Source of the DNA: Escherichia phage PE3-1
DNA length: 39,093 nucleotides
Direction: 5' to 3' (one strand)
Sequence record: KJ748011
Shown here: positions 1 through 39,093 of the stretch, one piece after another
Layout: the number at the start of each line of letters is the position of its first letter
How positions within the stretch are numbered: the first letter of the stretch is position 1
Translations under genes and position numbers: made by a program
Notes under the pieces: model-generated
The model's input: only the letters and a program-made list of their open reading frames with translations
What the model was told of the DNA's origin: nothing
Databases searched by the model: none

Positions 1-738
1 GGGGGGACCTTATAGTATGCCGACTAAAAGTTAGCATATAGGTAAGGACTATAGGTCTCCATATAGTCAGGAGGGTGATATTAATCATAATCCCTCCAAT
101 ACAGATAGTCACCGACCATAGATACAGGAGGTATGTAGCATATGGCAAAGACCAAAGCTGTACTTAAAGCTCTGGCGACCAATCGAGCTACATACAGGTT
201 TCTTGCTGCTGTTCTACTTGCTGCTGGCGTTACTGCTGGAAGTCAGTGGGTCGGGTGGGTCGAGACTCTCGTATGTTCTCTGGTCTCTCAGTGTAGTTAA
301 CGCAATCATGGTAACGATTCATGAGCGGAAGACCTAAGGTCAGTACGTGGATAAAGACTCACTCTACTGACCTTAGCTACTGTAGGTCAAGGACTTTAGG
401 TAACACCTTAATAGAAGCTCACTTAGGGTCATCCTACTTATTGGTCTATCCTAGTGTCGCCTGACCTACGGTCCTTGACCTACAGTAGCTGCCACCTACA
501 GTCTTCGATGAGTTTTGGACCAAAAGTTTGAGACCACATCTCACAGTTCAAGAACCTCAAGTCTCCCCATAGGCCCTCTTTAAGTCCAGACCAAAGGCCC
601 TGCCCCTAGACCTTCGGTCTAAACTTCAGGTCGTTGACTCAAGGTTGACCCATAGTCCTGACGATAGGTCTAGGCTATGGCTGGAGGTCAGGACGATAGG
701 TTGGGACTATTGGTCTTCTCTGAGTCTCTATCTGTAAT

Positions 739-818
739 AACCATAGGTCTCAACAACCATAGGTCTCAACAACCATAGGTCTCAACAACCATAGGTCTCA
801 ACAACCATAGGTCTCAAC
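739..818. repeat. Tandem direct repeat, 5 copies of the 16-bp unit AACCATAGGTCTCAAC, followed by degenerate copies and CTACAGTC-type motifs to about 1000
   Basis: Five perfect head-to-tail copies read directly; lies in the non-coding left end, analogous to the short repeat arrays near the T7 left end. Confidence 0.9.
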
Positions 819-1097
819 AACCATAAGTCCTACAACCTACAGTCTCACCGACCTACAGTCACAACCATAGGTCCTACAACCTACAGTCTCACTACCTACA
901 GTCATTGACTCCTGCTGTACCTACAGTCTAACTAACCTACAGTCACAACCATAAGACACCAACACCCACAGTCAGAGACCTACAGTTAATAGACACACAG
1001 CTATAGACTTAAGGTCAAAGACATGTTAGTCAAAGACTATATCCTCTTACACTATGAGGCCGACGATAGCTTAATCAATATTATTTAAGATTACCTA

Positions 1098-1133
1098 TTG
1101 ACTATAGGTCTAGATTATGGCTTAATAGCTTCC
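1098..1133 (+). promoter_or_regulatory. Possible sigma70 early promoter (T7 A1-like): TTGACT, 17-nt spacer, CTTAAT
   Basis: Good -35 hexamer, weak -10; layout resembles T7 A1 (TTGACT-17-GATACT) as recalled. Confidence 0.3.
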
Positions 1134-1238
1134 GTCAACACGACACGGCAACAACCGGATAGTGAAGACGCCGGGTCATCCTGGTTAAGTAGACAGCCTG
1201 ATAAGTCATACGAAAAACAGGCAGATGACAGAAAGTAG

Positions 1239-1277
1239 TTGACAAGCAGTAACGACTTAAAGTAATATGTACCACAT
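1239..1277 (+). promoter_or_regulatory. Sigma70 early promoter (T7 A3-like): -35 TTGACA 1239-1244, 18-nt spacer, -10 TAATAT 1263-1268
   Basis: Consensus -35 and near-consensus -10; downstream GTACCACAT..GAAACGACAGTGAGTC closely matches the recalled T7 A3 region; upstream of ocr. Confidence 0.7.
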
Positions 1278-1471
1278 CGAAACGACAGTGAGTCCCAACA
1301 CTGAAACGGGATAGCACGGCGACGACAGCCAACGCGAATGCTCTTTAACAATCTGGATAAACTCTTAATGTGCGCCGATAGCGACTAACTACAGGGTCTT
1401 TGAGTCTACATCTGAAGGCCCTGACTGATAGTCACTAACACACACACGATTAACTTTGAGAGGATATAACT

Positions 1472-1804
1472 ATGGAACGTAACGCCAATGCATACTATGA
1501 GCTGCTGGCTGCAACCGTTGAGGCATTTAACGAGCGTATTCAGTACGACAAGATAGCTGAAGGTGACGACTACAGCGATGCGCTGCATGAGGTCGTAGAC
1601 GGCAATGTTCCGCACTATTACCACGAGATTTTCACGGTGATGGCTGCTGATGGTATAGACCATGAGTTCGAAGACTCTGGGCTGATGCCTGAGACCAAGG
1701 ACGTAACGCATATACTGCAAGCTCGCATCTATGAGGCGCTGTATATCGACGTGTCTAATAGCTCTGATGTCGTCTGGTTTGAGGCTGAAGAGGGCGACGA
1801 GTGA
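1472..1804 (+). CDS. ocr: Ocr (gp0.3) DNA-mimic anti-restriction protein
   Basis: 110 aa, acidic; motifs [36 protein letters not shown] match T7 gp0.3; first gene after the early promoters. Confidence 0.93.
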
Positions 1805-1953
1805 TGGTAACTTATGGTCTCTGCCAGCACCACGTCACCAACGCCCGGCTTATGGTCAAGACCGGGCAGTTAAACCATGATGCGGCTATGCGTCTCCTGA
1901 AAGCGGTATATGATGGCCGCAAGCGTATACACGACAGCTTATACGCTGAGTGA
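1804..1953 (+). CDS. Small hypothetical early protein (49 aa) at the T7 gene 0.4 position
   Basis: ATG overlaps ocr stop (TGATG coupling); not in the ORF track because under 60 aa; no recognised similarity. Confidence 0.4.
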   Translation: MVTYGLCQHHVTNARLMVKTGQLNHDAAMRLLKAVYDGRKRIHDSLYAE

Positions 1954-2022
1954 TAGACGAGAGGTCAGCTAACTGATAGGTGGCCTCAAAGATTATCACT
2001 TAAATTGATAGGAGTTAACTAA

Positions 2023-2190
2023 TGAAATTTACAGTCATCGCACTTTACATCGCCATCATTCTGTCATGGCTAACTGCGGTCATAGTCGATGGGAATGCAC
2101 TACGTCTTGGCTGGCTGGCAGTGGACATAATATTCTCTCCGGTAGGGGTCGTGCGCGGTCTACTGATGTGGATTGGACTGGCGGGATAAT
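2023..2190 (+). CDS. Small hydrophobic membrane protein (55 aa), hypothetical early protein
   Basis: AGGAG RBS 8-9 nt upstream of ATG 2023; MKFTVIALYIAIILSWLTAVIV forms a transmembrane segment; preferred over the overlapping RBS-less ORF 2066-2266. Confidence 0.5.
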
Positions 2191-2278
2191 CTATGAGTAT
2201 TGGACATTGGGTATGCTTATCTCCGGTCATCTTTCTGATAGCTTGGGGGATATACGACTGTATTAAACGGAAATCGCT

Positions 2279-2476
2279 ATGATATCTGCACTATTGATAG
2301 CCATAGGCTATGGACTTATCGCCTACGTGCTGGTGAGAGACATCAACAAAGCGCGTAAAGTCTACAAATTAAACTATGTACGTCTGGTCCGCTGGACTGT
2401 ACGTCAACCTAACGGACGATTCATGCGCAACTTAGCGAACGTCTGGGATATAGCAACCTTAGGGAGCAAACTGTAA
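2279..2476 (+). CDS. Small hypothetical early protein (65 aa) with N-terminal hydrophobic segment
   Basis: ORF with predicted TM segment LLIAIGYGLIAYVLV; its stop overlaps the next ATG (TAATG coupling). Confidence 0.5.
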   Translation: MISALLIAIGYGLIAYVLVRDINKARKVYKLNYVRLVRWTVRQPNGRFMRNLANVWDIATLGSKL

Positions 2477-2868
2477 TGAATATGTCAAATCTGGTACACG
2501 CACTGGATCAAATCACAGCGCTACGCGCCTTCACCGATAAGAACGGCGTAGAGTGGAAGTACGTCGGCACGGACTCTCGTGGTCGCAACTACTGGGAGGA
2601 GACCGGGAACAAGACTGCTTATGTGCATCGCCACTCGTCACACACCGCACGTCAACAGCAGGAGCGGGACCGTGTACTACAGGCACGACTCCGGGCCGAG
2701 GGCCATAAGTCCGAGCTGATGTGTCTGGCGTATGGTGGACGACCGATCACCGACGATGGTAAACTTCTGGTCTCAGGCTGGAAGGCGATAGACCAACGGT
2801 CAACCATCAAGCACACGACTCATGGTGACTTCAGTCATCTTCACGCTAACCCACTGATATGCAAGTGA
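2476..2868 (+). CDS. Hypothetical early protein (130 aa), no recognisable family
   Basis: GGGAG RBS upstream; occupies the region where T7 encodes 0.5-0.7, but no kinase motifs seen. Confidence 0.6.
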   Translation: MNMSNLVHALDQITALRAFTDKNGVEWKYVGTDSRGRNYWEETGNKTAYVHRHSSHTARQQQERDRVLQARLRAEGHKSELMCLAYGGRPITDDGKLLVSGWKAIDQRSTIKHTTHGDFSHLHANPLICK

Positions 2869-2874
2869 TTCTGA

Positions 2875-2896
2875 CTTAACTATCACTATAGGACTC
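2875..2896 (+). promoter_or_regulatory. Phage RNAP promoter CTTAACTATCACTATAGGAC upstream of gene 1
   Basis: Matches the 11-copy intragenomic consensus; expected TSS at the GG after TATA. Confidence 0.75.
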
Positions 2897-2965
2897 AAGG
2901 TCTAAGACTCCAAGTGAAAGACCAAAGAGACTTTAAGTGAAAGACTAATAACAAGGACTTTAAGT

Positions 2966-5647
2966 ATGAGCGTCATCTCCATTGACAAACACGACTTCTC
3001 TGACGTGTCGAACGCAATTGAGCCGTTTAACCTGCTGGCCGACCACTACGGGCAGGACCTTGCAGTAAAACAGCTTCAGCTTGAGCATGAGGCATACACT
3101 GAAGGCGAGCGACGTTTCATCAAGAACCTTGAGCGCCAGACAGAGCGCGGGGAACTGGCAGACAATCAGGTCGCCAAACCTTTGATGCAGACTCTGGTCC
3201 CTAAGATTGCGCAAGCCGTCAAGGAGTGGCATGAAGGCCCAGACGGGAAGCTGTCAACCTCTCGTCCTAGCGTAGCGTTCACCATGTTGAGCACTGAAGA
3301 GAAGGCCGTAAAGGACCGCTCTCTGCGCATCTCCTGTGAGTCTGCTGCGGTCATCATACTGAAGGTCATCCTCTCCAAGCTGGTCAAGCCTGAAGGTATC
3401 CCGATTACACCGATGGCCTCCGCGATAGGCCGTACACTTGAGGATGAAATCCGCTTCGGTCGCATTCGTGACAAGGAGCAGGAGCACTTCAAGAAGGCGA
3501 TAGCTGAGAACCTGAACAAGCGAGCCGGGGCATCCTATAAGAAAGCCTACATGCAAGCGGTTGAGACCTCCATGCTGGAGCAAGGTCAACTGGAAGATGC
3601 GTGGGGTACTTGGAGTCCGACCGAAGCGGTACACGTTGGCATCAAGATGCTTGAGATTGTCATCCAGTCTACACAACTGGTTGAGCTTAAGCGTTACGGT
3701 GCTGGCAATGCAGCGACTGATGTTGAGATGGTCCACCTGTCAGACTTCTGGGTAAAGAAGATGGCACAACGTGGATTCAGCCTTGCGGGTATTGCGCCAG
3801 TCTATCAGCCTTGCGTCGTTCCACCTAAGCCGTGGACGGGTGTCGTAGGTGGTGGGTACTGGGCCAAAGGTCGCAGACCATTACCACTGATTCGCTTAGG
3901 GTCTAAGTCTGCGGTAGCACGTTACGAAGACGTGTATATGCCTGAAGTCTACGAGGCAGTAAACATCATCCAGAATACACCTTGGAAAGTGAACAAGAAG
4001 GTGCTGGACGTGGTGAACATGGTAGAGAAGCTGAACAATACGCCTATTGATGACATCCCTCAGATGGAACCACTGAAGCCTGAGGACTATGCGGGTGAGA
4101 CCGAGGAGGAACTCAAGGCATGGAAGAAGGCTGCTGCTGGCATCTATCGCCGCGAGAAGGCCAGACAGTCACGCAGATTGTCACTGAGCTTTATCGTCAA
4201 CCAAGCGAATAAGTTCTCTCAGTTCAAGGCCATCTGGTTCCCATACAACATGGACTGGCGCGGTCGCGTCTACGCTGTGCCGATGTTCAACCCTCAGGGT
4301 AACGACATGCAGAAGGGTCTCCTGACTCTGGCAGTCGGTAAGCCTATTGGTGCTGATGGTTTCAAATGGCTGAAGGTCCATGGTGCAAACTGTGCGGGTG
4401 TCGATAAAGTCACCTTCGAGGAGCGCATCAAGTGGGTGGAAGACAACCACGACAACATCATGGCTGCTGCCAAAGCCCCGATGGATAGCATTGAGTGGTG
4501 GGGCAGGTTAGACTCTCCGTTCTGCTTCCTTGCGTTCTGCTTCGAGTATGCTGGCGTAATGCACCACGGCCTGTCTTACTCCTGCTCGCTACCGATAGCG
4601 TTCGATGGGTCCTGCTCTGGGATTCAGCACTTCAGCGCGATGCTTCGTGACCACATCGGTGGACATGCAGTAAACCTGACGCCATCCGGTAAGGTCCAAG
4701 ACATCTACCGCATCGTGTCCGACCGCATTGAGGAGGAGCTTAAAGTCCTGCTGGTTAACGGTACGGACAACGAGATGGTAACTCACGAGGACAAGAAAAC
4801 TGGTGAGATTACCGAACGTCTCAAGCTGGGGACACGAGAGCTGGCCCGTCAGTGGCTGACCTACGGTATGTCACGCAAGGTCACTAAGCGTTCGGTCATG
4901 ACTCTGGCCTACGGGTCGAAAGAGTATGGCTTCGCAGACCAAGTTTACGAGGATATCGTGATGCCAGCGATTGATTCAGGGTCTGGCGCTATGTTCACTG
5001 AACCAAGCCAAGCGTCTCGCTTCATGGCTAAGATGATTTGGGAAGCTGTGAGTGTGACCGTAGTTGCTGCGGTTGACGCGATGAAGTGGCTGCAAGGTGC
5101 TGCCAAGCTGCTGGCTGCTGAGGTGAAGGACAAGAAGACTGGTGAAACCCTGAAGCCTTGCCTTCCGGTACACTGGGTCACACCTGATGGTTTCCCTGTC
5201 TGGCAGGAATACCGCAAGAAGGATACTACTCGTCTGAACCTTATGTTCCTAGGGTCATTCAACCTTCAGCCTACAGTCAACAAAGGCACTAAGAAGGAGC
5301 TGGACAAGCACAAGCAGGAGTCAGGCATTAGCCCGAATTTCGTCCACTCGCAAGATGGTAGCCACCTCCGCAAGACTGTAGTCCACACGCACCGCAAGTA
5401 TGGCGTGATGTCATTCGCAGTGATTCACGATAGCTTTGGGACCATCCCGGCTGACGCTGAATATCTGTTCCGTGGCGTCCGTGAGACGATGGTTGAGACC
5501 TACCGAGACAACGATGTGCTGCTTGACTTCTACGAGCAGTTTGAATACCAGCTACATGAGAGTCAGCGCGACAAGCTGCCTGAGCTTCCGAAGAAAGGTA
5601 AACTGAATATCGAAGACATCTTGTCTTCAGACTTTGCATTCGCTTAA
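2966..5647 (+). CDS. 1: Single-subunit DNA-dependent RNA polymerase (T7 gp1 family)
   Basis: 893 aa, collinear with T7 RNAP along its length (e.g. FPYNMDWRGRVYAV, LPLAFDGSCSGIQHFSAMLRD, FALIHDSFGT, C-terminal SDFAFA). Confidence 0.98.
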   Translation: MSVISIDKHDFSDVSNAIEPFNLLADHYGQDLAVKQLQLEHEAYTEGERRFIKNLERQTERGELADNQVAKPLMQTLVPKIAQAVKEWHEGPDGKLSTSRPSVAFTMLSTEEKAVKDRSLRISCESAAVIILKVILSKLVKPEGIPITPMASAIGRTLEDEIRFGRIRDKEQEHFKKAIAENLNKRAGASYKKAYMQAVETSMLEQGQLEDAWGTWSPTEAVHVGIKMLEIVIQSTQLVELKRYGAGNAATDVEMVHLSDFWVKKMAQRGFSLAGIAPVYQPCVVPPKPWTGVVGGGYWAKGRRPLPLIRLGSKSAVARYEDVYMPEVYEAVNIIQNTPWKVNKKVLDVVNMVEKLNNTPIDDIPQMEPLKPEDYAGETEEELKAWKKAAAGIYRREKARQSRRLSLSFIVNQANKFSQFKAIWFPYNMDWRGRVYAVPMFNPQGNDMQKGLLTLAVGKPIGADGFKWLKVHGANCAGVDKVTFEERIKWVEDNHDNIMAAAKAPMDSIEWWGRLDSPFCFLAFCFEYAGVMHHGLSYSCSLPIAFDGSCSGIQHFSAMLRDHIGGHAVNLTPSGKVQDIYRIVSDRIEEELKVLLVNGTDNEMVTHEDKKTGEITERLKLGTRELARQWLTYGMSRKVTKRSVMTLAYGSKEYGFADQVYEDIVMPAIDSGSGAMFTEPSQASRFMAKMIWEAVSVTVVAAVDAMKWLQGAAKLLAAEVKDKKTGETLKPCLPVHWVTPDGFPVWQEYRKKDTTRLNLMFLGSFNLQPTVNKGTKKELDKHKQESGISPNFVHSQDGSHLRKTVVHTHRKYGVMSFAVIHDSFGTIPADAEYLFRGVRETMVETYRDNDVLLDFYEQFEYQLHESQRDKLPELPKKGKLNIEDILSSDFAFA

Positions 5648-5659
5648 CAGGAGAGAGTT

Positions 5660-5875
5660 ATGAAATTTGCACACAAGCAGGCTGGCGTTAATGGTGGGAC
5701 TCAAATCGTGACCGTAACAGAACACAACGGCAAGGGTCTGGTGAAGACCACGGTCATCCCTACCGAGCTGTCAAAACAGCTTAACGTACCATTCAAGACC
5801 CTCGTCCATCTTGTGGAATCCAACCACGAGAAGTACCTGAAAGACGCAGTGTCTAAGCTGGAGCAGACCAAATGA
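5660..5875 (+). CDS. Hypothetical protein (71 aa) between RNAP and the 1.1 promoter
   Basis: ORF with AGGAGAG RBS; no T7 counterpart recognised at this position. Confidence 0.5.
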   Translation: MKFAHKQAGVNGGTQIVTVTEHNGKGLVKTTVIPTELSKQLNVPFKTLVHLVESNHEKYLKDAVSKLEQTK

Positions 5876-5950
5876 CAGACCTACAGTTACTGGCCTTGTG
5901 GCTAGGAGCACTAGCAGTATTCACTTTAATCCAACGCAGAAGAGGTTAGC

Positions 5951-5972
5951 CTAAACTATCACTATAGGATTA
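5951..5972 (+). promoter_or_regulatory. Phage RNAP promoter CTAAACTATCACTATAGGAT (phi1.1 position)
   Basis: Consensus match; the T7 primary replication origin lies at the corresponding place. Confidence 0.8.
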
Positions 5973-6012
5973 GACTCAAGGTCATGACTCAAAGTCGTGG
6001 CCTTCATGATTA
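5971..6012 (+). promoter_or_regulatory. RNase III processing hairpin (R1.1-like)
   Basis: TAGACTCAAGGTCAT..(11 nt)..GTGGCCTTCATGATTA; AAGGUCA pairs with UGGCCUU; near-identical to recalled T7 R1.1 and to two other copies in this window. Confidence 0.7.
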
Positions 6013-6043
6013 ACCCTATAACCTAAATAACTGGAGCTACAAC

Positions 6044-6223
6044 ATGTATCAGAACACTATCAACTTAGAGCGCATCCGTGAACGTCAGCAGACTGAAGAT
6101 TACATTCCGAAGGGCCGCAAGCTGAACAAGACCAAGCGTGGCGGTGGTGTCAAGGGTGCTTTCCGTAACGCTGAAGGTAAAGACTCTCTGGTAAACCAAG
6201 AGAAGTATTCCGTAGGAGCGTAA
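6044..6223 (+). CDS. 1.1: gp1.1-like small basic protein (59 aa)
   Basis: KGRKLNKTKR motif as in T7 gp1.1; under 60 aa so absent from ORF track. Confidence 0.7.
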   Translation: MYQNTINLERIRERQQTEDYIPKGRKLNKTKRGGGVKGAFRNAEGKDSLVNQEKYSVGA

Positions 6224-6225
6224 AC

Positions 6226-6513
6226 ATGGGCATGTTCTCAAGAGCGCATAGCGGCAACCTGAACACTCTGCGTACAGCCATCAACAACTGGCAGACCGAG
6301 ACGGACTACAATGCAGATGTCAGCACTTGGTTTGACCCGGTGATGAACAGAACTTGTATCAAAGCGGTAATAGCCCACGTTCACACACGAGAGGTGCTCA
6401 TCGAGAAGGACTTCACGGAGTACCCGAATATCCGCGACGCAGATGTGCAGACCATTGTGATCGCCACTTGGTTCAATAAACAGTTCAACGACTACACTGG
6501 TCGATTCCTTTAA
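6226..6513 (+). CDS. 1.2: gp1.2-like protein (host dGTPase inhibitor family)
   Basis: 95 aa; N-terminal SGNL and overall resemblance to T7 gp1.2; AGGAG RBS; correct synteny. Confidence 0.7.
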   Translation: MGMFSRAHSGNLNTLRTAINNWQTETDYNADVSTWFDPVMNRTCIKAVIAHVHTREVLIEKDFTEYPNIRDADVQTIVIATWFNKQFNDYTGRFL

Positions 6514-6530
6514 TTCTGGAGACATTAACG

Positions 6531-7553
6531 ATGACAACTATCAAAACCAACCCGCACCGCGCTGTAGATTACTCTGAGTCAGGCGTTACGAAAGCACTGG
6601 CAGTAGCAGGGTCGCTGGAAGCTGAAGTGAAGTATGACGGTGTGCGGTTGAACCTTCCGGTGCTGCGAGAGGGTGAGACTTATTGGTTAAGCCGTGAGTC
6701 TAAACCACTACCAGCACTTGAGTGGATGAACTCTGAGTTAGGCAATGCGTGGACTCAGGCTGACTGGAGGTGGTTCCTTCGTCAAGCTGGCTATGAAGGT
6801 ATCGGCCTAATGATTGATGGCGAGGTCATGGTCAAAGGTGTTGACTTTAATACGTCCTCAGGTCTCATTCGAACCAAGTGGCTCAAGCCTAACAACGAGG
6901 AGTTCGCTGAATGCTATTCGGGCCGTGGCAAGAAGGTCCCGTTCTGGGTCGCCCGGTCACGACTTAAGGTTGTGGTTTACGGTATTGTCGACATGACAAC
7001 CATTGCTGACCCGAAAGCAGAAGGTCCTATCCACAGCGTCACACGCCTGAAGGCCGAAGCTATCGTCCCTCTCCTCCAGAAATACTTCCCGGAAATCGAC
7101 TGGGTTCTGTCTGAGTCGCACACGGTCTATGACCTTGAGTCGCTCAACTCCCTGTACGAACAGAAGCGTCTGGAAGGACACGAGGGTCTGGTAGTCAAGG
7201 ACCCGCTGGGTAAATACAAGCGTGGCAAGAAGTCAGGCATGTGGAAAATGAAGCCAAGCGAAGAGGCAGATGGTCACGTTGTTCGTCCGGTGTGGGGAAC
7301 GGAAGGTTTAGCCAACGAAGGTCTGGTCATTGGGTTTGACGTTATGCTTGAGAACGGGATGGAGGTCTCCGCAACTAACATTAGTCGCGCCCTTATGTCC
7401 GAGTTCACAGAGAACGTCAAGTCAGACCCAGATTACTACAAAGGGTGGGCCTGTCAGATTACCTACATGGAGGAGACACCAGATGGAAGTTTGCGACATC
7501 CGTCATTCGACCAGTGGCGAGGGACTGAGGACAATCCTACAGTCAAGATTTAA
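6531..7553 (+). CDS. 1.3: ATP-dependent DNA ligase
   Basis: 340 aa; adenylation motif KYDGVR (Lys in EVKYDG); synteny with T7 gene 1.3. Confidence 0.95.
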   Translation: MTTIKTNPHRAVDYSESGVTKALAVAGSLEAEVKYDGVRLNLPVLREGETYWLSRESKPLPALEWMNSELGNAWTQADWRWFLRQAGYEGIGLMIDGEVMVKGVDFNTSSGLIRTKWLKPNNEEFAECYSGRGKKVPFWVARSRLKVVVYGIVDMTTIADPKAEGPIHSVTRLKAEAIVPLLQKYFPEIDWVLSESHTVYDLESLNSLYEQKRLEGHEGLVVKDPLGKYKRGKKSGMWKMKPSEEADGHVVRPVWGTEGLANEGLVIGFDVMLENGMEVSATNISRALMSEFTENVKSDPDYYKGWACQITYMEETPDGSLRHPSFDQWRGTEDNPTVKI

Positions 7554-7944
7554 GGTTGACCGGACGGCTCCTTCGGGAGTCTCCAACCTGAAGGGTAAAC
7601 ACTTAGGTTATCGACGCAAGGACGGCTACTGGATTATAAACACAACCAAGGGTCAACTCCTTGCCCACCGGGTAGTCTGGGAGCTAACTCACGGTCCGAT
7701 ACCGGAAGGAATGGTTATTGACCATATAAACAGAGACCCTTCTGATAACCGCATTGAGAACCTAAGGTGTGTGACTCAGGCAGTGAACCTGACGAACGTC
7801 GCCGTCCGTAGCCACTGCAAGTCTGGCGAGAAGTATATTAACTTTGAGCCAAGGACTGGTCGCTGGCAACTGAGGATAAAGCGTAAGTCATACGGTACGT
7901 TCGCTACCATAGCCGAGGCGGTAGCCTTAAGAGATTCATTATAA
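7483..7944 (+). CDS. HNH homing endonuclease with C-terminal AP2-type DNA-binding domain
   Basis: HRVVWELTHGPIPEGMVIDHINRDPSDNRIENLR plus AP2-like GRWQLRIKRKSYGTFATIAEAVALR; start at ATG 7483 with GGAGGAG RBS, overlapping the ligase 3' end by 71 nt (track ORF 7330 extends upstream in the same frame). Confidence 0.85.
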   Translation: MEVCDIRHSTSGEGLRTILQSRFKVDRTAPSGVSNLKGKHLGYRRKDGYWIINTTKGQLLAHRVVWELTHGPIPEGMVIDHINRDPSDNRIENLRCVTQAVNLTNVAVRSHCKSGEKYINFEPRTGRWQLRIKRKSYGTFATIAEAVALRDSL

Positions 7945-7950
7945 CGTCAA

Positions 7951-7983
7951 CCCAGTGGTCTTCGGACTGCTGGGTTTCTTTGC
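7951..7983 (+). terminator. Intrinsic terminator (TE-like): 10-bp stem with UUCG tetraloop followed by TTTCTTT
   Basis: CCCAGTGGTC-TTCG-GACTGCTGGG then T-rich tract, directly after the early/ligase block. Confidence 0.7.
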
Positions 7984-8022
7984 TTATGCTAGAAAGCTAT
8001 CGTCTGGGCCACCAGCTAGACC

Positions 8023-8044
8023 CTAAGCTATCACTATAGGACAC
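8023..8044 (+). promoter_or_regulatory. Phage RNAP promoter CTAAGCTATCACTATAGGAC
   Basis: Consensus match with one upstream substitution. Confidence 0.75.
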
Positions 8045-8070
8045 CCATAACTTCGACCTAAGGAGACTCT

Positions 8071-8331
8071 ATGTCTAAGAACTTAATGTTCAATCGTTAT
8101 TCCAATACCTTCCACCTGTCCAACAACCCGTTCGCTTGCATTAAGCGCAACGAGAAGCTGTGCTACTTCGGGAAGGCCGTTAAGCTGGCACCTACAGTCT
8201 TCGCTCTGATTACTCCGGGTAAAGCTGAAGAGGCTCGCCAGAAGCGTGAGACCGACGTACCTGTGGTCTACACAAAGTGGCCACGCGTCCGTCTGTTCGT
8301 TGAGTTCGTGAAGGAGGTGGTTAATGCTTAA
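8071..8331 (+). CDS. gp1.6-position hypothetical protein (86 aa)
   Basis: ORF with AAGGAG RBS immediately after a promoter; assignment by synteny only. Confidence 0.6.
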   Translation: MSKNLMFNRYSNTFHLSNNPFACIKRNEKLCYFGKAVKLAPTVFALITPGKAEEARQKRETDVPVVYTKWPRVRLFVEFVKEVVNA

Positions 8332-8764
8332 CCGTACACCAACTGTTGTCAAAGAACTTTTGGCACTTAACGTTGACGTAAGAGACGAAGCTAGCTGCGG
8401 TAATGGGGTGAGCTGCAAGGGACTATCATGTGACCGATGCCCAATGGTCGGTAAGAGGACAGGTACTGGCGAGTACAAGACCCTTCGTGACTTACGGGCC
8501 TCTGTGGGAACGTGCAGTGAAGACGATGGCGTTCGCAAGCCATCTCACTATCAGGTCTTTGACGGCGTGGAATCCATTGAGATTATCGCACGGTCAATGA
8601 CTGTGAGTGAGTTCCGTGGGTTCTGCATGGGTAACGTCCTGAAGTATCGACTCCGGGCTGGTAAGAAGTCAGAGCTGGCAACTATGGAGAAGGACCTGAA
8701 CAAAGCGGCCTTCTATCAGGAGCTGTTCGACCTGCATAAAGGTAAGTGCTATGTTGCCGAGTGA
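8324..8764 (+). CDS. DUF3310-like protein with Cys-rich N-terminus
   Basis: 146 aa; C-terminal PSHY..G.E.IEII......F..GNVLKY..R.G.K matches my recollection of the DUF3310 signature; N-terminal CGNGVSCKGLSCDRCP; GGAGG RBS. Confidence 0.65.
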   Translation: MLNRTPTVVKELLALNVDVRDEASCGNGVSCKGLSCDRCPMVGKRTGTGEYKTLRDLRASVGTCSEDDGVRKPSHYQVFDGVESIEIIARSMTVSEFRGFCMGNVLKYRLRAGKKSELATMEKDLNKAAFYQELFDLHKGKCYVAE

Positions 8765-8777
8765 GTGGTGCCGGGAG

Positions 8778-8846
8778 ATGTATGAGAAGACTCTCAACCC
8801 GGACTACATTACACTATACAACCAATGGAAGGAGCGTGGTTTATGA
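8778..8846 (+). CDS. Very small ORF (22 aa) coupled to gene 2 by ATGA overlap
   Basis: Fills the gap between 8764 and gene 2; may correspond to a 1.8-like gene; too short to validate. Confidence 0.25.
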
Positions 8847-9001
8847 CTGAGGTTGAGAAGAAATACATCGTGGAGCTTGAGGGTCGAGTTCAGTCCTTCG
8901 AGGTTCCGGTGTACGCAAAGTCTCTTGAAGAGGCTACCCTGAAGTCCCAAGAGTATGAGGACGCTGGGTTTGTGGTAGGACGGATTCGTCCTGAGACTTA
9001 A
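8843..9001 (+). CDS. 2: gp2-like inhibitor of host RNA polymerase
   Basis: 52 aa; [25 protein letters not shown] parallels T7 gp2; GGAG RBS 8 nt upstream. Confidence 0.8.
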
Positions 9002-9019
9002 ACTATCACTGTAGGACAG
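8997..9019 (+). promoter_or_regulatory. Phage RNAP promoter variant CTTAAACTATCACTGTAGGAC (phi2.5 position)
   Basis: One substitution at -3 relative to consensus; directly upstream of SSB. Confidence 0.65.
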
Positions 9020-9058
9020 ACGTCCAGTTCGTAACTTTAAATTAGGAGATTTACACCA

Positions 9059-9754
9059 ATGGCTAAAGAGCAACTGAAGACTTTCACCACTCCGGTAGCT
9101 GGTATCGTTGAGCCTTACGCATGGCTGAACAAAGCAGACACCAAGTTCAACGAGCGTGGTGAACATAAAGTCAACCTGACATTCGACCTGAGCAACCCGA
9201 AGGTCCGTAAGATGATTGATGTCTTACAGAAGATTCACGACGATGCATATGCGAAAGCACTCGCAGACCACGAGAAGAACCCGCCTCAGGTTCAGCGTGG
9301 CAAGAAGCCTATTGAACCACGAGAAGGCGACATGCCGTGGATTGAGAATGGTGACGGTACTGTTACCCTGAAGTTTAAATGCTTCGCGTCTTACCTGAAA
9401 GACGGCAAGTCCGAGCCTATCGTATTACGGTTCTACGACACCGATGCTAAACTCATCCGTGACGTCCCGAATATTGGCTCAGGGTCTAAGCTGAAGGTCA
9501 AGTTTAAAGTCCTGCCGTTCAAGTGGAACGCTGCGACTGGTGCAAGCATTAAGCTCCAGCTTGAGTCCTGCCTTATGGTAGAACTGAAGGAGTGGAAAGG
9601 TGATGGTGCTGGTGGCGATGGTGGCTGGGGTGATGATGAAGACCTCGGTACTGGCTACAAAGCGCCAACCGATGGTGACTTCGGGTCTGATGACTTCGGC
9701 GACGATGGTTCCGAAGGTGGTGATGAAGATACTGCAGGAGACTACGACTTCTAA
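9059..9754 (+). CDS. 2.5: Single-stranded DNA-binding protein (gp2.5)
   Basis: 231 aa; AEPYA, RGKKP..P.EGDMP, NGDGT.T.KFKC.AS, GSKLKVK..PFKWN, acidic C-terminal tail ending in F, as in T7 gp2.5. Confidence 0.95.
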   Translation: MAKEQLKTFTTPVAGIVEPYAWLNKADTKFNERGEHKVNLTFDLSNPKVRKMIDVLQKIHDDAYAKALADHEKNPPQVQRGKKPIEPREGDMPWIENGDGTVTLKFKCFASYLKDGKSEPIVLRFYDTDAKLIRDVPNIGSGSKLKVKFKVLPFKWNAATGASIKLQLESCLMVELKEWKGDGAGGDGGWGDDEDLGTGYKAPTDGDFGSDDFGDDGSEGGDEDTAGDYDF

Positions 9755-10204
9755 ATGACGCTGAAAGAGAAACTGGAGGCTTACTCTAAGGTTTCTCCTT
9801 CGGGATGCTGGGAGTGGCAACGCTCCCGGACTAAAACTGGTTATGGTCAAATAGCTATAGGTCATCAGAAACAGGACTATTCTCACCGAGTTTCGTACAG
9901 GGAGTACAAAGGTCATATACCTGATGGATTGGTTGTTAGACATAAATGTGATAACCCTTGCTGCTGTAACCCTGAGCACCTTGAAGTTGGGACTCAGAAG
10001 GACAACATGCAGGACTGCGTGAAGCGGGGACGTCACTCGAAACCGCCAGTATTCGAAGGAGAAGCTAATCACAAGACTAAGCTGACCGAGGAAGACGTAG
10101 CGTTTATCCTGAAGTCCAAGCTGAGGCCTATAGAACTTGCTAAGATGTTTGGCGTTACTCCGCAAGCTATTAATTGGAGACGCAAGAATGGCAAGAACGA
10201 TTAG
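9755..10204 (+). CDS. HNH homing endonuclease
   Basis: 149 aa; GCWEW..GYG..HR.....G.IP.GLVVRHKCDNPCCCNPEHL..GTQKDN is a classic phage HNH signature; starts 1 nt after the SSB stop. Confidence 0.85.
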   Translation: MTLKEKLEAYSKVSPSGCWEWQRSRTKTGYGQIAIGHQKQDYSHRVSYREYKGHIPDGLVVRHKCDNPCCCNPEHLEVGTQKDNMQDCVKRGRHSKPPVFEGEANHKTKLTEEDVAFILKSKLRPIELAKMFGVTPQAINWRRKNGKND

Positions 10205-10637
10205 CCGAGGGCATCAAGTAGGAATATATAGGTCTGGACTAGAAGCAAAGAACCAAGAGTGGCTGGAGAAGAACGGAGTTAAGGCTGAGTACGAGATGTA
10301 TAGCATCAAGTACACAATACCAGAATCTCTTCACAGTTATTGTCCAGACTTTGTACTGCCCAACGGAATAATTGTGGAGACCAAAGGAATCTTCGCAGTG
10401 GAAGACCGCAAGAAGCACCTATTGATTAGAGAACAGCACCCAGAGTTAGACATTCGGTTCGTGTTCTCAAGTTCCCGCTCCAAGTTATACAAAGGGTCTC
10501 CGACCACGTATGGCGCATGGTGCGAAAAGAACGGCTTTAAGTTTGCCGACAAGTTTATCCCGGTTGAGTGGCTGAGAGAGGCGACTGTACGTCTGCCTTC
10601 TGGTATACTCATCCCCAAGAAGAAAGGAGTTAAGTGA
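10188..10637 (+). CDS. 3: Endonuclease I (Holliday junction resolvase, gp3)
   Basis: RSGLE, PDFVLPNGIIVETKG, RKKHLLIREQHPELDIRFVFSSSRSKLYKGSPTTYG..CEKNGFKFADK match T7 gp3; start moved to ATG 10188 (GGAG RBS), track ORF 10137 in same frame. Confidence 0.92.
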   Translation: MARTISRGHQVGIYRSGLEAKNQEWLEKNGVKAEYEMYSIKYTIPESLHSYCPDFVLPNGIIVETKGIFAVEDRKKHLLIREQHPELDIRFVFSSSRSKLYKGSPTTYGAWCEKNGFKFADKFIPVEWLREATVRLPSGILIPKKKGVK

Positions 10638-11107
10638 TGACTCAGAAATATAGACTTAAGACTGGATTCAACGGGTGGCCAGCAGGCACTATCGTTACGA
10701 AATGTTCGAAAGACCCTGTACCATCACCTGTAATGACTCTGGTGGAATCCTCCGAGAGGGGAATCTACAAACACGGAGCGGAAGGTTATAACACTCAGCC
10801 TGACGGTATGTGGGGAGCGTGGGTTATAAATAATCAGCTTGAGGAAATCTTAGAGGATAAACCGCAAGTCCTGCCAGCCTCAAGTGTCCCTCCTGTCACA
10901 GTTAAACGTGAAGTCCTGACCATCAACAAGATCGGTGTAGGTCAGACGTTCATCGTCCACGGTAAGCCTGACGAAGTGTACGTGAAGATTAGCAACTCTC
11001 ACGTCTTCAACCATAAGTTGCTCCAGATGCACACGACTGACGCACAGCGCTTCCAACGTCATCTGAACCTCGTAGCTGTAGAGCTGGTGGTGTACGATGG
11101 TGAGTAA
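10634..11107 (+). CDS. Hypothetical protein (157 aa) inserted between endonuclease I and lysozyme
   Basis: Clean ORF with AAAGGAG RBS and ATGA coupling to gene 3; no T7 counterpart at this position. Confidence 0.65.
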   Translation: MMTQKYRLKTGFNGWPAGTIVTKCSKDPVPSPVMTLVESSERGIYKHGAEGYNTQPDGMWGAWVINNQLEEILEDKPQVLPASSVPPVTVKREVLTINKIGVGQTFIVHGKPDEVYVKISNSHVFNHKLLQMHTTDAQRFQRHLNLVAVELVVYDGE

Positions 11108-11555
11108 GGTTCAGTTCAACCCACGGTCACGGACTGACGCTATCTTCGTTCACTGTTCGGCTACCAAGCCAGATATGGACATCGGGGTAGAGACAATCCG
11201 TATGTGGCACAAGCAGCAAGGCTGGCTGGACGTAGGCTACCACTTCGTCATCAAGCGTGATGGCACTGTGGAAGAAGGCCGCCCGGTCAATGTCGTAGGG
11301 TCACACGTTAAGGACTGGAACTCCCGGTCCGTAGGCGTCTGCCTTGTAGGTGGGATCAACGCTAATGGCAAGTTTGAAGCTAACTTCACTCCAGCCCAGA
11401 TGGACTCCCTGCGCATCAAGCTGGATGACCTGAAGGTCCTGTATCCTCAGGCAGAAATCAAAGCACACCATGACGTAGCACCTAAGGCCTGTCCAAGTTT
11501 TGACTTGCAACGCTGGTTGACTACCAACGAACTGGTCACTTCCGACCGTGGTTAA
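11097..11555 (+). CDS. 3.5: Lysozyme / N-acetylmuramoyl-L-alanine amidase (gp3.5)
   Basis: 152 aa; VQF..R..TDAIFVHCSATKP, WLDVGYHF.IKRDGTVE.GR, HH.VAPKACPSFDL.RW...NELVTSDRG match T7 lysozyme. Confidence 0.96.
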   Translation: MVSKVQFNPRSRTDAIFVHCSATKPDMDIGVETIRMWHKQQGWLDVGYHFVIKRDGTVEEGRPVNVVGSHVKDWNSRSVGVCLVGGINANGKFEANFTPAQMDSLRIKLDDLKVLYPQAEIKAHHDVAPKACPSFDLQRWLTTNELVTSDRG

Positions 11556-11579
11556 TAAACTCTAAAGGAGAACAACTTA

Positions 11580-11795
11580 ATGATTAAACTTATTGAATTT
11601 CTAGGTCGTCTGGTGGTGCGTGGTTATCGTCGTGCTGCGGTTCTGGAACGAAAGGTAGAAAAGAAGACTGCTGATGATGCGGCTGATGCTGCTGCTCTGG
11701 CTGACAAGCTGACCATCGCATCACTGGAAGCTGGCATGAAGGCTCGTCAGGCTGATACCAAAGCTAACCAGTTGGCTCAGTTCTTCAAAGACTAA
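11580..11795 (+). CDS. Hypothetical protein (71 aa), Ala/Lys-rich, predicted helical
   Basis: ORF with AAAGGAG RBS immediately after lysozyme. Confidence 0.55.
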   Translation: MIKLIEFLGRLVVRGYRRAAVLERKVEKKTADDAADAAALADKLTIASLEAGMKARQADTKANQLAQFFKD

Positions 11796-11813
11796 ACTAT
11801 CACCTTAGGGATG
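11792..11813 (+). promoter_or_regulatory. Phage RNAP promoter variant CTAAACTATCACCTTAGGGAT (phi3.8 position)
   Basis: Two substitutions in the -5 to -3 region; probably weak. Confidence 0.5.
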
Positions 11814-11863
11814 GGACCATGAGTCCTGTCCCTTTGTTCGCATTTATGATTAAGGAGTGACCA

Positions 11864-13692
<1,829 letters not shown>

Positions 13693-13734
13693 GCGTGATA
13701 TAGCTGATTATAAGAATTTTATGGAGGACCGTTA

Positions 13735-13899
13735 GTGTTAAAGAAACTTAAAGCTCGCTACCATCGGTTCATGTACAAATGGTGGAGTGATGAAGCAACA
13801 TGCCTGTCCAACATTCTGGGAGACCAAAGGTTCGACTCTAAGGCATGGAAGAAAGCTAACCGGAAGTTTATGTATCACTTCTTGCGTACAGACTTCTAG
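13735..13899 (+). CDS. Small hypothetical protein (54 aa, GTG start; alternative ATG 13771)
   Basis: GGAGG RBS 8 nt upstream of GTG; fills the gap between gene 4 and the RNase III site. Confidence 0.35.
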   Translation: MLKKLKARYHRFMYKWWSDEATCLSNILGDQRFDSKAWKKANRKFMYHFLRTDF

Positions 13900-13902
13900 G
13901 TC

Positions 13903-13942
13903 TAGACTCAAGGTCATTCACATCGAGTGGCCTTTATGATTA
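13903..13942 (+). promoter_or_regulatory. RNase III processing hairpin (R4.7-like, upstream of gene 5)
   Basis: TAGACTCAAGGTCAT..(9 nt)..GTGGCCTTTATGATTA; same conserved arms as the sites at 5971 and 36190. Confidence 0.7.
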
Positions 13943-13962
13943 GACTAAACGGAGGATTAACC

Positions 13963-16134
13963 ATGTTTGACCTTAAGAGTATCTGGGGTTCTGACATCGA
14001 GACAAACGGTCTCCTTGATACAGTCTCCCAGTTCCACTGCGGGGTCCTGATTAACGCCGAGTCGAATGAGACCCTTAAGTATGGGGTAGCTCCGATGGTC
14101 GGTATCGTCGGTGGCTTCAAAGAGTATGTGCATAAAGTGGAAGAGATTGCCGCATCACCTGATGGTATGCTGGCATTTCACAATGGTATCACCTATGACG
14201 TCCCTGCTATTGACAAGCTGAAACGTCTGTACTTTGGGAAACGCTTTAACTTCCCGAAACACAAGATGATTGATACCTTGGTGCTGGGACGCTTGATGTA
14301 TCCAAACATTAAGTTCTCAGACATGGGAGCGGTGAAAGCTGGTCGTCTGCCACCTCAGATGATGGGACGACAGTCTCTTGAGGCTTGGGGTTATCGTCTC
14401 GGTGAGATGAAAGGTGAGTACAAACACGATTACGTTGCCAAGTGCAAGGCTGAAGGTATCGAATATAAGGCTGGGGACGAATGGTTGTTCCCGTCTCAGA
14501 AGATGCTGGACTATAACGTTCAAGACGTTGTGGTCACACTGGCGTTGTTCAAGAAGTTCCTGACTGACAAGTATTACTTCCAGTCTGAACAGTTCGCTTT
14601 CGACCAGATTTATGCGTTGCGTCTGGAACATGATGCTGCGTGGACCTGTGCGAAGATGGAACGTAACGGCTATCCAATGAACACCGAGATGGTCGAAGGC
14701 TTATATCGTGAACTCACCGTCAAACGTGCAGAGCTGCTTGACAAGCTGCGTTCGACTTTCGGTAGCTGGTACGCACCAAAGGGAGGCAAGGAGTTCTTCC
14801 GGCACCCACGGACAGGCAAGGACCTTCCGAAGTATCCACGAGTCGTGTATCCTAAGGTCGGGTCAGTATTCAAGAAGCCGAAGAACAAAGCTCAACGCTT
14901 AGGTCTGGAGCCTTGCGAGTTCGACTCACGAGACACGATGGAGGGAGCACCGTTCACACCTATCACTTACGTTGAGTTTAATCCGGGAAGCGGAGACCAC
15001 TTAGCGAAAGTTCTGATGGAGCGTGGTTGGGAGCCTGTGGACTTCACTGACACCGGTAAACCTGTAGTCGATGACGAGACGTTAGAACACGTTAAGTTGC
15101 CAGACTTAGAGGCTCAGGCTTGCGTAGAGCTGGTCCGTGAGTATCTGGTAGTCCAGAAGCGCATCGGTCAGGCTGCTGAAGGTAAGAACGCATGGTTGAA
15201 ACTTGTAGGTCCAGACGGACGTATGCACGGTTCAATCAACCCATGCGGGGCAGTAACAGGACGTGCGACTCATAGTTCACCAAACATGGCTCAGGTCCCT
15301 GCTAACGGTGCTCCATATGGTGAGATTTGCCGTGGTGCTTTCGGTGCAGCTTGGAACAAAACGGATGGTAAGCCAGACCCTTGGATTCAAGTTGGTGTGG
15401 ATGCTTCAGGTCTTGAGCTTCGTTGTCTGGGGAACCGAGCAGCTCCATTTGATGGTGGTGACTATGCGAAGACTGTGGTCGAAGGTGACATCCACTGGGC
15501 CAATGCAGTCAACGCTGGGTTAGCACCTAACGTCCCACGCGATAAGTCGAACCACGACCATGATGCTTTCCGTAACAACGCTAAGACGTTCATCTATGCG
15601 TTCCTGTATGGTGCAGGGGCAGCTAAGATTGGACTGATAGTAGGAGGAGGTAAGAAGGAAGGTTCAGCTCTCATGAAGAAATTCATTGAGGGTACACCAG
15701 CCATCAAAGACCTCAGGGAAGCTGTTAGTAATACGTTAATCTCAGACTCTAAGTGGGTGGACGGTGAGAATATCGTCAAGTGGAAACGCCGTTGGTTGCG
15801 TGGACTTGATGGTCGCCGTATCCACATCCGGTCTCCACACTCAGCACTGAACGCATTACTCCAAGGAGATGGTGCGGTAGTCTGTAAGCACTGGATTGTA
15901 GAGACTGAACGTATGCTCGAAGAGGCAGGGTATGTTCACGGCTGGGAAGGTGACTTTGCGTACATGGCTTGGGTGCATGACGAATTGCAGATTGCGTGTC
16001 GTACTCAGGAGATTGCCGAAGAAGTCGTCAAGATTGCTCAACTTGCTATGCGTAAGGTGGGTGAGTTTTATAACTTTAAATGTGTCCTTGATACCGAAGG
16101 TAAGATTGGACCAACGTGGAAGGAGTGTCACTAA
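13963..16134 (+). CDS. 5: DNA polymerase (gp5, family A with 3'-5' exonuclease)
   Basis: Collinear with T7 gp5 (DIETNG, YNVQDVVVT, NPGS.DH, RAKTFIYAFLYGAG, HDELQ); start moved to ATG 13963 (GGAGG RBS), track ORF 13927 in same frame. Confidence 0.97.
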   Translation: MFDLKSIWGSDIETNGLLDTVSQFHCGVLINAESNETLKYGVAPMVGIVGGFKEYVHKVEEIAASPDGMLAFHNGITYDVPAIDKLKRLYFGKRFNFPKHKMIDTLVLGRLMYPNIKFSDMGAVKAGRLPPQMMGRQSLEAWGYRLGEMKGEYKHDYVAKCKAEGIEYKAGDEWLFPSQKMLDYNVQDVVVTLALFKKFLTDKYYFQSEQFAFDQIYALRLEHDAAWTCAKMERNGYPMNTEMVEGLYRELTVKRAELLDKLRSTFGSWYAPKGGKEFFRHPRTGKDLPKYPRVVYPKVGSVFKKPKNKAQRLGLEPCEFDSRDTMEGAPFTPITYVEFNPGSGDHLAKVLMERGWEPVDFTDTGKPVVDDETLEHVKLPDLEAQACVELVREYLVVQKRIGQAAEGKNAWLKLVGPDGRMHGSINPCGAVTGRATHSSPNMAQVPANGAPYGEICRGAFGAAWNKTDGKPDPWIQVGVDASGLELRCLGNRAAPFDGGDYAKTVVEGDIHWANAVNAGLAPNVPRDKSNHDHDAFRNNAKTFIYAFLYGAGAAKIGLIVGGGKKEGSALMKKFIEGTPAIKDLREAVSNTLISDSKWVDGENIVKWKRRWLRGLDGRRIHIRSPHSALNALLQGDGAVVCKHWIVETERMLEEAGYVHGWEGDFAYMAWVHDELQIACRTQEIAEEVVKIAQLAMRKVGEFYNFKCVLDTEGKIGPTWKECH

Positions 16135-16433
16135 TGGCTATGACCAAACGCGCTATCGTAAGTTTCAACCTTAAGGCTGTACTTCCTACAGACCAAGAGG
16201 AATTCATCATTAAGGGTCTGCGAGAGCTGGCTAAAGACGTTCACTCAGGTGAAATCAATCCTGATGGTAAGCAGCGCCATATGCTTACCCTGTGGCTGAC
16301 GGAAGGTATGGACGCAGTGATTGAGTTTGTTCTGCGTGACAGCTTCCGTTCAACGATTAAAGAGGCTGTACAGGAGTATTCAGACGCAGAGTTCTTCAGT
16401 GTCTCACCAGCTACTGTGAGGTTCAAGCAATGA
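16134..16433 (+). CDS. 5.5: gp5.5-like protein (T7 gp5.5 binds host H-NS)
   Basis: MAMTKR..VSF, PDGKQ, SFR..IK, SPATVRF match T7 gp5.5; TAATG overlap with gene 5 stop. Confidence 0.85.
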   Translation: MAMTKRAIVSFNLKAVLPTDQEEFIIKGLRELAKDVHSGEINPDGKQRHMLTLWLTEGMDAVIEFVLRDSFRSTIKEAVQEYSDAEFFSVSPATVRFKQ

Positions 16434-16639
16434 GTGAATACTTACGGGTCCTAGCGGCCCTTAAGTCCTGCCCGAAGACCTTCCAGTCCAACTATGTGCG
16501 CAACAACGCTGCACTTGTGGCTGAGGCTGCGAGTCGTGGACATCTGAGCTGCCTGTCTACGGATGGGCGTAACAATGGTGCGTGGGAGATTACCGCTGAA
16601 GGCGTTAAGTTCCTGAACCAACACGGAGGCTGTCTGTGA
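16430..16639 (+). CDS. 5.7: gp5.7-like protein
   Basis: 69 aa; LKSCPKTFQSNYVRNNAALVAEAASRGHLSCL..GRNNGAWEITA almost identical in pattern to T7 gp5.7. Confidence 0.9.
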   Translation: MSEYLRVLAALKSCPKTFQSNYVRNNAALVAEAASRGHLSCLSTDGRNNGAWEITAEGVKFLNQHGGCL

Positions 16640-17502
16640 GTGAAAAGAAAATAGCTCTTGTGTTAGATGGTGACTATCTGGTCTTCTCTTCTATGGCTGC
16701 TGCCGAGGACGAGACAGACTGGGGTGATGACATCTGGACCCTTATCTGCGACCATGAGAAGGCTCGTCGTATCCTTGAGAACACCATCGCTGAAATCGTT
16801 AAGAAGCGTAAGGCGTGGAAAGACGCTAAGATTGTGATGTGCTTTACTGATGATAACAACTGGCGTAAGGATGTTCTACCTACCTATAAGGCCAACCGTA
16901 AAGGTTCTCGCAAGCCTGTAGGTTACAAGAAGTTCGTAGCCGAAGTGATGGCTGACCCACGGTTCAACAGCTTCCTGCGTCCTACGCTTGAGGGTGATGA
17001 CTGTATGGGCATCATCGGTACCCGACCTCAGATTGTTGGGTGCGATCATGCGGTGCTGGTGTCCTGTGATAAGGACTTCAAGACCATCCCGAACTGTGAG
17101 TTCTTCTGGTTAACAACTGGTGAAATCCTGAGTCATACGACTGCTGAGGCAGACTACTGGCACATGGAGCAGACCATCAAGGGTGACACTACAGATGGCT
17201 ACGGAGGTATTCCGGGGATGGGTGAGGATACCACTCGTGCGTTCCTTGACGAGCCGTACTACTTCGTGCAGGAGAGCCGTGAGCTTAAGACTGGTAAGAA
17301 CAAAGGCCAGATTAAGACTGAGTGGAAGAAGTATCCGAAGCGTGAAGACATGACGCTGTGGGACTGCATGGTTACACTGGCTGCTAAGGCTGGCATGACC
17401 GAGGAGGAACTTCTGGTCCAAGCTCAGGTCGCTCGTATTTGTCGAGCCTCCGACTACGACCCTAAGTCCAAGGAGGTCATCCTGTGGACACCATCCATGT
17501 AA
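16636..17502 (+). CDS. 6: 5'-3' exonuclease (gp6)
   Basis: 288 aa; LVLDGDYLVF, CDHEKARRILE, PVGY, LEGDDCMGII, SCDKDFKTIPNC, TIKGDTTDGY match T7 gp6; GTG start with GGAGG RBS. Confidence 0.96.
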   Translation: MSEKKIALVLDGDYLVFSSMAAAEDETDWGDDIWTLICDHEKARRILENTIAEIVKKRKAWKDAKIVMCFTDDNNWRKDVLPTYKANRKGSRKPVGYKKFVAEVMADPRFNSFLRPTLEGDDCMGIIGTRPQIVGCDHAVLVSCDKDFKTIPNCEFFWLTTGEILSHTTAEADYWHMEQTIKGDTTDGYGGIPGMGEDTTRAFLDEPYYFVQESRELKTGKNKGQIKTEWKKYPKREDMTLWDCMVTLAAKAGMTEEELLVQAQVARICRASDYDPKSKEVILWTPSM

Positions 17503-17576
17503 TCTACTGGGCCGGACTTCTGGCCCTTTACTGCATGTACAAGTGGTTCGGGTCGAACAACCGTCCTAAACACTGA
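17484..17576 (+). CDS. Small hydrophobic ORF (30 aa, GTG start) overlapping the end of gene 6; possible gp6.3 analogue
   Basis: AGGAGG 7 nt upstream of GTG; hydrophobic core IYWAGLLALYCMYKWF; too short to validate. Confidence 0.3.
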   Translation: MDTIHVIYWAGLLALYCMYKWFGSNNRPKH

Positions 17577-17629
17577 GTCTAACCGATAGTCATATCCTAT
17601 CAATCCAATAGTCATCCATAGGTGAAACA

Positions 17630-17651
17630 CTAAACTATCACTATAGGGACT
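17630..17651 (+). promoter_or_regulatory. Phage RNAP promoter CTAAACTATCACTATAGGGAC (phi6.5 position)
   Basis: Consensus match. Confidence 0.85.
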
Positions 17652-17712
17652 TTAGGACCTAAGATATGACTATAAGATAGACTTTAGTCTTAACTTAAAG
17701 AGGAGATTCAAG

Positions 17713-17985
17713 ATGGCGATTAATGCTATTGAAAACGTTGTTAAGCAGTTACAGGAAGAAAGACTTGATGTCCCGAACATCTCCCAGTCTGCCATCCAGT
17801 TCCTGCACGTATTGTTCAACGCAAGCTACGCTGAGAAGATGGGAGCTATTAGTCTCCTCAAGCAGCAGGGCTACAGCGATGCGTTCATTGCCGGGTTTAT
17901 CAAGGGTCTCCAGTATTGCTCTGACACTCTCGACTCTGCGATTGCTATGCGTCGTGAGCTGAAAGATACCGTTCAGTTCGATTAA
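17713..17985 (+). CDS. 6.5: gp6.5-position hypothetical protein
   Basis: 90 aa ORF with GAGGAG RBS directly downstream of a promoter; assignment by synteny. Confidence 0.7.
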   Translation: MAINAIENVVKQLQEERLDVPNISQSAIQFLHVLFNASYAEKMGAISLLKQQGYSDAFIAGFIKGLQYCSDTLDSAIAMRRELKDTVQFD

Positions 17986-17999
17986 CTGTAGGAGGGACT

Positions 18000-18224
18000 A
18001 TGTGTTTCAGTCCAAAGATTAGCACTCCGAAGCCTTCGGTCCAAGCACCTGAACCAGCACCTCTGAGTGAGGAAGTTGCGTCAGTTGACATCGGGGCTGA
18101 ATCTGATGTTGACACCAACGAGACCAAAGGTATCAAAGACCTGAAGGTCAAGAAGGAGTCTGCACCTAAAGATAAATCGTCAGTGAGTCGCGCTATGCGT
18201 AACTCTGGCGTCAACATGGGGTAA
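18000..18224 (+). CDS. 6.7: gp6.7-like virion protein
   Basis: 74 aa; N-terminal MCFSPKI.TPK and EPAPL as in T7 gp6.7. Confidence 0.85.
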   Translation: MCFSPKISTPKPSVQAPEPAPLSEEVASVDIGAESDVDTNETKGIKDLKVKKESAPKDKSSVSRAMRNSGVNMG

Positions 18225-18228
18225 GACA

Positions 18229-18633
18229 ATGCTACCATATCTCAACTCACGCGAAGGTCGCCATATGTGCGCTTGTCGCCTCTGGGAAGACGGGCAGTCT
18301 AACTTCAAGTCATTCGAGGACTTCAAGGCTCATACTTACCGTATGGCTGACGAGTTCGACGGTGAAGAGTACACAATCTACGATGTCTCAGGTCAACCAG
18401 TAGCGTACCTCTACATGCTGGCTACCGCATCTTGGCACCGACCGACTCCCGGTCTTGACCTTTCAATCGTCGCTATTCGTCGTGACTCGCAGTCCTCCCG
18501 CAAGGTTCTTGAGACTGTCAGGCACATCATAGACGAAGAGTGCAAGCGTTGGGGTCTTGGCTGGTATTCTCGTGTCAAGCATGTTTCTGGGTCGGTAGAC
18601 ATCGTAACAACTAAGGAGATTAATCGTGGGTAA
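18229..18633 (+). CDS. 7: gp7-position protein (134 aa)
   Basis: Size and synteny with T7 gene 7; weak RBS. Confidence 0.7.
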   Translation: MLPYLNSREGRHMCACRLWEDGQSNFKSFEDFKAHTYRMADEFDGEEYTIYDVSGQPVAYLYMLATASWHRPTPGLDLSIVAIRRDSQSSRKVLETVRHIIDEECKRWGLGWYSRVKHVSGSVDIVTTKEINRG

Positions 18634-18874
18634 ATCAATCAGTAAGGCTTTCAAGAAAGTGGTAAAAGGTGCGTTAGGGACCGTTGGTCTTGGAGCTGAT
18701 GATGCACCTAAAGTTGTTGAGGCTCAGACCCCAGCTGCACCAGTAGAAGTGCCGAACGACAAAGTGGAAGATGTGGATACTGAAGTGACTGCATCTGACG
18801 AGAAGAAAGTTAAGCGAACTGGTAAGCGTGGACTTCAGGTCTCTCGTACCTCTGGTGGCGGTATTTCTATTTAA
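18626..18874 (+). CDS. 7.3: gp7.3-like virion/tail protein
   Basis: 82 aa; N-terminal MGKS..KAFKKV and C-terminal SRTSGGGISI parallel T7 gp7.3; GTG start with AAGGAG RBS. Confidence 0.85.
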   Translation: MGKSISKAFKKVVKGALGTVGLGADDAPKVVEAQTPAAPVEVPNDKVEDVDTEVTASDEKKVKRTGKRGLQVSRTSGGGISI

Positions 18875-18885
18875 GGAGGTGACGA

Positions 18886-20454
18886 ATGGCTGAACGTGAA
18901 GGGTTCGCTGCTGAAGGAGCCAAAGCGGTCTATGACCGACTTAAGAACGGTAGACAGCCATATGAGACACGCGCTCAGAACTGTGCTGCTGTCACTATCC
19001 CGTCACTGTTTCCTAAGGAGTCAGACAACTCGTCTACTGAGTACACAACTCCGTGGCAAGCTGTAGGTGCTCGCTGCTTGAACAACTTGGCCGCAAAGCT
19101 GATGTTGGCGTTATTCCCTCAGTCACCGTGGATGCGACTGACAGTCTCAGAATATGAGGCAAAGACCTTGAGTCAGGACTCAGAGGCTGCTGCTCGTGTT
19201 GACGAAGGGCTGGCTATGGTCGAGCGTGTGTTGATGGCCTACATGGAGACTAACAGTTTCCGTGTGCCATTGTTCGAAGCTCTTAAGCAGCTTATCGTCT
19301 CCGGTAACTGCCTGCTCTACATTCCAGAGCCTGAACAAGGTACTTACAGTCCTATGCGAATGTACCGCTTAGTGTCCTACGTTGTTCAACGTGATGCTTT
19401 CGGTAACATCTTGCAGATTGTGACGCTCGACAAGGTAGCGTTTAGTGCTCTACCGGAAGACGTTAAGTCTCAACTCAACGCAGACGACTATGAGCCTGAC
19501 ACAGAGCTGGAAGTGTATACGCACATCTACCGTCAGGACGACGAGTATCTGCGCTATGAGGAAGTGGAAGGCATTGAGGTAGCAGGGACAGAGGGTTCAT
19601 ACCCACTGACTGCATGTCCATACATCCCGGTACGAATGGTTCGACTGGACGGTGAAGACTATGGTCGTTCTTATTGCGAGGAGTATCTGGGAGACCTGAA
19701 CTCGCTGGAGACGATTACAGAAGCTATCACCAAAATGGCTAAGGTAGCCTCCAAGGTGGTGGGCCTCGTTAACCCGAACGGCATCACGCAACCTCGACGT
19801 CTGAACAAGGCGGCTACAGGTGAGTTCGTGGCTGGTCGCGTAGAGGACATCAACTTCCTGCAACTGACGAAAGGTCAGGACTTTACGATTGCCAAGTCGG
19901 TGGCTGACGCTATCGAGCAACGTTTAGGCTGGGCCTTCCTTCTTAATAGTGCTGTTCAGCGTAATGCCGAGCGAGTCACTGCTGAAGAGATTCGTTATGT
20001 TGCTGGCGAACTGGAGGCGACCTTAGGTGGCGTGTACTCAGTACAGTCACAAGAGCTTCAGTTACCTATCGTCCGTGTACTGATGAACCAGCTTCAGTCT
20101 GCGGGCATGATTCCTGACCTTCCGAAAGAAGCGGTAGAGCCTACGGTCTCCACTGGTCTGGAAGCTCTGGGCCGTGGTCAGGACTTGGAGAAGCTGACTC
20201 AGGCAGTCAACATGATGACTGGTCTTCAGCAGCTCTCTCAGGACCCGGACATCAACTTGCCGACCCTTAAGCTGCGACTTCTGAACGCTCTGGGTATCGA
20301 CACCGCTGGACTACTCCTGACACAAGACGAGAAGATGCAACGTATTGCTGAACAATCCGCTCAAGGAGCTGTGGTCAACGGTGCGTCTGCTGCTGGTGCT
20401 AACATGGGGGCTGCTGTAGGTCAGGGAGCTGGTGAGGACATGGCTCAAGCCTAA
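18886..20454 (+). CDS. 8: Head-to-tail connector (portal) protein gp8
   Basis: 522 aa, collinear with T7 gp8 (PYETRAQNCA, TPWQAVGAR, YRLVSYVVQRDAFGN, RVTAEEIRYVA). Confidence 0.97.
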   Translation: MAEREGFAAEGAKAVYDRLKNGRQPYETRAQNCAAVTIPSLFPKESDNSSTEYTTPWQAVGARCLNNLAAKLMLALFPQSPWMRLTVSEYEAKTLSQDSEAAARVDEGLAMVERVLMAYMETNSFRVPLFEALKQLIVSGNCLLYIPEPEQGTYSPMRMYRLVSYVVQRDAFGNILQIVTLDKVAFSALPEDVKSQLNADDYEPDTELEVYTHIYRQDDEYLRYEEVEGIEVAGTEGSYPLTACPYIPVRMVRLDGEDYGRSYCEEYLGDLNSLETITEAITKMAKVASKVVGLVNPNGITQPRRLNKAATGEFVAGRVEDINFLQLTKGQDFTIAKSVADAIEQRLGWAFLLNSAVQRNAERVTAEEIRYVAGELEATLGGVYSVQSQELQLPIVRVLMNQLQSAGMIPDLPKEAVEPTVSTGLEALGRGQDLEKLTQAVNMMTGLQQLSQDPDINLPTLKLRLLNALGIDTAGLLLTQDEKMQRIAEQSAQGAVVNGASAAGANMGAAVGQGAGEDMAQA

Positions 20455-20472
20455 ACTATCACTATAGGAACA
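20451..20472 (+). promoter_or_regulatory. Phage RNAP promoter CTAAACTATCACTATAGGAAC (phi9 position)
   Basis: Consensus match. Confidence 0.85.
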
Positions 20473-20559
20473 ACGGGACACACATTCACCGAGAGTGTGC
20501 CACTGGGAGCTACCATACTCTGTCCCGTCACCTATTAACTACCAAAGGAGAATGACTCA

Positions 20560-21444
20560 ATGTCTCAATCAGTTTATGCCGAGTTCGGCGTTAGCTCTAA
20601 TGCAATCACTGGTTCCGTTGAGGACCTGAACGAACACCAGAAGTCTATGCTTGAACAGGACGTAGCTGTTCGTGATGGCGACGACGCTATTACCTTCAAG
20701 CAACTGGAAGCTGAAAATGAAGAGGCGACCGAAGAAGACGAAAACGTCGAAGAGACTGAAGGTGGAGAAGACCACGAGTCCGATGACGAAGAGTCTGAGA
20801 CCGATGGTGAGCAACCTGAGTTCGTCGAACTTGGTGATGCACCTAAAGAGCTGACCGAAAGTGTCACCGCTCTGGATGAAAACGAAGCTGCATTCGACGA
20901 CATGGTGTCTTCTGCTGTAGAAGCTGGCAAGGTCACTGCTGATGAGATTACCGCTATCAAGGCTGAATACGCCAAGGACGGTAAGCTGTCTGACGCATCC
21001 TACGCTAAGTTGCAGGAAGCAGGTTACACCAAGCGTTTCGTAGATTCGTTTGTCCGTGGTCAGGAAGCTCTGGCTGAACAGTATGCTGCTGGTGTGGTTC
21101 GCTACGCTGGTGGTGCTGAACAGTTTAATCGCATCCTGTCACACCTTGAGTCCAACGACCCGTCAACTCGTGAAGCACTGGAAGCTGCTATCGTTCGTAA
21201 GGACATTGCGACTACCAAAGCTCTTCTGAATCTGGCTGGCAAGACTCTTGGTAAAGCTGTGGGTGTTAAACCTCAGCGCACCATCACCACTCAGGCTAAA
21301 CCTGTGGTCGCACCTAAGGCTCCTCAGACCGAAGCATTCAGCTCAAAGGCTGACATGATTAAGGCTATGAGTGACCCGCGATACCTGCGTGACGCTAAGT
21401 ACACGATGGAAGTTCGCGCTAAGGTAGCTGCCTCAAGCCTGTAG
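20560..21444 (+). CDS. 9: Capsid assembly (scaffolding) protein gp9
   Basis: 294 aa, highly acidic, Ala/Glu-rich; synteny between portal and capsid. Confidence 0.9.
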   Translation: MSQSVYAEFGVSSNAITGSVEDLNEHQKSMLEQDVAVRDGDDAITFKQLEAENEEATEEDENVEETEGGEDHESDDEESETDGEQPEFVELGDAPKELTESVTALDENEAAFDDMVSSAVEAGKVTADEITAIKAEYAKDGKLSDASYAKLQEAGYTKRFVDSFVRGQEALAEQYAAGVVRYAGGAEQFNRILSHLESNDPSTREALEAAIVRKDIATTKALLNLAGKTLGKAVGVKPQRTITTQAKPVVAPKAPQTEAFSSKADMIKAMSDPRYLRDAKYTMEVRAKVAASSL

Positions 21445-21446
21445 GA

Positions 21447-21468
21447 CTAAACTATCACTATAGGGAGA
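21447..21468 (+). promoter_or_regulatory. Phage RNAP promoter CTAAACTATCACTATAGGGAGA (phi10 position)
   Basis: Only copy carrying the full GGGAGA initiation sequence; precedes the capsid gene. Confidence 0.9.
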
Positions 21469-21570
21469 CCAAGAGAAAGACTCAAGGTTTCCCTATTACT
21501 TCAGTCCATACGGATTGGGCATACAGTAAGTAATAAACTTTATCTTTCAATTGAATAGGAGAATTATCAT

Positions 21571-22620
21571 ATGGCAAACGTTCCGGGTCAGAAAATTGGT
21601 ACAGACCAAGGTAAAGGCAAATCCAGTTCCGACGCTCTGGCGTTGTTCCTGAAGGTCTTTGCTGGTGAAGTCCTGACCGCATTCACTCGCCGCTCTGTAA
21701 CCGCTGACAAGCATATTGTCCGTACCATTCAGAACGGTAAGTCTGCTCAGTTCCCGGTCATGGGTCGCACCTCTGGTGTGTATCTGGCTCCGGGTGAGCG
21801 ACTGTCCGATAAGCGTAAAGGTATCAAACATACAGAGAAAGTGATTACCATTGATGGTCTGCTGACTGCCGATGTGATGATTTTCGACATTGAAGACGCG
21901 ATGAACCACTATGACGTGGCTGGCGAGTACTCCAACCAGTTGGGTGAAGCTCTGGCTATCGCTGCTGATGGTGCGGTTCTGGCTGAAATGGCTCTCCTGT
22001 GTAACCTCCCGGCTGCATCCAACGAAAATATTGCCGGTCTGGGCACTGCGTCAGTACTTGAAGTTGGTACTAAAGCCGACCTGAACACTCCGGCTAAGCT
22101 GGGTGAGGCAATCATTGGTCAACTGACCATTGCTCGTGCGAAGCTGACCTCCAACTACGTTCCTGCTGGCGACCGTTACTTCTACACCACGCCTGACAAC
22201 TACTCTGCAATCCTCGCCGCTCTGATGCCGAACGCTGCTAACTATGCTGCGCTGATTGATCCAGAGACTGGTAACATCCGTAACGTGATGGGCTTCGTTG
22301 TTGTCGAGGTTCCGCATCTGGTACAGGGTGGCGCTGGTGAGACTCGTGGTGACGATGGTATTTCTATCGCTTCCGGTCAGAAACACGCATTCCCGGCAAC
22401 TGCTACTGGCGCTGTTAAAGTTGCTATGGACAACGTTGTGGGTCTGTTCTCTCACCGTTCTGCTGTTGGTACTGTGAAGCTGCGTGACTTGGCGCTGGAA
22501 CGTGACCGTGACGTCGATGCTCAGGGCGACCTGATTGTTGGTAAATACGCTATGGGTCACGGTGGTCTGCGCCCTGAAGCGGCTGGTGCTCTGGTTTTCA
22601 GTCAAGCAGCAAAGGGTTAA
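21571..22620 (+). CDS. 10A: Major capsid protein 10A
   Basis: 349 aa, collinear with T7 gp10A (LALFLKVF.GEVLTAF, KHTEKVITIDGLLTADV, AANYAALIDPE, MGHGGLRPEAAG). Confidence 0.98.
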   Translation: MANVPGQKIGTDQGKGKSSSDALALFLKVFAGEVLTAFTRRSVTADKHIVRTIQNGKSAQFPVMGRTSGVYLAPGERLSDKRKGIKHTEKVITIDGLLTADVMIFDIEDAMNHYDVAGEYSNQLGEALAIAADGAVLAEMALLCNLPAASNENIAGLGTASVLEVGTKADLNTPAKLGEAIIGQLTIARAKLTSNYVPAGDRYFYTTPDNYSAILAALMPNAANYAALIDPETGNIRNVMGFVVVEVPHLVQGGAGETRGDDGISIASGQKHAFPATATGAVKVAMDNVVGLFSHRSAVGTVKLRDLALERDRDVDAQGDLIVGKYAMGHGGLRPEAAGALVFSQAAKG

Positions 22621-22883
22621 TGACCTTCAGGACTCTCTCTACTGAGGGTCCTACCTTGGAAACCTTGGAGTCCTCAGTGGGTGTCAGTCTTAAGGTTGAC
22701 TTCCCTGAGCTGGCAGATGTGACCGACTGGTCTCTGCTGGATGTAACCATGCCGGATGGTGTGAGCTACTCTCGTAGAACTTCAAGTCTCTACTTCAAGG
22801 CCACCGATGCTGTGACAGGTCTTGTAACTGTTGGATATGACGGGTCTACCGTTAGGTCATTCAACGTTTCGTTCACAAACTAA
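21571..22883 (+). CDS. 10B: Minor capsid protein 10B, predicted product of a -1 ribosomal frameshift at GGTTTTC (22593-22599) joining 10A to the 22620 ORF frame
   Basis: The -1 frame is open from the slip site through ORF 22620-22883; slip heptamer in the same position relative to the 10A stop as in T7 (recalled). Confidence 0.6.
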
Positions 22884-22888
22884 TTGAA

Positions 22889-22927
22889 ACCCCTTGGGTG
22901 CCTTCGGGTGCTTGAGGGGTTTTTTTG
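22889..22927 (+). terminator. Intrinsic terminator (T-phi-like) after the capsid gene
   Basis: CCCCTTGGGTGCC-TTCG-GGTGCTTGAGGGG hairpin followed by T8; closely resembles T7 T-phi. Confidence 0.9.
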
Positions 22928-22941
22928 CTTAAGGAGGGCCT

Positions 22942-23508
22942 ATGGCTCAATACATTCCACTGAATGCTAACGATGACTTAGACGCCATCAACGATATGTT
23001 AGCTACTATCGGTGAACCAGCAGTCCTACAGCTTGACGAGGGGAACGCTGACGTCTCTAACGCTCAACGTATCCTGCATCGTGTCAATCGTCAGGTCCAA
23101 GCTAAAGGCTGGAACTTTAACATCAACGAAGCCGCTGTCCTGACACCTGATGTCCAAGACAATAGGATTAGATTCCTGCCGTCATACCTTCGTGTAATGA
23201 CCACTGGGGCCACCAGCTACTACAGCAACATGGGTGGATACCTGTACGACCTATCCACTCAGTCAACCACTTTCACCGACCCTATCACGGTAGAGCTTGT
23301 GGAGATGAAGCCATTCTCCGAGATGCCTGTGGTCTTCAGGGACTACATCGTCACTAAAGCTAGCCGTGAGTTCAACGCTAAGTTCTTCGGTAGCCCAGAG
23401 TCAGAGCTATACCTTCGTGAGCAGGAAGCAGAACTCTATCAGCAGGTTATGGAGTACGAGATGGACACTGGTCGCTACAACATGATGTCTGACATCGGGA
23501 GGGACTAA
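22942..23508 (+). CDS. 11: Tail tubular protein A (gp11)
   Basis: 188 aa; IGEP, WNFNI, DYIVTKASREFN, MEYEMD.G.YNM parallel T7 gp11. Confidence 0.93.
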   Translation: MAQYIPLNANDDLDAINDMLATIGEPAVLQLDEGNADVSNAQRILHRVNRQVQAKGWNFNINEAAVLTPDVQDNRIRFLPSYLRVMTTGATSYYSNMGGYLYDLSTQSTTFTDPITVELVEMKPFSEMPVVFRDYIVTKASREFNAKFFGSPESELYLREQEAELYQQVMEYEMDTGRYNMMSDIGRD

Positions 23509-23735
23509 TGGCTAGTCACAACCTGAAGATTCACCGCCAGCACTTTGGTCCGGTACAGCTAGGTCTAAAGACAGCAGAGCTGAGACTTAACGACCGGGAC
23601 TTTAAGGTTGGCGACTGGCTTATCCTGAATGAGTGGGACAACGGGTATACTGGACAACAGGTAGCGCGTAAGGTTGTCCACATTGCTGACGTTGGTGACA
23701 TCGCTGAAGGATATGTCCTAATGAGTATGATTTAA
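23508..23735 (+). CDS. DUF3850 / ASCH-like (PUA-fold) small protein
   Basis: 75 aa; HNLKIHRQHFGPVQLGLKTAELRLNDRDFKVGDWLILNEW matches my recollection of the DUF3850 consensus; not part of the T7 gene set. Confidence 0.65.
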   Translation: MASHNLKIHRQHFGPVQLGLKTAELRLNDRDFKVGDWLILNEWDNGYTGQQVARKVVHIADVGDIAEGYVLMSMI

Positions 23736-23744
23736 GGAGGGCCT

Positions 23745-26102
23745 ATGCCACTAATTACTCAATCAATCAAGAACCTTAAAGGTGGTATTAGCCAACAGCC
23801 TGATATACTGAGGTTCTCAGACCAAGGCGAGGCACAGGTTAACTGCTGGTCATCCGAGAGTGATGGTCTCCAGAAGCGCCCACCTACAGTCTTCAAGAGA
23901 CGTCTTAACATCGACGTTGGGAGTAACCCTAAGTTCCACCTGATTAACCGTGACGAGCATGAGCAGTATTACATCGTGTTCAATGGGTCCAACATTCAGG
24001 TAGTTGACTTGAGTGGTAATCAATACTCAGTGTCCGGTGCGGTAGATTACGTTAAGTCCTCCAACCCGCGAGATGACATCCGCGTCGTTACCGTGGCAGA
24101 CTATACGTTCGTCGTTAACCGTAAGGTTGTAGTCAAAGGTGGAAGCGAGAAGTCACACTCTGGTTATAACCGCAAAGCACGAGCTTTAATTAACCTGCGT
24201 GGTGGACAGTATGGTCGAACCCTTAAGGTGGGAATCAACGGTGGCGTTAAGGTCTCTCATAAGCTACCAGCAGGTAACGATGCCGCGAATGACCCGCCTA
24301 AGGTTGACGCTCAAGCCATTGGTGCAACTCTGAGAGGCCTTCTTGTTACTGCCTATCCTTCTTTCACGTTCGACCTTGGGTCTGGCTTCCTGTTAATTAC
24401 TGCCCCTGAAGGGACCGACATTAACTCAGTGGAGACGGAGGATGGCTACGCTAACCAGCTAATAAGCCCAGTCCTAGACACTGTGCAGACAATCTCTAAA
24501 CTACCTCTTGCCGCTCCTAATGGGTATATCATTAAGATTCAAGGTGAGACAAACAGTAGCGCCGATGAATACTACGTGATGTATGACTCCAACACTAAGA
24601 CGTGGAAGGAGACAGTGGAGCCGGGAGTTGTAACTGGGTTCGATGTCACCACAATGCCACATGCTCTGGTCAGACAGTTTGATGGCTCCTTTGAGTTCAA
24701 GACTCTGGATTGGTCCAAGCGTGGTGCTGGTAACGATGACACAAACCCTATGCCTAGCTTCGTTGATGCTACGATTAATGATGTGTTCTTCTACAGGAAC
24801 AGACTTGGGTTCTTGTCGGGTGAGAACGTAATCATGAGCCGTTCAGCCAGCTACTTTGCGTTCTTCCCTAAGAGTGTGGCGACACTGAGTGATGATGACC
24901 CTATTGATGTAGCTGTAAGTAACCCTCGAATCTCAATCCTTAAGTATGCCGTTCCGTTTAGCGAGCAGCTACTACTTTGGTCGGATGAGGTTCAGTTCGT
25001 GATGACAAGCTCTGGGGTACTTACCTCGAAGTCTATCCAGCTTGATGTAGGCTCAGAGTTTGCCCTAGGGGACAATGCCAGACCGTTCGCTGTAGGACGC
25101 TCAGTCTTCTTCTCAGCGCCTCGTGGGTCATTCACCAGCATTAAGCGATACTTCGCTGTAGCTGATGCGTCTGATGTGAAGGATGCCGATGATACAACTG
25201 GTCACGTACTGTCCTACATCCCTAACGGGGTGTTTGATATTCAAGGTACAGGGACTGAGAACTACATCTGCGTCAACTCTACAGGTGCATACAACCGTAT
25301 CTACATCTACAAGTTCTTGTTTAAGGACGGCGTACAGCTTCAAGCCTCTTGGTCACACTGGGAGTTCCCTAAAGATGATAAGATTCTGGCGTCTGCTTCT
25401 ATTGGCTCTACCATGTTCATCGTTCGTCAGCACCAAGGAGGGGTAGACATTGAGCACCTTAAGTTCATCAAGGAGGCAACTGACTTCCCGTCAGAGCCAT
25501 ATAGACTACACATTGACTCCAAGGTGTCTATGGTAATTCCAATTGACTCATATAATGCTGACGCATATAAGACTACGGTTGACATTGGTGCTGCTTATGG
25601 CGGCAACGCTCCGTCTCCCGGTCGGTACTATCTGATTGACAGTCAGGGTGCTTATGTGGACCTTGGGGACTTGACCAGTAGCTCTACTGTGGTTATCCTC
25701 AACGGCGATTGGTCAGGACGCACAGTGTTCATCGGACGGTCCTATCTGATGTCCTACAAGTTCTCACGGTTCCTGATTAAGATTGAAGATGATAGTGGCA
25801 CTCAGTCTGAAGACACTGGTCGTCTACAGCTTCGTCGGGCTTGGGTAAACTACAAAGACACTGGCGCTCTGAGACTCATTGTCAGAAACGGTGAGCGGGA
25901 GTTCGTGAATACCTTCAACGGGTACACCCTTGGGCAGCAAACCATCGGGACTACAAACATTGGTGACGGGCAGTATCGCTTCGCTATGAATGGTAACGCA
26001 TTAACCACGAGTCTAACCTTAGAGTCCGACTATCCCACCCCAGTGTCAATCGTTGGGTGTGGCTGGGAGGCGTCATACGCTAAGAAAGCTCGTTCCGTCT
26101 AA
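23745..26102 (+). CDS. 12: Tail tubular protein B (gp12)
   Basis: 785 aa, collinear with T7 gp12 (SQSIKNLKGGISQQPDILR, INRDEHEQYY, VTVADYTFVVNR, GRLQLRRAWVNY, IVGCGWE). Confidence 0.97.
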   Translation: MPLITQSIKNLKGGISQQPDILRFSDQGEAQVNCWSSESDGLQKRPPTVFKRRLNIDVGSNPKFHLINRDEHEQYYIVFNGSNIQVVDLSGNQYSVSGAVDYVKSSNPRDDIRVVTVADYTFVVNRKVVVKGGSEKSHSGYNRKARALINLRGGQYGRTLKVGINGGVKVSHKLPAGNDAANDPPKVDAQAIGATLRGLLVTAYPSFTFDLGSGFLLITAPEGTDINSVETEDGYANQLISPVLDTVQTISKLPLAAPNGYIIKIQGETNSSADEYYVMYDSNTKTWKETVEPGVVTGFDVTTMPHALVRQFDGSFEFKTLDWSKRGAGNDDTNPMPSFVDATINDVFFYRNRLGFLSGENVIMSRSASYFAFFPKSVATLSDDDPIDVAVSNPRISILKYAVPFSEQLLLWSDEVQFVMTSSGVLTSKSIQLDVGSEFALGDNARPFAVGRSVFFSAPRGSFTSIKRYFAVADASDVKDADDTTGHVLSYIPNGVFDIQGTGTENYICVNSTGAYNRIYIYKFLFKDGVQLQASWSHWEFPKDDKILASASIGSTMFIVRQHQGGVDIEHLKFIKEATDFPSEPYRLHIDSKVSMVIPIDSYNADAYKTTVDIGAAYGGNAPSPGRYYLIDSQGAYVDLGDLTSSSTVVILNGDWSGRTVFIGRSYLMSYKFSRFLIKIEDDSGTQSEDTGRLQLRRAWVNYKDTGALRLIVRNGEREFVNTFNGYTLGQQTIGTTNIGDGQYRFAMNGNALTTSLTLESDYPTPVSIVGCGWEASYAKKARSV

Positions 26103-26127
26103 CTTATTGAAGGGCCTATAGATTTAC

Positions 26128-26149
26128 CTTAACTATCACTATAGGGACT
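26128..26149 (+). promoter_or_regulatory. Phage RNAP promoter CTTAACTATCACTATAGGGAC (phi13 position)
   Basis: Consensus match; embedded between a perfect 12-bp inverted repeat. Confidence 0.85.
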
Positions 26150-26178
26150 ATAGGCCCTTAAGGTTATAAGGAGACTTT

Positions 26179-26649
26179 ATGTATATTCGCAAGGCTACGG
26201 AACCAGATGTCCACTACTTTCTGTGGCATCTTTCAGCAGATGATGTTAATGAGTGCAAAGCAAACTATGGGTCAACCGTTGGTCTCTCTGAAAGACTGCT
26301 TAAGCATTTATCCCCGTCATCTGTGGTTTTAACGAACGGTGTAGGCGAAGTGTTTGCCTATGGTGGAAACCAAGGTGATAACGTATGGTTCTTGACTTCC
26401 GGTCTTGTCTATAAGCTGAGACCTAAAGAGAAGCGAGAGTTCATAAAGCGTATCTCTGAGTACAGGGACTTAATGTTAGACCAATACGGGACCATCTGGA
26501 ACTACGTGTGGTCAGGCAATAAGTCTCACATTAAATTCTTGAAGTTGCTTGGGGCTAAGTTCCATGATGATTGGACTATCAGCCCAGTAACTGGTGAGCG
26601 TTTTCAACTATTCACTATCTCTAAGGAGGACGTATGTGTGAACCCGTAA
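26179..26649 (+). CDS. 13: gp13-position protein (internal virion/assembly protein by synteny)
   Basis: 156 aa ORF with AAGGAG RBS downstream of the promoter; assignment by position. Confidence 0.75.
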   Translation: MYIRKATEPDVHYFLWHLSADDVNECKANYGSTVGLSERLLKHLSPSSVVLTNGVGEVFAYGGNQGDNVWFLTSGLVYKLRPKEKREFIKRISEYRDLMLDQYGTIWNYVWSGNKSHIKFLKLLGAKFHDDWTISPVTGERFQLFTISKEDVCVNP

Positions 26650-27221
26650 GTATCGGCATGGGTATCATGGCTACAGCCGGGGCCACTATGTCCGCATCCC
26701 AGCAGGCCAAGGCCGAAGGTGCAGCAATTGACGCTCAGAACCGACAGGCTCAGGAAATGGTTAAGCAGATGAACTACTCTGACGCGAACCTGAAGATGCA
26801 GGAGCGAGACCTGAAGGAGCAGCAGATGGCTGAACTGACAGAGACCACACTCAACGGTATCCGCAATCAGGGTATGGTCCGAGCTGCGGTGGCTGAGTCA
26901 GGTCTGGAAGGTAACTCTATGGACAGGATTGAACGTCAGGTCGCAGGAGATACAGTCAAGGAGCGAGCAGGGATTACCGAAAGTTACAACCGCGACTATG
27001 CGGCTATCTTCGGGAACCGTATCGCCAACATTGAGAACACCAAGTCTGCTATCCGTGGTCAAGGTAAAATTATCAAGACCAGCCCACTGGCTCATGCACT
27101 TAATGTTGCTACCGCCGGGATGCAAGGCTACGCCGCTGGTAAGTCAATCTCTGGAGAGTCCAGCTCTGGTGGTTCTGCACCAATTAGTGCTGCTAAAGGC
27201 ACACCTACAGGTCATAGCTAA
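26634..27221 (+). CDS. 14: Internal virion protein gp14
   Basis: 195 aa; N-terminal MC, Ala-rich and QQAKAEG region parallel T7 gp14; synteny. Confidence 0.88.
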   Translation: MCEPVSIGMGIMATAGATMSASQQAKAEGAAIDAQNRQAQEMVKQMNYSDANLKMQERDLKEQQMAELTETTLNGIRNQGMVRAAVAESGLEGNSMDRIERQVAGDTVKERAGITESYNRDYAAIFGNRIANIENTKSAIRGQGKIIKTSPLAHALNVATAGMQGYAAGKSISGESSSGGSAPISAAKGTPTGHS

Positions 27222-27232
27222 GAGGAGGACTA

Positions 27233-29515
27233 ATGGCTAGTAATATTGAATCAGCTCTGGCTAATCGGACTATGGGTCGTGGCAGAGCGCCGGGTAAAAC
27301 TATCGCCGTCAACTATCAAGCAGCCAGCGTTCAGGCTCCAACTGGTGACTCAGGCCTGGCTCGGGCGTTAACCAACTTCGTTGAGTCTGGTACTGGACTA
27401 TACAAGCAGTTCAAGGACGATGAGAAGACCAGAGCTGACGACCGGTCTAACGAGATTATCCGTAAGCTGACACCTCAGCAAAGACGTGAGGCTATCCAGA
27501 ACGGCACATTGCTGTATCAGGATGACCCTTACGCTATGGAAGCACTTCGAGTAAAGACCGGTCGTAACGCTGCCTTTGCGGTGGATGACGAGATTAACGT
27601 TAAGATTCAGAACGGTGAGTTCCGCACACGTCAGGACATGGAAGAGTATCGCCACCAGCGACTTCAGGATGCCGCTAAGTCCTATGCTGAAGAGGCGGGC
27701 ATTAACCCTACCGATGAGTTCTTCCAGCGTGGGTTCAACGATAACATCACAGACCGCAACATCGCTATCTATGGATCTTTCAATAAGTATTTCAGCAAGC
27801 AGTCTGAAGAGACAGCAATGTTGAACACTCGTATTGAGATGAACTCGTTCCTTAACGATGGGGACCTGATGCGTTCGCCTGAGTCTGGAAAGACCTTCAT
27901 GGCCTATCTTCGGGATGGACTGACGACTGCTGCTATCCCTTCTGACCAGCGAGCACGAGAGGTAATTACCCAGACGGTCCGTGACGCAATCCAGAAGTCT
28001 GGCGGCTCAAACTTCCTACAGCAAGTACGAGGCGAGCGAATCACCCTTAACGGTGTGGACGCTACAGTCGAAGAGATTGTGGGACCTGATGTCTTCAACG
28101 CTGCTATTGTTGAGGCACAAGGAACTGAGTACAAGCTGGTGGCTAAGTATCAGGAAGACTTAGCGTTAGGCGTTCAGTCTGCGATTCTTCAGGATGACCC
28201 AACCATTGGTCTTGCCCAGATTCAGAAACTCAAGGAGCAGAACAACCTGCTTCAGTCTGGTGAAGAACTAACGCCTCAGCGTCAGATGCTTATTAATGCC
28301 GAAGCCAGCTTACTGGAAGCGGTCAAGCGTAAGTCCGCTGAACAGGCGAAGGAGAACACTAAGTTAATCCAGACCCAGAACAAGCAACTGGTCATAGACC
28401 AAGTTTATCAGCGACGTCTGGCTGGTGACAACGTGTCCACCAACTATGAGGACCTTCCGGTCTCTGAAGCTACAGGAGAGTTTAAGCGTTCAGACATGAA
28501 CAACTATGCGTCTGCCAAGCTACAGCAGATTGACCAGATGGACATCCCTGAGGCTGCTAAGGATGCTCAGAAGGTGGCATTGTTAAGAGCTGATACCAAC
28601 AATGGCCCATTCCGTAACGCCTTCCAGACTCTTACTCAGGATGCTGATGGTGAGTGGCAAGCTGCGGTCATCCGTGGACAGTACGACCCAGATAAGATGA
28701 AACGCTTCGAGTCTCTTCGTCGTGCCTACACTCAGGACCCTTCAAGTTTTGCTGCTCTGTATCCTGAGCAGGCCCAATTGTTCACGACTTTCGAGCAGAT
28801 GGACAAGATAGGTCTGGACCCTCAGACGCTGATTGAAGCTGATAAACAAGCTGCAAGTCAAAGCCGTGAGATGCGCATTGAGTCAGACAAGGCGTGGCAG
28901 GAGTTGAAGAACGACTCTCGGAATAAGGACCTTTCGCGTCTTCCAACGTCTCTGGACTCAACTGCTCGTAAGGTCTGGGACTCATGGTACTACAGGACAG
29001 GTAACGCTGACGGAGCCACTCAGCATACCCAGAAGTGGTTGAATGAAAACACCGTTACTTTCACCGATGATGGTCAGGATGGTAAGTCCATCGGCATGGT
29101 GTCCCATCATCAACTTATGGTCGGGGATGACCCTGAGTCTTGGAAGGTGGGTCGAGACATCATCGACATAGCTCGCAAGCAGCTCATTAAGGCCAACCCT
29201 TGGGTAGTGAACTCTCAGTTGTCCGTTGTTGAACAGAACGGCTCTATCTTCCTCCAAGACGCTACAGGGACTATTCGTATTCGATACGATAAAGAACTTG
29301 TAGGTAAACTCTACCGCGAACAACAGCAGAAGGCACAAGATGCCGCATACGCTCAGGCAGAACGTGACGCTAACAAGCGAGCGCGTATCGTCGGGACTAA
29401 AGCTGCTGGTGACAAACGTCGAGCTGACCAAGAGGCCAACATCGAGAAGCGCGGTGGGGTGTACAATGACGTCTCACTGGAGGGTATCGCAAACGTACTA
29501 ATTGGTAAGGAGTAA
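27233..29515 (+). CDS. 15: Internal virion (core) protein gp15
   Basis: 760 aa; size and synteny with T7 gp15. Confidence 0.9.
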   Translation: MASNIESALANRTMGRGRAPGKTIAVNYQAASVQAPTGDSGLARALTNFVESGTGLYKQFKDDEKTRADDRSNEIIRKLTPQQRREAIQNGTLLYQDDPYAMEALRVKTGRNAAFAVDDEINVKIQNGEFRTRQDMEEYRHQRLQDAAKSYAEEAGINPTDEFFQRGFNDNITDRNIAIYGSFNKYFSKQSEETAMLNTRIEMNSFLNDGDLMRSPESGKTFMAYLRDGLTTAAIPSDQRAREVITQTVRDAIQKSGGSNFLQQVRGERITLNGVDATVEEIVGPDVFNAAIVEAQGTEYKLVAKYQEDLALGVQSAILQDDPTIGLAQIQKLKEQNNLLQSGEELTPQRQMLINAEASLLEAVKRKSAEQAKENTKLIQTQNKQLVIDQVYQRRLAGDNVSTNYEDLPVSEATGEFKRSDMNNYASAKLQQIDQMDIPEAAKDAQKVALLRADTNNGPFRNAFQTLTQDADGEWQAAVIRGQYDPDKMKRFESLRRAYTQDPSSFAALYPEQAQLFTTFEQMDKIGLDPQTLIEADKQAASQSREMRIESDKAWQELKNDSRNKDLSRLPTSLDSTARKVWDSWYYRTGNADGATQHTQKWLNENTVTFTDDGQDGKSIGMVSHHQLMVGDDPESWKVGRDIIDIARKQLIKANPWVVNSQLSVVEQNGSIFLQDATGTIRIRYDKELVGKLYREQQQKAQDAAYAQAERDANKRARIVGTKAAGDKRRADQEANIEKRGGVYNDVSLEGIANVLIGKE

Positions 29516-29519
29516 CATA

Positions 29520-32500
29520 ATGGCGACTCGTGGTATTCGCAATAACAATCCGGGTAACATCCGGGTAAGTAAGGACCAATGGGAAGGAATGACTGGAGAT
29601 GATGGCGCATTCGTCACATTCGATAGTCCAGAGTCTGGCGTCCGAGCTTTAGGTAAAAACCTGCTGTCCTACGGTCGCCAAGGTTATGACTCCATCGAGA
29701 AGATTATCAACCGATGGGCACCTCCTAACGAGAACGACACTAAGGCTTATATTGACTCAGTGGTGGCTGCAACTGGTATTCCAGCTACCCAGAGTCTCGA
29801 CCTATCGGACCCTGACACCCTGTCTTCTCTGGCTCAAGCTATCAGCTTCCATGAGACAGGCTCCCGGTACGACCCTGAAGTCTATCAGAAGGGAGTCGCA
29901 CGAGCACTCAATGGCATTAGCCCAAAGACTCCACCAGTAAGCGCTAACGTATTTGACGCACTCACGGAAGGACTCAAGGCTAAACCTAAAGTAGCTCTTG
30001 GTGAGAACCTTCCGACCGCTGCTGGTCTGAACATTGAGGGTCAAGCACCTGAAGCTCCCAACGAATCGTTCGGTGAGATGTTCTATAAGTCTACTGGCGA
30101 GACCATGCAGGAACGAGAGGACCGCTCTACGTGGTTCGGTTTTGGTTCTGCTACAGAATCTGAAGTGAAGAACTCTATGGTCGGCGTGGCTATCCGCGCT
30201 GGTCAGACCGAGGACTCACTTGATGTCATTGGCGATGTGTTCAACCCGACCCGCTGGAACAACCATAAGTGGTCTCGTGAGGAGCTGGACCAGATTCGTA
30301 ACGCTGGAGTTCTTCCTCAGTATTACGGGGTCATTACTGGTGGCTCCCCTCAGAACCTGACCGAGCTTATTAACTTGGCGCTTGAGAACCAGAAGTTGGA
30401 CCAAGAGAAGGCCAAGGCCGGGATTGGTGCTCAGTTAGCTGCTGGTGTGATTGGTGCTGGTGTAGACCCGCTGACCTACGTTCCTATCGCTGGACAGGTT
30501 GGTAAAGGCGGTAAGCTGGTCAACAAGATGTTCACCGTGGCTGCTCAATCTGGAGCACTGGCTGGTGTGTCGGAGATGGCCCGTACCTCAGTGGCTGGTG
30601 GTGATGCTCATGTGGCTGAGGCTATCCTTGGCGGTGCTCTCTTCGGTGGCGGTATGACTGCTATCGCTGATGGTTTAGGCAGAGCCTTAGGTCGCAACAC
30701 TAATGAGTTTGCTGGTCCAGCTACACGTCTGGAAGCTCGTGAGACCGCTCGTAACGTTGATGGTCAGGACCTGTCTCGTCTCCCTATTCAGGAAGGTGAG
30801 CAGACCTTTAGTCATCAAGGCGTTAAGTTCGCTGACGTTCCGAACGAGCCGGGTAGTGTACGACTGGAAGATGGTTCAATCCTGATTGGTGAGAACCTTC
30901 TGAACCCTAAGACACGTCAAGTCTTTGACGAAGTGATTGAGCCTGAACGTGCCGCTGCGGGTGTGAACCTTGGTGGGCTAACTGAGATTGGCCTGAAGCT
31001 GCTTCGGTCTGAGAACCCTGAGATTCGTGGAGTCGCTGCGGACTTAGTGCGTTCACCGACTGGTATGCAGTCCGGTGCCTCAGGTAAAATCGGGACCACT
31101 GCGTCAGACGTATTCGAGAGACTTCGTGCTGTGGACCATCGGTTCTACAACGACATCGACGATGCGGTTACTGAGGCACTAAAGGACCCGTACTTCCAGA
31201 CAGCATTCTGGCGAGACTCTGGCGCATTCCGTCAGGACGTCTACCAGCGTGTGTCTATGGCTATCGAAGATGGTAGCGGAAACCTGAAGGCTGAACTGAC
31301 TCCGGGAGAACTGAAAGTCTATGACCTGCTGAAGAACCAGTTCGACGCCAAGCGTGAGATGATGGAGAACCCAGCGATGTTTGGTCGTCCAGACGCTCAG
31401 TCTATCTTTCCTGGTAGCCGCTTCAAGGGAACCTACGTCCCGCATGTGTATAGTAACCAGATGAAGGAGCTGTACATCAAGGAGCTTGGAAGTCCAGAGG
31501 CACTACAGGAGGCCATCAAGAAATCATGGTTGACCAGCTATGCGTCTCGACCTGAAGTCAAGAAACGTGTGGACGAGGCACTCTTAGAGTCTGACCCTAC
31601 GTTGACTCCAGAAGGACTTGCGGCTGCTGTCGATAAGTACGCCAACGATAAGGCTTACGGTATCTCTCACACCGAGAAGTTCGAACGCTCATCCGTAATG
31701 GAAGAGAATATCAACGGTCTGGTTGGTCTGGAGAACAACAGCTTCCTTGAGGCTCGTAACCTGTTCGATAGTGATATGTCAATCGTCCTGCCTAACGGTC
31801 AGACCTTCAGTGTCAACAACCTTCGTGAGTGGGACATGGACAAGATTGTCCCGGCCTACAACCGTCGAGTTAATGGCGATATTGCTATCATGGCTGGTAC
31901 AGGCAAAACCACGAAGGACATGAAGGACTTGGTTGAGACCATGATGAACAAGGCTGGGGATGACGGTAAGTTGAAAGGTGAAGTATCTACCTTACGTGAC
32001 ACCTTGAAGATTCTCACTGGTCGTGCTCGACGTGATGGTGCTGATGATGCAGCCTTCGCTACCGTGATGCGCACAATGACAGACCTATCGTTCTTCGCTA
32101 AGAATGCCTACATGGGTGTTCAGAACTTAACGGAGATTGGTGGTATGCTGGCTCGTGGTAACGTTCGTGCGCTGCTTCATGGAGTCCCGATGTTCCGTGA
32201 CCTAGCCTTCCGTAACAAGAAGGTAGGAGCCTCAGAGATTAAGGACCTTCACAATGTTCTCTTCGGTAAGGAACTTGATGACTCAATCCGTCCGTCTAAA
32301 CAGGATGTCATCGACCGTCTGCGGTCTTACAGTGACCTCGGTCGTGGTACGGCTACAGCTCTGGGGACTGCCAAGTATTACACTGGTGAACTTGCAGTAC
32401 GCTCTCCGTTCACTAAAGTCCTCAACGGTACGACCAACTACCTGTTAGATGCTGGACGTCAGGGATTCCTGTCTGACATCGTGGAGCATAGTCTGACTGG

Positions 32501-33407
32501 CAGTAAGCGTCGGTTCGATGACCGCTGGCTGAAGACCGCTGGTATCTCTGACGAGCAGTGGAAGGGCATTAAGTCCCTAATCCGTGAGTCAGTGACTCGT
32601 GGTCCAGACGGGAAGTACACCATCAAGGATAAGAAGGCGTTCAGTCAGGATCCAAGGGCTATGGACCTGTGGCGTATGGGTGACACCATCGCTGATGAAA
32701 CGTTACTACGACCTTATAAGCTGTCTAACATGGATGCCAAGGCTTATGGCCCTATCGCTAAGACTGTCCTTCAGTTTAAGAACTTCGTCATCAAGTCCAT
32801 CAATGGTCGAACCATGCGAACCTTCTATAACGCCACGAAGAACAACCGAGCGATGGACGCTGCACTGTCTACTGTGATGTCTATGGGTCTGTCTGGTATC
32901 TACTACATGGCTCAAGCTCACGTCAAGGCTTACGCTATGCAGGATGGTCGAGACCGTGAATACCTCAAGCAAGCTCTGGACCCGACGATGATTGGCTATG
33001 CGGCTCTGTCCCGTAGTTCACATCTGGGTGGACCACTTGGAGTCGCCAACATTCTTGGTGGTATCGCTGGGTATGAGGACACTAAGATGCTCCGTTCGTC
33101 TATCCTCCCTCGTTCACCTACAGAGAAGCCTGAACGTGCTTTCACATATGGTGCGTCTACAAGTGACCCTGTGATGAATATTGTTGGTAACTTCTTGGAG
33201 CAGGTTCCAGCTTTCGGATATGCTGCTAACGTTGGCGCTTCGGCTTACAACTTGGCTGGCTACCTAAAGGCTGATACTCGTGTCAACGAGCGTGACTACA
33301 TGACCGGGATGTATAATACGTTCCGTGAACTGGTTCCGAACGACCCAATTACCCAGAAGTTGCTGCTTGGAACGTTTGAGGAGCAAGGCATCCACATCAA
33401 GGACTAA
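29520..33407 (+). CDS. 16: Internal virion protein gp16 (ejectosome component) with a non-T7 N-terminal domain
   Basis: Central and C-terminal regions collinear with T7 gp16 (WFGFG, GVDPLTYVP, RSPTGMQSGASGK, ENPAMFG, RVNGDIAIM, GTTNYLLDA, RAMDLWR); start at ATG 29520 with AAGGAG RBS. Confidence 0.95.
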   Translation: MATRGIRNNNPGNIRVSKDQWEGMTGDDGAFVTFDSPESGVRALGKNLLSYGRQGYDSIEKIINRWAPPNENDTKAYIDSVVAATGIPATQSLDLSDPDTLSSLAQAISFHETGSRYDPEVYQKGVARALNGISPKTPPVSANVFDALTEGLKAKPKVALGENLPTAAGLNIEGQAPEAPNESFGEMFYKSTGETMQEREDRSTWFGFGSATESEVKNSMVGVAIRAGQTEDSLDVIGDVFNPTRWNNHKWSREELDQIRNAGVLPQYYGVITGGSPQNLTELINLALENQKLDQEKAKAGIGAQLAAGVIGAGVDPLTYVPIAGQVGKGGKLVNKMFTVAAQSGALAGVSEMARTSVAGGDAHVAEAILGGALFGGGMTAIADGLGRALGRNTNEFAGPATRLEARETARNVDGQDLSRLPIQEGEQTFSHQGVKFADVPNEPGSVRLEDGSILIGENLLNPKTRQVFDEVIEPERAAAGVNLGGLTEIGLKLLRSENPEIRGVAADLVRSPTGMQSGASGKIGTTASDVFERLRAVDHRFYNDIDDAVTEALKDPYFQTAFWRDSGAFRQDVYQRVSMAIEDGSGNLKAELTPGELKVYDLLKNQFDAKREMMENPAMFGRPDAQSIFPGSRFKGTYVPHVYSNQMKELYIKELGSPEALQEAIKKSWLTSYASRPEVKKRVDEALLESDPTLTPEGLAAAVDKYANDKAYGISHTEKFERSSVMEENINGLVGLENNSFLEARNLFDSDMSIVLPNGQTFSVNNLREWDMDKIVPAYNRRVNGDIAIMAGTGKTTKDMKDLVETMMNKAGDDGKLKGEVSTLRDTLKILTGRARRDGADDAAFATVMRTMTDLSFFAKNAYMGVQNLTEIGGMLARGNVRALLHGVPMFRDLAFRNKKVGASEIKDLHNVLFGKELDDSIRPSKQDVIDRLRSYSDLGRGTATALGTAKYYTGELAVRSPFTKVLNGTTNYLLDAGRQGFLSDIVEHSLTGSKRRFDDRWLKTAGISDEQWKGIKSLIRESVTRGPDGKYTIKDKKAFSQDPRAMDLWRMGDTIADETLLRPYKLSNMDAKAYGPIAKTVLQFKNFVIKSINGRTMRTFYNATKNNRAMDAALSTVMSMGLSGIYYMAQAHVKAYAMQDGRDREYLKQALDPTMIGYAALSRSSHLGGPLGVANILGGIAGYEDTKMLRSSILPRSPTEKPERAFTYGASTSDPVMNIVGNFLEQVPAFGYAANVGASAYNLAGYLKADTRVNERDYMTGMYNTFRELVPNDPITQKLLLGTFEEQGIHIKD

Positions 33408-33425
33408 ACTATCACTATAGGAAAC
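33404..33425 (+). promoter_or_regulatory. Phage RNAP promoter CTAAACTATCACTATAGGAAAC (phi17 position)
   Basis: Consensus match upstream of the tail fiber gene. Confidence 0.85.
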
Positions 33426-33472
33426 GGGAGGCGCTACCATAGGTCTCCCTTTAATTCATAACAGGAGGCATA

Positions 33473-35659
33473 ATGTCCACTATTACACAATTCCCTTCAG
33501 GAAACACTCAGTACAGGATTGAGTTCGACTACCTAGCCAGAACGTTCGTTGTTGTTACGCTGGTGAATAGCTCTAACCCTGCCATGAACCGTGTACTGGA
33601 AGTTGGTCGAGATTACCGATTCCTTAATCCAACGATGATTGAGATGTTGATTGACCAATCAGGTTTCGACATCGTTCGTATTCACCGTCAGACTGGAACT
33701 GACTTAGTGGTAGACTTCAGGAATGGCTCAGTGTTGACAGCTAGTGACCTGACCAATGCAGAGCTTCAGGCTATCCATATTGCAGAAGAAGGTCGAGACC
33801 AAACGGTTGACTTAGCTAAGGAATATGCCGATGCTGCTAGTAGCTCTGCTGGCAGCGCTAAGGATAGCGAGGACGAAGCACGACGAATCGCTGAGAATAT
33901 CAAGGCATCTGGTCTAATTGGCCATATTACCCGTCGCTCCTTCGAGAAAGGCTTCAACGTTACAACATGGAACGAGGTCCTGCTATGGGAAGAGGATGGT
34001 GATTATTACCGCTGGGATGGTACGCTTCCAAAGAACGTTCCTGCTGGTTCAACTCCTGAAACTTCCGGTGGTATTGGGCTGGGCGCGTGGGTTAGTGTTG
34101 GGGACGCGTCATTAAGAAGCGCACTTAAAACAAATAATGGTTCCAATTTAGTTGGGACTAATAACGGATTAACTGTTCAACAACGATTAAATTTAGACCG
34201 CGCAGACATCTCTAATTACGGGTATGTTTATGGTAGTGGTGCTGATGGTAAAGACGCGGTGCTATCAGCCGTATCGGACCACGGGTACGCACACGTAACT
34301 GGCGCCACGACATTATCGAGTTTTGATTGGCCTGAAGGAGCCAGATTGACAGGAAAGGCCACCATCACATACACAAGGCTACCAAACGTTCCATGTGAAC
34401 TTGATAGTGAAATACCTGTAGACCATTCACTGATGAAGGCTGTATACGTTCATCGCGTGTTTGATATTTGTGACATGTTACAACTAAAAACCGCCGGGTT
34501 TAATACGCTAATTCACTACGGTCAAGCGTGGACAAACGGTGGGAATATGGAAAAGGCCTGTAACGCCGCAGAAGCTGTTGGGCTTAAACTTATACTTGGT
34601 GGGCCAGTATACGGGCAGACAAACACTCCGGCTACAGACCTTGACAGCAGAGATTGCGTTATCGGCTATTACTTGTTTGATGAACCGCAAAATAATTCAG
34701 TAAGCAGAGCAGTGCAAGAAACGCGCATCTCGGCATTTAAATCATTCACAGAAAAATCATTATGCATAGCTGAAAATGGTATTTTTGGGTTTGACTCAAA
34801 TACACACCCGAACGGTTATGGTGGTACTGGATATGATATTATATTTGCAGACGCGTATTACCATGATGACTGGGATGATGCCCGGAATAAGCGACAGGCT
34901 GTTATTGGGTGGGGGGAACTGAAGTATAAATGTCCCACATCAAGAATTGTACCTTGTGTTGGATTGTTTACAACTGACGCAAATGGTGGTTCTGACAACT
35001 TCAAAAACAAAGCAAAACAGATAGCTTTCGCTAAGAAGTTTTTTAACATGGGTGACGGTGAGTATGCGGCGTTCTCGTGGGAGACACAACTCATCGTAAA
35101 CACACACAACACATTGACCACCGATACTGATTTGTATGCTTTAGGGAAAGAATTAAATTCTGCACCTAGACAAAAACCTTATGACATAGATGTGTATGCA
35201 TTTTACCCGGATAGAATGGGTGGAGCTATGCAGTTGTACAATGACAAGTACAGTTCTGCCGATGTCACACCATTCCAGACTATCAATACCGGGAGCGTAC
35301 AAGGTGAGCGTAACACTACATTTAAACAGGGTGGTATTGCGGCAAGAAACACTGGCGGTGTGTTTGCTACGAGGATGAAGAACCACGGCTACATAGCCTT
35401 TGAGCTGTATTATTTTAATGGGGCAGATTCTGCGAATACTTCAGCAGCAATAACAACATGTACTGATGACTTCTACACTAATACAGAGCAATTAACATTC
35501 ACGTACAATAATTCAAATAACGCGTGGATTAAGTCTGTTGAAACAGCTCCCAATTTGGGTGTTGGTATAAAGCTTGTTCCTTCGGCGTCGTACAACATGC
35601 GGTGGAAGATGGTGCGCGGAGGGATTATCGATTGCTCGTGGAGGGGAGAGGAGATATAG
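33473..35659 (+). CDS. 17: Tail fiber / receptor-binding protein: T7 gp17-like N-terminal anchor fused to a distinct C-terminal domain (possible glycan depolymerase)
   Basis: First ~150 aa parallel T7 gp17 (FDYLARTFVVVTLV, RDYRF, DFRNGSVLTASDLTNAELQAIHIAEEGRD); the remaining ~570 aa have no T7 similarity and sit in visibly AT-richer DNA. Confidence 0.9.
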   Translation: MSTITQFPSGNTQYRIEFDYLARTFVVVTLVNSSNPAMNRVLEVGRDYRFLNPTMIEMLIDQSGFDIVRIHRQTGTDLVVDFRNGSVLTASDLTNAELQAIHIAEEGRDQTVDLAKEYADAASSSAGSAKDSEDEARRIAENIKASGLIGHITRRSFEKGFNVTTWNEVLLWEEDGDYYRWDGTLPKNVPAGSTPETSGGIGLGAWVSVGDASLRSALKTNNGSNLVGTNNGLTVQQRLNLDRADISNYGYVYGSGADGKDAVLSAVSDHGYAHVTGATTLSSFDWPEGARLTGKATITYTRLPNVPCELDSEIPVDHSLMKAVYVHRVFDICDMLQLKTAGFNTLIHYGQAWTNGGNMEKACNAAEAVGLKLILGGPVYGQTNTPATDLDSRDCVIGYYLFDEPQNNSVSRAVQETRISAFKSFTEKSLCIAENGIFGFDSNTHPNGYGGTGYDIIFADAYYHDDWDDARNKRQAVIGWGELKYKCPTSRIVPCVGLFTTDANGGSDNFKNKAKQIAFAKKFFNMGDGEYAAFSWETQLIVNTHNTLTTDTDLYALGKELNSAPRQKPYDIDVYAFYPDRMGGAMQLYNDKYSSADVTPFQTINTGSVQGERNTTFKQGGIAARNTGGVFATRMKNHGYIAFELYYFNGADSANTSAAITTCTDDFYTNTEQLTFTYNNSNNAWIKSVETAPNLGVGIKLVPSASYNMRWKMVRGGIIDCSWRGEEI

Positions 35660-35730
35660 ACTAACTACACGCTGACTAGCGTATGTAACAACTTTGGGTC
35701 ACGGACGACCCGCTTTAAACTGGAGGTTTT

Positions 35731-35925
35731 ATGATTGAGTTAGACTTCAAGAATGAGGTCCTTAAAGCCTCTCCTATAGTCGGGACCGCTGCGGCTGATG
35801 GTGCCAGTCGGTTCTTCTTCGGACTTACACTGAACGAATGGTTCTACGTTGCAGCTATCGCGTACACCGTTGTCCAGATTGGTGTGCTAGTCTACAAAAC
35901 GATTAAAGGAGGTGGTAAAACATGA
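35731..35925 (+). CDS. 17.5: Class II holin (gp17.5)
   Basis: 64 aa; LDF.NE..KA.PIVGT...D...R.FFGL.LNEWFYVAAIAYTVVQIG nearly identical in pattern to T7 holin. Confidence 0.93.
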   Translation: MIELDFKNEVLKASPIVGTAAADGASRFFFGLTLNEWFYVAAIAYTVVQIGVLVYKTIKGGGKT

Positions 35926-36185
35926 CGCAGATGGACTTAGAGAAGTTCCTCTTGATGCTTGATACTGAACGTGCTCGACTCATGCTGCAAGACTTGCGGG
36001 ATGACACTAAGCGTTCACCTCAGCTCTACAACGCCATTGAGAAGCTGCTTGCTCGTCACAACTTCGTGTTAAGTAAGGTGTCTGTGGACGAGAAGACGCT
36101 GGCTGATATGGAGGCCCTGAACGCAGAGTACGATAAGGTGCTTTCAGCGACTGAGGATAATGACACCGGGTATGGCGTTCAATAA
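35922..36185 (+). CDS. 18: Terminase small subunit (gp18)
   Basis: 87 aa; LEMLDT, RSPQLYNAI, HNF.LSKV.VDE.TL..MEA parallel T7 gp18. Confidence 0.9.
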   Translation: MTQMDLEKFLLMLDTERARLMLQDLRDDTKRSPQLYNAIEKLLARHNFVLSKVSVDEKTLADMEALNAEYDKVLSATEDNDTGYGVQ

Positions 36186-36189
36186 GTGT

Positions 36190-36233
36190 TAGACTCAAGG
36201 TCATTACTATATGTAGTGGCCTTTATGGTTAAC
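36190..36233 (+). promoter_or_regulatory. RNase III processing hairpin (R18.5-like)
   Basis: TTAGACTCAAGGTCAT..(11 nt)..GTGGCCTTTATGGTTA; third copy of the conserved arms, located before Rz as in T7. Confidence 0.65.
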
Positions 36234-36286
36234 ACTAACTAGTGGAGGCGACTCTACGTAAAATCTGATAAACCGGGAGGGCAACT

Positions 36287-36736
36287 ATGCTCGAATTTTT
36301 AAAGAGAGCGGCTCCGTGGTTACTTGCAGCAGTGATGTTTGCTGGTGGCTACCACACCGCTAACAATAAGTGGGAGGCTAAGGTCAATGCAGAATACACC
36401 TCGAATCTTAAGGCATCGGAAGATACAAGGCTTGCTGTCCAAGCTGAAGTCAACAAAGTGTCCAAACGGTTTCAGGACGAAATGTCCTCGCTGGAAGGCA
36501 GCACTGATAGGATTATTGCTGACCTTCAGTCTGACAATAAGCGGCTGCGCATCCGAGTCAAACCTACGAGTGGAGCCACGCAAAGTGACGGTCGATGCAT
36601 CGTTGATGGTTACGCCGAACTTGACGAACGAGATGCTAAACGTCTTATCGCCATCGGAGTGAAAGGAGACAAGTGGATTAAGGCCCTTCAGGACACTGTG
36701 AGAGCCTTGCAGCAAGATAAGGAGGTGACGCATTGA
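36287..36736 (+). CDS. 18.5: Rz-like i-spanin (gp18.5)
   Basis: 149 aa; MLEFL, N-terminal TM segment, [42 protein letters not shown] match T7 gp18.5. Confidence 0.93.
36387..36662 (+). CDS. 18.7: Rz1-like o-spanin lipoprotein embedded in the +1 frame of Rz (gp18.7)
   Basis: Lipobox LTISGC after a hydrophobic stretch, Pro-containing short mature region; ATG 36387 is the only in-frame ATG upstream of the lipobox, about 100 nt into Rz; start uncertain. Confidence 0.6.
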   Translation: MQNTPRILRHRKIQGLLSKLKSTKCPNGFRTKCPRWKAALIGLLLTFSLTISGCASESNLRVEPRKVTVDASLMVTPNLTNEMLNVLSPSE

Positions 36737-38493
36737 GTAAAGACTTAGTGGCGCGTCAGGCGCTAATGACAGCACGTATGAAGGCAGACTTCGTGTTCTT
36801 CCTGTTCGTATTATGGAAAGCTCTGTCACTCCCAGTCCCGACTCGCTGTCAGATTGACATGGCGAAGAAACTATCGGCTGGGGACAACAGGCGTTTCATC
36901 CTACAGGCGTTCCGTGGTATCGGGAAGTCCTTCATTACGTGTGCATTCGTGGTCTGGAAACTATGGAACAACCCAGACTTGAAGTTCATGATTGTGTCTG
37001 CCTCAAAAGAACGAGCCGATGCTAACTCCATATTCATCAAGCGAATCATCGACCTCATGCCTCAGCTTCAGGAACTCAAACCTAAGCAGGGACAGCGAGA
37101 TGCGGTTATTAGCTTCGACGTTGGGCCAGCCAAGCCAGACCACTCACCTTCGGTTAAGTCTGTTGGTATCACTGGTCAGTTGACTGGTAGTCGTGCTGAC
37201 ATCCTGATTGCCGATGACGTAGAGGTTCCGAACAACTCAGCGACTCAGGCCGCACGAGACCGTCTGTCAGAGCTTGTGAAAGAGTTCGACGCTATCCTGA
37301 AGCCGGGAGGTACAATCATCTATCTGGGTACTCCTCAGAACGAGATGACCCTGTATCGTGAGCTGGAAGGTCGTGGGTATACCACTACTATCTGGCCCGC
37401 TCGTTATCCACGCGATAAGAATGACTGGCAGTCTTACGGCGACCGTCTGGCTCCTATGCTTCAGGCAGAGCTGGAAGAGGACCCTGAGTCATTCTACTGG
37501 CGTCCGACCGACGAAGTACGCTTCGATGATACGGACCTGAAGGAACGTGAGCTGTCATATGGCAAGGCTGGCTTCGCTCTACAGTTCATGCTTAACCCGA
37601 ACCTGAGTGATGCTGAGAAGTACCCTCTAAAGCTCCGTGACCTTATCGTAGCCGACTTGGACCCAGCGTCCAGCCCAATGGTCTACCAATGGTTGCCAAA
37701 CCCTCAGAACAAGCGTGAGGACGTTCCTAACGTTGGACTCATGGGTGATTCATACCACACGTATCAGACTGTAGGTTCTGCCTTCAGCTCGTACACCCAG
37801 AAGATTCTGGTCATTGACCCTAGTGGTCGTGGTAAGGATGAAACTGGCTATGCGGTACTGTACCAGCTAAACGGCTACATCTTCGCTATGGAAGTTGGTG
37901 GCATGCGTGGTGGTTATGAAGACTCTACGCTGGAAGCCTTGGCTAAGATTGGTCGTAAGTGGAAGGTCAACGAATACGTCATTGAGGGTAACTTCGGTGA
38001 TGGCATGTACCTTGAGCTATTCAAGCCTGTAGCGGCCCGTATCCATCCTGCGGCTGTAACTGAAGTGAAGAGTAAGGGTCAGAAAGAACTCCGCATCTGT
38101 GACGTTCTGGAGCCTATCATGGGGTCTCACCGACTTATCGTTAACGCTGCTGCTATCGTCCAAGACTACCAGTCAGCCTCTGATAAGGATGGTGTTCGTA
38201 ACCCTATCTACTCTCTCTTCTATCAGATGACCCGTATCTCTCGTGAACGTGGAGCCTTGGCACACGATGACCGACTTGATGCGCTGGCTATCGGTGTACA
38301 GTTCTTCGTTGAGTCTATGGCTAAGGATGCCAACAAAGGCGAACGTGAAGTCACTGAGGAGTGGCTGGAGGAACAGATGGAGAACCCACGGAAAGGCTTC
38401 GAGTCCATCCACACTGAGTTCTGGGACAATGGGGTCCGGGTAACTCACGATATGGACGAGCTTGGACTAGGGTCATACGTTACGTTCCACTAA
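36733..38493 (+). CDS. 19: Terminase large subunit (gp19)
   Basis: Collinear with T7 gp19 ([80 protein letters not shown]); TTG start at 36733 with AAGGAGG RBS (alternative ATG 36766). Confidence 0.96.
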
Positions 38494-38509
38494 TAGGAGG
38501 AGGAGAAAC

Positions 38510-39052
38510 ATGAGTAAACAGAAGGCCATCGACAGGGTGGCCCTCTTTAATCACTATGCTTATGTAGATGGTGAGTTGGTGTGTAGGAAACCTTATAAAG
38601 GATCTCGCAAGAAGCCCGGTGAGGTAATGGGACATTCAGTTCATCCGTCTGGGTACGCAATCGTGAAGGTTCTTGGCAGTCGGTATAGACGTGCCAGAAT
38701 CATCTACAGCCTAGTCGTTGGTCGAATACCTTCTGGCATGATGGTTGACCATATCAATGGTGATAGACTTGATGACAGGCCGGATAACTACAGGTTAGTA
38801 ACAGCATTAGAGAACCGATGGAACTCAGGAGGTGGCGATACTAATGGTCTACCCAAAGGTATCAGCTTTTTCAAGCCTACCGGAAAGTATCGCGCTCAGT
38901 TGCGCCTAAAAGGTAAGTGCTTCACGAAGACCTCAGATTCCATAGAGGAACTAGAGGTGTGGCTTGATGCTTTACGCACTGAGAAGCACAAGGAATACGC
39001 AGTAAACCGACGGTCCCCTAAGCGTGATAGGACCCATAGAAACCACAAGTAA
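38510..39052 (+). CDS. HNH homing endonuclease with AP2-type DNA-binding domain (second HNH-AP2 copy)
   Basis: 180 aa; GMMVDHINGDRLDDRPDNYRLVTALEN plus AP2-like GKYRAQLRLKGKCFTKTSDSIEELEVWLDALR; strong GGAGGAGG RBS. Confidence 0.88.
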   Translation: MSKQKAIDRVALFNHYAYVDGELVCRKPYKGSRKKPGEVMGHSVHPSGYAIVKVLGSRYRRARIIYSLVVGRIPSGMMVDHINGDRLDDRPDNYRLVTALENRWNSGGGDTNGLPKGISFFKPTGKYRAQLRLKGKCFTKTSDSIEELEVWLDALRTEKHKEYAVNRRSPKRDRTHRNHK

Positions 39053-39066
39053 ATTCAATAGGTTAA

Positions 39067-39088
39067 CTTAACTATCACTATAGGGATG
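39067..39088 (+). promoter_or_regulatory. Phage RNAP promoter CTTAACTATCACTATAGGGAT near the right end (phiOR position)
   Basis: Consensus match; 27 nt from the end of the window. Confidence 0.8.
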
Positions 39089-39093
39089 GGGGG

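Follow-up and report, generated by a model that had tools for sequence, protein, structure and literature searches.

A diverged gene of the T7 Gp0.4 type predicted among the five small early genes of the K1F-like Escherichia phage PE3-1

The Gp0.4 protein of phage T7 binds FtsZ, blocks cell division and causes filamentation, and its action is suppressed by ftsZ9. Alanine substitutions at V15, V22, W28, M32, L35 or Y39 remove the toxicity of T7 Gp0.4, and the substitution W28L alone is enough to abolish FtsZ binding (PMC13423816). A bacterial defence that senses Gp0.4/FtsZ, CapRel-Ebc, was described in 2026 (PMC13423816). Cells infected with phage K1F form filaments with about four Z-rings per cell, in which the function of the Z-ring is blocked (PMC9372555). 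The authors of that study, from 2022, stated that K1F is without gene 0.4, and called the responsible peptide unknown and probably novel (PMC9372555). When we searched the literature on gp0.35-0.38, on the function of T3 gp0.6 and on the early genes of Kayfunavirus, we found no functional studies.

We analysed a stretch of 39,093 nucleotides from Escherichia phage PE3-1 (KJ748011), here called the window, with emphasis on the small genes between ocr and the RNA polymerase gene. The window is that of a K1F-like Kayfunavirus, and across positions 1400-3000 it differs by a single base from Escherichia phage JSS1 (species Kayfunavirus PE31). The first-pass annotation had read four ORFs in this block, of 49, 55, 65 and 130 aa, and all of them are found there, but the number of genes is five, as an ORF of 29 aa fills the space between the 55-aa and 65-aa ORFs (Table 1). 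This arrangement is shared with other genomes. It has already been deposited, with the genes annotated as hypothetical proteins, and is the usual Kayfunavirus layout of K1F, EcoDS1 and PE3-1/JSS1. The ORFs match gp0.35-0.38 of K1F and gp0.35, 0.6 and 0.38 of EcoDS1, and the genes of K1F, EcoDS1 and PE3-1 (PE3_004/PE3_006) are direct orthologues with 78-95% identity, alike in their order and in the downstream promoter. The relatives differ in content, however: K1F lacks the 29-aa ORF and has a short gp0.38 of 86 aa, whereas the window has the 29-aa ORF and a long gp0.38, and EcoDS1 lacks the 55-aa ORF, whereas the window has both the 55-aa and the 29-aa ORFs.

Table 1. Position of the early genes and signals in the window.
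Feature	Position	Strand	Remarks
Candidate sigma-70-like promoter, TTGACA-18-TAATAT	1239..1268	+	Best upstream match, 10/12; consensus match only
Gene 0.3, Ocr DNA-mimic anti-restriction protein, 110 aa	1472..1804	+	Left border; Pfam PF08684 ocr, E 2.5e-32
49-aa ORF, K1F/EcoDS1 gp0.35, predicted diverged member of the T7 Gp0.4 family	1804..1953	+	ATG overlaps ocr stop by 1 nt
Hairpin, predicted orthologue of the T7/T3 RNase III processing site R0.5	1947..2002	+	MFE -24.7 kcal/mol
55-aa ORF, K1F gp0.36, very hydrophobic	2022..2189	+	phrog_7319, E 8e-25, full length
29-aa ORF, predicted single-TM micro-protein	2193..2282	+	Stop overlaps 65-aa start (ATGA)
65-aa ORF, K1F gp0.37, EcoDS1 "gp0.6", CR8 gp0.71	2279..2476	+	phrog_2385, E 1.9e-31
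130-aa ORF, gp0.38, predicted soluble basic protein	2476..2868	+	
Phage RNA polymerase promoter	2874..2896	+	Immediately downstream of gp0.38, upstream of gene 1
Gene 1, single-subunit RNA polymerase, 893 aa	2966..5647	+	Right border; ORF list

The stretch 1804-2868 is probably the standard class I early block of a K1F-like phage, transcribed by the host RNA polymerase and with a Gp0.4-type gene in first place. Its layout would be the one common with T7 and T3, which runs from host promoters over ocr and a Gp0.4-type gene, the two overlapping at stop and start, to the R0.5 hairpin, and would then continue with small membrane proteins in series, one soluble protein, a phage promoter and gene 1. 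The promoter match upstream of ocr is a candidate counterpart of the A-type host promoters of T7 and EcoDS1, and in EcoDS1 gene 0.3 is preceded, at equivalent distances, by three annotated host RNA polymerase promoters. Ocr itself matches phrog_2568 (E 1.2e-52) and is 53% identical to T7 Ocr. At the other end of the block, the phage promoter core ACTATCACTATAGG finds an exact match at 2879-2892, as it does at eight further intergenic sites of the window; the equivalent 23 nt in EcoDS1 are annotated as a phi promoter, and the RNA polymerase of JSS1, an identical protein, carries PF14700 and PF00940. The earlier description of a host-transcribed early block in which most products are without demonstrated function thus agrees with what we found.

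The hairpin is clearly more stable than expected from its composition (z = -3.94; none of 200 shuffled sequences folds equally well), and its alignment with the same region of T7 and with the T3 stem-loop annotated as "RNase III recognition site R0.5" has 28 invariant columns. A search of the whole window against Rfam gave no matches. The spacer of 68 nt between the 49-aa and 55-aa ORFs (1954-2021) contains this R0.5-like hairpin, and the tight coupling that had been proposed for the ORFs does not extend to this pair. From the 55-aa to the 130-aa ORF, on the other hand, translational coupling is indicated by the short distances, which are 3 nt, a 4-nt overlap and a 1-nt overlap. Judged by their conservation, all ORFs of the block are real genes: the phage records that contain them number between 52 and 680 per ORF, and most dN/dS values for the more diverged pairs lie under 0.5. 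Scans of all five ORFs with NCBIfam and with a copy of Pfam that lacks PF26807 gave nothing above the curated cut-off, and the same was true for PDB sequence searches with the gp0.38 family profile and with the 49-aa and 65-aa ORFs.

By sequence, the 49-aa ORF belongs to the T7 Gp0.4 family. The Pfam family PF26807 (Phage_T7_GP04) is assigned to the identical 49-aa protein of JSS1 and to 74 of 74 relatives; these are precomputed Pfam matches, and that of JSS1 is unmarked, which means E <= 1e-5. Matches to PHROGs are reciprocal, with the 49-aa ORF matching phrog_7202 (7.9e-5) and T7 gp0.4 matching phrog_5058 (9e-5), and BLASTP aligns 41 aa of the ORF directly with T7 gp0.4 (39% identical, E 5e-6). 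Gp0.4 of phage CR8 forms a bridge, being 57% identical to T7 gp0.4 and 37% identical to the 49-aa ORF, and a family HMM places the gene 0.4 ORFs of T7 and CR8 at ranks two and three of 579 six-frame ORFs. The length is similar to that of T7 Gp0.4 (49 vs 51 aa), and the gene has the same position, after ocr and upstream of the R0.5-like hairpin; its ATG at 1804 overlaps the TGA of ocr, just as in T7 the last base of gene 0.3 is the first base of gene 0.4. It had been claimed that T7 genes 0.4-0.7 are replaced here by four unknown ORFs, and that a gp0.7-type kinase or ordinary T7 0.4-0.6 homologues in profile searches would speak against this. No kinase was found, but a homologue of T7 0.4 is present, by Pfam, PHROG and position, so that the claim fails in part on its own terms.

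Five of the six residues of the FtsZ interface are identical in the 49-aa ORF (V11, V18, M29, L32 and Y36), and each of the five is at least 90% invariant across the 75 members of the family. The sixth position, W28 in T7, is His25 here, and is His in 71 of the 75 members. The face that contacts CapRel-Ebc has diverged, with K36 as the only identical residue of six, and the protein is basic (pI 9.4) where T7 Gp0.4 is acidic (pI 4.7), a reversal of charge that may mean a binding mode or a target different from that of T7 Gp0.4. As K1F blocks the Z-ring by means of a protein that has not been named, and its gp0.35 falls in the Gp0.4 family, gp0.35 is the obvious candidate. We suggest that the 49-aa product, like T7 Gp0.4, would bind monomeric FtsZ through its conserved hydrophobic face, made up of the five retained residues, and that FtsZ bound in this way would leave the Z-ring without function and give rise to the multi-ring filaments of K1F infection. 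Since the opposite face is so different, recognition by the Gp0.4-sensing CapRel-Ebc is not expected.

The next two genes encode small hydrophobic proteins. The 55-aa ORF has TM-like segments at aa 1-24 and 29-55 according to KD hydropathy, is preceded by AGGAG 8 nt upstream of its ATG, and is found in 52 phage records with a patchy distribution among relatives. In the JSS1 record it is frameshifted. The 29-aa ORF has a hydrophobic segment at aa 1-24 and was found by tblastn in 93 phage records, many GenBank records leaving it unannotated; its counterpart in Providencia phage EPr2 is annotated as a transmembrane protein, and a comparison of the ORF with PHROGs gave no match. T7 gp0.5 is also small, very hydrophobic and encoded by the first gene after R0.5, but what it shares with the 55-aa and 29-aa ORFs is position and composition only: the best BLASTP match between T7 gp0.5 (phrog_16572) and the 55-aa ORF covers 9 residues with E 0.58, and their PHROGs differ.

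The 65-aa ORF is, on sequence comparison, a homologue of gp0.6 of T3 and Kvp1. The BLASTP matches are to T3 gp0.6 (E 7e-9, 42% over 65 aligned positions) and Kvp1 gp0.6 (E 4.5e-11, 39%), and the likeness to gp0.6 of T3, Kvp1 and phiYeO3-12 includes the length, the predicted N-terminal TM helix and a basic tail with the motif RxxNGRF. The hydrophobic segment covers aa 1-20 and the pI is 11.0, compared with aa 1-19 and 10.5 in T3 gp0.6. Across Studiervirinae, 680 phage records contain the gene. Its downstream neighbours differ: T3-like phages have gp0.65 and the gp0.7 kinase after gp0.6, whereas the window has gp0.38 after the 65-aa ORF. T7 gp0.6A/B, an MreB inhibitor, is unrelated; its counterpart is Kvp1 gp0.62, and a comparison of T7 gp0.6A (phrog_8393) with the window ORFs gave no BLASTP match below E 10, the PHROGs also being different. 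The label "gp0.6" in EcoDS1 thus follows T3 nomenclature and does not refer to the T7 MreB inhibitor. Among the ORFs that had been described as unknown, the 49-aa and 65-aa ORFs can consequently be assigned to families, while the description stands for those of 55 and 130 aa; the prediction of TM segments in two of the four holds for the 55-aa and 65-aa proteins.

The last gene, gp0.38, is a narrow orphan without detectable relatives or a known fold. The protein has a variable N-terminal extension (aa 1-45), which most family members lack, a conserved core (aa ~46-130) and an invariant HTTxGDFSHLH motif. Three helices are predicted in the core, with no fold match, and the structure prediction of the full-length protein was unusable (pLDDT 59). 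The gene is found in 222 phage records, and an exhaustive profile search gave 14 clusters in 1.8 billion proteins; two long matches, of about 1,590 aa and in several stretches, have the look of coiled-coil noise. The codons of GDFSHLH vary synonymously, and the motif is retained in CR8 with different codons, which indicates a constraint at the protein level. The DNA of the last seven codons (ANPLICK), in contrast, is near-invariant and changes with the promoter type in CR8, and is probably constrained by, or recombining with, the adjacent promoter.

The absence of a protein kinase, as pointed out in the first-pass annotation, is confirmed. We found no match between the window ORFs and the kinase families of Pfam and PHROGs (among them phrog_2828 and phrog_15752), and the best tblastn match of T7 gp0.7 in the whole window has E 0.41. 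This is the majority state in the genus, with about 47 phage records having a short kinase of the Dev2 type against 222 with gp0.38. A gp2 homologue is present at 8855-8992, so shut-off of the host RNA polymerase would not need gp0.7 in this phage.

Dev2, SFPH2 and CR8 have a truncated kinase of 242-244 aa upstream of genes in the order small-TM, gp0.6-like and gp0.38, although no similarity could be detected between the 34-aa small TM ORF of CR8 and the 29-aa ORF, and other relatives have different small ORFs in the slot upstream of the module. The trio of 29-aa, 65-aa and gp0.38 genes is probably a fixed module that adjoins the gene 1 promoter across the clade, with the genes upstream of it (ocr, gp0.35, and gp0.36 or a short kinase) being swapped in and out. 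The three putative membrane peptides of 55, 29 and 65 aa are conserved, as is the presumably soluble and helical gp0.38, and the four are probably translationally coupled early products.

Several other explanations have to be weighed against this picture. The 49-aa protein could have the ancestry and fold of Gp0.4 but have been retargeted, with FtsZ binding lost or altered, and the division block would then be due to another early protein of the K1F type, a membrane peptide or gp0.38. The replacement by His of a Trp that T7 Gp0.4 needs for FtsZ binding fits such a change, as does the reversed net charge, and the divisome and the elongasome are common targets of small membrane proteins; T7 gp0.6 has MreB as its target. 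We nevertheless consider it rather unlikely, because the remaining five residues of the interface are identical and almost invariant, whereas the face that does not contact FtsZ has drifted freely, which is the pattern expected if the FtsZ interface is retained, and because Z-ring function is indeed inhibited by K1F, a carrier of gp0.35. It is very unlikely that the small ORFs, in particular those of 29 and 55 aa, are only chance open frames in a spacer. They are indeed very short and without a family of known function, the 29-aa ORF lacks a PHROG and is often unannotated, and the 55-aa ORF has few records and the frameshift mentioned above. In 11 related genomes, however, the former is intact, with exactly 29 codons, an ATG start and a Shine-Dalgarno site; dN/dS has a median of 0.25, with dS values up to saturation, and the latter matches its PHROG from end to end, with a dN/dS of 0.33 against ST31 and a strong ribosome-binding AGGAG; the close spacing that indicates translational coupling also speaks for genes.

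That gp0.38 is a remnant of gp0.7 or a stand-in for it, either a decayed kinase or a free-standing C-terminal shut-off domain, seems extremely unlikely to us, even if it occupies the slot of T7 gene 0.7 as the last early gene directly before gene 1 and is basic and helical like the C-terminal region of gp0.7. Compared with T7 gp0.7 as a whole, only the position is shared, and no kinase or shut-off domain is detectable in the window. As a relative of the C-terminal shut-off domain (the PF27024 region), gp0.38 was rejected by hhalign with a probability of 0.2%, against a gp0.7 C-terminal alignment that is shallow (6 sequences, the homologue search having given 10 mostly fragmentary proteins). 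The first 16 residues resemble the N-terminus of T7 gp0.7 (7/16 identical, E 0.04-0.07 in a tiny database), but this is not significant, the extension that contains them is the part that most family members are missing, gp0.38 has no kinase match in PHROGs or Pfam, and CR8, Dev2 and SFPH2 encode the kinase and gp0.38 as separate genes; a kinase remnant was rejected on these grounds. The module of 29-aa, gp0.6-like and gp0.38 genes could instead be a unit for anti-defence or superinfection exclusion and not for takeover of host metabolism. It lies in the earliest-expressed region, which adjoins the anti-restriction gene ocr and is mosaic with a fast turnover, and two of its three products are predicted to be membrane-anchored. 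On the other hand, we saw no similarity to known anti-defence proteins in searches made without a dedicated anti-defence library, and almost the whole clade has the module, a distribution that is not patchy and that is unusual for counter-defence genes, so this reading appears unlikely. Quite unlikely, taken jointly, is the boldest combination: that the trio is a single new device for host takeover or counter-defence, and that, separately, the His-for-Trp variant of Gp0.4 is a natural escape form. The two membrane proteins could then work with gp0.38 and its invariant motif, the trio could have been retained throughout Kayfunavirus and Caroctavirus, with a kinase or not, and the escape form could inhibit FtsZ and yet evade immunity that senses Gp0.4, such as CapRel-Ebc.

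Most of the block is ordinary for the genus, and the link to Gp0.4 is the one lead that is directly testable. Apart from it, the analysis corrects the record: there are five genes and not four, a predicted 29-aa membrane protein is widely unannotated, the label "gp0.6" has been clarified, loss of the kinase is normal in the genus, and gp0.38 is an orphan. The 49-aa gene and K1F gp0.35 give a specific candidate for the FtsZ inhibitor of K1F, against the reported lack of gene 0.4 in that phage (PMC9372555). The divergence of the opposite face predicts an escape from CapRel-Ebc (PMC13423816), and if this is true, it would be a case of natural immune evasion in which the takeover function has been kept.

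By its sequence, PE3-1 is a K1F-like relative of T7, and its early region has already been deposited and annotated several times. A megablast search with positions 1400-3000 gave phage JSS1 (KX689784.2, species Kayfunavirus PE31) as the best match, 99.9% identical along the whole query, followed by K1F, EcoDS1, SH3 and some 240 other records, the top-ranked of which are 88-94% identical. The early genes are named 0.3, 0.35, 0.36, 0.37, 0.38 and 1 in the K1F record, and 0.3, 0.35, an extra ORF, 0.6, 0.38 and 1 in that of EcoDS1; JSS1 labels them hypothetical proteins, and a published table includes PE3-1 proteins of 55 and 130 aa among the best matches of the SH5 orthologues. Within this interval JSS1 differs solely by one additional G in the run near 2144, GGGGG (about 1330 in that record) against GGGG in the window (2141-2144). 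The extra G shifts the frame of the 55-aa ORF and gives an 81-aa product annotated 'hypothetical protein'. Since the window version agrees end to end with K1F gp0.36 and with phrog_7319, the 81-aa form probably reflects either a sequencing error in the homopolymer or a frameshift of recent origin.

The first-pass annotation placed four ORFs of 49, 55, 65 and 130 aa between ocr and the RNA polymerase gene, and they do lie there, together with a fifth, of 29 aa, that it missed. The four look like real genes; they are kept in 52 to 680 phage records, and most of the more diverged comparisons give dN/dS values of 0.1-0.5. As a whole the block is the ordinary class I region of a Kayfunavirus, on the T7/T3 plan, in which a candidate host promoter would be followed by ocr, the Gp0.4-type gene, the R0.5 RNase III hairpin, small membrane proteins, gp0.38, the phage promoter and gene 1. 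Among relatives, the part that precedes the 29-aa ORF is a mosaic, and the trio of 29-aa, gp0.6-like and gp0.38 genes is fixed.

Early features of PE3-1 and related sites, in window coordinates
Feature	Position	Remark
ocr (gene 0.3)	1472-1804	Pfam ocr, E 2.5e-32
49-aa ORF	1804-1953	from the ORF list
55-aa ORF	2022-2189	from the ORF list
29-aa ORF	2193-2282	between the 55-aa and 65-aa ORFs
65-aa ORF	2279-2476	from the ORF list
130-aa ORF (gp0.38)	2476-2868	from the ORF list
Phage promoter	2874-2896	abuts the 3' end of gp0.38
RNA polymerase gene	2966-5647	893 aa
gp2 homologue	8855-8992	
ACTATCACTATAGG-type promoter core sites	5955, 8027, 9002, 17634, 20455, 21451, 26132, 33408, 39071	

The tight coupling ascribed to the ORFs holds for the 29-aa ORF, which starts 3 nt past the 55-aa stop codon and overlaps the 65-aa start in ATGA, and breaks down after the 49-aa ORF, where there is a 68-nt spacer. 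This spacer forms a strong hairpin (-24.7 kcal/mol, z = -3.9) that aligns, with 28 invariant columns, with the stem-loop called 'RNase III recognition site R0.5' in the T3 record and with the corresponding T7 region. The 29-aa ORF of most relatives lies directly 3' of the hairpin, in a shared 'ataggagttaact' ribosome-binding context; the 55-aa ORF, found in only 52 records, is inserted before it in the window, ST31 and ZG49 (ZG49 by tblastn coordinates only), and takes its place in K1F. Translated matches to the 29-aa ORF occur in 93 phage records, frequently without annotation there. It has an ATG, a Shine-Dalgarno sequence and exactly 29 codons in the 11 genomes examined, its median dN/dS is 0.25 and its product is hydrophobic. 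Two of the originally listed ORFs do carry membrane-like segments, as had been predicted: two hydrophobic ones in the 55-aa product and an N-terminal one in the 65-aa product. The 29-aa and 55-aa ORFs are interchangeable cassettes for small membrane proteins, in the slot of T7 gp0.5, which is hydrophobic as well, although no sequence similarity to gp0.5 is detectable. In EcoDS1, an annotated 47-aa 'unknown product' ORF (1493-1636 of that genome) crosses the R0.5 hairpin in another frame and overlaps the conserved, unannotated 29-aa ORF (1563-1652), and was probably called in error; other records that leave the 29-aa gene without annotation include those of Dev2, SH3, Pipis, SFPH2 and ST31.

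The claim that the block has no counterparts of T7 or T3 early genes fails for two of the ORFs, the 49-aa one being a Gp0.4 homologue and the 65-aa one resembling T3 gp0.6 (42% identical over its length, E 7e-9) and Kvp1 gp0.6 (39%, E 4.5e-11), with which it shares equal length, an N-terminal hydrophobic helix and a basic tail. The 65-aa ORF is present in 680 phage records, Klebsiella KP32-like phages among them. T7 gp0.6 is an inhibitor of MreB. The 65-aa ORF is unrelated to T7 gp0.6A, the counterparts of which are Kvp1 0.62 and T3 0.65, and the label 'gp0.6' in EcoDS1 therefore does not denote the MreB inhibitor. Our literature search found no functional study of the T3-type gp0.6.

In the family alignment of gp0.38, with length forms of 83, 86, 108, 130 and 139 aa, 84 residues make up a strongly conserved core, and indels make the N-terminal part variable; PHROG 7066 spans solely residues 44-130. 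When 1.84 billion representative proteins were searched exhaustively with a family profile, relatives turned up in 14 clusters, essentially all of them small phage proteins. AlphaFold2 modelled the full protein poorly (pLDDT 59), and the core, with a more diverse alignment, as three helices and a low-confidence tail (pLDDT 79). Within the conserved C-terminus, the GDFSHLH motif varies synonymously and persists in CR8 with different codons, so that its constraint is on the protein, whereas the terminal ANPLICK codons adjoin the phage promoter and show almost no DNA variation, and so are probably constrained at the DNA level. For residues 1-45 (2476-2610), a helix and a beta-hairpin are predicted (pLDDT about 75), and this stretch contains a conserved DSRGRxYW motif. 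This extension is present in about 19 phage records only and is gained or lost by in-frame indels, giving forms of 100, 108, 115, 122, 130 and 139 aa.

The absence of a kinase was confirmed, as neither Pfam nor PHROGs gave a kinase family for any early ORF, and tblastn with T7 gp0.7 over the whole 39 kb reached a best E of only 0.41. That gp0.38 is a substitute for the kinase is very unlikely. Its first 16 residues have a weak likeness, below significance, to the N-terminus of gp0.7; hhalign against the C-terminal gp0.7 alignment was null, and CR8, Dev2 and SFPH2 encode a separate kinase of 242-244 aa in addition to gp0.38, followed downstream by the small-TM, gp0.6-like and gp0.38 trio. This short kinase is found in about 47 phage records (at least 60% identity) against 222 for gp0.38, so that lacking a kinase is the usual state of the clade, and the gp2 homologue can account for inhibition of the host RNA polymerase. 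The 'protein kinase' CDS of IME177 (MZ398247.1, 1573-2076) encodes no kinase but an Ocr homologue, with 87% identity to Ocr of the window across 110 aa, a database misannotation that could mislead kinase surveys of the genus. Uncharacterised host-directed functions were rightly placed in the early block, and no computation run gave a pointer to the mechanism of gp0.38 or of the 55-, 29- and 65-aa products.

Elsewhere in the genome, the non-coding left end has tandem repeats (739-904), a 16-nt unit AACCATAGGTCTCAAC in 6.2 copies (739-837) and then a 44-nt unit twice; the CR8 record annotates comparable repeats at its own left end. Eight more sites carry the phage promoter core ACTATCACTATAGG exactly, and two of the tabulated positions carry single-mismatch variants, which gives a promoter map of the genome. 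Because one copy is just 10 nt away from the right end, the ends of the record may differ from the true genome ends by circular permutation. Regions like the T7 gp3.8 HNH endonuclease at 7666-7869, 11876-12005 and 38687-39001, of which two lie away from the canonical place of 3.8, suggest extra or fragmentary homing-endonuclease genes.

The assignment of the 49-aa ORF to Gp0.4 draws on reciprocal profile matches, a bridging protein and gene order. Besides its own phrog_5058 it matches phrog_7202 (7.9e-5) and phrog_25044, and T7 gp0.4 in turn matches phrog_7202, phrog_25044 and phrog_5058 (9e-5). BLASTP aligns the two proteins over 41 residues (39% identity, E 5e-6), and CR8 gp0.4, annotated as T7-0.4-like, is 57% identical to T7 gp0.4 and 37% to the window protein. 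The synteny with T7 is exact: the stop of ocr overlaps the start of the 49-aa ORF, and R0.5 is next. Membership is already captured by Pfam's new family PF26807, which is named Phage_T7_GP04 for the identical JSS1 protein in that contig's gene table and is carried by 74 of 74 database relatives (precomputed Pfam). In a scan of 579 six-frame ORFs with a gp0.35-family HMM, the gene 0.4 ORFs of T7 and CR8 ranked second and third with weak scores, behind a short non-coding Kvp1 frame. That frame, YGLLQFHPKSATLMVTYGLLN in the terminal repeat of Kvp1 (1-120), slightly outscores T7 gp0.4; the match is most likely due to chance and illustrates the weakness of HMM scores for 50-aa families.

A 2026 study showed that T7 Gp0.4 binds monomeric FtsZ, that each of V15A, V22A, W28A, M32A, L35A and Y39A abolishes its toxicity, and that A12, T14, L16, S19, R23 and K36 are required solely for recognition by the defence protein CapRel-Ebc (PMC13423816). 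In our alignment the 49-aa ORF keeps five of the toxicity residues, V15, V22, M32, L35 and Y39 (as V11, V18, M29, L32 and Y36), each at least 90% invariant in the family of 75 members, and on the CapRel face K36 alone is identical. A kept FtsZ face and a diverged opposite face is the pattern expected if FtsZ binding has been retained. The position of W28 is a nearly invariant His25 in the gp0.35 family, and the charge is reversed (pI 9.4 versus 4.7 in T7 Gp0.4); both are real caveats on FtsZ binding by the 49-aa protein.

Dhanoa et al. (2022) showed that cells infected with K1F become filaments with about four Z-rings. According to the authors, K1F 'lacks the 0.4 genes', and BLAST found nothing similar to kil or gp0.4; of the inhibitory peptide they wrote that it 'is currently unknown' (PMC9372555). 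Given this gap, and the 78% identity of K1F gp0.35 to the window protein, we lean towards gp0.35, and with it the orthologous 49-aa ORF, as this Z-ring inhibitor. The recognition of the K1F-type gp0.35 as a diverged Gp0.4 with a preserved predicted FtsZ-binding face is the one result with some reach.

Follow-up and report, generated by a model that had tools for sequence, protein, structure and literature searches.

The genome of Escherichia phage PE3-1 (KJ748011), all 39,093 nucleotides of which make up the window analysed here, carries eleven copies of a repeated site of 21-23 bp that we interpret, with a probability of about 0.95, as the class II and class III promoters of a K1F-like phage of the T7 family, recognised by the phage's own RNA polymerase (RNAP; 2966-5647). 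The interpretation rests on the sequence family, its statistics, its synteny, and identity to published or validated promoter parts and to the K1F specificity loop; start sites and promoter strengths during infection by PE3-1 are predictions made from the sequence. The finding is correct but ordinary, since promoters of the K1F class are annotated in sister genomes, have been tested biochemically and are used as an orthogonal part. The class, that of K1F and the genus Kayfunavirus, is thus already annotated, characterised and in use, the genome is already in GenBank, and there is nothing novel in the promoter/polymerase specificity itself. What is gained is annotation, namely eleven K1F-class promoters and a K1F-type RNAP, for which the results published on K1F and Ro45Iw can be used directly. 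Synthetic biologists already have the pair among their tools, and the importance of the finding beyond annotation is small.

Searching the window for TAAACTATCACTATAGG with no more than two mismatches returned 11 matches, all on the plus strand (starts at 2876, 5952, 8024, 8999, 11793, 17631, 20452, 21448, 26129, 33405 and 39068; 0-2 mismatches per site), where dinucleotide-preserving shuffles gave an expectation of 0.08 and none reached 11. All eleven sites listed in the preliminary description were found within 1 nt of their positions there, the 1-nt offsets arising from an optional leading C that had been counted. When the sites were aligned on the presumed +1 G, the conserved block extended from -17 to +4, with positions -15, -13, -11 to -5 and -2 to +2 invariant. 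A position weight matrix of the kind that the preliminary description had called for was built from the 11 sites over -17 to +4 and scanned on both strands of the circularised genome. Its own sites scored 29.4-36.5 bits, far above any other position; the next best, on either strand, scored 14.1 bits, a gap of 15 bits, and the highest score over 50 shuffles was 18.6 bits. The scan of both strands of the circularised genome gave no additional weak, minus-strand, cryptic or phiOL-equivalent promoter, and because the runner-up fell below the shuffle maximum we take the family to have exactly 11 members, with no hidden twelfth. That runner-up is a weak promoter-like sequence, CCTAAGATATGACTATAAGAT, at 17658-17678, 27 nt downstream of the phi6.5 promoter, and since its score is below the shuffle maximum it is probably a chance occurrence or a decayed duplicate.

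The sites (-17 to +6), with the terminator that follows the capsid gene block, are as follows.

2874..2896, plus strand: predicted promoter ACTTAACTATCACTATAGGACTC, +1 at G2891, 34.3 bits; intergenic, between ORF 2476-2868 and the RNAP start codon (ATG, 2966), and so upstream of gene 1.
5950..5972, plus strand: predicted promoter CCTAAACTATCACTATAGGATTA, the site of the original finding (reads cCTAAACTATCACTATAGGATTA), 34.0 bits; identical in sequence to the CR44b promoter at 4876-4898; after ORF 5660-5875 (gp1.1-like) and upstream of the gp1.15/1.2/ligase block.
8022..8044, plus strand: predicted promoter, variant CCTAAGCTATCACTATAGGACAC (A-12G), 32.3 bits; upstream of gp1.6 (8071-8331); variant also in K1F, CR44b and Ro45lw, and annotated as phi1.6 in Ro45lw.
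8997..9019, plus strand: predicted promoter, variant CTTAAACTATCACTGTAGGACAG (A-3G), 29.4 bits; at the 3' end of gene 2, upstream of the gp2.5 SSB gene (9059-9754); variant also in K1F and CR44b.
11791..11813, plus strand: predicted promoter, variant ACTAAACTATCACCTTAGGGATG (T-4C, A-3T), 30.4 bits; overlaps the stop codon of ORF 11580-11795, upstream of the primase/helicase gene (11992-13692); variant also in K1F and CR44b.
17629..17651, plus strand: predicted promoter ACTAAACTATCACTATAGGGACT, phi6.5 equivalent, 36.2 bits; between the exonuclease gene (16636-17502) and gp6.5 (17713).
20450..20472, plus strand: predicted promoter CCTAAACTATCACTATAGGAACA, phi9 equivalent, 36.4 bits; overlaps the portal stop codon (gene 18886-20454), with the scaffold gene downstream (20560).
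21446..21468, plus strand: predicted promoter ACTAAACTATCACTATAGGGAGA, phi10 equivalent, 36.2 bits; upstream of the major capsid gene (21571-22620).
26127..26149, plus strand: predicted promoter CCTTAACTATCACTATAGGGACT, phi13 equivalent, 34.9 bits; between gp12 (ends 26102) and gp13 (26179).
33403..33425, plus strand: predicted promoter ACTAAACTATCACTATAGGAAAC, phi17 equivalent, 36.5 bits; overlaps the gp16 stop codon (ends 33407), upstream of the tail fibre gene (33473).
39066..39088, plus strand: predicted promoter ACTTAACTATCACTATAGGGATG, phiOR equivalent, 35.0 bits; reads over the sequence junction into the right-end region (1-728).
22886..22933, plus strand: Tphi-like intrinsic terminator downstream of the capsid gene block, a strong hairpin with a 17-bp stem and a T-run behind it.

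On the ORF map and the annotations of JSS1, K1F and CR44b, the sites lie in intergenic gaps or at gene 3' ends, directly upstream of gene blocks that follow the T7 order (gene 1, 1.1/1.2/ligase, 1.6, 2.5, 4, 6.5, 9, 10, 13, 17 and the right end). The three degenerate sites (8024, 8999 and 11793) are all in the DNA-metabolism region and the promoters of the structural genes have the consensus sequence, which mirrors the split between class II and class III promoters in T7; in the transcription programme that we propose, the degenerate class II sites would serve DNA metabolism and the consensus sites would drive the structural and late genes. The phi10 equivalent shares the initially transcribed GGGAGA of T7 class III promoters. 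Also T7-like are the Tphi terminator after gene 10, which by analogy would bound the phi9/phi10 transcription unit, and the phiOR at the right end, while the two phages differ in that there are 11 promoters here and that the matrix scan found no phiOL-type site.

With T7-group promoters the sites share a block of about 23 bp (-17 to +6), a CACTATAG-type half from -7 to +1, G at +1 and +2, and multiple copies on the coding strand of a genome that also encodes a cognate single-subunit RNAP (ORF 2966-5647). The preliminary description had equated the -7 to +1 half with that of T7 and placed the difference upstream, and both statements hold against T7 promoters read from NC_001604: the 23 bp architecture and the melting and initiation half, CACTATAG(G), are the same, whereas -12 to -9 reads ACTA here and CGAC in T7, and a C is conserved at -16 here. 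Over -12 to -8 the sequence is ACTAT, the K1F-class element, at 10 of the 11 sites and GCTAT at the remaining one, compared with CGACT in T7, ACCCT in T3 and GGGCA or GGACA in K11, all read from reference genomes. Compared over 23 positions with the consensus promoters of T7, T3, K11 and SP6 (the last being what we take to be the SP6 consensus), the sites differ at 5-13 positions, usually 8-13, which bears out the distinctness from these four phages that had been proposed, but the comparator that matters, K1F, had been omitted. A scan of the genome with the 23-mer consensus sequences found nothing within five mismatches of T7, K11 or the presumed SP6 promoter; for T3, the closest position was the phi10 site at five mismatches, the only such position in the genome.

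By comparison with K1F, the window is a complete, circularly permuted genome of a K1F-like phage (Kayfunavirus, species PE31). Two regions were compared with Escherichia phage JSS1 (KX689784.2, species Kayfunavirus PE31), the RNAP region and the right-hand 5.7 kb, and both showed 100% identity; for the RNAP region, K1F and many further Kayfunavirus genomes reach about 95%. Most of the genome aligns collinearly with K1F, at 85-97% identity, and together with the match to JSS1 this places it in the genus. Positions 69-728 match the right end of K1F and 539-861 match its left end, indicating that the physical termini lie near 539-728, with one copy of the terminal repeat present; the collapsed repeat is approximately 180-190 bp. 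Given the circular permutation, the site at 39068 is a right-end, phiOR-type promoter and not an edge artefact. Directly before it is a 180-aa ORF (38510-39052); the JSS1 record has an HNH homing endonuclease annotated in this region. Immediately internal to the left end are tandem repeats of a 16-bp unit, AACCATAGGTCTCAAC (6.2 copies; 739-837), and of a 44-bp unit (2 copies; 817-904), which may be analogous to the short repeat arrays that adjoin the T7 terminal repeats. These repeats produce spurious periodic sigma-70-like matches on the minus strand, and when the early region was scanned for sigma-70 promoters, 10 weak matches appeared where 4.5 were expected, four of the 10 being artefacts of the 16-bp repeat.

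Relatives within the genus carry the same promoters. In K1F (DQ111067 / AM084414) all 11 sites recur in synteny, the three variant sequences among them, and there are small changes in spacing, including approximately 128 extra bp here between the phi4 promoter and gene 4A (11866-12004). The K1F genome, reportedly published in 2005, also differs in its homing endonuclease genes, in a DNA polymerase gene that is interrupted by an insert containing a homing endonuclease and is continuous here (15978-15979), and in its endosialidase, which is unrelated to the C-terminal part of the tail fibre here (34119-35650). Citrobacter phage CR44b (HG818823), which has a different host, carries 11 annotated "predicted promoter" features, predictions as here rather than mapped starts, that correspond one-to-one to the sites in PE3-1, including the one upstream of gene 1; they are nearly or fully identical from -17 to +4, with minor differences at +4 to +6. 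Some of the sites are annotated in the Ro45lw record, one of them as phi1.6. The 15-mer core is widespread in viral contigs of roughly 39-40 kb (IMG/VR, among the matches listed), and a 2026 paper on the Kayfunavirus Sparklingdew reported the consensus CTWAACTATCACTATAGG, interpreted as promoters.

Experimental evidence comes from two members of this group. In vitro, the purified RNAP of Ro45Iw starts transcripts at a G on the minimal promoter ACTTAACTATCACTATAGGGA, and deep sequencing mapped this +1 G (J Biol Chem 2025, PMC12272871); the minimal promoter is identical to 39066-39086 here and within one mismatch of three other sites. The K1F RNAP and its promoter P_K1F are in use as an expression and mutator system that is orthogonal to MmP1 and VP4 (Nat Commun 2025, PMC12218169), and the 32-nt P_K1F part given in the supplement of that paper is identical to 20437-20468 here.

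The polymerase features to which the promoters are matched are the following.

2966..5647, plus strand: gene 1, T7-like single-subunit RNA polymerase, 893 aa; end-to-end match to T7 RNAP structures (E = 0).
3242..3274, plus strand: counterpart of the AT-rich recognition loop, DGKLSTSRPSV, residues 93-103; aligns to T7 93-101 KAKRGKRPT.
5210..5305, plus strand: specificity loop YRKKDTTRLNLMFLGSFNLQPTVNKGTKKELD, residues 749-780 (T7 739-770), by alignment and translation; identical in K1F and CR44b.

In a seven-way alignment the enzyme was 99% identical to the K1F and CR44b polymerases, 64% to those of T7 and T3, 59% to K11 and 32% to SP6. Its specificity loop and AT-rich loop region are identical to those of K1F, the roughly 1% of residues that differ all lying outside the loops. 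The Ro45lw polymerase, also of 893 aa, is 95% identical, with the same contact residues and 49 amino acid differences that include M to L (T7 position 750) and T to S in the loop. The T7 residues that form hydrogen bonds with bases are R746, N748, R756 and Q758 (PMC11880802), which correspond to R756, N758, N766 and Q768 in the enzyme here, so that among the four only R756 changes (to N). The contact segment reads IQTRLNLMFLGQFRLQPTI in T7 and DTTRLNLMFLGSFNLQPTV here, the whole segment being identical in K1F and CR44b, and in T7 numbering the changes are Q754S, R756N and I761V, with R746, N748 and Q758 retained. Alignment and translation therefore give the loop of the K1F class, with N, N and Q at 748, 756 and 758 accompanied by 754S and 761V. 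A peptide quoted in the preliminary description as the loop segment, QPTVNKGTKKELDKHKQESG, is indeed encoded, at 5267-5326, but it aligns to T7 758-777, which is mostly the distal arm and sequence beyond it, and not to the contact residues. Directly after the AT-rich loop (3275-3330; residues ~104-122) there is an 11-aa insertion relative to T7 and T3, common to K1F, CR44b and Ro45lw; K11 RNAP has a longer insertion in the same place.

By homology to T7 RNAP, the N-terminal AT-rich recognition loop would read the minor groove around -17 to -13, and the beta-hairpin of the specificity loop would read -12 to -7 in the major groove, after which the shared CACTATAG (-7 to +1) would be melted and transcription would start at the G of GG(G/A). 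The role of the AT-rich loop in reading -17 to -13 is assigned on what is known of T7 RNAP, and its counterpart here is less basic than the T7 loop, which would fit the less AT-rich sequence at -17 to -13, (A/C)CT(A/T)A with a conserved C at -16. The difference in specificity from T7 is best described as a co-varying change, in which ACTAT in place of CGACT at -12 to -8 is accompanied by Q754S, R756N and I761V in the loop. The retained contacts would fit the unchanged bases (R746 with -7, and Q758 with -8), and R756N would fit the change at -9, where the non-template C of T7 is A here. Positions -11 and -10 depart from T7 with N748 left as it is, so the three substitutions do not map one-to-one onto the four changed bases, and the changes at -10 and -11 would have to depend on context provided by Q754S, Q744T or the distal arm.

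It had also been predicted that the polymerase and its promoters form a pair orthogonal to the common laboratory systems, and here the published record supports selectivity against T7 and T3 that is less than complete. Temme and coworkers used PHIRE to predict the promoters of K1F, placed the K1F loop in T7 RNAP as a graft, and swapped -12 to -7 of the T7 promoter for the K1F consensus, which gave an active and selective pair in vivo (Temme 2012, PMC3458549). In a 2025 NAR study the K1F graft is listed (Table 2) as 754S/756N/761V with the cognate element ACTAT (PMC11880802), and these are exactly the loop substitutions and the element found here, so that the engineered T7 RNAP with the K1F loop and the K1FR sigma fragment, which both carry them, provide a direct test of the selectivity of this loop/element pair. 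These engineered systems are chimeras on a T7 backbone that retain the T7 sequence at -17 to -13, whereas the native promoter has (A/C)CT(A/T)A and the native enzyme a different AT-rich loop. It is rather unlikely, in our view, that the sites are promoters whose pairing with the polymerase is not usefully orthogonal, with significant cross-reading of T7-type promoters in both directions. Such cross-reading is suggested by the K1FR sigma fragment (T7 backbone), for which activity on P_T7 was 260 units, approximately 10% of the 2448 units on P_K1F, with 43 on P_T3 (Segall-Shapiro 2014, PMC4299498); by the 2025 NAR study, which rated that set as having limited orthogonality, with a score of 8 vs 245 for its own designs (PMC11880802); and by the -7 to +6 half shared with T7 and the conservation of R746, N748 and Q758. 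Against it, activity on P_K1F was close to background with the T7 and T3 fragments (19 and 6.7, compared with 2448; PMC4299498), and mutators built on the K1F RNAP gave a 46,470-fold increase on the cognate promoter vs 6- to 27-fold on the non-cognate MmP1 and VP4 promoters (PMC12218169). With respect to T7 and T3, the promoter is thus well separated and the enzyme incompletely so, as measured with T7 chimeras; the other biochemical data come from the Ro45Iw enzyme, which is 95% identical to the one here.

We consider it highly improbable that the repeats are dispersed cis elements other than promoters, such as replication or packaging signals, recombination hot spots, or repeats associated with homing endonucleases. 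Several homing endonuclease genes are scattered in the genome, with the site at 39066 directly after one, and T7 couples some of its promoters, phi1.1A/B and phiOR, to replication origins and packaging; both observations would suit such a role. This reading was nevertheless rejected on the orientation of the sites (11 of 11 in the direction of the genes and just upstream of gene blocks), on the preservation of their positions in Kayfunavirus genomes with different homing endonuclease genes, on a -7 to +1 half that is that of proven T7 promoters, and on the transcription of identical sequences by the cognate Ro45Iw and K1F polymerases in vitro and in vivo. Synteny and identity to validated parts support instead the original proposal that the sites are promoters for the single-subunit RNAP encoded by the phage. 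Next to no probability attaches to the idea that the pair represents a specificity class not recognised before and unlike that of any phage RNAP system characterised so far: it is true that 5 or more of 23 positions separate the element from the T7, T3 and K11 promoters and the presumed SP6 consensus, but the idea is refuted by the same element and loop in K1F, by the promoters already annotated in CR44b, by the loop grafted and tested in 2012 and 2014, with a K1F node tabulated in the 2025 covariation study (PMC11880802), by the native Ro45Iw enzyme characterised in 2025, and by a P_K1F part that is the sequence at 20437-20468.

Among the predicted K1F-class promoters, the one at 2874-2896 is of consensus quality and lies 75 nt upstream of the RNAP gene, a position conserved across four Kayfunavirus species (counterparts at 2478-2492 in K1F, 1814-1836 in CR44b and 2404-2418 in Ro45lw, where the site is a CACTAAAGG variant). 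In contrast, the T7, T3 and K11 records show only host promoters or RNase III sites upstream of gene 1, with no phage promoter annotated, and in the T7 scheme gene 1 is transcribed by the host RNAP only. A literature search found no discussion or test of a promoter upstream of gene 1. We would give even odds that this promoter makes gene 1 a natural "autogene", in which the first RNAP would be made from transcripts of the host polymerase and the phage enzyme would then amplify its own synthesis, and if so, autogene feedback at gene 1 would depart from the T7 scheme. The leaders of the first two promoters (2891-2905 and 5967-5985; GGACTCAAGGTC... and GGATTAGACTCAAGGTC...) share an 11-mer, GACTCAAGGTC, a candidate processing site or origin-related element.

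Follow-up and report, generated by a model that had tools for sequence, protein, structure and literature searches.

A free-standing HNH homing endonuclease gene, counterpart of T7 gene 2.8, in the interval between SSB and endonuclease I of a Kayfunavirus genome

The HNH gene and its neighbours

In this study, we analysed a window of 39,093 nt from Escherichia phage PE3-1 (KJ748011), with emphasis on an open reading frame located between the genes for SSB (gene 2.5) and endonuclease I (gene 3). Positions 9000-10800 are 100% identical to the reverse strand of KX689784.2 (phage JSS1, Kayfunavirus PE31; megablast), and in the comparisons below the window sequence is referred to as JSS1. Relative to KX689784.2 (39,024 nt) the window is reverse-complemented, circularly permuted and 69 nt longer; a terminal direct repeat was not found on comparing both window ends. 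The locus contains the following features.

8998..9020, + strand: phage RNA polymerase promoter of the phi2.5 type for the SSB-HNH-gene 3 unit (one mismatch to the annotated CR44b promoter)
9059..9754, + strand: gene 2.5, SSB (Pfam SBB_T7, E 4.9e-72; about 95% identical to all relatives except in the last ~50 nt)
9755..10204, + strand: HNH homing endonuclease gene, free-standing and of the T7 gene 2.8 type (ORF listing, Pfam, identity to T7 gp2.8, GenBank, absence from most relatives)
9755..10030, + strand: predicted nuclease domain with His-Me finger and Cys3His zinc site, residues 1-92
10079..10189, + strand: predicted C-terminal three-helix helix-turn-helix DNA-binding domain, residues ~109-145
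10176..10179, + strand: Shine-Dalgarno motif GGAG of gene 3, within the 3' end of the HNH ORF and 8 nt 5' of ATG 10188 (read from the sequence)
10188..10637, + strand: gene 3, endonuclease I (Holliday junction resolvase; Pfam Phage_endo_I, E 1.9e-74; 60.7% identical to T7 gp3 from residue 1)
10188..10448, + strand: 5' half of gene 3, diverged and linked to the HNH gene; may represent a co-conversion or immunity tract (identity windows, GC content)
10245..10276, + strand: conserved island, candidate recognition or immunity site (GCAAAGAACCAAGAGTGGCTGGAGAAGAACGG in JSS1; AG to GC at 10256-57 and GA to AC at 10268-69 in insert-free phages)

The HNH ORF starts with ATG, encodes 149 aa, and contains both GCWEW and HKCDNPCCCNPEHL; in KX689784.2 its product is annotated as "HNH homing endonuclease" (AOZ65171.1). 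The original prediction of a GCWEW-containing HNH gene between SSB and endonuclease I was confirmed by the ORF and by the Pfam matches of all three products (HNH_3, SBB_T7 and Phage_endo_I). The gene was proposed to start one nucleotide after the SSB stop codon, and indeed the TAA at 9752-9754 and the HNH ATG form TAAATG with zero spacer, i.e. the two genes directly abut. The gene 3 start was placed inside the 3' end of the HNH ORF, which also holds: the gene 3 ATG (10188-10190) leads to an overlap of 17 nt in a different frame, and residue 1 of this product pairs with residue 1 of T7 gene 3 in tblastn. A TTG start of endonuclease I at 10137 was rejected in favour of ATG 10188 on the basis of the GGAG 8 nt upstream and the alignment with the T7 start. 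An antisense ORF (9479..10165, 228 aa, TTG start) was rejected as well, because all promoters (11/11) and the annotated genes lie on one strand and the sense strand carries two well-supported genes at this position.

There are 11 copies of a 16-nt promoter core in the window, exclusively on the + strand. The copy at 9001 lies upstream of SSB and the next is found only at 11795; the HNH gene therefore lacks its own promoter and is cotranscribed with the SSB and endonuclease I genes. No RNA family was found by Rfam between 8800 and 11200 (E<=1). The GC content is 0.47 in the HNH gene and 0.44 in the 5' half of gene 3, versus 0.51 in SSB and 0.50 in the 3' half of gene 3.

Two further observations concern the neighbouring genes. 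Over its last ~50 nt (9700-9754, + strand; acidic C-terminal tail), SSB shows only 54-83% identity to every relative, pO91 included, and has lost 3 nt; JSS1 alone shows this divergence, which is unlinked to the HNH gene. On the other side, 3' of endonuclease I, the gene at 10634-11107 (+ strand) encodes a 157-aa product without Pfam match; in pO91, Penshu1, UFJF_EcSW4 and ZCEC02 an unrelated gene of 225 nt stands in its place. This gene replacement at the gene 3 stop is a further mosaic boundary.

Protein family, conserved residues and predicted fold

Pfam HNH_3 (PF13392) matches the focal protein with 54.7 bits (gathering cutoff 24.8; E 7.8e-15) over residues 42-86, corresponding to profile positions 2-46 of 46. 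PHROG endonuclease families match at E 1e-35 to 1e-32, with phrog_1872 on top (E 9e-35). Moreover, 150 homologues were retrieved at E<=1e-10 from 5.8 billion proteins, and PF13392 is present in all of them. Thus, the ORF is not a chance reading frame.

The closest well-known relative is T7 gp2.8 (NP_041971.1), with 42% identity over 140 aligned columns (BLASTP, E 4e-35). A tblastn search of 50,697 phage records with the focal protein recovered T7 at the same 42%, at a position between genes 2.5 and 3. In T7 (NC_001604) gene 2.5 ends at 9856, gene 2.8 follows directly at 9857-10276, and its last 20 nt overlap gene 3, which begins at 10257. The slot and the overlap layout are thus equal in both phages, with a gene 3 overlap of 17-20 nt. 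The best PHROG families of the two proteins are the same (phrog_1872, phrog_59 and phrog_6254, with phrog_59 and phrog_1872 on top for both), and both proteins consist of an N-terminal HNH part followed by a C-terminal HTH-like region. The JSS1 protein differs by 10 additional amino acids, an insertion past the nuclease core, and its gene resides in a genus, Kayfunavirus, in which it is rare. The focal ORF is therefore the direct counterpart of T7 gene 2.8 in the canonical slot of the family and not a new arrangement; the presence of the homologous T7 gene in exactly this slot had not been remarked in the original prediction. Annotations of relatives point in the same direction, with "protein Gp2.8/Gp7.7 contains HNH endonuclease motif" in pO91 and "similarity to phage T7 HNH endonucleases" in Penshu1. 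The order SSB-HNH-endonuclease I, with proteins 65-79% identical, is also found in Berlinvirus PP74, Teetrevirus SH1, Serratia phage 2050H2, several Klebsiella phages and others, and genes of the gene 2.8 type with intact active sites occur in at least four Studiervirinae genera. Remoter homologues occupy other slots, e.g. beside a virion assembly gene in Dickeya phages. Cleavage, nicking or homing by T7 gp2.8, or a mapped cleavage site of this protein, was not found in the searchable literature.

An alignment of 59 homologues, from which the T7 and UFJF sequences were left out and which also served as model input, was used to evaluate the conservation of single residues. C18, Y30, H63, C65, D66, C70, P73, H75, G79 and D87 are invariant and all present in JSS1, and the near-invariant residues H44, R45, N67, N72 and N84 (N84 in at least 90% of the sequences) are likewise kept. 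We propose that H63 acts as general base, N84 as metal ligand, and C18, C65, C70 and H75 as zinc ligands. A profile built from the homologue alignment covers both the nuclease and the C-terminal region of I-HmuI (E 0.0055) and matches the H-x-C-x4-C-x4-H-x8-N motif of I-PpoI (E 0.05). In I-PpoI, the residues of this motif comprise the histidine that acts as general base, three of the ligands at the first zinc site and the asparagine that binds the metal. Past N84, the 59-homologue alignment shows no conserved Cys/His cluster, and the protein accordingly lacks the second zinc site of I-PpoI. With the ligands of the first zinc site kept and the second cluster missing, the focal protein thus resembles the His-Cys box enzymes but is not classed with them. 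A single-sequence phmmer search against the PDB returned nothing meaningful (a weak HTH match and chance matches to beta-lactamases), and I-HmuI and I-PpoI were consequently reached only by profile search.

The AlphaFold2 model calculated from the homologue alignment has a mean pLDDT of 87. It consists of a beta-rich N-terminal part, a beta-beta-alpha unit at residues 60-90 and three C-terminal helices at residues 112-145; the beta-beta-alpha metal finger by which His-Me finger nucleases are defined is therefore present in the predicted structure. The closest solved structures are the homing endonucleases I-HmuI and I-PpoI, at weak Foldseek E values (3.7e-3 and above). I-HmuI nicks one strand. 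It is 17-20% identical in sequence to the focal protein, is encoded by an intron and lacks the Cys3His zinc site, whereas the JSS1 gene is free-standing. I-PpoI, unlike the JSS1 protein, has a second zinc site and no C-terminal HTH, and is a dimeric enzyme of a eukaryotic intron. (Structures compared were PDB 1U3E for I-HmuI, from Bacillus phage SPO1 and of the HNH type, and PDB 1A73 for I-PpoI, of the His-Cys box type.) Taken together, residue conservation and model predict that the focal protein is a His-Me finger nuclease with a single active site, one structural zinc site and a DNA-binding tail of the HTH type, in an I-HmuI-like architecture.

Because the Shine-Dalgarno motif and the ATG of gene 3 lie within the HNH ORF, a deletion of the HNH gene requires a precise event, as in the in-frame fusion of phage ZG49 described below. 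A catalytically defunct remnant could therefore have been retained for the ribosome-binding site and start context that its 3' end supplies to gene 3, which is essential in this context. We consider such a remnant very unlikely for JSS1, since all invariant residues of the family as well as N84 are kept, and the ORF is of full length, yields a confident model and is 98.7% identical to that of pO91, with no sign of decay. Judged from these sequence features, the ORF is a real gene that probably encodes an active HNH homing endonuclease.

The window harbors two other HNH genes, at 7330-7944 and 38510-39052, and the original prediction assigned the focal gene to a different subfamily from them. 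Both ORFs match Pfam HNH_3 too, therefore this assignment is correct only below the Pfam level: phrog_99 is the best family for both (E 2.6e-42 and 6.6e-40, respectively) and reaches only 1.1e-7 with the focal protein, for which phrog_1872 is best. In BLASTP the focal protein aligns with one of the two at 33% over 67 aa, restricted to the HNH core, and the other alignment is not significant; the Cys-rich motif of the focal protein is lacking in both. The AP2 label given to these two copies could not be confirmed. A Pfam AP2 domain was not detected in either protein even at E<=10, and no BLASTP alignment was obtained to a plant AP2 domain; their C-terminal parts are covered by phrog_99 only.

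At 7330-7944 (+ strand) GenBank calls a 78-aa "HNH homing endonuclease" at 7711-7944, which starts inside the HNH_3 domain. The ORF continues upstream of this call: an ATG at 7483 is preceded by GGAGGAG at a distance of 7 nt and would yield a product of 153 aa, with 71 nt of its frame shared with the 3' end of the ligase gene, and the deposited annotation is probably truncated. The gene at 38510-39052 (+ strand) is the third HNH_3 gene (180 aa, phrog_99 type) and directly follows the large terminase gene. In pO91 an ORF of equal length at the equal position (L017:38260-38802) is annotated as hypothetical protein. Two more HNH-motif genes flank the DNA polymerase gene of pO91, and these are lacking in JSS1. 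For another Kayfunavirus, Hafnia phage Ca, a different HNH gene was described between the lysis and terminase genes, which overlaps both of its neighbours in a similar manner.

Gain, persistence and loss at the SSB/gene 3 slot

The original prediction suggested a comparison with relatives lacking the insert. We searched related records with a 501-nt query across the uninterrupted junction, counting a junction as uninterrupted when at least 80% of the query matched in one place, and found this in 212 of 219 records; the number is approximate because nearby pieces were joined. The HNH gene is thus an insert, and the ORF is not conserved in all relatives as a core gene. In the insert-free phages pO2, CR44b, IME177, ST31, LM33_P1 and yong1 the gene 2.5 stop and the gene 3 start are fused as TAATG or TAGTG. 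Gene 3 thus starts there by coupling to the gene 2.5 stop (TAATG), instead of from the Shine-Dalgarno motif that the insert carries. In most HNH-bearing genomes it is the HNH ATG that takes the TAATG or TGATG coupling used by gene 3 in the insert-free state.

The JSS1-type allele was found in six Kayfunavirus records, namely JSS1, pO91 (98.7% identity), Penshu1 (85%), TH20 (84%), SHAK9454 (81%) and TM1 (79%). UFJF_EcSW4 (L004:1256-1705) and Emlis (L012) carry a different HNH protein of 149 aa in the same slot, 42% identical to the focal one, and ZCEC02 (L011:1350-1784) carries a third. Although these three genomes are nearly identical to the other Kayfunavirus genomes, their slot HNH genes are only 42-48% identical to that of JSS1, and therefore several diverged alleles compete for one site. 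A reshuffling of HNH alleles against the alleles of the gene 3 5' part was observed as well, Penshu1 and ZCEC02 having the same gene 3 allele and different HNH genes. Homing endonuclease gene content in general varies among Kayfunavirus genomes that are ~94% identical overall, which fits the independent acquisition of the HNH genes that was originally proposed.

Since T7, SH1, PP74 and several Klebsiella phages have a homologue at the equivalent position, one might read the gene as a conserved core gene of this group with a role other than that of a nuclease. We regard this as extremely improbable: the gene is absent at the great majority of Kayfunavirus-type junctions (~212/219) and from the slot in the Teetrevirus phiYeO3-12, alleles of 42% identity share the slot in near-identical genomes, and the nuclease motifs are intact. 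The focal HNH gene is sporadic, absent from ~95% of Kayfunavirus, and not a core gene. The presence/absence polymorphism at one site in close relatives that characterizes homing endonuclease genes is observed at this locus.

Loss of the gene is documented by phage ZG49 (KX669227.5; L036:1058-1564, the same as IMG/VR locus L022). Its TAATG-coupled "endonuclease" of 168 aa is a chimera, in which the first 18 codons of a TM1-type HNH gene (MKLKEKLEAYSEVSPGGC) run on without frameshift into endonuclease I (SMSRGHQVGAY...). The HNH gene has lost about 390 nt, and the gene 3 part retains the island sequence of the insert-bearing type. This fusion is a footprint of homing endonuclease loss by which the TAATG coupling to the SSB gene was restored. 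With HNH-free, HNH-bearing and remnant states at hand, gain, persistence and loss are therefore visible at one locus.

The gene 3 flank and a proposed model of homing

The first ~260 nt of gene 3 in JSS1 are strongly diverged, with 30-nt windows being 37-87% identical to six insert-free relatives, compared to 90-100% in the last ~190 nt; the six insert-free phages are near-identical to each other over the gene 3 5' part. In a genome-wide comparison of JSS1 with the insert-free phage yong1 in 150-nt windows, the median identity is 95.3% and the 5th percentile 84%, and the window 10250-10399 reaches 72%. In contrast, pO91, which carries the same HNH gene, is 99% identical to JSS1 over 9800-10399 and thus lies above the 95.3% median. 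The pattern recurs independently in Teetrevirus, where SH1 (with HNH) and phiYeO3-12 (without HNH) are 93-100% identical in SSB up to its stop and 56-83% throughout gene 3, and return to 96-100% ~90 nt into gene 3.5. Across Kayfunavirus the gene 3 5' half exists in at least four alleles at 71-82% identity, and the 3' part is near 95%.

The linkage of the diverged tract to the HNH gene suggests co-conversion. A diverged tract of ~260 nt is the expected signature of such an event, as seen in a comparative pattern that is confounded by shared ancestry. No outside donor was found for the JSS1 gene 3 5' half, PP74, SH1, T7 and phiYeO3-12 being only 60-63% identical, and for this reason gene 3 5' hypervariability may alternatively have a cause unrelated to the HNH gene. 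In addition, the conservation of SSB hides co-conversion on the left side, and the right-sided asymmetry is therefore weak evidence of the cut position. In T4-like phages (background in PMC2988022 and PMC2790892), free-standing Seg and Mob genes such as mobE and segG are intergenic, promoter-less or tightly packed and sporadic, and are accompanied by a co-converted diverged flank in a neighbouring conserved gene. The JSS1 HNH gene is also intergenic, tightly packed and sporadic, with a diverged flank in a conserved neighbour. The T4-like genes differ in that they belong to another phage group, the Seg enzymes are of the GIY-YIG nuclease family, and cleavage sites of the T4 enzymes have been mapped.

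Within the diverged tract, the island at 10245-10276 stands out by its conservation. All eight sampled HNH-bearing Kayfunavirus phages read AAGAACCAAGAGTGGCTnGAGAAGAA (the CAAGAG...GAGAAG form), and all six insert-free phages read AAGAACCAGCAGTGGCTGGAACAGAA (the CAGCAG...GAACAG form), the two forms being two dinucleotides apart. The island is constant in the eight HNH-bearing phages, although their HNH genes represent three or four very different alleles and their gene 3 sequences three. In an exact-pattern scan of IMG/VR the CAAGAG form was found at three loci, which carry a JSS1-type HNH gene, a UFJF-type HNH gene and the remnant only, and the CAGCAG form at 11 loci, with an HNH gene in 0/11; the sampling is not fully independent, as several entries repeat phages already in GenBank. 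The distribution is compatible with a recognition site that would be sensitive in HNH-less and resistant in HNH-bearing genomes. It may equally reflect ancestry, since all sampled insert-free phages share a single common gene 3 allele and the association could be purely phylogenetic.

Considering these observations, it is likely that the focal gene is a free-standing homing endonuclease of the T7 gene 2.8 type that undergoes classical homing into HNH-less relatives at or near the 2.5/3 junction, with a gene 3 segment copied along. Identity and architecture of the gene follow from the comparisons above, whereas cleavage, its site and homing itself are what we infer, and the process could be envisaged as follows. 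The HNH protein would be translated at a low level, coupled to the highly expressed SSB gene via TAAATG. In a mixed infection, it would nick or cut the DNA of a relative without the HNH gene, at the 2.5/3 junction or close to it, most likely in the 5' part of gene 3 and with the island 10245-10276 as best candidate. Recombinational repair off the HNH-bearing genome would then transfer the HNH gene together with a cleavage-resistant gene 3 segment to the recipient. Since the insert would take over the coupled start of gene 3, the GGAG at 10176-10179 in the HNH 3' end would serve as substitute ribosome-binding site.

Alternatively, the gene might be kept mainly for its benefit to the phage, by blunting a break-sensing host defence or by harming co-infecting competitors, with self-propagation being secondary. 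A 2025 preprint regards T7 as having three homing endonuclease genes (2.8, 3.8 and 7.7) and reports that the defence system GAPS4 is attenuated by phage HNH homing endonucleases, including catalytically dead T7 gp3.8, and that T7 without 2.8, 3.8 and 7.7 loses to wild type only in the presence of GAPS4 (10.1101/2025.09.07.674715). The persistence of gene 2.8-type genes with intact active sites in the several Studiervirinae genera mentioned above would also be in line with such a benefit. However, gp3.8 is the sole protein that was assayed alone, and gp2.8 was deleted only jointly with the others (10.1101/2025.09.07.674715). The absence of the gene from about 95% of Kayfunavirus and its deletion in ZG49 are moreover more in keeping with a selfish element that can be dispensed with than with a gene of general use to the phage. 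Maintenance mainly by phage benefit is thus rather unlikely in our view, and it would be compatible with homing, which we retain as the preferred explanation.

It is tempting to speculate that the gene 2.8-type nucleases of T7-like phages all target the island 10245-10276, and that repeated invasion, resistance and loss explain the N-terminal hypervariability of endonuclease I (the at least four alleles at 71-82% in genomes ~95% identical). This extension is possible, if somewhat doubtful. A non-catalytic anti-defence role, as for T7 gp3.8, could exist in addition to island targeting. If the common target is real, a selfish nuclease would continuously reshape an essential recombination enzyme, and the locus would offer a tractable model of a full homing cycle in T7-like phages.

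The gene is of little consequence as a new find: selfish mobile genes of this kind are well known, it is annotated in GenBank, and its T7 counterpart was catalogued long ago. Its interest lies in the explanation of a local mosaic in gene 3, which could mislead phylogenies or recombination analyses of Kayfunavirus, and in a concrete prediction of the target site for a family of nucleases in which, apparently, specificity has not been mapped before. For the engineering of therapeutic phages it implies that co-infection could spread the HNH gene and the linked gene 3 allele. Together with ZG49, the locus clearly illustrates how a homing endonuclease gene is gained, kept and lost at a single site.

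Follow-up and report, generated by a model that had tools for sequence, protein, structure and literature searches.

In Escherichia phage PE3-1, a gene for a 75-aa protein lies on a compact 237-nt cassette between the two tail tubular genes, and the evidence largely establishes it as a genuine, expressed-type accessory gene in the Kayfunavirus late gene 10-11-12 unit. Our preferred reading, to which we assign a probability of roughly 0.6, is that the cassette is translationally coupled to gp11, that the identical leaders of gp11 and gp12 arose by convergence, and that the product is a non-virion, 'moron'-type protein acting on nucleic acid or nucleotides in the infected cell. The gene itself is not new, as it is already annotated in an identical GenBank record and in about 150 related Kayfunavirus genomes. 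Searches of the literature for DUF3850, for the Kayfunavirus 'RNA-binding protein', and for 'activating signal cointegrator' together with 'tail tubular protein' returned no study of it.

The gene and its expression signals

On the + strand of the window (the whole 39,093-nt stretch that was analysed), gp11, the 188-aa tail tubular protein A (gatekeeper/adaptor; 22942-23508; Pfam Tube, E = 2.6e-46), is followed by the 75-aa ORF (23508-23735), which is equivalent to gene 11.05 of phage CR44b, and then by gp12, the 785-aa tail tubular protein B (nozzle; 23745-26102; Pfam Phage_nozzle, E = 0). The gp11 stop codon TAA (23506-23508) and the ATG of the ORF (23508-23510) have one A in common, reading GAC TAATG GCT. 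The original prediction of a 75-aa ORF between gp11 and gp12, with its ATG over the gp11 stop, therefore agrees with both the coordinates and the Pfam matches. It had also described gp11 and gp12 as neighbours in T7, which they are, with a spacer of 23 nt, and the gene as an addition, which it is relative to T7, CR8, and the SFPH2-type Kayfunavirus. The region from 22800 to 24000 shows 100% identity with Escherichia phage JSS1 (KX689784.2; Autographiviridae, Studiervirinae, Kayfunavirus), in whose record the ORF is named 'activating signal cointegrator' and is located between 'tail tubular protein' and 'tail tube'. The equivalent ORF is labelled 'unknown product' in EcoDS1, and 'RNA-binding protein' or 'DUF3850 domain-containing protein' in other records. 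Upstream of this region, an 87-aa ORF (22620-22883, + strand) starts where the major capsid gene (21571-22620) ends; it corresponds to the frameshift extension that CR8, CR44b, and EcoDS1 annotate as gene 10B, and it appears in the JSS1 record as a separate 'hypothetical protein'.

The phage-RNA-polymerase promoter core ACTATCACTATAGG has 11 matches in the window, all on the + strand. The last of these before the ORF is located upstream of gene 10 (21451-21464), and no match to the core was found between 21451 and 26132. A T-phi-type intrinsic terminator with a 17-bp stem and a T run follows gene 10 (22886-22923, + strand), at the same place as the terminator phiTE annotated in the EcoDS1 record. 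The next promoter, of the phi13 type (26124-26147, + strand), is identical to a promoter annotated in CR44b and marks the end of the transcription unit containing the ORF. From this arrangement of promoters and terminator, gp11, the ORF, and gp12 are predicted to be reached by read-through past the terminator, so that the ORF belongs to the late gene 10-11-12 read-through transcript. A scan for sigma-70 promoters gave 5 candidates against 5.1 in shuffled sequences, and, as the interval from 21451 to 26132 also has no phage promoter, the ORF appears to be without a promoter of its own. An Rfam scan of 22500-24200 at E ≤ 1 returned two chance-level matches only and no known RNA element. The phi13-type promoter is surrounded by a perfect 12-bp inverted repeat, AAGGGCCTATAG at 26110-26121 and CTATAGGCCCTT at 26148-26159. 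RNA reading through from gene 12 would fold into a hairpin at this repeat, which may serve as an RNase III-type processing site comparable to R13 of T7.

The Shine-Dalgarno sequence of the ORF, GGGAGGG (23497-23503, + strand), lies 4-5 nt from its ATG and within the last Gly-Arg-(Asp) codons of gp11. Comparison with relatives suggests that it arose by synonymous recoding of the gp11 Gly-Arg codons from GGT CGA to GGG AGG. The recoded gp11 end would couple translation of the ORF to that of gp11 on the read-through late mRNA, and the stop codon of the ORF would in turn be embedded in the Shine-Dalgarno sequence of gp12.

Junction states and diversity in relatives

The gp11-gp12 junction was surveyed in 30+ loci, 25 from IMG/VR and the rest from GenBank. 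Among megablast matches, 156 of 221 cover the query, indicating that roughly 70% of close relatives have the gene. The original prediction would have been refuted had all relatives carried it; K1F, Zappy, PR_Kaz2018, and the SFPH2-type phages are without it. Three states of the junction were found. In state A, seen in the SFPH2-type Kayfunavirus, the gene is absent and gp11 ends in GGT CGA GAC TAA, followed by an 11-13 nt spacer TAGGAGGTGAT and the ATG of gp12; the outgroups CR8 and T7 have the same arrangement, with a short spacer carrying its own Shine-Dalgarno sequence. In state B (14 surveyed loci and about 150 GenBank records), the gene is present and gp11 ends in GGG AGG GAC TAATG. In state C (K1F, Zappy, PR_Kaz2018, and locus L008), the gene is absent and gp12 starts at the same GGG AGG GAC TAATG. 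The window differs from state C by exactly 237 nt (ATG...TAAGGAGGGCCT; 23508-23744, + strand), the segment missing from K1F-type relatives: it reads ...GGGACTA/ATGGCT...GGGCCT/ATGCCACTAATT, where K1F and Zappy read ...GGGACTA/ATGCCGCTTATT. The recoded gp11 codons are perfectly associated with states B and C and do not occur in state A, as the gp11 end is GGG AGG/AGA GAC in 14/14 gene-bearing and 4/4 precise-loss loci, and GGT CGA GAC in all 10+ loci of the ancestral type.

Divergent state B alleles occur in L018 (85% identity), Pectobacterium phage LET1 (61%), and CR44b (gene 11.05, 45%). In L018, CR44b, and Hafnia phage yong1, the ancestral gp12 Shine-Dalgarno sequence GGAGGTGAT/GGAGGTGCT directly follows the ORF stop; from this stop to gp12 the old state B alleles and yong1 read TAAC TGGAGGTGAT ATG, TAAC TGAGGAGGTGCT ATG, or TAAG TGGAGGTGAT ATG. 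The CR44b gene and its Kayfunavirus equivalents resemble the gene in the window in their gene 11/12 locus, TAATG overlap, and recoded gp11 end, but the CR44b allele is only 45% identical and has kept the ancestral gp12 Shine-Dalgarno sequence. Two neighbour-joining trees, one built from gp11 and the other from the initial 1200 nt of gp12, both place state A at the base and state C inside the state B crown clade, where its nearest neighbour is the state B locus L010 (97-99% identity). Taken with the recoded codons and the A-type gp12 Shine-Dalgarno sequence retained in old B alleles, this nesting makes A, then B, then C the parsimonious order. We infer an old insertion upstream of an existing gp12 Shine-Dalgarno sequence and a later precise loss, the direction of these events resting on a parsimony argument over about 30 loci whose genomes are mosaic and recombine; for individual lineages, re-gain by homologous recombination is equally possible. 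The ancestral junction would thus have been that of T7, CR8, and the SFPH2-type phages (gp11-TAA, a short spacer with its own Shine-Dalgarno sequence, and ATG-gp12). In one Kayfunavirus lineage a DUF3850 gene would have come to adjoin the 3' end of gp11 with a TAATG overlap, and at least once the cassette would have been precisely lost to give the K1F-type junction, gp12 inheriting the TAATG coupling.

The DUF3850 gene of LET1 (L042, 4001-4219) occupies the same gp11/gp12 slot and follows the same recoded gp11 end (GGGAGGGACTAATG); as LET1 is a Pectobacterium T7-like phage, the arrangement reaches beyond coliphages. In yong1 (L006, 1748-2188), a 146-aa gene of the Endonuclease_7 family (homing-type) is located between the DUF3850 gene and gp12, as is also the case in Escherichia phage KM02, and at this junction the Endonuclease_7 gene uses the ancestral gp12 Shine-Dalgarno sequence. 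Kayfunavirus LI10P1 has a C-terminal Endonuclease_7 remnant (94% identical over 51 aa). These insertions and the remnant mark the gp11-gp12 junction as a recurrent insertion site.

Across 12 closely related loci, the pN/pS of the ORF was 0.14, compared to 0.03 for gp11, and its variable sites were distributed 7/5/20 over codon positions 1/2/3, a pattern of substitution that shows purifying selection. An antisense ORF of 56 aa (23531-23701) was rejected because the + strand carries every phage promoter and gene, and because variation falls mainly at third positions of the + frame. Segregating third positions are fewer in the cassette (20/75; 12 related loci, 23508-23732) than in the flanks (269/588; Fisher p = 0.002), and third-position pi is 0.070 as against 0.12-0.19 in the gp11 and gp12 flanks, so that silent-site diversity is about half. 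The low silent diversity could reflect either recombination having spread the crown allele more recently or an additional constraint at the nucleotide level. It also favours the view that this is a selfish or recently sweeping cassette of little benefit to the phage, spread by recombination between near-identical flanks, as do its patchy presence and the homing-type Endonuclease_7 gene found at the same junction in yong1 and KM02. We nevertheless consider a selfish cassette unlikely, since the protein has no nuclease, integrase, transposase, or other mobility function (its Pfam matches are DUF3850 and ASCH only), the gene is under purifying selection with every family-invariant residue kept, and the 45-85% identity of the alleles found at this site in CR44b, L018, and LET1 points to a long residence there.

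The DUF3850 protein and its possible role

The ORF protein matches Pfam DUF3850 (PF12961) with E = 1.9e-19 and 70.1 bits against a gathering threshold of 22.9, residues 4-73 corresponding to profile positions 2-76 of 77. It also matches Pfam ASCH (PF04266; E = 1.4e-5, 26.2 bits against 21.2), at profile positions 2-61 of 103 only, which is the N-terminal ~60%. The best PHROG match was PHROG 986, 'RNA-binding protein' (E = 2.8e-35), whose 253-position profile is matched only at 95-171. No match was found in NCBIfam, and the PADLOC match was no more than weak and partial (E = 0.007). The only solved relative detected by sequence is PDB 3IUW (E = 1.2e-10; profile E = 4.6e-19), placing the protein in the 3IUW fold. 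The PUA/ASCH-like fold originally proposed is thus upheld by the DUF3850 and ASCH matches and by the relation to 3IUW, and the protein would form a minimal ASCH/PUA-like beta-barrel. PDB 3IUW is the founding DUF3850 structure, an 'activating signal cointegrator' (NP_814290.1) from Enterococcus faecalis V583 with about 35% identity to the ORF protein; since it is a structural-genomics deposit without known function, no mechanism can be transferred from it. We know of no ligand or activity for any DUF3850 protein, 3IUW included.

An exhaustive HMMER search at E ≤ 1e-3 gave 5324 DUF3850 cluster representatives (50% identity), and residue conservation was determined from 152 aligned domain stretches of 150 listed representatives, residues conserved in ≥90% being taken as invariant. 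All of these (H4, L6, K7, G19, K21, E24, R26, N28, D29, R30, G35, D36, L40, E42, and G49) are present in the ORF protein, as is the motif GxKxxExR (G19-L-K21-T-A-E24-L-R26), reportedly the ASCH motif as defined by Iyer et al. in 2006. The invariant polar residues (H4, K7, K21, E24, R26, N28, D29, R30, D36, and E42) amount to about 10-11 in 75 positions, a density that points to a specific pocket that would bind or act on a nucleobase, nucleotide, or nucleic acid, and not to a structural role. A putative pocket of this kind is in keeping with the PUA/ASCH clan, which recognises nucleotides and modified bases (PMC7641849; bioRxiv 10.64898/2026.01.15.699771). A Pfam scan of ten longer DUF3850 representatives for fused domains found no second Pfam domain. 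In prophages, ParB-CTPase-DUF3850 fusions are known, one of which binds CTP via its ParB part, and the DUF3850 domain is enriched in phages (PMC12704722 / bioRxiv 10.1101/2025.10.10.680097). The ORF protein differs from these fusions in being a free-standing domain with no ParB fold and no parA neighbour.

The gene resembles phage 'morons' in being a small gene at a gene boundary that is missing in close relatives and leaves its neighbours undisturbed. Classical morons carry their own promoter and terminator, whereas this cassette has neither and depends on translational coupling to gp11. Searches of the whole K1F genome by tblastn and by profile gave no DUF3850 homologue (best E > 1), and since K1F is viable without any copy, the gene is dispensable for making phage. 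The protein would be conditionally useful, acting on nucleic acid or nucleotide. Homologues elsewhere, in siphoviruses, P2-like phages, and prophages, are found in early, replication, or accessory regions; individual examples adjoin a DNA primase, fall within a T1-like early region or the P2 gene A region, or occupy the integrase-proximal end of lambdoid prophages. It is unusual for an accessory gene with homologues in early regions to be expressed late, at a high level, and in coupling with gp11.

A more specific role in counter-defence, with the free-standing DUF3850 barrel serving as a small-molecule or modified-base pocket protein, is rather improbable, although the density of invariant polar residues, the binding of nucleotides and modified bases by the PUA/ASCH clan, and the patchy presence and absence of the gene, typical of anti-defence genes, are hints in this direction. 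Such a protein would, for example, sequester or hydrolyse a modified nucleotide such as m6-dAMP released from the degraded methylated host chromosome, and its placement in a late operon would give it a high dosage. In the PUA-Cal-HAD defence system, the PUA domain is the sensor of the m6-dAMP signal. Three enterobacterial prophages (L039, L040, and L041, about 6001-8001) share one 84-aa DUF3850 protein (P0194), and downstream of it come first a conserved 72-aa ORF and next a DNA adenine methyltransferase, whose family differs in each prophage (Dam PF05869, MethyltransfD12 PF02086, or MT-A70 PF05063). This neighbourhood was not seen in four other contexts, and is a hint only.

From its position in a structural operon, its late co-expression, and its TAATG coupling, the protein might be expected to serve as a minor component of the tail or virion, or to assist assembly of the gp11-gp12 tail. 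However, K1F, T7, CR8, and the SFPH2-type phages build the same tail without the gene, and other phages carry their homologues outside the structural regions. The CR44b record notes genes 10A, 11, 12, 14, and 15 as 'matches in mass spectrometry analysis', so that both neighbours are flagged while gene 11.05 has no such note, an absence to be read knowing that small proteins are easily missed and that gp13 also has no note. A structural role is thus quite improbable; given the dispensability of the gene and the missing CR44b note, the product is probably outside the virion.

Several ASCH proteins have activities, among them E. coli YqfB (an ac4C amidohydrolase), Zymomonas ZmASCH (an ssRNA ribonuclease), and human TRIP4/ASC-1. 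Compared with these, DUF3850 is a truncated 75-residue version covering the first ~60% of the Pfam ASCH model, without Thr24 and Glu74 of YqfB. The idea that the protein is a YqfB-type N4-acylcytidine amidohydrolase, a nucleoside salvage enzyme, draws on the conserved Lys and Arg of the octapeptide (K21 and R26), through which residue equivalence was set. Catalysis by YqfB requires Lys21, Thr24, Arg26, and Glu74 (PMC9599836). In the ORF protein Thr is replaced by Glu24, a residue with 97% conservation across the DUF3850 family, the chain stops at residue 75 without the C-terminal segment that bears Glu74, and no sequence-level match to YqfB was found even at E ≤ 10. With Glu in place of Thr and no Glu74 segment, an amidohydrolase of this type is very improbable.

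The repeated leader and the meaning of the locus

The 16-mer TTAAGGAGGGCCTATG has exactly two + strand occurrences in the window. The first (22929-22944) comprises the Shine-Dalgarno sequence and ATG of gp11, and is present too in relatives without the ORF; the second (23732-23747), an exact match, comprises the Shine-Dalgarno sequence and ATG of gp12, with the ORF stop TAA (23733-23735) falling within it. The original prediction that an identical sequence precedes both genes was right as to the identity, but placed the second start at 23730, which is off by 2 nt. Within 3 mismatches, 5 matches to the 16-mer were found, compared to 0.17 expected from dinucleotide shuffles. Among the 820 pairs formed by 41 plausible gene starts, the gp11/gp12 16-mers are the only identical pair; one pair differs by 2 mismatches and nine by 3, because the leaders converge on AAGGAGG-N-ATG. 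The identity is thus the extreme of a constrained distribution and not a wholly independent rarity. A copy with one mismatch, TTAAAGAGGGCCTATG, is found on the - strand of the non-coding left end at 568-583 (+ strand CATAGGCCCTCTTTAA); by our own estimate, about 0.001 such matches would be expected by chance. A similar ATAGGCCCTT-AAGG is located downstream of the phi13 promoter (26150-26163).

The gp11 copy occurs without the gene in at least 4 state A loci (L004, L019, L020, and L024), and is missing from most gene-bearing loci, whose gp11 leaders are unrelated and of at least five types; across relatives, therefore, the repeat and the insert do not consistently occur together. No direct repeats immediately border the insert. 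Separated by 803 nt, the 16-mer copies (at 22929 and 23732) bracket gp11 together with the ORF and not the 237-nt insert, whose true borders have in common only GGAGGG-N-CT-(A)-ATG (23498-23510 and 23736-23747). The gp12 leader also varies in relatives: besides the intermediate GGAGGTCCT of EcoDS1, the sister variants GGAGGGCAC and GGAGGGCAT occur. Together with the ancestral Shine-Dalgarno sequence in L018, CR44b, and yong1, the EcoDS1 intermediate indicates that the gp12 copy arose late and stepwise in a single clade. We also weighed gene conversion from the gp11 leader as the origin of this copy and set it aside as less likely, as the EcoDS1 leader and the sister variants suggest stepwise point changes.

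That the insertion duplicated the translation-initiation region of gp11 and gp12, leaving the 16-mers as its footprint, as originally proposed, is hardly tenable: the copies are the sole identical pair of gene starts and the second abuts the right end of the insert, but they enclose gp11 too, relatives can have either copy alone, the gp11 leaders of most gene-bearing loci are unrelated, and the ancestral or intermediate gp12 leader follows the ORF in L018, CR44b, yong1, and EcoDS1. By comparison of these leaders, the exact 16-mer appears to be a late, stepwise convergence of two strong Shine-Dalgarno leaders and not an insertion scar.

For the window itself these results are of little importance, as the gene was already annotated and the idea of a duplicated ribosome-binding site was wrong. 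The wider value of the locus is as a clean natural example of an extra gene fitted into a tightly packed T7-like structural operon, the fitting steps being a Shine-Dalgarno sequence that would have been made by synonymous recoding upstream, a stop codon placed within the next Shine-Dalgarno sequence, and an exact later loss after which the coupling signal would have persisted. The DUF3850 family, which is associated with phages and prophages, is very large (>5000 clusters at 50% identity) and has both a solved structure and a strikingly conserved putative polar pocket. It is open to experiment through natural isogenic-like pairs of phages that carry the gene (EcoDS1/JSS1) or lack it (K1F/Zappy).

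Follow-up and report, generated by a model that had tools for sequence, protein, structure and literature searches.

The internal virion protein gp16 of Escherichia phage PE3-1 carries, in the place where gp16 of T7 has its SLT lytic transglycosylase domain (T7 residues 15-127), an N-terminal domain of a different family, namely that of the endolysin of Hafnia phage Enc34 (PHA02564). Judging by its homologues and predicted fold, this domain, which makes up residues 1-131 of the K1F-type gp16, most likely has muralytic activity, and we consider it highly probable that it serves as a glycosidase head, most likely a hydrolase, which opens the murein at genome ejection. The window analysed here is the whole of record KJ748011 (39,093 bases) and is a complete T7-like genome of the Kayfunavirus (K1F-like) type, with genes 13-14-15-16-17 in the order expected of a T7-like phage (Table 1). 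The gene 16 product matches PHROG 342 over its full length (E = 0). ATG 29520 was taken as its start, TTG 29502 being merely the earliest in-frame start of the open reading frame, and the Shine-Dalgarno sequence stands 5' of the gp15 stop codon TAA (29513-29515). Genes 13, 14 and 15, immediately 5' of gene 16, encode the partner internal virion or ejection proteins; on the 3' side there are gene 17, for the tail fibre/spike, and genes for a holin, for the small subunit of the terminase and for a spanin. Over bases 29520-30119 the identity is 100% with Escherichia phage JSS1, also a Kayfunavirus, and 95-99% with over 120 further K1F-like phages; the first 200 residues of gp16 are 97% identical to those of phage K1F gp16. 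A composition profile over 27000-33500 gave a GC content of 0.50-0.52 at the N-terminal domain versus 0.49-0.56 in the flanks, with neither GC nor skew changing abruptly there; a recent domain transfer is thus not indicated, and the lack of a compositional trace marks the exchange as old.

Table 1. Coordinates of gene 16, its parts and other genes referred to in the text (positions in the 39,093-base window).
Feature	Position	Strand	Basis or remark
Gene 3.5 homologue, N-acetylmuramoyl-L-alanine amidase	11097-11555	+	PHROG 822, E = 6e-79; Pfam Amidase_2, E = 2.4e-15
Gene 13	26179-26649	+	PHROG 308, 'internal virion protein'
Gene 14	26634-27221	+	PHROG 805, 'internal virion protein'
Gene 15	27233-29515	+	PHROG 1339, 'internal virion protein'
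Gene 16 Shine-Dalgarno AAGGAG	29507-29512	+	7 nt 5' of ATG 29520; read from sequence
Gene 16 homologue, internal core / ejectosome protein, 1295 aa	29520-33407 (with stop)	+	ORF list; PHROG 342
Enc34-type (PHA02564) peptidoglycan glycosidase domain (predicted activity), residues 1-131	29520-29912	+	
Codon TGG, W66	29715-29717	+	aligns with Enc34 Trp79, substrate-positioning aromatic residue
Codon TAT, Y77	29748-29750	+	aligns with Enc34 Tyr95
Codon GAG, E112	29853-29855	+	aligns with Enc34 Glu131, proposed catalytic glutamate
Flexible linker, residues 132-200, starting GISPK	29913-30119	+	pLDDT drop; start of BLASTP alignment with T7
Conserved gp16 body	30120-33404	+	53% identity to T7 gp16 (PDB 7eyb, 7k5c, 6yt5)
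Holin	35731-35925		
Rz-like spanin	36287-36736		

Scans of the whole gp16 and of residues 1-200 with Pfam-A and NCBIfam returned no match, and the domain was therefore identified by sequence search against the PDB, by PHROGs and by comparison of folds. [quoted passage not shown] An AlphaFold2 model of residues 1-200, built from an alignment of 118 homologues, showed the compact all-helical fold typical of the Enc34-type domain, with block-mean pLDDT values of 85 for residues 1-10, 95-98 for residues 11-130 and 48-69 past residue 131. The top Foldseek match of this model in the PDB was again 7q47 (E = 9e-10, TM 0.72 on target), and besides this entry and the near-identical 9VVP chain described below nothing in the PDB scored below E = 0.4. 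The remainder of the protein is of the T7 type. A single BLASTP alignment joins residues 125-1295 to T7 gp16 residues 152-1315 collinearly and with 53% identity, which bears out the statement of the initial annotation that the rest of the protein follows T7 gp16, and the T7 gp16 chains in the PDB (7eyb, 7k5c, 6yt5) are matched by phmmer at residues 125-1294 only. The body we take to be the inner-membrane/cytoplasmic part of the ejectosome, as in T7. The linker of residues 132-200 is already homologous to T7 gp16 residues ~159-222, which places the exchange junction at its 5' end, at GI(S/T)PK, where BLASTP alignment with T7 begins (residue 125-132) and at or beyond which all of the sampled gp16 proteins of the SLT type start to align (residue 123-132 or later). 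The extent of about 190 residues first given for the foreign region has to be shortened accordingly: its globular part reaches residue ~131 (position 29912), and residues 132-194 belong to the flexible linker which is collinear with T7. The peptide quoted in that annotation corresponds to gp16 residues 5-74.

The residues that form the catalytic signature common to GH73 and GH23 enzymes in Enc34, i.e., Glu131, Tyr95 and Trp79 (PMC8943055), have their counterparts in E112, Y77 and W66 of gp16, the pairs having been counted through the phmmer alignment against the numbering of that publication, from which the PDB chain is offset by one residue. E112 sits in the motif (H/Q)E(N/T)G; both it and Y77 are invariant in the 118 homologues and also in an 11-sequence alignment, and W66 is conserved in at least 90% of the 118. 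The Enc34 domain lyses outer-membrane-permeabilised cells of E. coli, P. aeruginosa and Hafnia, and muralytic activity on Gram-negative peptidoglycan has been shown for the Enc34 ORF39deltaC protein only (PMC8943055). From the nearest fold, that of GH73, the authors of the same study infer an N-acetylglucosaminidase and not a lytic transglycosylase (PMC8943055); for the related M4Lys, glucosaminidase and endopeptidase products have been reported. The activity of the domain in PE3-1 gp16, its bond specificity and its action at entry are predicted here from sequence and by analogy with these enzymes and with T7; on this footing the chemistry would probably be hydrolysis, as opposed to the lytic transglycosylation of T7.

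In T7, gp16 is ejected together with gp14 and gp15, with which it forms a trans-envelope conduit, and its N-terminal enzyme opens the murein locally (Moak & Molineux 2000; cryo-EM structures 7EYB and 7K5C). The corresponding sequence of events in PE3-1 would start from a gp16 in which the Enc34-type domain (residues 1-131) is joined by the flexible linker to a T7-type body. This protein would be carried in the capsid's internal core and would leave it along with gp14 and gp15 as infection begins; the three would assemble the trans-envelope DNA conduit, and local cleavage of glycan strands by the N-terminal domain would give the conduit a passage through the murein layer. It would thereby do the same job as the SLT domain of T7 with a different, unrelated-looking module, most likely a hydrolase. 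As to the location of the protein, the cryo-EM structure 9VVP, 'Core proteins of the bacteriophage E1004', contains as chain 9vvp_L the 1295-aa Gp29, with ~99% identity to it, and the gp16 homologues of CR8 and SH3/SH4 have been detected in virions by mass spectrometry; by near-identity with the former and homology to the latter, PE3-1 gp16 is expected to be a packaged protein of the capsid core. It should be noted that 1106 of the 1295 residues are modelled in the 9VVP chain and that the enzymatic domain may be unresolved in this virion structure.

The domain could instead be an inactive remnant which merely binds peptidoglycan or is a structural element of the core or ejectosome. This reading, which we hold to be improbable, draws on Vibrio phage VP4, whose 1124-aa gp16 lacks an enzyme domain at its N-terminus altogether and functions nonetheless, and on the replacement of W66 by Tyr in the gp16 proteins of Morganella and Providencia phages, where the position stays aromatic. 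The proposed catalytic Glu and the Tyr, however, do not vary among the 118 homologues or in any of the four gp16 lineages examined, and the domain of Kayfunavirus is 65% identical to that of Caroctavirus (CR8) and 48% identical to that of Minipunavirus (MP2), values similar to those of the gp16 body. The invariance of these residues together with a level of identity comparable to that of the body therefore points to an active site that is intact and under purifying selection. The T7 transglycosylase itself is reportedly required under some growth conditions only, in work ascribed to Moak & Molineux from 2000. Mutants of T7 in E37 of gp16 are reported to be delayed at 20 °C and in stationary-phase cells. 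By analogy with T7 and with VP4, which lacks such a head, the N-terminal domain of PE3-1 gp16 may be conditionally dispensable as well.

A role late in infection, in which unassembled gp16 would serve as a second endolysin and the domain would act mainly at lysis and not at entry, appears very improbable. The closest characterised relatives of the domain, ORF39 of Enc34 (PDB 7Q47; Cernooka et al. 2022) and M4Lys of Salmonella phage BSPM4, are indeed true endolysins: both are lysis-cassette proteins of ~220 aa which act from inside at lysis. They reach the periplasm, however, by means of a C-terminal two-helix membrane domain, and gp16 has no such anchor; instead the domain forms the N-terminus of a packaged 1295-aa ejection protein, fused to a core protein part of 1160 residues, from where it would act from outside at entry. 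It takes precisely the place that the entry-associated enzyme has in T7 gp16, and with its amidase, holin and spanin the genome has all the lysis genes of a T7-type phage, for which reason the N-terminal domain was also rejected as a candidate for the endolysin of this phage. With a gp16 body following the domain and the gene located between genes 15 and 17, the whole-protein architecture is not that of an Enc34-type endolysin, and gp16 is a member of the Enc34-type domain family and not of the Enc34 endolysin class.

That the N-terminus is a highly diverged SLT/GH23 lytic transglycosylase, as the labels 'peptidoglycan lytic exotransglycosylase' and 'peptidoglycan transglycosylase' on K1F-type gp16 in many GenBank records imply, is hardly credible and is largely refuted at the level of the family: whereas Pfam finds SLT (PF01464) at residues 15-127 of T7 gp16 (E = 1.7e-31) and in eight other gp16 proteins (E = 1e-19 to 1e-30), there is no match to it in PE3-1 gp16 at E <= 1, BLASTP of the two N-termini alone gave no significant alignment (best E = 1.3), and profile-profile comparison of the first ~131 residues with the T7 SLT domain yielded an hhalign probability of 1.6%. 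The domain shows neither profile or fold similarity to SLT/GH23 nor the early catalytic Glu-Ser motif. The initial annotation had described the N-terminus as lacking resemblance to the T7 transglycosylase, and these three comparisons confirm it; its further proposal of a domain swap to a different cell-wall-acting module gains support from the Enc34 homology, the modelled fold and the catalytic residues, and the fold prediction and profile search which it had called for gave an Enc34-type fold and not a divergent transglycosylase. The 'lytic transglycosylase' label on K1F-type gp16 has apparently been copied from T7. The MP2 paper asserts an SLT motif; Pfam finds none in MP2 gp16. The RefSeq and PHROG name 'internal virion protein with endolysin domain' covers both the T7-type and the K1F-type proteins without telling them apart.

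The distribution of the two types of enzyme head was addressed by tblastn searches with the whole protein, which found gp16 homologues in 1284 phage records. About 225 of these fall in bands of at least 60% identity, comprising Kayfunavirus, the Cronobacter phages Dev2/GW1, Enterobacter phage EcpYZU01, the Shigella SFP phages and Citrobacter phage CR8, and those sampled align from residue 1-17 onwards; K1F and these related records have the Enc34-type domain on gp16 too. Sampled records below 55% identity (Klebsiella KP32-like, T7, T3/BA14-like, Yersinia, Pectobacterium, Pseudomonas and Vibrio phages) align from residue 123 or later, with the exception of Morganella phage MP2, which aligns from residue 17. 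The presence of SLT was confirmed by Pfam in KP32, BA14, WW2, Eino, P1723, KNP and Delftia phage IME-DE1, while the same scan found no SLT in MP2, Providencia phage PSTRCR_128 or Vibrio phage VP4. The gp16 proteins of MP2 and PSTRCR_128 carry an Enc34-type domain with 48% and 43% identity, respectively, to that of PE3-1, and this MP2-type variant was found only in Morganella and Providencia phages. A neighbour-joining tree was computed from the gp16 bodies of 13 taxa (990 ungapped columns), with 500 bootstrap replicates scored as unrooted bipartitions. In it the two lineages with the Enc34-type domain grouped together in 0.6% of replicates; the MP2 lineage instead grouped with the SLT-type T7/KP32/BA14 clade (79%), and all of the enterobacterial lineages grouped together (97%). 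Since the two Enc34-type lineages do not group in the body tree and the outgroups carry SLT, at least two exchange events are indicated among enterobacterial T7-like phages, be they two gains or a gain and a reversion, a conclusion which has moderate support from one tree method and 13 taxa; recombination within the gp16 body is a possible alternative influence on the tree. Among cultured phages the nearest relatives of the MP2-type domain are the Kayfunavirus gp16 domains. On the K1F side many metagenomic proteins outrank the MP2 domain, in a set which was chosen by similarity to K1F and whose best member (P0001) is a truncated gp16.

The exchange of SLT for an Enc34-type hydrolase on gp16 could be adaptive to the host rather than neutral, although we regard this as doubtful. 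Lytic transglycosylases need a free C6-OH on MurNAc and are blocked by O-acetylated peptidoglycan, which would not block a hydrolase of the glucosaminidase type; Morganella and Providencia belong to those Gram-negatives whose murein is O-acetylated. The confinement of the second lineage with an Enc34-type domain to phages of these two genera touches on this question. If the exchange were host-adaptive, the enzyme head of the ejectosome would be a swappable determinant of host range, and overlooked types of enzyme would be present among the 78 of 205 Autographivirales genomes for which no lysozyme or transglycosylase has been identified.

When compared with known systems, the nearest counterpart of PE3-1 gp16 is T7 gp16 itself (internal virion protein D, 'peptidoglycan transglycosylase gp16'; PDB 7EYB, 7K5C, 6YT5), which has the same gene position and belongs to the same length class (1318 aa versus 1295 aa here). 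Both proteins bear an N-terminal murein-cleaving module on the same GI(S/T)PK linker, the activity being predicted in the present case, and they differ in the module, which is SLT (PF01464, with the invariant Glu37-Ser38) in T7 and of the Enc34 type here. Enc34-type domains in other virions, presumably there for penetration of the cell wall at entry, are those of P5 of corticovirus PM2, GP11 of vibriophage NO16 and the proteins of PHROGs 992, 2276 and 7182, but the carrier proteins and architectures are unrelated to gp16 (membrane-containing tailless phages, siphovirus tape measures). The principle of an exchangeable peptidoglycan hydrolase module in a podovirus ejectosome is met again in gp42 of the phiKMV-like Ar-KM and in the internal proteins of SP6/K1-5; in these the domains are T4-lysozyme-like and are located on a gp15-like protein or elsewhere, whereas in PE3-1 the position is that of T7 and only the enzyme family differs. 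This plasticity of hydrolase modules in Autographivirales ejectosomes has been documented (bioRxiv 10.64898/2026.05.18.726046). In a recent survey only 127 of 205 Autographivirales genomes had a lysozyme or transglycosylase domain that could be identified, and the Enc34-type domain may be among those that the survey missed.

For the domain family at large, a profile search of 1.84 billion cluster representatives retrieved 18,650 members at E <= 1e-3, of which 13,511 reached E <= 1e-10. It includes stand-alone proteins of ~135-230 aa, some of which have a C-terminal membrane segment like that of Enc34 (P0004), as well as large proteins of up to 1421 aa in which the domain is N-terminal, internal or C-terminal; the 1421-aa protein (P0219) has an N-terminal copy and one of 1259 aa (P0122) has two copies. 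The domain stretch is also matched by PHROGs 873, 992 (head protein), 2276 (tape measure) and 7182 (tail injection transglycosylase), and the virion lysins P5 of corticoviruses and GP11 of NO16 have the same fold and are related to it. Because its carriers comprise stand-alone, head, tape-measure and tail-injection proteins together with P5 and GP11, the Enc34-type module is a common building block of endolysins and virion-associated lysins.

The domain family, its structure and its activity (published in 2022) are already known, as are exchangeable hydrolase modules on podovirus ejection proteins. In our search of the literature we found no explicit statement that K1F-type gp16 lacks SLT or carries an Enc34-type domain. 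The gp16 case is thus a real but fairly ordinary exchange of modules, in which a known domain family takes a known enzyme-head role, and it leaves the general picture unchanged, the hydrolase modules of podovirus ejection proteins having already been held to be exchangeable. With it, the T7-type ejectosome does join the systems that carry an Enc34-type domain, a family of 18,650 clusters at 50% identity without a Pfam-A model. It also calls for a correction of the annotation of more than 200 K1F-like, Dev2-like, CR8-like and MmP1-like phages, in which gp16 is labelled 'lytic transglycosylase' and has an enzyme head from another family, probably one of hydrolases. Therapy-oriented work makes use of K1F-like phages, and the domain of 131 residues, taken by itself, is a candidate muralytic module against Gram-negatives. 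Finally, gp16 of T7 and gp16 of K1F constitute a natural homologous pair for probing the part that the enzyme head plays in genome entry.

The labels under which Enc34-type gp16 proteins are deposited in the databases are inconsistent and often wrong. A comparison of these labels, which took in Escherichia phage JSS1 (KX689784.2, fetched as L003), Providencia phage PSTRCR_128 (L005), many further gp16 records and the paper describing Morganella phage MP2 (PMC5384007), found among them "endo-type membrane-bound chitopentaose", "peptidoglycan lytic exotransglycosylase" and "membrane-bound lytic murein transglycosylase F". The gp16 of MP2 was said to contain an SLT motif (PMC5384007); contrary to that report, SLT was not found in this protein by Pfam. 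Doubts of another kind concern two T7-like genomes of enterobacterial type, MT350292.1 (H42, "Enterococcus phage EFA-1", listed host Enterococcus faecalis; gp16 N-domain of K1F type at 94% identity) and PP226940.1 (H157, "Morganella phage phiA020", stated host Aeromonas hydrophila). The organism or host labels of both deposits are implausible, and contamination or mislabelling is likely.

Three further ORFs of the window are listed in the table together with two gp16 homologues of other T7-like phages. Both HNH ORFs are likely to be inserted homing endonucleases. In gp17 the T7 tail-fibre N-terminal adaptor occupies residues 10-120 and a Tail_spike_N domain residues 155-211; past residue ~211 there was no Pfam match, and in the best 25 of 38 families the PHROG matches stop by about residue 300. 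What is left of gp17 towards the C-terminus may represent a domain not yet characterised, for receptor binding or as a depolymerase. The isolation host of JSS1, the phage matching the window, is E. coli O153.

Coordinates of window ORFs and of gp16 homologues in other T7-like phages
Feature	Source	Coordinates	Strand	Length (aa)	Remarks
HNH endonuclease ORF	window	9755-10204	+	149	PHROGs 1872/59; near gene 3 region
HNH endonuclease ORF	window	38510-39052	+	180	PHROG 99; after large terminase gene
gp17	window	33473-35659	+	728	
gp16 homologue	Vibrio phage VP4, DQ029335.1	L008:1102-4476		1124	
gp16	Pectobacterium phage PP74, KY084243.1	L014:566-5074		1502	annotated length

The gp16 of VP4 has no N-terminal enzyme domain; its first 250 aa gave no Pfam match at all, and it resembles the window gp16 only from window residue 180 onward. 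The murein-cutting head of gp16 is therefore absent altogether in some T7-like phages. The gp16 of PP74 was matched by tblastn in two pieces, which together with its annotated length implies a protein that would otherwise be BA14-like but for an insertion of ~190 aa; an intein is one candidate for the additional stretch, an acquired domain another.

Profile searching recovered 18,650 cluster representatives of the Enc34-type domain family at E <= 1e-3, and no Pfam-A or NCBIfam model reported this family even at E <= 1. Among the metagenomic proteins P0121 (762 aa), in which five stretches match the profile and four NNPGN motifs are visible, is composed of several diverged tandem copies, and the tape-measure-like P0122 (1259 aa) carries two. 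P0219 (1421 aa, high-GC) has a single copy at the N-terminus with a long protein behind it, an architecture like that of gp16. Other podoviruses gave partial matches to the domain in proteins annotated as structural or internal, the "structural protein" of Proteus phage RS51pmB and the "putative internal protein B" of Xanthomonas phage PBR31 (H81/H62 phage records). The Enc34-type module may also be carried by ejection proteins besides gp16.

Follow-up and report, generated by a model that had tools for sequence, protein, structure and literature searches.

The tail spike gene gp17 of Escherichia phage PE3-1 is a mosaic, and its product is very probably a tailspike in which the anchor of the phage's own lineage carries an exchanged, putative receptor-destroying TIM-barrel module. 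We analyzed the gene in a window of 39,093 nucleotides (the whole stretch of DNA considered here), where it is the sole long plus-strand ORF at its position (Table 1). Residues 1 to 216 would be the docking module native to the Kayfunavirus lineage, made of a T7 gp17-type N-terminal domain and Tail_spike_N. In residues 217 to 728, a receptor-destroying module acquired by horizontal exchange would have replaced the K1F endosialidase; the left crossover would have taken place at a conserved joint motif and the right one just before the ORF ends. The module is predicted to comprise a short neck, a (beta/alpha)8 barrel akin to clan GH-A, and a C-terminal beta-sandwich. Its most likely function is to bind a polysaccharide on the host surface and cut it endolytically, whereby the virion would reach the outer membrane and the host range would be set. 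The original prediction, which read the gene as a chimeric spike with a conserved anchor and an acquired AT-rich TIM-barrel glycosidase acting as a putative host-range depolymerase, is supported computationally and by a characterized homolog. Tailspike enzymatic modules determine phage host range, and tailspike depolymerases are sought for serotype-specific typing, anti-virulence use, and glycoconjugate production.

The protein is 100% identical to the product of a JSS1 CDS (AOZ65186.1) named "hypothetical protein," and the first 25 kb of the window match JSS1 (record KX689784.2, Kayfunavirus PE31) at 100%. In NCBI and UniProt, the PE3-1 protein is named "lyase." Our analysis puts right both of these uninformative or misleading annotations.

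Homology breakpoints, base composition, and mobility

The front end of gp17 is built for docking on a T7-type tail. PF03906 (T7 tail-fiber N domain), whose role is docking on the gp11/gp12 tail, was found at residues 10 to 120 (E value, 7e-16; 58.7 bits against a cutoff of 25.2). In a PDB sequence search, T7 gp17 chains (7boz_a, 553 residues) aligned to residues 6 to 115 only; nothing past residue 115 was matched by T7 gp17, and a T7-like shaft and C-terminal tip are absent. Because the match to T7 gp17 is confined to this segment, gp17 is, judging from these alignments, a tailspike with a T7-type anchor rather than a T7-type fiber. PDB entry 9vvr_A aligned to residues 1 to 226, with near-identity up to about residue 216. 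Thus, of the proposed anchor of about 150 residues lacking the T7 shaft and tip downstream, the T7-type docking part and the missing shaft and tip are real, and the true limit of the anchor lies at residue 216.

We set the breakpoints by blastn of the window against K1F and by pairwise alignments. K1F homology was 94% up to the left junction and 97% from the right junction onward, where the K1F counterpart lies 53 nt past the K1F gp17 stop codon. The cassette between the junctions stands where K1F has 2,600 nt, comprising part of the endosialidase gene and its 3' flank, and no similarity between the two was detectable by blastn or pairwise alignment. The right junction is followed by K1F-like intergenic sequence and then by the holin gene (35731). 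Among 160 phage records sharing DNA, JSS1 alone covered the gp17 gene over its full length; the other DNA matches listed, mostly from K1F-type endosialidase phages, covered only about nt 1 to 650 of the gene at 94 to 96%, and megablast of nt 1 to 647 against K1F-type phages gave 95 to 96% identity. The AT-rich part had been placed from about 34100 onward, which agrees with the homology break at 34119/34120; the start of 33920 given for the feature as a whole precedes the true junction by 200 nt.

Table 1. Features of the gp17 gene and its cassette, in window coordinates
Feature	Position	Strand	Residues or extent	Basis or remark
gp17 tail spike gene	33473..35659	+	728 aa	ORF list; stop codon 35657-35659
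T7 gp17-type N-terminal tail-attachment domain with short Ala/Ser/Asp/Glu-rich helical stretch	33473..33922	+	aa 1-150	
Tail_spike_N domain (PF18668)	33935..34105	+	aa 155-211	Pfam E value, 5.8e-20; part of the K1F-like front end
Left recombination junction	34119..34120	+	after ...GDASLRS	blastn match to K1F ends at 34119
Foreign AT-rich cassette	34120..35649	+	1530 nt	blastn breakpoints; GC 0.436, GC3 0.40
Joint motif and small alpha/beta neck	34121..34432	+	aa 217-320	AlphaFold2 secondary structure
Predicted (beta/alpha)8 TIM-barrel, putative catalytic domain	34436..35158	+	aa 322-562	clan GH-A-like fold
D403-E404-P405, proposed catalytic Asp-Glu pair	34679..34687	+	end of beta4	conservation; alignment to GUS N412-E413-P414
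C-terminal all-beta (jelly-roll/CBM-like) domain	35186..35635	+	aa 572-721	AlphaFold2, strands only
Right recombination junction	35649..35650	+	10 nt before the stop codon	blastn match resumes at 35650

The cassette is also the GC minimum of the whole window. From 34120 to 35659, GC content was 0.436, compared with a mean of 0.500 (SD, 0.019) for all 1,540-nt windows; only 0.2% of these were as low, every one overlapping the cassette. GC3 of the cassette was 0.400, against 0.543 ± 0.043 (minimum, 0.478) in the other genes of at least 150 aa, and no 510-codon stretch of the other long genes fell below 0.49. The N-terminal 647 nt of the gp17 gene had a GC content of 0.485. Both measures are in keeping with the visible AT-richness originally pointed out, for which the string AAAACAAATAATGGTTCCAATTTAG, located at 34127, was the example. 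It is very unlikely that this composition merely reflects the amino acid content of the domain or local selection in a gene ancestral to the lineage. GC1 of the cassette is lowered too (0.47 versus approximately 0.57), so amino acid composition contributes, and other parts of the window, namely the early region (1-1550) and a gene at 26179-26649, are also somewhat AT-rich. However, synonymous third positions are the most strongly affected (GC3, 0.40 versus 0.54), the drop coincides with the points where homology to more than 150 related phages breaks off, and the low-GC module recurs in unrelated phage backbones. The homologous module of an E. coli O156:H25 prophage has a GC content of 0.38 to 0.44 and the adjoining acyltransferase gene one of 0.29 to 0.36. 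Since this copy is AT-rich too, low GC appears, from sequence comparison, to be a property of the module lineage. AT-richness is common in serotype-related genes.

That tailspike heads are exchanged as modules is textbook knowledge, and the module studied here was found joined to anchors of 116, 128, 166 to 221, 257, 359, and approximately 390 residues, always at the same joint. The joint motif, L-x4-G-x3-G..G-x-TVQ (approximately residue 217 in JSS1), is the start of the module behind all other anchor architectures, which included P22 head-binding (PF09008), Tail_spike_N alone, tail-collar fiber N (PF12571), and unclassified types. The relative with the highest identity (88%) is encoded on a 43-kb contig together with NinX, SSB, AAA_24, and DUF3799 genes and therefore in a different phage backbone. 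Nine of 5,426 complete E. coli genomes contained the module. In the two E. coli loci inspected, it was the tailspike of a temperate podophage prophage with an acyltransferase gene directly 3', followed in one of them by an integrase. One of the two lysogens is O156:H25, and its chromosomal homolog is the nearest to the gp17 module. Such a pairing of tailspike and acyltransferase is the arrangement classically seen in O-antigen-specific, seroconverting phages. Horizontal acquisition, suggested originally from AT-richness, is favored by the homology breakpoints, the low GC3, and the presence of the module in unrelated backbones.

Predicted fold and family of the module

Characterized tailspike enzymatic modules are nearly all beta-helices or beta-propellers. 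An AlphaFold2 model of the gp17 module (residues 217 to 728), built with 39 homologs, had a pLDDT of 91.9 and a pTM of 0.88 and was divided into three parts, with eight alternating beta/alpha units at residues ∼322 to 562. The segments LIHYGQAW, GLKLILGG, and YYLFDEP, which had been read as reminiscent of TIM-barrel glycoside hydrolases, are all present and correspond to strands beta2 (residues 346 to 353), beta3 (residues 370 to 377), and beta4 (residues 399 to 405; nt 34667-34687). The predicted fold conforms to that reading, being a (beta/alpha)8 barrel similar to those of clan GH-A. For the C-terminal all-beta domain, Foldseek matches were GH5-CBM6 (CtXyl5A), CBM6E, and the beta-sandwich domains of GH35 and GH2 enzymes. 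In BFVD, strong structural matches were limited to the identical PE3-1 protein, the Aci07 depolymerase (E value, 4e-34; TMq, 0.80), and another two viral proteins. A Klebsiella K2-2 tailspike (8iq5/8iqe) was considered as a TIM-barrel precedent and rejected; it is published as a beta-helix, so the Foldseek match is peripheral.

The neck bears a faint likeness to the N-terminal ∼65 residues of the pectate-lyase-like beta-helix that ordinary tailspikes have. In this region, the family profile matched CBA120 TSP3 6nw9 and 5w6f (E value, 7e-4) and 7xy1 (E value, 1e-3). A Pfam scan of ten representatives of the family included member P0062, in which residues 206 to 261 resembled positions 5 to 70 of PF12708 with an E value of 2e-4, below Pfam's cutoff. 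Because of this faint beta-helix N-cap signature, the comparison suggests that the barrel was grafted behind a conserved tailspike neck.

Beyond residue 211 of gp17, no Pfam domain was found; the PHROG and PDB sequence matches were all N-terminal, none reaching the barrel, and querying Pfam, PHROGs, NCBIfam, and PDB directly with the C-terminal part gave no match. Residues 217 to 728 had 62 relatives among 5.8 billion proteins. An exhaustive phmmer search returned only 122 relatives from 1.84 billion cluster representatives, and the family is thus small. Its ∼120 cluster representatives have no Pfam, NCBIfam, or PHROG model. By tblastn against 50,697 phage genomes, we found, beyond JSS1, only remote relatives, in Vibrio phage PWH3a-P1, Escherichia virus TH27, Dickeya phage Monomax, and five Acinetobacter phages (Bestia, IME284, APK26, AB3P2, and Aci07).

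The Acinetobacter relatives include a characterized enzyme. The family profile matched APK26 gp48 over 531 columns spanning neck, barrel, and sandwich (hhalign probability, 100%; E value, 2e-43), and the relation between the gp17 module and the Acinetobacter TIM-barrel depolymerases is one of homology, not just analogy. APK26 gp48 is described as a K26 capsule depolymerase (Kasimova et al. 2021, as cited in PMC11126041). Among 313 A. baumannii fiber and spike proteins, a TIM-barrel "(trans)glycosidase" domain occurs only in those of Aci07, Bestia, AB3P2, and APK26, and all four phages show depolymerase activity (PMC11823257). TIM-barrel tailspike depolymerases are thus a known but rare kind, to which the JSS1 protein belongs as a so far unannotated representative from an enterobacterial phage; the rare family is thereby extended from Acinetobacter to phages and prophages of E. 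coli and Salmonella.

Active-site residues and candidate mechanism

We placed the active-site residues by strand order and by an alignment of 113 family members, in which identity fell to ∼20%. Four residues (G342, E404, Q415, and D455) were invariant, and D403, P405, K428, Y462 (112/113), and W536 (107/113) were nearly so. Within the D-E-P motif at the end of beta4, E404 was present in all 113 members, D403 in 112 (the remaining one having Glu), and P405 in 109. The family profile matched E. coli beta-glucuronidase (GUS) weakly (hmmsearch E value, 0.018; hhalign E value, 6e-5, probability, 64%), in an alignment that spans beta4 to beta6 only and ends before the GUS nucleophile E504. It pairs D403-E404-P405 with N412-E413-P414, D460 with N466, and Y462 with Y468 of GUS, and E413 is the established acid/base of that enzyme.

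Several hallmarks of clan GH-A are found in the module. The acid/base Glu at the C-terminal end of beta4 is present (E404), with the preceding Asn being Asp here, as are the Tyr on beta6 and the Trp on beta8 of the −1 subsite (Y462 and W536). The nucleophile Glu of beta7 is missing: no acidic residue occurs at or after the end of this strand in the 113 members. In gp17, beta7 is RIVPCVGLF (residues 491 to 499), and the expected nucleophile position is Gly497, which is Gly in 82 members and Ser in 14. The barrel is therefore GH-A-like in its modeled fold and lacks the nucleophile of the clan. APK26 gp48 retains D-E-P, Q, D...D-x-Y, an acid-less beta7 (IPTIGAY), and Y-D on beta8.

Under the mechanism that we propose, E404 would act as the general acid/base, and Y462 and W536 would shape the −1 subsite, as in GH-A. 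Because beta7 carries no carboxylate and the Asn of GH-A is a nearly invariant Asp, the second catalytic function is likely to be noncanonical. It could be provided by the substrate's own 2-acetamido group, polarized by D403 in the style of GH20 and GH18, or by a carboxylate elsewhere, with E434, D460, and E537 as candidates. E434, at the end of beta5, is acidic in 85% of members and lies in a context (CIAENG) that resembles the GH-A nucleophile motif; position 460 is Asp in 76% and Asn in another 15%; and E537, which follows W536, is acidic in 86%. About six members have no carboxylate at any of these three positions, yet the D-E pair is kept. Acidic pairs are known from substrate-assisted hexosaminidases, being Asp-Glu in GH20 and GH123, Asp-Asp in GH84, and D-x-E in GH18; GH135 Sph3 also has an Asp-Glu pair. 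Substrate-assisted catalysis is our leading mechanistic reading, a putative and unproven one.

Strand beta7 could be taken to mean that the barrel has lost the GH-A nucleophile and with it catalysis, leaving a degenerate carbohydrate-binding scaffold (a pseudoenzyme) that serves as a lectin-like receptor-binding domain. The acid-less beta7 in 113 of 113 members, with Gly or Ser at position 497 in 96, is what such a loss would look like. We nevertheless consider it improbable: E404 is invariant and D403 and Y462 are kept in 112 of 113 members over ∼80% sequence divergence, as is usual in functional active sites; beta7 of APK26 gp48 likewise lacks an acidic residue, and yet this protein is an active depolymerase; and the phages with Acinetobacter homologs show depolymerase activity. 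Retaining an active enzyme as the preferred reading, we offer more tentatively, as a possibility that we would not yet bet on, that these proteins form an undescribed glycoside hydrolase family derived from GH-A, in which the beta7 nucleophile was lost, N-E-P became D-E-P, the enzyme works on repeat units of O antigen or capsule as a substrate-assisted (2-acetamido) or other non-Koshland endo-glycosidase, and a remnant of the beta-helix N-cap persists. If true, this would document a transition from GH-A to substrate assistance inside a phage receptor-destroying enzyme. The active site of gp17 flags a possibly noncanonical catalytic mechanism, and the D-E pair without a beta7 nucleophile, in a protein that no curated family model covers, gives it some additional interest.

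Candidate substrate and comparison with known systems

As the substrate, an O antigen is more probable than a capsule. The E. coli homologs are tailspikes of P22-like or other temperate podophage prophages beside acyltransferase genes, and their rarity (9/5,426 E. coli genomes) fits a serotype-restricted receptor. These observations argue against a capsule (K antigen) or a shared envelope glycan such as ECA, which we regard as a serious but less probable candidate. In its favor, the characterized family member acts on a capsule, that of A. baumannii K26, and the module stands in place of a capsule-specific endosialidase. Moreover, JSS1 is reported on two host genera: its GenBank host entry is E. 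coli O153, and published work used Cerro 87 for propagation. Cerro 87 is a Salmonella enterica serovar Cerro strain, and its O antigen is not known to be related to that of E. coli O153. The O153 repeat unit has been given as Hex2HexNAc2Pent1, without uronic acid, and pyruvylated Gal is present in the O156 O antigen; comparing the O153 composition with the O156 pyruvylated Gal identified no glycan common to E. coli O153, O156, and S. Cerro (O18). That the module is a polysaccharide lyase, cleaving a uronic-acid-containing capsule by beta-elimination, is what the database name of the PE3-1 protein would imply, and the neck has a faint pectate-lyase-like N-cap signature. Yet no lyase was among the structural matches to the catalytic domain, and the lack of uronic acid in the O153 repeat unit speaks against the label; we think a lyase highly improbable.

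Compared with K1F gp17 (the endosialidase endoNF) and the gp17 proteins of other Kayfunavirus phages, likeness is confined to the first 216 residues (95 to 96% DNA identity), together with a common gene slot between gp16 and holin and common flanking DNA. K1F gp17 then has a beta-propeller sialidase, a stalk, and a C-terminal chaperone domain, whereas gp17 here has the TIM-barrel module. The protein is a clean natural junction of a K1F-type anchor with a predicted TIM-barrel glycosidase, and its exact junctions could guide host-range engineering of Kayfunavirus. With the P22-type beta-helix tailspikes (P22, Sf6, HK620, and the CBA120 TSPs), gp17 shares the modular build of an anchor and an enzymatic receptor-destroying domain, and some homologs of the module have the P22 head-binding domain (PF09008) and sit in the P22 tailspike slot. 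The catalytic domain of the P22 type, however, is a right-handed parallel beta-helix, and that of gp17 is modeled as a barrel.

Among enzymes, those of clan GH-A (GH2 beta-glucuronidase, GH5, GH42, GH164, GH35, and GH113) are related to gp17 at ∼10% sequence identity, and none of the Pfam GH models was matched by gp17. The clan has a Glu nucleophile on beta7 and N-E-P, whereas gp17 has Gly497 and the conserved D-E-P. The substrate-assisted TIM-barrel hexosaminidases, in turn, share with gp17 an acidic pair ending beta4, the lack of an enzyme nucleophile on beta7, and a Tyr with aromatic residues around the −1 site. This likeness is one of mechanistic pattern and not of membership, none of the GH20, GH18, GH84, GH123, or GH135-type families being among the sequence matches or the top-ranking structural matches listed. 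The nearest counterparts are the Acinetobacter depolymerases. APK26 gp48, Aci07, Bestia gp53, and AB3P2 have the same three-part module of neck, (beta/alpha)8 barrel, and beta-sandwich, and they resemble gp17 in D-E-P, Q, D...D-x-Y, an acid-less beta7, an aromatic-Asp beta8, and a C-terminal location in the tailspike. They differ from it in their low identity (14 to 29%), their host genus, their glycan (K26 and other capsules), and their anchors, which are of Friunavirus or myovirus type, unlike that of gp17.

Neck of the gp17 module

The neck that precedes the TIM barrel in gp17 (aa 217-320; window 34121-34432) is weakly similar to the pectate-lyase-like beta-helix of classical tailspikes. 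The part of the helix involved is its N-terminal cap together with the first rung, and the matches were CBA120 TSP3 and 7xy1. In another member of the module family (P0062), aa 206 to 261 showed weak similarity to positions 5 to 70 of PF12708. These sequence matches hint that the TIM barrel was grafted onto the neck of a beta-helix tailspike.

Module relatives and host records

The closest relative of the module was found on a Logan contig (L007), where its anchor is only 128 aa long and of the Tail_spike_N type. This genome, in which genes for NinX, SSB, AAA_24, and DUF3799 accompany the module relative, is a phage backbone of a different kind, possibly siphovirus-like. In both of the Escherichia coli prophages inspected (L004 and L005), the gene for the homologous tailspike was directly followed by an acyltransferase gene on the opposite strand. 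The acyltransferase gene is very AT-rich (GC, 0.29 to 0.36 in L004), and its product is probably an O-antigen acetylase serving seroconversion.

The host records for phage JSS1 disagree: GenBank gives E. coli O153, whereas strain Cerro 87 was used to propagate the phage in published work. The chromosomal homologue nearest to the module was in an O156:H25 STEC strain. No glycan common to E. coli O153, Cerro 87, and the O156:H25 strain was identified.

Locations of features in the window and in related loci
Feature	Location	Strand	Remark
Tailspike-acyltransferase locus	L004 13402-14520		E. coli prophage
Tailspike-acyltransferase locus	L005 10645-12189		E. coli prophage
Closest module relative	L007 (Logan SRR17032148 contig, 43 kb), gene 10001-11923		88% aa identity
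157-aa gene	window 26179-26649	+	GC 0.439; between tail-tube gene and internal virion protein genes
gp16	window 29502-33407	+	ORF finder; internal virion protein with lytic transglycosylase domain
180-aa ORF	window 38510-39052	+	JSS1 annotation, HNH homing endonuclease

Other genes and AT-rich stretches

Besides the gp17 cassette, two further stretches of the window are AT-rich: the 157-aa gene and positions 1-1550. GC content in the initial 1.5 kb (0.451) was the second lowest among 1,540-nt windows. Immediately behind the gene for the large terminase comes the 180-aa ORF, whose GC content of 0.473 is slightly below the window mean. For gp16, oddly labeled "endo-type membrane-bound chitopentaose" in JSS1, the ORF finder chose a TTG start at 29502; from an in-frame ATG at 29520, the ORF is 3,888 nt, equal in length to the annotated gp16 of JSS1 and K1F.

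Right junction of the gp17 cassette

At the start of the stretch at window 35650-35730, the right recombination junction lies 10 nt ahead of the gp17 stop codon. The matching K1F DNA is located 53 nt beyond the stop codon of K1F gp17. Thus, the final codons of gp17 (…EEI*) and its stop codon correspond to intergenic sequence of K1F.

Follow-up and report, generated by a model that had tools for sequence, protein, structure and literature searches.

In Escherichia coli, 83% of the genes start with AUG, 14% with GUG and 3% with UUG (cited in Hecht et al., bioRxiv 10.1101/063800), and reporter assays have placed initiation at UUG and GUG at 10–100% of the AUG level. Bacteriophage T7 employs 51 ATG and 6 GTG start codons. 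Its gene 19 (NC_001604) begins with a near-cognate GTG at 37370, encodes a 586-aa protein and is preceded by a very strong Shine–Dalgarno (SD) sequence, TAAGGAGG (−12.1 kcal/mol). Among the K1F-like phages, the annotators of one paper took AUG, UUG and GUG as valid start codons. A literature search for experimental N-termini or initiation-site data on T7 or K1F-like phages, including JSS1 and any Kayfunavirus, found nothing relevant.

Here, we analyzed the 39,093-nt sequence of Escherichia phage PE3-1 (KJ748011), hereafter called the window. Its 48 genes start with 42 ATG, 5 GTG and 1 TTG codons, and this non-ATG share (6 of 48) lies inside the normal range, with no notable difference from T7 or E. 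coli. A preliminary description had proposed that genes 19, 4A, 6 and 7.3 start at non-ATG codons placed behind strong ribosome binding sites, and the codons and their SD motifs can be read from the sequence exactly where it had located them:

36718 to 36728, plus strand: SD of gene 19, TAAGGAGGTGA, read from the sequence as 11 nt complementary to the 3′ end of 16S rRNA.
36733 to 38493, plus strand: gene 19, large terminase subunit, 586 codons, TTG start.
11977 to 11985, plus strand: SD of gene 4A, GGGAGGAGG, 6-nt spacer.
11992 to 13692, plus strand: gene 4A, primase-helicase, 566 codons, GTG start.
16623 to 16629, plus strand: SD of gene 6, ACGGAGG, 6-nt spacer.
16636 to 17502, plus strand: gene 6, 5′–3′ exonuclease, 288 codons, GTG start overlapping the gene 5.7 stop (16637–16639) as GTGA.
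18612 to 18618, plus strand: SD of gene 7.3, TAAGGAG, 7-nt spacer.
18626 to 18874, plus strand: gene 7.3, virion assembly protein, 82 codons, GTG start, with a Pfam VirionAssem_T7 match.

GTG and TTG starts in these four essential genes of a K1F-like (Kayfunavirus) coliphage are real, ordinary and already known, being annotated in T7 and in most close relatives. We are confident that TTG 36733, GTG 11992, GTG 16636 and GTG 18626 are the initiation codons, that they are used through ordinary SD-led initiation and have differing origins, and that the ATG starts given for these genes in the JSS1 record reflect ATG-only calling. Initiation would follow the usual bacterial route, with fMet-tRNA at the near-cognate codon and a strong ribosome binding site belonging to each gene. 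To rank the SDs, the predicted SD:anti-SD duplex energy was calculated at all 1956 NTG codons on the plus strand of the window. The starts of genes 19, 4A, 6 and 7.3 reach −13.5, −12.8, −9.5 and −9.1 kcal/mol, corresponding to ranks 1, 5, 33 and 45, so that the gene 19 SD is the best of all 1956 contexts; an energy of −9 kcal/mol or better is found at just 2.4% of them. The spacers measure 6–7 nt, and each of the four codons is the first NTG past the upstream in-frame stop. SD placement at these starts exceeds chance.

The four genes could instead be translated from the first downstream ATG (taken as 36778 in the terminase, 12094 in the primase and 16693 in the exonuclease), the NTGs being sense or non-coding triplets. 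AUG is intrinsically the strongest start codon, and the terminase is annotated in this way in the JSS1 record (KX689784.2) and in the K1F RefSeq entry (NC_007456). However, these ATGs, as well as ATG 36766 in the terminase, are not preceded by an SD, with energies of −2.0 to −2.5 kcal/mol, close to the median, and they are missing in many relatives, whereas relatives place an ATG exactly at the GTG or TTG of the window. The JSS1 annotation itself weighs against this alternative, as all 45 of its CDS start with ATG, indicating that an ATG-only gene caller was used. As a consequence, its terminase is truncated by 15 residues, its primase-helicase by 34 (half of the zinc ribbon) and its exonuclease by 19 (including the DGD motif), while gene 7.3, gene 4.3 and the 6.3-like open reading frame (ORF) are omitted. 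We consider translation from the downstream ATGs extremely unlikely. The value of the finding lies mainly in curation, given that cloning or modelling based on the JSS1 record would take the wrong N-termini; biologically, the use of non-ATG codons represents the ordinary GTG/TTG case of a T7-like phage.

The comparison with relatives bears on each gene separately. In gene 4A, no NTG other than GTG 11992 separates ATG 12094 (codon 35) from the in-frame stop 5′ of it, and the N-terminus read from this GTG is Met-NFRDEDEESVFLYH. The resulting gp4A equals its T7 counterpart in length (566 aa), and its alignment with 1nui begins at residue 6. Only with this start do C18, C21, C37 and C40 all align with the zinc-ribbon cysteines of T7 1nui, completing the T7 gp4-type primase zinc ribbon (CxxC ... 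CxxC); C18 and C21 lie 5′ of ATG 12094, and a start there would drop half of it. Met35 is lacking in many relatives. In the relatives the gene starts 9–11 codons ahead of SVFLYH, with ATG in 21 close relatives and GTG in L098 and L099, the GTG of L099 being shifted inwards by two codons.

For gene 6, reading from GTG 16636 gives Met-SEKKIALVLDGDYLVF as the N-terminus. The conserved LDGD motif (residues 10–13) lies 5′ of the first ATG, at codon 20 (16693), and would be removed by a start at this ATG. The start codon is ATG in 22 close relatives and GTG in three (L087, L104 and L137). As K1F, L089, L093 and L099 carry ATG at this position in a context near-identical to that of the window, the gene 6 GTG would be a point variant of a sister-phage ATG. 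For gene 7.3, the ORF contains no in-frame ATG, so that gp7.3 would be nonexistent under ATG-only initiation. Its N-terminus reads xGK, comparable to MGK in T7 gp7.3, and its start codon in the close relatives is GTG in 22, ATG in two and TTG in one. The GTG of gene 7.3, like the TTG of gene 19, is found throughout the lineage.

Non-ATG initiation at the four codons is thus strongly supported by the sequence, through SD strength, the interchange of ATG, GTG and TTG among relatives, the alignment with T7 N-termini and the loss of motifs, or of the whole of gene 7.3, under ATG-only starts. What is shown here are sequence features and comparative patterns; that ribosomes use these codons, and that the weak ones might tune expression, is inferred from them. 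Pfam domain boundaries were uninformative for placing the N-termini, as the profiles start deep inside the proteins, with the exception of VirionAssem_T7.

The gene 19 product is a predicted T7-type large terminase, full-length and colinear with its solved homologues. It has 586 aa, equal to T7 gp19, and matches the 586-aa chain 8dgc_E (7.5e-247; residues 1–582 on 1–583, residue 1 to residue 1), 4bij (T7 DNA maturase B) and Pfam Terminase-T7_RNaseH-like (6e-38). The N-terminus read from TTG 36733 is fMet/Met-SKDLVAR, and T7 gp19 shares its xS(T/K) pattern. The AAGGAGG core of the SD ends 7 nt 5′ of TTG 36733–36735 and is kept in 15 of 17 close relatives, ST37 having AAGGAGA and K1F GAAGGAGG. 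Each of the 17 close Kayfunavirus relatives examined has TTG at the homologous start position; L005 and L007 have ATG there, and T7 has GTG. The TTG is already annotated in 10 of 12 sampled Kayfunavirus records, including those of K1F (AM084414) and Peacock (MK903279), whose sequences here are near-identical to the window. Codons 2–11 are weakly conserved, with about five synonymous changes (including CGT to AGA) against 5–9 amino-acid changes; this comparison is suggestive of coding constraint, although the sequences are few and too similar.

In contrast to genes 4A, 6 and 7.3, the argument from truncation fails for gene 19. ATGs 36766 and 36778 (codons 12 and 16) both lie 5′ of the conserved terminase core, so a shorter terminase would probably be functional. 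Dual initiation might therefore be envisaged, with the TTG yielding the full-length protein and one or both of these ATGs an isoform 11–15 residues shorter, by analogy with 4A and 4B. Both ATGs are in frame and are kept among close Kayfunavirus sequences, and a weak TTG could leave some ribosomes to start downstream. Nevertheless, neither ATG has an SD, and the sequence bears no internal ribosome binding site mark, unlike the conserved CAGGAGGT ahead of the 4B start. Met12 and Met16 are missing in many relatives and are not conserved beyond the genus, and T7 gp19 has no Met before residue 43. On this evidence a second terminase start seems very unlikely, and initiation at TTG 36733 remains our preferred reading.

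The preliminary description had also stated that each of the four start codons overlaps the preceding stop codon, and had suggested coupled translation. The overlap is seen at two of them: gene 6, where it forms GTGA, and gene 19, where it involves the upstream gene:

36287 to 36736, plus strand: gene 18.5, Rz-like i-spanin, whose TGA stop (36734–36736) overlaps the TTG as TTGA.

Gene 7.3 overlaps its upstream gene by 8 nt, but its start (18626–18628) and the stop (18631–18633) have no base in common. Gene 4 shows no overlap: 196 nt separate it from the last intact gene before it, which ends at 11795, and a 36-codon remnant ORF stops at 11972–11974, 17 nt upstream. Across the genome, overlapping junctions are found at 5 of 6 non-ATG starts against 11 of 41 ATG starts (Fisher p = 0.013, in a tiny sample), an enrichment that fits the idea of coupling without proving it.

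If coupling were obligate, the non-ATG starts would be used mainly by ribosomes that have just terminated on 18.5, 5.7 or the gene preceding 7.3 and then re-initiate, and expression of core genes would depend on translation of their upstream neighbours. The TTGA and GTGA junctions, the 8-nt overlap at gene 7.3 and the enrichment described above agree with this proposal, as does L016, in which a different upstream ORF likewise ends as TTGA on the terminase start. On the other hand, gene 4A has no overlapping neighbour, and in T7 the gene 19 GTG lies 19 nt past the 18.5 stop, in contrast to the TTGA overlap of the window. RNA structure was rejected as a coupling device: when 81-nt segments around six starts were folded and compared with shuffled sequences, none was more stable (z-scores −0.74 to +1.45), and conservation is lacking for an 8-bp hairpin that covers the TTG, as a TTA-to-CTA change breaks it in Peacock and L022. 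Moreover, overlapping junctions are common among the ATG genes as well, and each of the four starts is served by a separate strong SD, which would allow independent ribosome loading. Coupled translation is only a possibility, with the overlap present at genes 19 and 6, nearly so at gene 7.3 and absent at gene 4A; obligate coupling appears unlikely.

It is conceivable, though doubtful, that the weak TTG of the large terminase is not neutral but actively preserved in order to throttle expression. The TTG is invariant in 18 Kayfunavirus sequences spanning at least four spacer haplotypes, and its T forms the third base of a His, Pro or Arg codon of gene 18.5 in the relatives. In three contexts this codon encodes Pro (CCT) or Arg (CGT) and is fourfold degenerate, so a change to ATG would be free of cost to the upstream gene, yet no ATG is seen there. 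The explanation that the overlapping gene dictates the T was accordingly rejected for the Pro and Arg contexts. T7 has GTG in this gene. Among the Autographiviridae that were sampled, a non-ATG codon opens 11 of 26 distinct terminase N-termini with a strong SD; the corresponding figure is 8 of 74 when genes 4, 6 and 7.3 are considered (Fisher p = 0.001, uncorrected for phylogeny). Compensation of codon strength by SD strength was also considered and rejected, as ATG terminases with equally strong SDs occur in L015, L017 and L021. If the throttle is real, placing the genome's strongest SD before the weakest of the canonical start codons could hold the terminase low relative to the small subunit, possibly in an IF3-sensitive manner.

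The start of gene 4A appears to have a different history. In T7, the HNH gene 3.8 lies directly 5′ of gene 4 and its 3′ end holds the ribosome binding site and first codons of 4A; the window is arranged likewise. According to one paper, K1F-like Citrobacter phages also carry a gp3.8-like HNH gene 5′ of gene 4. The corresponding feature of the window is as follows:

11864 to 12014, plus strand: decayed HNH homing-endonuclease gene (T7 gene 3.8-like), with a 36-codon head ORF at 11864–11974 and a tail in another frame at about 11946–12014.

The N-terminal fragment resembles T7 gp3.8 (E = 3e-9), and L099 carries at this site an HNH_3 gene of full length (121 aa; Pfam, 2.7e-18); the window fragment 11864–11971 gave no Pfam match to an intact HNH_3 domain. 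The window copy is a deletion remnant. An internal deletion of roughly 240 nt accompanied by a frameshift, as estimated from the reduction of a 121-codon gene to about 151 nt, has left the 36-codon head and a tail of roughly 22 codons, and the C-terminal fragment contains both the SD and the GTG of gene 4A. Moreover, the region in which gene 4 starts in K1F and Peacock is matched by ATG 11864 and the SD in front of it. The GTG and SD of gene 4A most probably came with an HNH homing-endonuclease gene, which entered at the ancestral ATG of gene 4 and decayed afterwards. The HNH gene and 4A share 26 nt in T7, and the remnant and 4A share 23 nt in the window. In T7, 4A starts with ATG, whereas the window has a GTG there and a broken copy of the HNH gene; in K1F and Peacock, both 4A and 6 start with ATG instead of the GTG of the window. 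Gene 4 offers a tidy example of a homing-endonuclease insertion swapping the ribosome binding site and start codon of an essential downstream gene.

Three further non-ATG starts were absent from the list of the preliminary description: the candidate start of 4B, gene 4.3 and a 6.3-like ORF:

12187 to 13692, plus strand: candidate gene 4B, helicase-only form, starting at an internal GTG (12187), with SD AGGAGGT at 12171–12177 and a 10-nt spacer.
13735 to 13899, plus strand: gene 4.3, 54 codons, GTG start at 13735, preceded by GGAGG at 13723–13727.
17484 to 17576, plus strand: 6.3-like ORF (position of T7 gene 6.3), 30 codons, GTG start at 17484, with SD AAGGAGGT at 17470–17477 (−12.1 kcal/mol, rank 8).

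The candidate 4B SD has an energy of −11.6 kcal/mol, and this GTG and SD are retained in 23 of 23 relatives. The GTG lies one position past the residue aligned with T7 Met64. In T7, the 4B ATG (Met64) is preceded by the same CAGGAGGT as the candidate, encoding Ser-Gly-Gly at the same place of both proteins; the candidate differs in being a GTG one codon 3′ of the T7 start, with the 10-nt spacer. K1F AM084414 annotates an ATG at codon 51 instead, and TTG 12148 (−8.7 kcal/mol) is an alternative candidate in the window. The gene 4.3 start codon is GTG in 11 relatives and ATG in three. Both gene 7.3 and gene 4.3 are called at GTG in K1F AM084414 and Peacock, as in the window, and neither record annotates the 6.3-like ORF. 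This ORF has no Pfam match, and homology to T7 gene 6.3 is accordingly not established. It is intact in the relatives, with GTG or ATG as its start codon. Its first 19 nt lie within the 3′ end of gene 6; T7 gene 6.3 also overlaps gene 6 in this way and likewise has a GTG start.

The four start codons lie in the sequence where the preliminary description had placed them, each preceded by its Shine-Dalgarno (SD) motif:

36733, + strand: TTG start of gene 19 (large terminase); SD TAAGGAGGTGA at 36718-28, complementary over 11 nt to the 3' end of 16S rRNA; spacer of 7 nt after AAGGAGG
11992, + strand: GTG start of gene 4A (primase-helicase); SD GGGAGGAGG at 11977-85; spacer of 6 nt
16636, + strand: GTG start of gene 6 (exonuclease); SD ACGGAGG at 16623-29; spacer of 6 nt
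18626, + strand: GTG start of gene 7.3 (virion assembly protein); SD TAAGGAG at 18612-18; spacer of 7 nt

All ATG, GTG and TTG codons of the + strand (n = 1956) were scored by pairing the region from -20 to -4 with ACCUCCUUA. The start of gene 19 ranks 1st (-13.5 kcal/mol), followed by those of 4A (5th, -12.8 kcal/mol), gene 6 (33rd, -9.5 kcal/mol) and gene 7.3 (45th, -9.1 kcal/mol), while only 2.4% of these codons attain -9 kcal/mol. The rival ATGs at 36766, 36778, 12094 and 16693 score -2.0 to -2.5 kcal/mol, about the median. At all four sites, no other NTG comes between the preceding in-frame stop and the start codon. This pattern is not due to chance. SD strength, the start codons of relatives, the T7 N-termini and the positions of conserved motifs all support non-ATG initiation at these four core genes, a reading that is almost certainly right.

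IMG/VR supplied 80 loci for the terminase and 79 centred on the exonuclease, and the comparison set was completed by T7, K1F, Peacock and another eight Kayfunavirus records. Read from the TTG, the terminase has 586 aa, as does T7 gp19, and its residue 1 aligns with residue 1 of the 586-aa chain 8dgc_E. Met12 and Met16 were not found outside the genus, and in T7 gp19 the first Met after the start comes no earlier than residue 43. T7 gene 19 starts at the homologous position (T7 37370) with TAAGGAGG upstream, albeit with GTG rather than the TTG of the window. The terminase is annotated from the TTG in 10 of the 12 sampled Kayfunavirus records (K1F AM084414, Peacock, SD6, LM33_P1, TM1, Vec13, MopsHU1, 216Ecol046PP, vB_EcoP_F and ST37), and from an ATG in K1F NC_007456 (the equivalent of 36766) and JSS1 (36778).

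The homologous position is TTG in 17/17 close relatives, and ATG in two loci, L005 and L007, where the product opens MSKK. Across 18 sequences, the TTG never changed to ATG, and it is kept even where its T is the fourfold-degenerate third base of the last codon of the upstream gene (CCT/CGT). Across the sampled lineages, non-ATG starts make up 11/26 at gene 19 versus 8/74 at genes 4, 6 and 7.3, in counts uncorrected for phylogeny. The sequences thus far hint that the TTG may be selected to throttle the terminase. One relative, L016, carries a 53-codon ORF (1343-1504) inserted between gene 18.5, which encodes an Rz-like i-spanin, and gene 19; its start overlaps 18.5 as ATGA and its stop overlaps the terminase TTG as TTGA, so that the SD and TTG are retained as a unit with another upstream neighbour.

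The gene 6 position, in near-identical context, is ATG in K1F and three loci (L089, L093, L099) and GTG in the window and three others (L087, L104, L137), a difference that is synonymous in gene 5.7 (CTA to CTG, Leu). The conserved LDGD motif of the exonuclease lies upstream of the first ATG, codon 20. Gene 7.3 starts with GTG in 22 close relatives, ATG in 2 and TTG in 1, and GKSISKAFKK follows the start codon in every one of these products. T7 gp7.3 opens MGK, and the window product likewise continues GK; the 7.3 ORF of the window contains no in-frame ATG.

The gene 4 start has a different history. In 21 close relatives, 4A has an ATG about 9-11 codons before SVFLYH; GTG occurs at that position in L098 and two codons further in in L099. 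The zinc-ribbon residues C18 and C21, which align with T7 primase (1nui), are both encoded upstream of ATG 12094 (codon 35). Gene 4 of K1F, Peacock and most relatives begins at gattaaggagtgaccaATG, whose SD and ATG are also present in the window (ATG 11864). There they open a 36-codon ORF instead, which matches T7 gp3.8 (E = 3e-9) and is the head of an HNH homing endonuclease:

11864-12014, + strand: decayed HNH gene (T7 gene 3.8-like) at the ancestral gene 4 start

At the same site, L099 has an intact 121-aa HNH_3 gene (1021-1386). The HNH tail persists in a different frame (about 11946-12014), and its codons provide GGAGGAGG and the GTG of 4A. T7 has the same arrangement, gene 3.8 overlapping the 4A start by 26 nt. 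A homing-endonuclease insertion thus replaced the gene 4 start codon, after which the HNH gene decayed. Further HNH homing-endonuclease ORFs, annotated in the JSS1 record, are dispersed at window 7330-7944, 9755-10204 and 38510-39052, consistent with such traffic at gene 4.

In other Kayfunavirus contigs, the junction just before gene 4 holds different insertions: a tRNA-Thr(CGT) in L104 (1273-1351), and a 60-codon ORF (MVTVILVLTLISGSG...) in L092 (about 740-945) and L086 (about 480-680). The latter insert is flanked by duplicated taaggagtgaccaATG, of which L104 retains only a partial left-hand copy (gattaag). The junction looks like an insertion hotspot that may act by duplication of the RBS sequence.

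For 4B, the helicase-only form, the candidate start is GTG 12187, preceded by CAGGAGGT as used for 4B in T7 (spacer 10 nt), kept in 23/23 relatives and one codon past the position that corresponds to T7 Met64 in the alignment; another candidate is TTG 12148. K1F AM084414 annotates 4B from ATG codon 51 (window 12142 equivalent), with a GGAG-to-ATG gap of just 2-3 nt.

Each start had also been said to overlap the preceding stop, suggesting coupled translation. The overlap holds for gene 19 (TTGA; 18.5 stop 36734-36) and gene 6 (GTGA; 5.7 stop 16637-39), but not for the other two. Gene 7.3 and its upstream gene overlap by 8 nt, without a base common to the start and stop codons. Ahead of gene 4, the closest gene that is still intact stops at 11795, a lack of overlap that the HNH insertion explains. 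Of 47 junctions in the window, 16 overlap, including 5/6 at non-ATG starts versus 11/41 at ATG starts (Fisher p = 0.013; small sample), an enrichment that fits weak codons being tolerated near terminating ribosomes. Three results speak against obligate translational coupling of the non-ATG starts: a strong SD stands before every one of them, folding of 81-nt segments around six starts gave no RNA structure that would sequester the start, and T7 gene 19 has no upstream overlap. Coupling is plausible but not required.

Besides the 4B candidate, two further GTG starts had been missed:

13735-13899, + strand: gene 4.3, GTG 13735 (GTG in 11 relatives, ATG in 3)
17484-17576, + strand: 30-codon ORF, GTG 17484, SD -12.1 kcal/mol, overlapping the gene 6 end

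The 30-codon ORF, which is hydrophobic (VDTIHVIYWAGLLALYCMYKWFGSNNRPKH), is kept in the close Kayfunavirus relatives examined, with GTG or ATG at its start, and is unannotated in the JSS1, K1F and Peacock records. T7 gene 6.3 resembles it in position and GTG start, a likeness by which homology is not established.

The 48 genes of the window use 42 ATG, 5 GTG and 1 TTG, and T7 uses 51 ATG and 6 GTG (2.8, 6.3, 7.7, 17.5, 19, 19.2). In E. coli, 83% of starts are AUG, 14% GUG and 3% UUG (as cited in Hecht et al., bioRxiv 10.1101/063800), and in reporters GUG/UUG initiation reaches 10-100% of AUG (bioRxiv 10.1101/063800). Overall start-codon usage in the window is normal, and its GTG/TTG starts are ordinary, such starts being on record already for T7 and K1F.

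The practical use of these results is a corrected annotation of JSS1. Positions 36287-38493 are 100% identical to Escherichia phage JSS1 KX689784.2 (megablast), classified in Autographiviridae, Studiervirinae, Kayfunavirus, with K1F, LM33_P1, Vec13 and Peacock among its near relatives. The window, with the usual T7-like gene order on its + strand, corresponds to that record in reverse complement (window position about 39835 minus record position in the regions used here). ATG is the first codon in 45/45 CDS of the record, and terminase, primase and exonuclease are consequently shortened and genes 7.3 and 4.3 absent. Its DNA polymerase begins at ATG 13936; the SD-backed start common to K1F and Peacock is ATG 13963. 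The 39093-nt window is offset by about 811 nt from the reverse complement of the 39024-nt record, and the offset changes by one base somewhere within window ~1811 to 12094, which suggests another permutation or version of the genome.

Follow-up and report, generated by a model that had tools for sequence, protein, structure and literature searches.

The window analysed in this study, the 39,093-nt sequence record KJ748011 of Escherichia phage PE3-1, represents the complete genome of a K1F-like relative of T7 in the genus Kayfunavirus. The following features lie around the end of the record and, across the record junction, at its beginning.

36733 to 38493, plus strand: terminase large subunit gene (T7 gene 19 homologue), assigned from the open reading frame (ORF) and the terminase/maturase annotation in phage JSS1 and relatives
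38494 to 38509, plus strand: 16-nt spacer with the Shine-Dalgarno run AGGAGGAGGAG, read from the sequence
38510 to 39052, plus strand: HNH-AP2 endonuclease gene, an intact ATG-to-TAA ORF of 180 aa
39066 to 39086, plus strand: promoter-type site of the phage RNA polymerase, ACTTAACTATCACTATAGGGA, equivalent to phiOR, an exact match to the pattern
143 to 298, plus strand: gene 19.5 homologue of 52 aa, found by tblastn with T7 gp19.5 (E 4.7e-4 at 160-288)

The terminase large subunit gene, which is conserved and essential, is located directly 5' of the HNH gene and shows ca. 96% nucleotide identity across Kayfunavirus. Its stop codon is TAA in the phages carrying the HNH gene (HNH+) and TAG in those without it (HNH-). 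The HNH gene starts in the context TAATAGGAGGAGGAGAAAC-ATG, and the Shine-Dalgarno-type run before it is kept in all orthologues. A pattern search of the genome for phage promoters gave 8 sites, all on the plus strand, against 0 expected, with no site between 33423 and 39066 including the 16-nt spacer; the HNH gene is thus presumably a late gene that is read through from gene 19. The site at 39066-39086 has the same relative position as T7 phiOR and is kept in both the HNH+ and the HNH- haplotypes (13 of 13 aligned phages). These coordinates confirm the initial annotation of the HNH gene as lying between the terminase gene and the promoter. The position had also been described as the one where T7 carries gene 19.5, and this did not hold: in T7, the end of gene 19 (39130) is followed by phiOR (39229), and gene 19.5 (39389-39538) lies 3' of this promoter, while PE3-1 has a 19.5 homologue of its own at 143-298 and the HNH-less relatives have a 91-bp non-coding spacer. 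Close to the start of the HNH ORF, within its initial 45 nt, a hairpin (GGCCATCGACAGGGTGGCC then CTCTTTAATC) was observed at 38524-38552, inside a stretch of ca. 65 nt that is identical in five orthologues. This hairpin could damp the expression of the HNH gene; with one terminator-like site observed against 0.7 expected, it is not significant.

The record of Escherichia phage JSS1 (KX689784.2, species Kayfunavirus PE31), which is 99.98-100% identical to that of PE3-1, is reversed in orientation and circularly permuted relative to it (PE3-1 812-39093 corresponds to JSS1 39024-742, and PE3-1 1-738 to JSS1 738-1). The PE3-1 record was opened inside a direct repeat, GGGGGGACC followed by GGGGGGACC (39088-39093 joined to 1-6), just 3' of the phiOR-type promoter, and JSS1 has three more bases (ACC) at this junction. 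The gene 19.5 homologue, which is kept in all relatives, adjoins the HNH gene without a break in JSS1; in PE3-1 it lies 3' of the promoter, across the artificial junction of the record. The true gene order is gene 19, HNH gene, promoter, gene 19.5 and right terminal region. Homology with the K1F end places the physical right end of the virion DNA near position 728. Since the genome continues at 1-728 owing to the circular permutation, the location of the HNH gene "at the right end" is valid for the record and not for the virion DNA. Tandem repeats of ca. 19 bp (CAACAACCATAGGTCTCAA) were observed at 729-830, straight after the inferred genome end, that is, at the physical left end.

The 180-aa protein encoded by the HNH gene was divided into four parts.

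38510 to 38695, plus strand: N-terminal beta-rich region, residues 1-62, from the AF2 model and the profile alignment with I-HmuI
38696 to 38824, plus strand: HNH (His-Me finger) catalytic core, residues 63-105
38852 to 38989, plus strand: predicted AP2-fold DNA-binding domain, ca. residues 115-160, made up of three beta strands and then a helix
38990 to 39049, plus strand: basic C-terminal tail KHKEYAVNRRSPKRDRTHRNHK, of low confidence by pLDDT

The match of residues 63-102 to Pfam HNH_3 (PF13392) scored 53.5 bits (cut-off 24.8, E 1.8e-14), and HNH_3 was the only HNH family of Pfam to be matched. The best PHROG was phrog_99, "HNH endonuclease" (6.6e-40), and NCBIfam gave no match for any of the three HNH proteins of this genome. 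An alignment-based profile search gave more than 6,800 relatives (the first word-indexed search gave 4 proteins), and a family alignment of 71 members was used with the 180-aa protein as its first sequence. In this alignment, D80, H81, N93, R95, and N105 show no variation, and N102 shows almost none. When the family profile was compared with solved structures, I-HmuI (PDB 1u3e) was matched over the N-terminal two thirds (2e-9) and the DH...N...N residues of the two were aligned, D80-H81, N93, and N102 corresponding to D74-H75, N87, and N96 of I-HmuI. These residues would form the HNH active site, and the predicted structure has a beta-beta-alpha-metal fold like that of a solved member. Profile positions 26-115 align to I-HmuI residues 20-115, and the N-terminal region, in which the AF2 model places strands at residues 16-19, 22-25, 50-54, and 57-60 with a pLDDT of ca. 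90 or higher, matches the N-terminal DNA-contacting part of I-HmuI. This region is the most variable part among the orthologues, with a divergence peak at 38569-38630.

The Pfam AP2 profile (PF00847) matched neither the whole protein at E<=1 nor the isolated C-terminal 75 residues at E<=10; it was matched individually by 47 of the 71 aligned relatives (best 1.4e-11). The AP2 domain of the relative P0004 (residues 122-171, 7.8e-9) aligns to residues ca. 115-160 of the 180-aa protein. At positions 106-162, the family profile matched the plant AP2/ERF domains of WRI1 (4.8e-10), TEM1 (2.6e-6), ERF096 (1e-3), and, weakly, AtERF1 (0.02). The predicted structure of this part is a three-stranded antiparallel sheet on one helix, superposable on solved AP2 domains. 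By predicted fold and family profile, the label "HNH-AP2" given in the initial annotation is correct, and the AP2 domain is divergent in sequence: the domain stands on the profile and the fold, but not on a Pfam AP2 match in the protein itself. The proposal of an intact HNH and AP2-fold endonuclease gene of the homing type was likewise supported. The basic tail is conserved among the orthologues, and its pLDDT is 73 for residues 161-170 and 42 for residues 171-180 (<50 for residues 173-180).

I-HmuI is an intron-encoded HNH nicking homing endonuclease of Bacillus phage SPO1, whereas the 180-aa protein is free-standing and only ca. 21% identical to it. According to the paper on its structure, I-HmuI reportedly binds DNA via a C-terminal helix-turn-helix region, in place of which the 180-aa protein has the predicted AP2-fold domain. 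The plant AP2/ERF domains (AtERF1, 1gcc/2gcc; TEM1, 7et4; WRI1, 7wq5) belong to transcription factors without a nuclease domain. The combination of HNH and AP2 is a recognised architecture of phage homing endonucleases (PMC10448857), and HNH-AP2 homing endonucleases are described there from phages, cyanobacteria, and protists, a statement credited in that paper to its reference 45. Members of the family resemble the 180-aa protein in their N-terminal HNH and C-terminal AP2 domains, their free-standing genes, and their location beside essential genes including terminase; at boundaries of genetic exchange, genes of this kind are said to cluster beside those essential genes (PMC10448857). ICP1-like phages carry an "IPA-HNH" class of the family that is described as too divergent for the HNH_3 Pfam profile (PMC10448857), unlike the 180-aa protein, which has a clear HNH_3 match but a divergent AP2 domain without a Pfam match. 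T7 gp3.8, which is annotated as an HNH endonuclease, is a member of the family from the T7-like phages and is similar to the 180-aa protein in the HNH and AP2-like parts (tblastn, 34.6% identity over residues 13-118 of 121, E 1.5e-14), but its gene is at another locus (before gene 4), and the protein is shorter and lacks the N-terminal 60 residues.

The domain structure also bears on the possibility that the protein is a catalytically dead relic, left with the sole role of regulating the phiOR promoter or the gene 19.5 region by AP2-type DNA binding. In line with such a regulator, the orthologues show good conservation of the AP2-fold domain, the gene abuts the promoter, the sequence after the promoter co-varies with the presence of the gene, and several HNH-core positions conserved in the family are changed in the post-terminase lineage (N89D, I91P, and L94Y). 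These core changes also count against a homing enzyme, as does the missing Pfam AP2 match. However, the catalytic D-H...N...N residues are kept in 8 of 8 orthologues, purifying selection extends across the whole protein and not the AP2 part alone, and the promoter is identical in the HNH- phages. A catalytically dead regulator is very unlikely because the catalytic residues are kept.

Orthologues with 84-100% amino acid identity were found in only 13 phage records (12 phages), all of them Kayfunavirus and all with the gene directly after the terminase gene. The next relatives are <60% identical, ca. 31-40% among the matches listed. A scan of IMG/VR gave no further close orthologue at any locus and only relatives at 31-44% identity; there is thus no evidence for the post-terminase lineage at other sites. 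The gene is absent from most of the 518 records with the shared terminase, including K1F, SD6, LM33_P1, TM1, and Vec13, in which the terminase is ca. 96.5% identical at the nucleotide level and a 91-bp spacer is present instead of the HNH gene. On a neighbour-joining tree of the terminase, HNH+ and HNH- phages are interleaved, and the terminase of PE3-1 is equally close to both. The HNH gene is therefore an optional cassette: its presence or absence is polymorphic at a fixed locus, and its distribution does not follow the phylogeny of the flanking genes, as is expected of a homing gene.

The same distribution bears on a packaging function. HK97 gp74 is likewise an HNH nuclease encoded beside terminase genes, and a factor of this type, required for concatemer cutting by terminase, would fit the direct adjoining of the gene to that of the terminase large subunit; the idea has been raised for terminase-neighbouring HNH genes (PMC8861465, which cites Kala et al. 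2014 for it; PMC10448857). However, such a factor should not be absent from K1F, LM33_P1, SD6, TM1, Vec13, and most of the 518 same-terminase records, and T7 packages its DNA without any such gene at the post-terminase position. The gene is located 3' of terL, not 5' of terS at a cos site, and the phage is of the T7 type, its DNA ending in direct repeats (as indicated by the repeat_region features in Ro45lw and Vec13); the domain type of the protein is HNH_3 plus AP2 with no other HNH family matched. The differences from the HK97 gp74 type thus concern distribution, position, packaging type of the phage, and HNH subfamily. We regard a packaging factor of this kind as extremely unlikely; judged by gene distribution it is close to refuted, and an HK97 gp74-type terminase partner was ruled out on distribution and context.

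The two haplotypes were compared in an alignment of eight HNH+ and five HNH- phages. Their sequences separate at the third position of the stop codon of the terminase gene (TAA in HNH+, TAG in HNH-), and the conserved 91-bp spacer of the HNH- phages corresponds to the Shine-Dalgarno site, the 543-bp gene, and 13 bp in the HNH+ phages. In the spacer after the terminase stop codon (L002-L004, L012, and L013), two short inverted repeats, CTGCATGAATACGCAG and TAGTAACCTATAGTTACTA, were observed. Approximately 100 bp 3' of the promoter are also haplotype-specific, and the haplotypes rejoin ahead of gene 19.5. In view of this difference beyond the promoter, the polymorphism is a replacement and not a clean insertion, which counts against homing. 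Sliding-window identity and dS showed no excess identity among the HNH+ phages in the last 100-300 bp of the terminase gene; there is thus no clear co-conversion tract on this side, which also counts against homing, but the ca. 100 bp 3' of the promoter do co-vary with the gene. In pO91 (L007, ca. 3800-4060), the HNH+ type of post-promoter sequence is followed by a (CA)n run and then, in tandem, by the HNH- type. This hybrid junction looks like a recombination scar or end point.

The initial annotation had considered that the gene might be disrupted in the real phage, with the intact ORF due to a sequencing error. All eight orthologues, which are from independent phages, have exactly 180 codons and no stops, and the HNH gene is thus not a sequencing artefact. 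Pairwise dN/dS values among them were 0.04-0.29 with a median of 0.08, the highest values coming from nearly identical pairs with very few substitutions. Between HNH allele groups, dS was 1.0-1.5, against 0.11-0.43 in the adjacent terminase gene of the same pairs. In a sliding window, the island of divergence was confined to the interior of the gene and the flanks were 95-100% identical; at least three HNH allele groups were distinguished, with flanks ca. 96-100% identical. The PE3-1 copy is itself a mosaic: its 5' two thirds are SR04-like (83-98% identity, mostly >90%), and at 38899-38990 the identity to SR04 is only 62-72% and that to CHRF_30001 and pO91 is 78-93%. The divergence island and the internal mosaicism would fit repeated exchange of the cassette between lineages. 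This deep, constrained, and mosaic divergence within nearly identical flanks is the only mildly unexpected feature of the locus, and a highly diverged but strongly constrained gene between such flanks is mildly interesting for population genetics.

Long-term purifying selection fits recurrent homing and a function useful to the phage equally well. In the latter case, the gene would encode a domesticated, beneficial nuclease, which excludes or degrades co-infecting relatives without copying itself, or processes DNA near the concatemer junction or phiOR. The strength of the selection, dS values of up to 1.5, the absence of degenerate copies (0 of 8 orthologues), and the constant position beside the terminase gene, ca. 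770 bp from the physical right end, are consistent with domestication, and homing and packaging-related roles need not exclude each other (Barth et al., PMC10448857). However, low dN/dS is also expected from selection for homing alone, the gene is missing from most close relatives with a ca. 96% identical terminase and is therefore dispensable for the K1F-type life cycle, and its scattered occurrence on the terminase tree is what marks a mobile optional element. Its dispensability and scattered occurrence speak for a selfish rather than a domesticated gene, and we consider the latter unlikely. It is quite unlikely, too, that the cassette is no simple selfish passenger but a long-lived, selected nuclease whose deeply diverged, recombining alleles differ in target specificity; if this were the case, the locus would be one of inter-phage competition (exclusion) beside the packaging/concatemer-junction region, with balancing or arms-race selection acting between K1F-like phages that circulate together.

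Taking these observations together, 38510-39052 is most probably a free-standing HNH-AP2 homing-endonuclease gene. As an optional cassette in a K1F-like phage, it has gene 19 on one side and the phiOR-type promoter on the other. The product would be a single-chain enzyme composed of the N-terminal beta-rich region, an I-HmuI-like beta-beta-alpha-metal HNH site with D80-H81, N93, and N102 as its predicted active site, and the C-terminal AP2-fold domain, and most likely it is a late product of read-through from gene 19, translated from a strong ribosome-binding site of its own. A specific DNA site would be bound by the AP2-fold domain, probably with the help of the N-terminal beta region, as in I-HmuI. 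In a co-infection, the single HNH site may then nick or cut the DNA of a cassette-less relative at or near the junction of gene 19 and the spacer, and recombinational repair off the cassette-bearing genome would copy the cassette into the HNH-less relative. Carriers would be protected because in them the cassette takes the place of the 91-bp spacer, from the final base of the terminase stop codon onwards.

The gene is labelled "HNH homing endonuclease" in the JSS1 record and HNH endonuclease in those of Ro45lw, YIO1-1, Esher7, and CHRF_30001. With the annotation already in place and a well-described family, the finding is substantively correct but ordinary, and it has little significance beyond correct annotation. 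K1F-like phages are in use in therapy studies, and an optional nuclease cassette is a point in which they differ; the cassette also marks a recombination boundary beside the terminase gene. Phages of the JSS1/PE3-1 type (HNH+) and K1F/LM33_P1 (HNH-) would make a convenient, nearly isogenic pair for measuring HNH-AP2 homing in a T7-like phage.

Three further HNH loci were found in the PE3-1 genome.

7483 to 7944, plus strand: ligase-adjacent HNH-AP2-type gene (Pfam HNH_3, 1.5e-22; phrog_99)
9755 to 10204, plus strand: intact HNH_3 gene of the T7 gene 2.8/7.7 type (Pfam HNH_3, 7.8e-15)
11861 to 12011, plus strand: remnant (pseudogene) of a gene 3.8-type HNH-AP2 gene, found by tblastn with T7 gp3.8

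With the post-terminase gene, there are thus three intact genes with HNH_3 matches and one gene-3.8-like pseudogene, as had been proposed; a family HMM run on six-frame ORFs of >=15 aa gave no fourth HNH_3-like ORF below E ca. 1. The 9755-10204 protein matched T7 gp2.8 in tblastn (42% identity, E 8e-30), and it had no AP2 match in Pfam and a weak HTH_24 match (E 0.26) at its C-terminus. The remnant, which was detected only with T7 gp3.8 as the query, has a frameshift and a deletion of the HNH core, such that the N-terminal 28 and the C-terminal ca. 25 residues are in different frames (11876-11947 corresponds to gp3.8 residues 3-26 and 11928-12005 to residues 94-119). Its place, 3' of a promoter-type site (11791-11811) and ahead of the primase/helicase gene, is that of gene 3.8 in T7, where phi3.8 lies on the 5' side.

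The possibility that the post-terminase and ligase-adjacent proteins are unrelated was also considered in the initial annotation, which took them to share the HNH core and the C-terminal domain. They are homologous: the BLASTP match (35% identity over 109 aa, E 2e-13) spans both parts, and both match phrog_99. Their description as a paralogous pair within the genome was not sustained. In the 71-member alignment, the 7483-7944 protein ranks only 50th of 70 by identity to the 180-aa protein, and the latter ranks 68th of 70 for the 7483-7944 protein, whose own relatives reach 58-92% identity. T7 gp3.8 (E 1.5e-14) is about as near to the 180-aa protein as the ligase-adjacent copy is (E 2e-13). The two proteins are separate lineages within one large family. 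Read from its first ATG, the ligase-adjacent HNH ORF shares 71 nt (7483-7553) with the 3' end of the ligase gene (6531-7553), and only a 78-aa C-terminal fragment of it, from the internal Met of MVIDHIN, is annotated in JSS1.

The number of homing-type genes had been called unusually high for a genome of this size. However, T7 is annotated with genes 2.8, 3.8, and 7.7 as endonuclease/HNH genes in 39.9 kb, and further homing-type genes occur around genes 18-19 in relatives, YIO1-1 and SR04 among them; three such genes are a normal load for a T7-like phage. A similar arrangement is described for Hafnia phage Ca, in which homing-type genes lie between genes 18, 18.5, and 19 and spontaneous loss of such a gene was reported (PMC8861465). 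In relatives of PE3-1, homing-type genes were observed between genes 18 and 18.5 and between genes 18.5 and 19, none of which is present in PE3-1 (L005, 369-644 and 1098-1481; L007, pO91, 1101-1487; L008, 1014-1451; L012, 703-1104). The inserts between genes 18, 18.5, and 19 account for the poor identity at the 5' end of the terminase gene in those relatives, and the lower overall identity of the HNH+ records is due to the HNH gene itself and to other inserts at the terminase 5' end.
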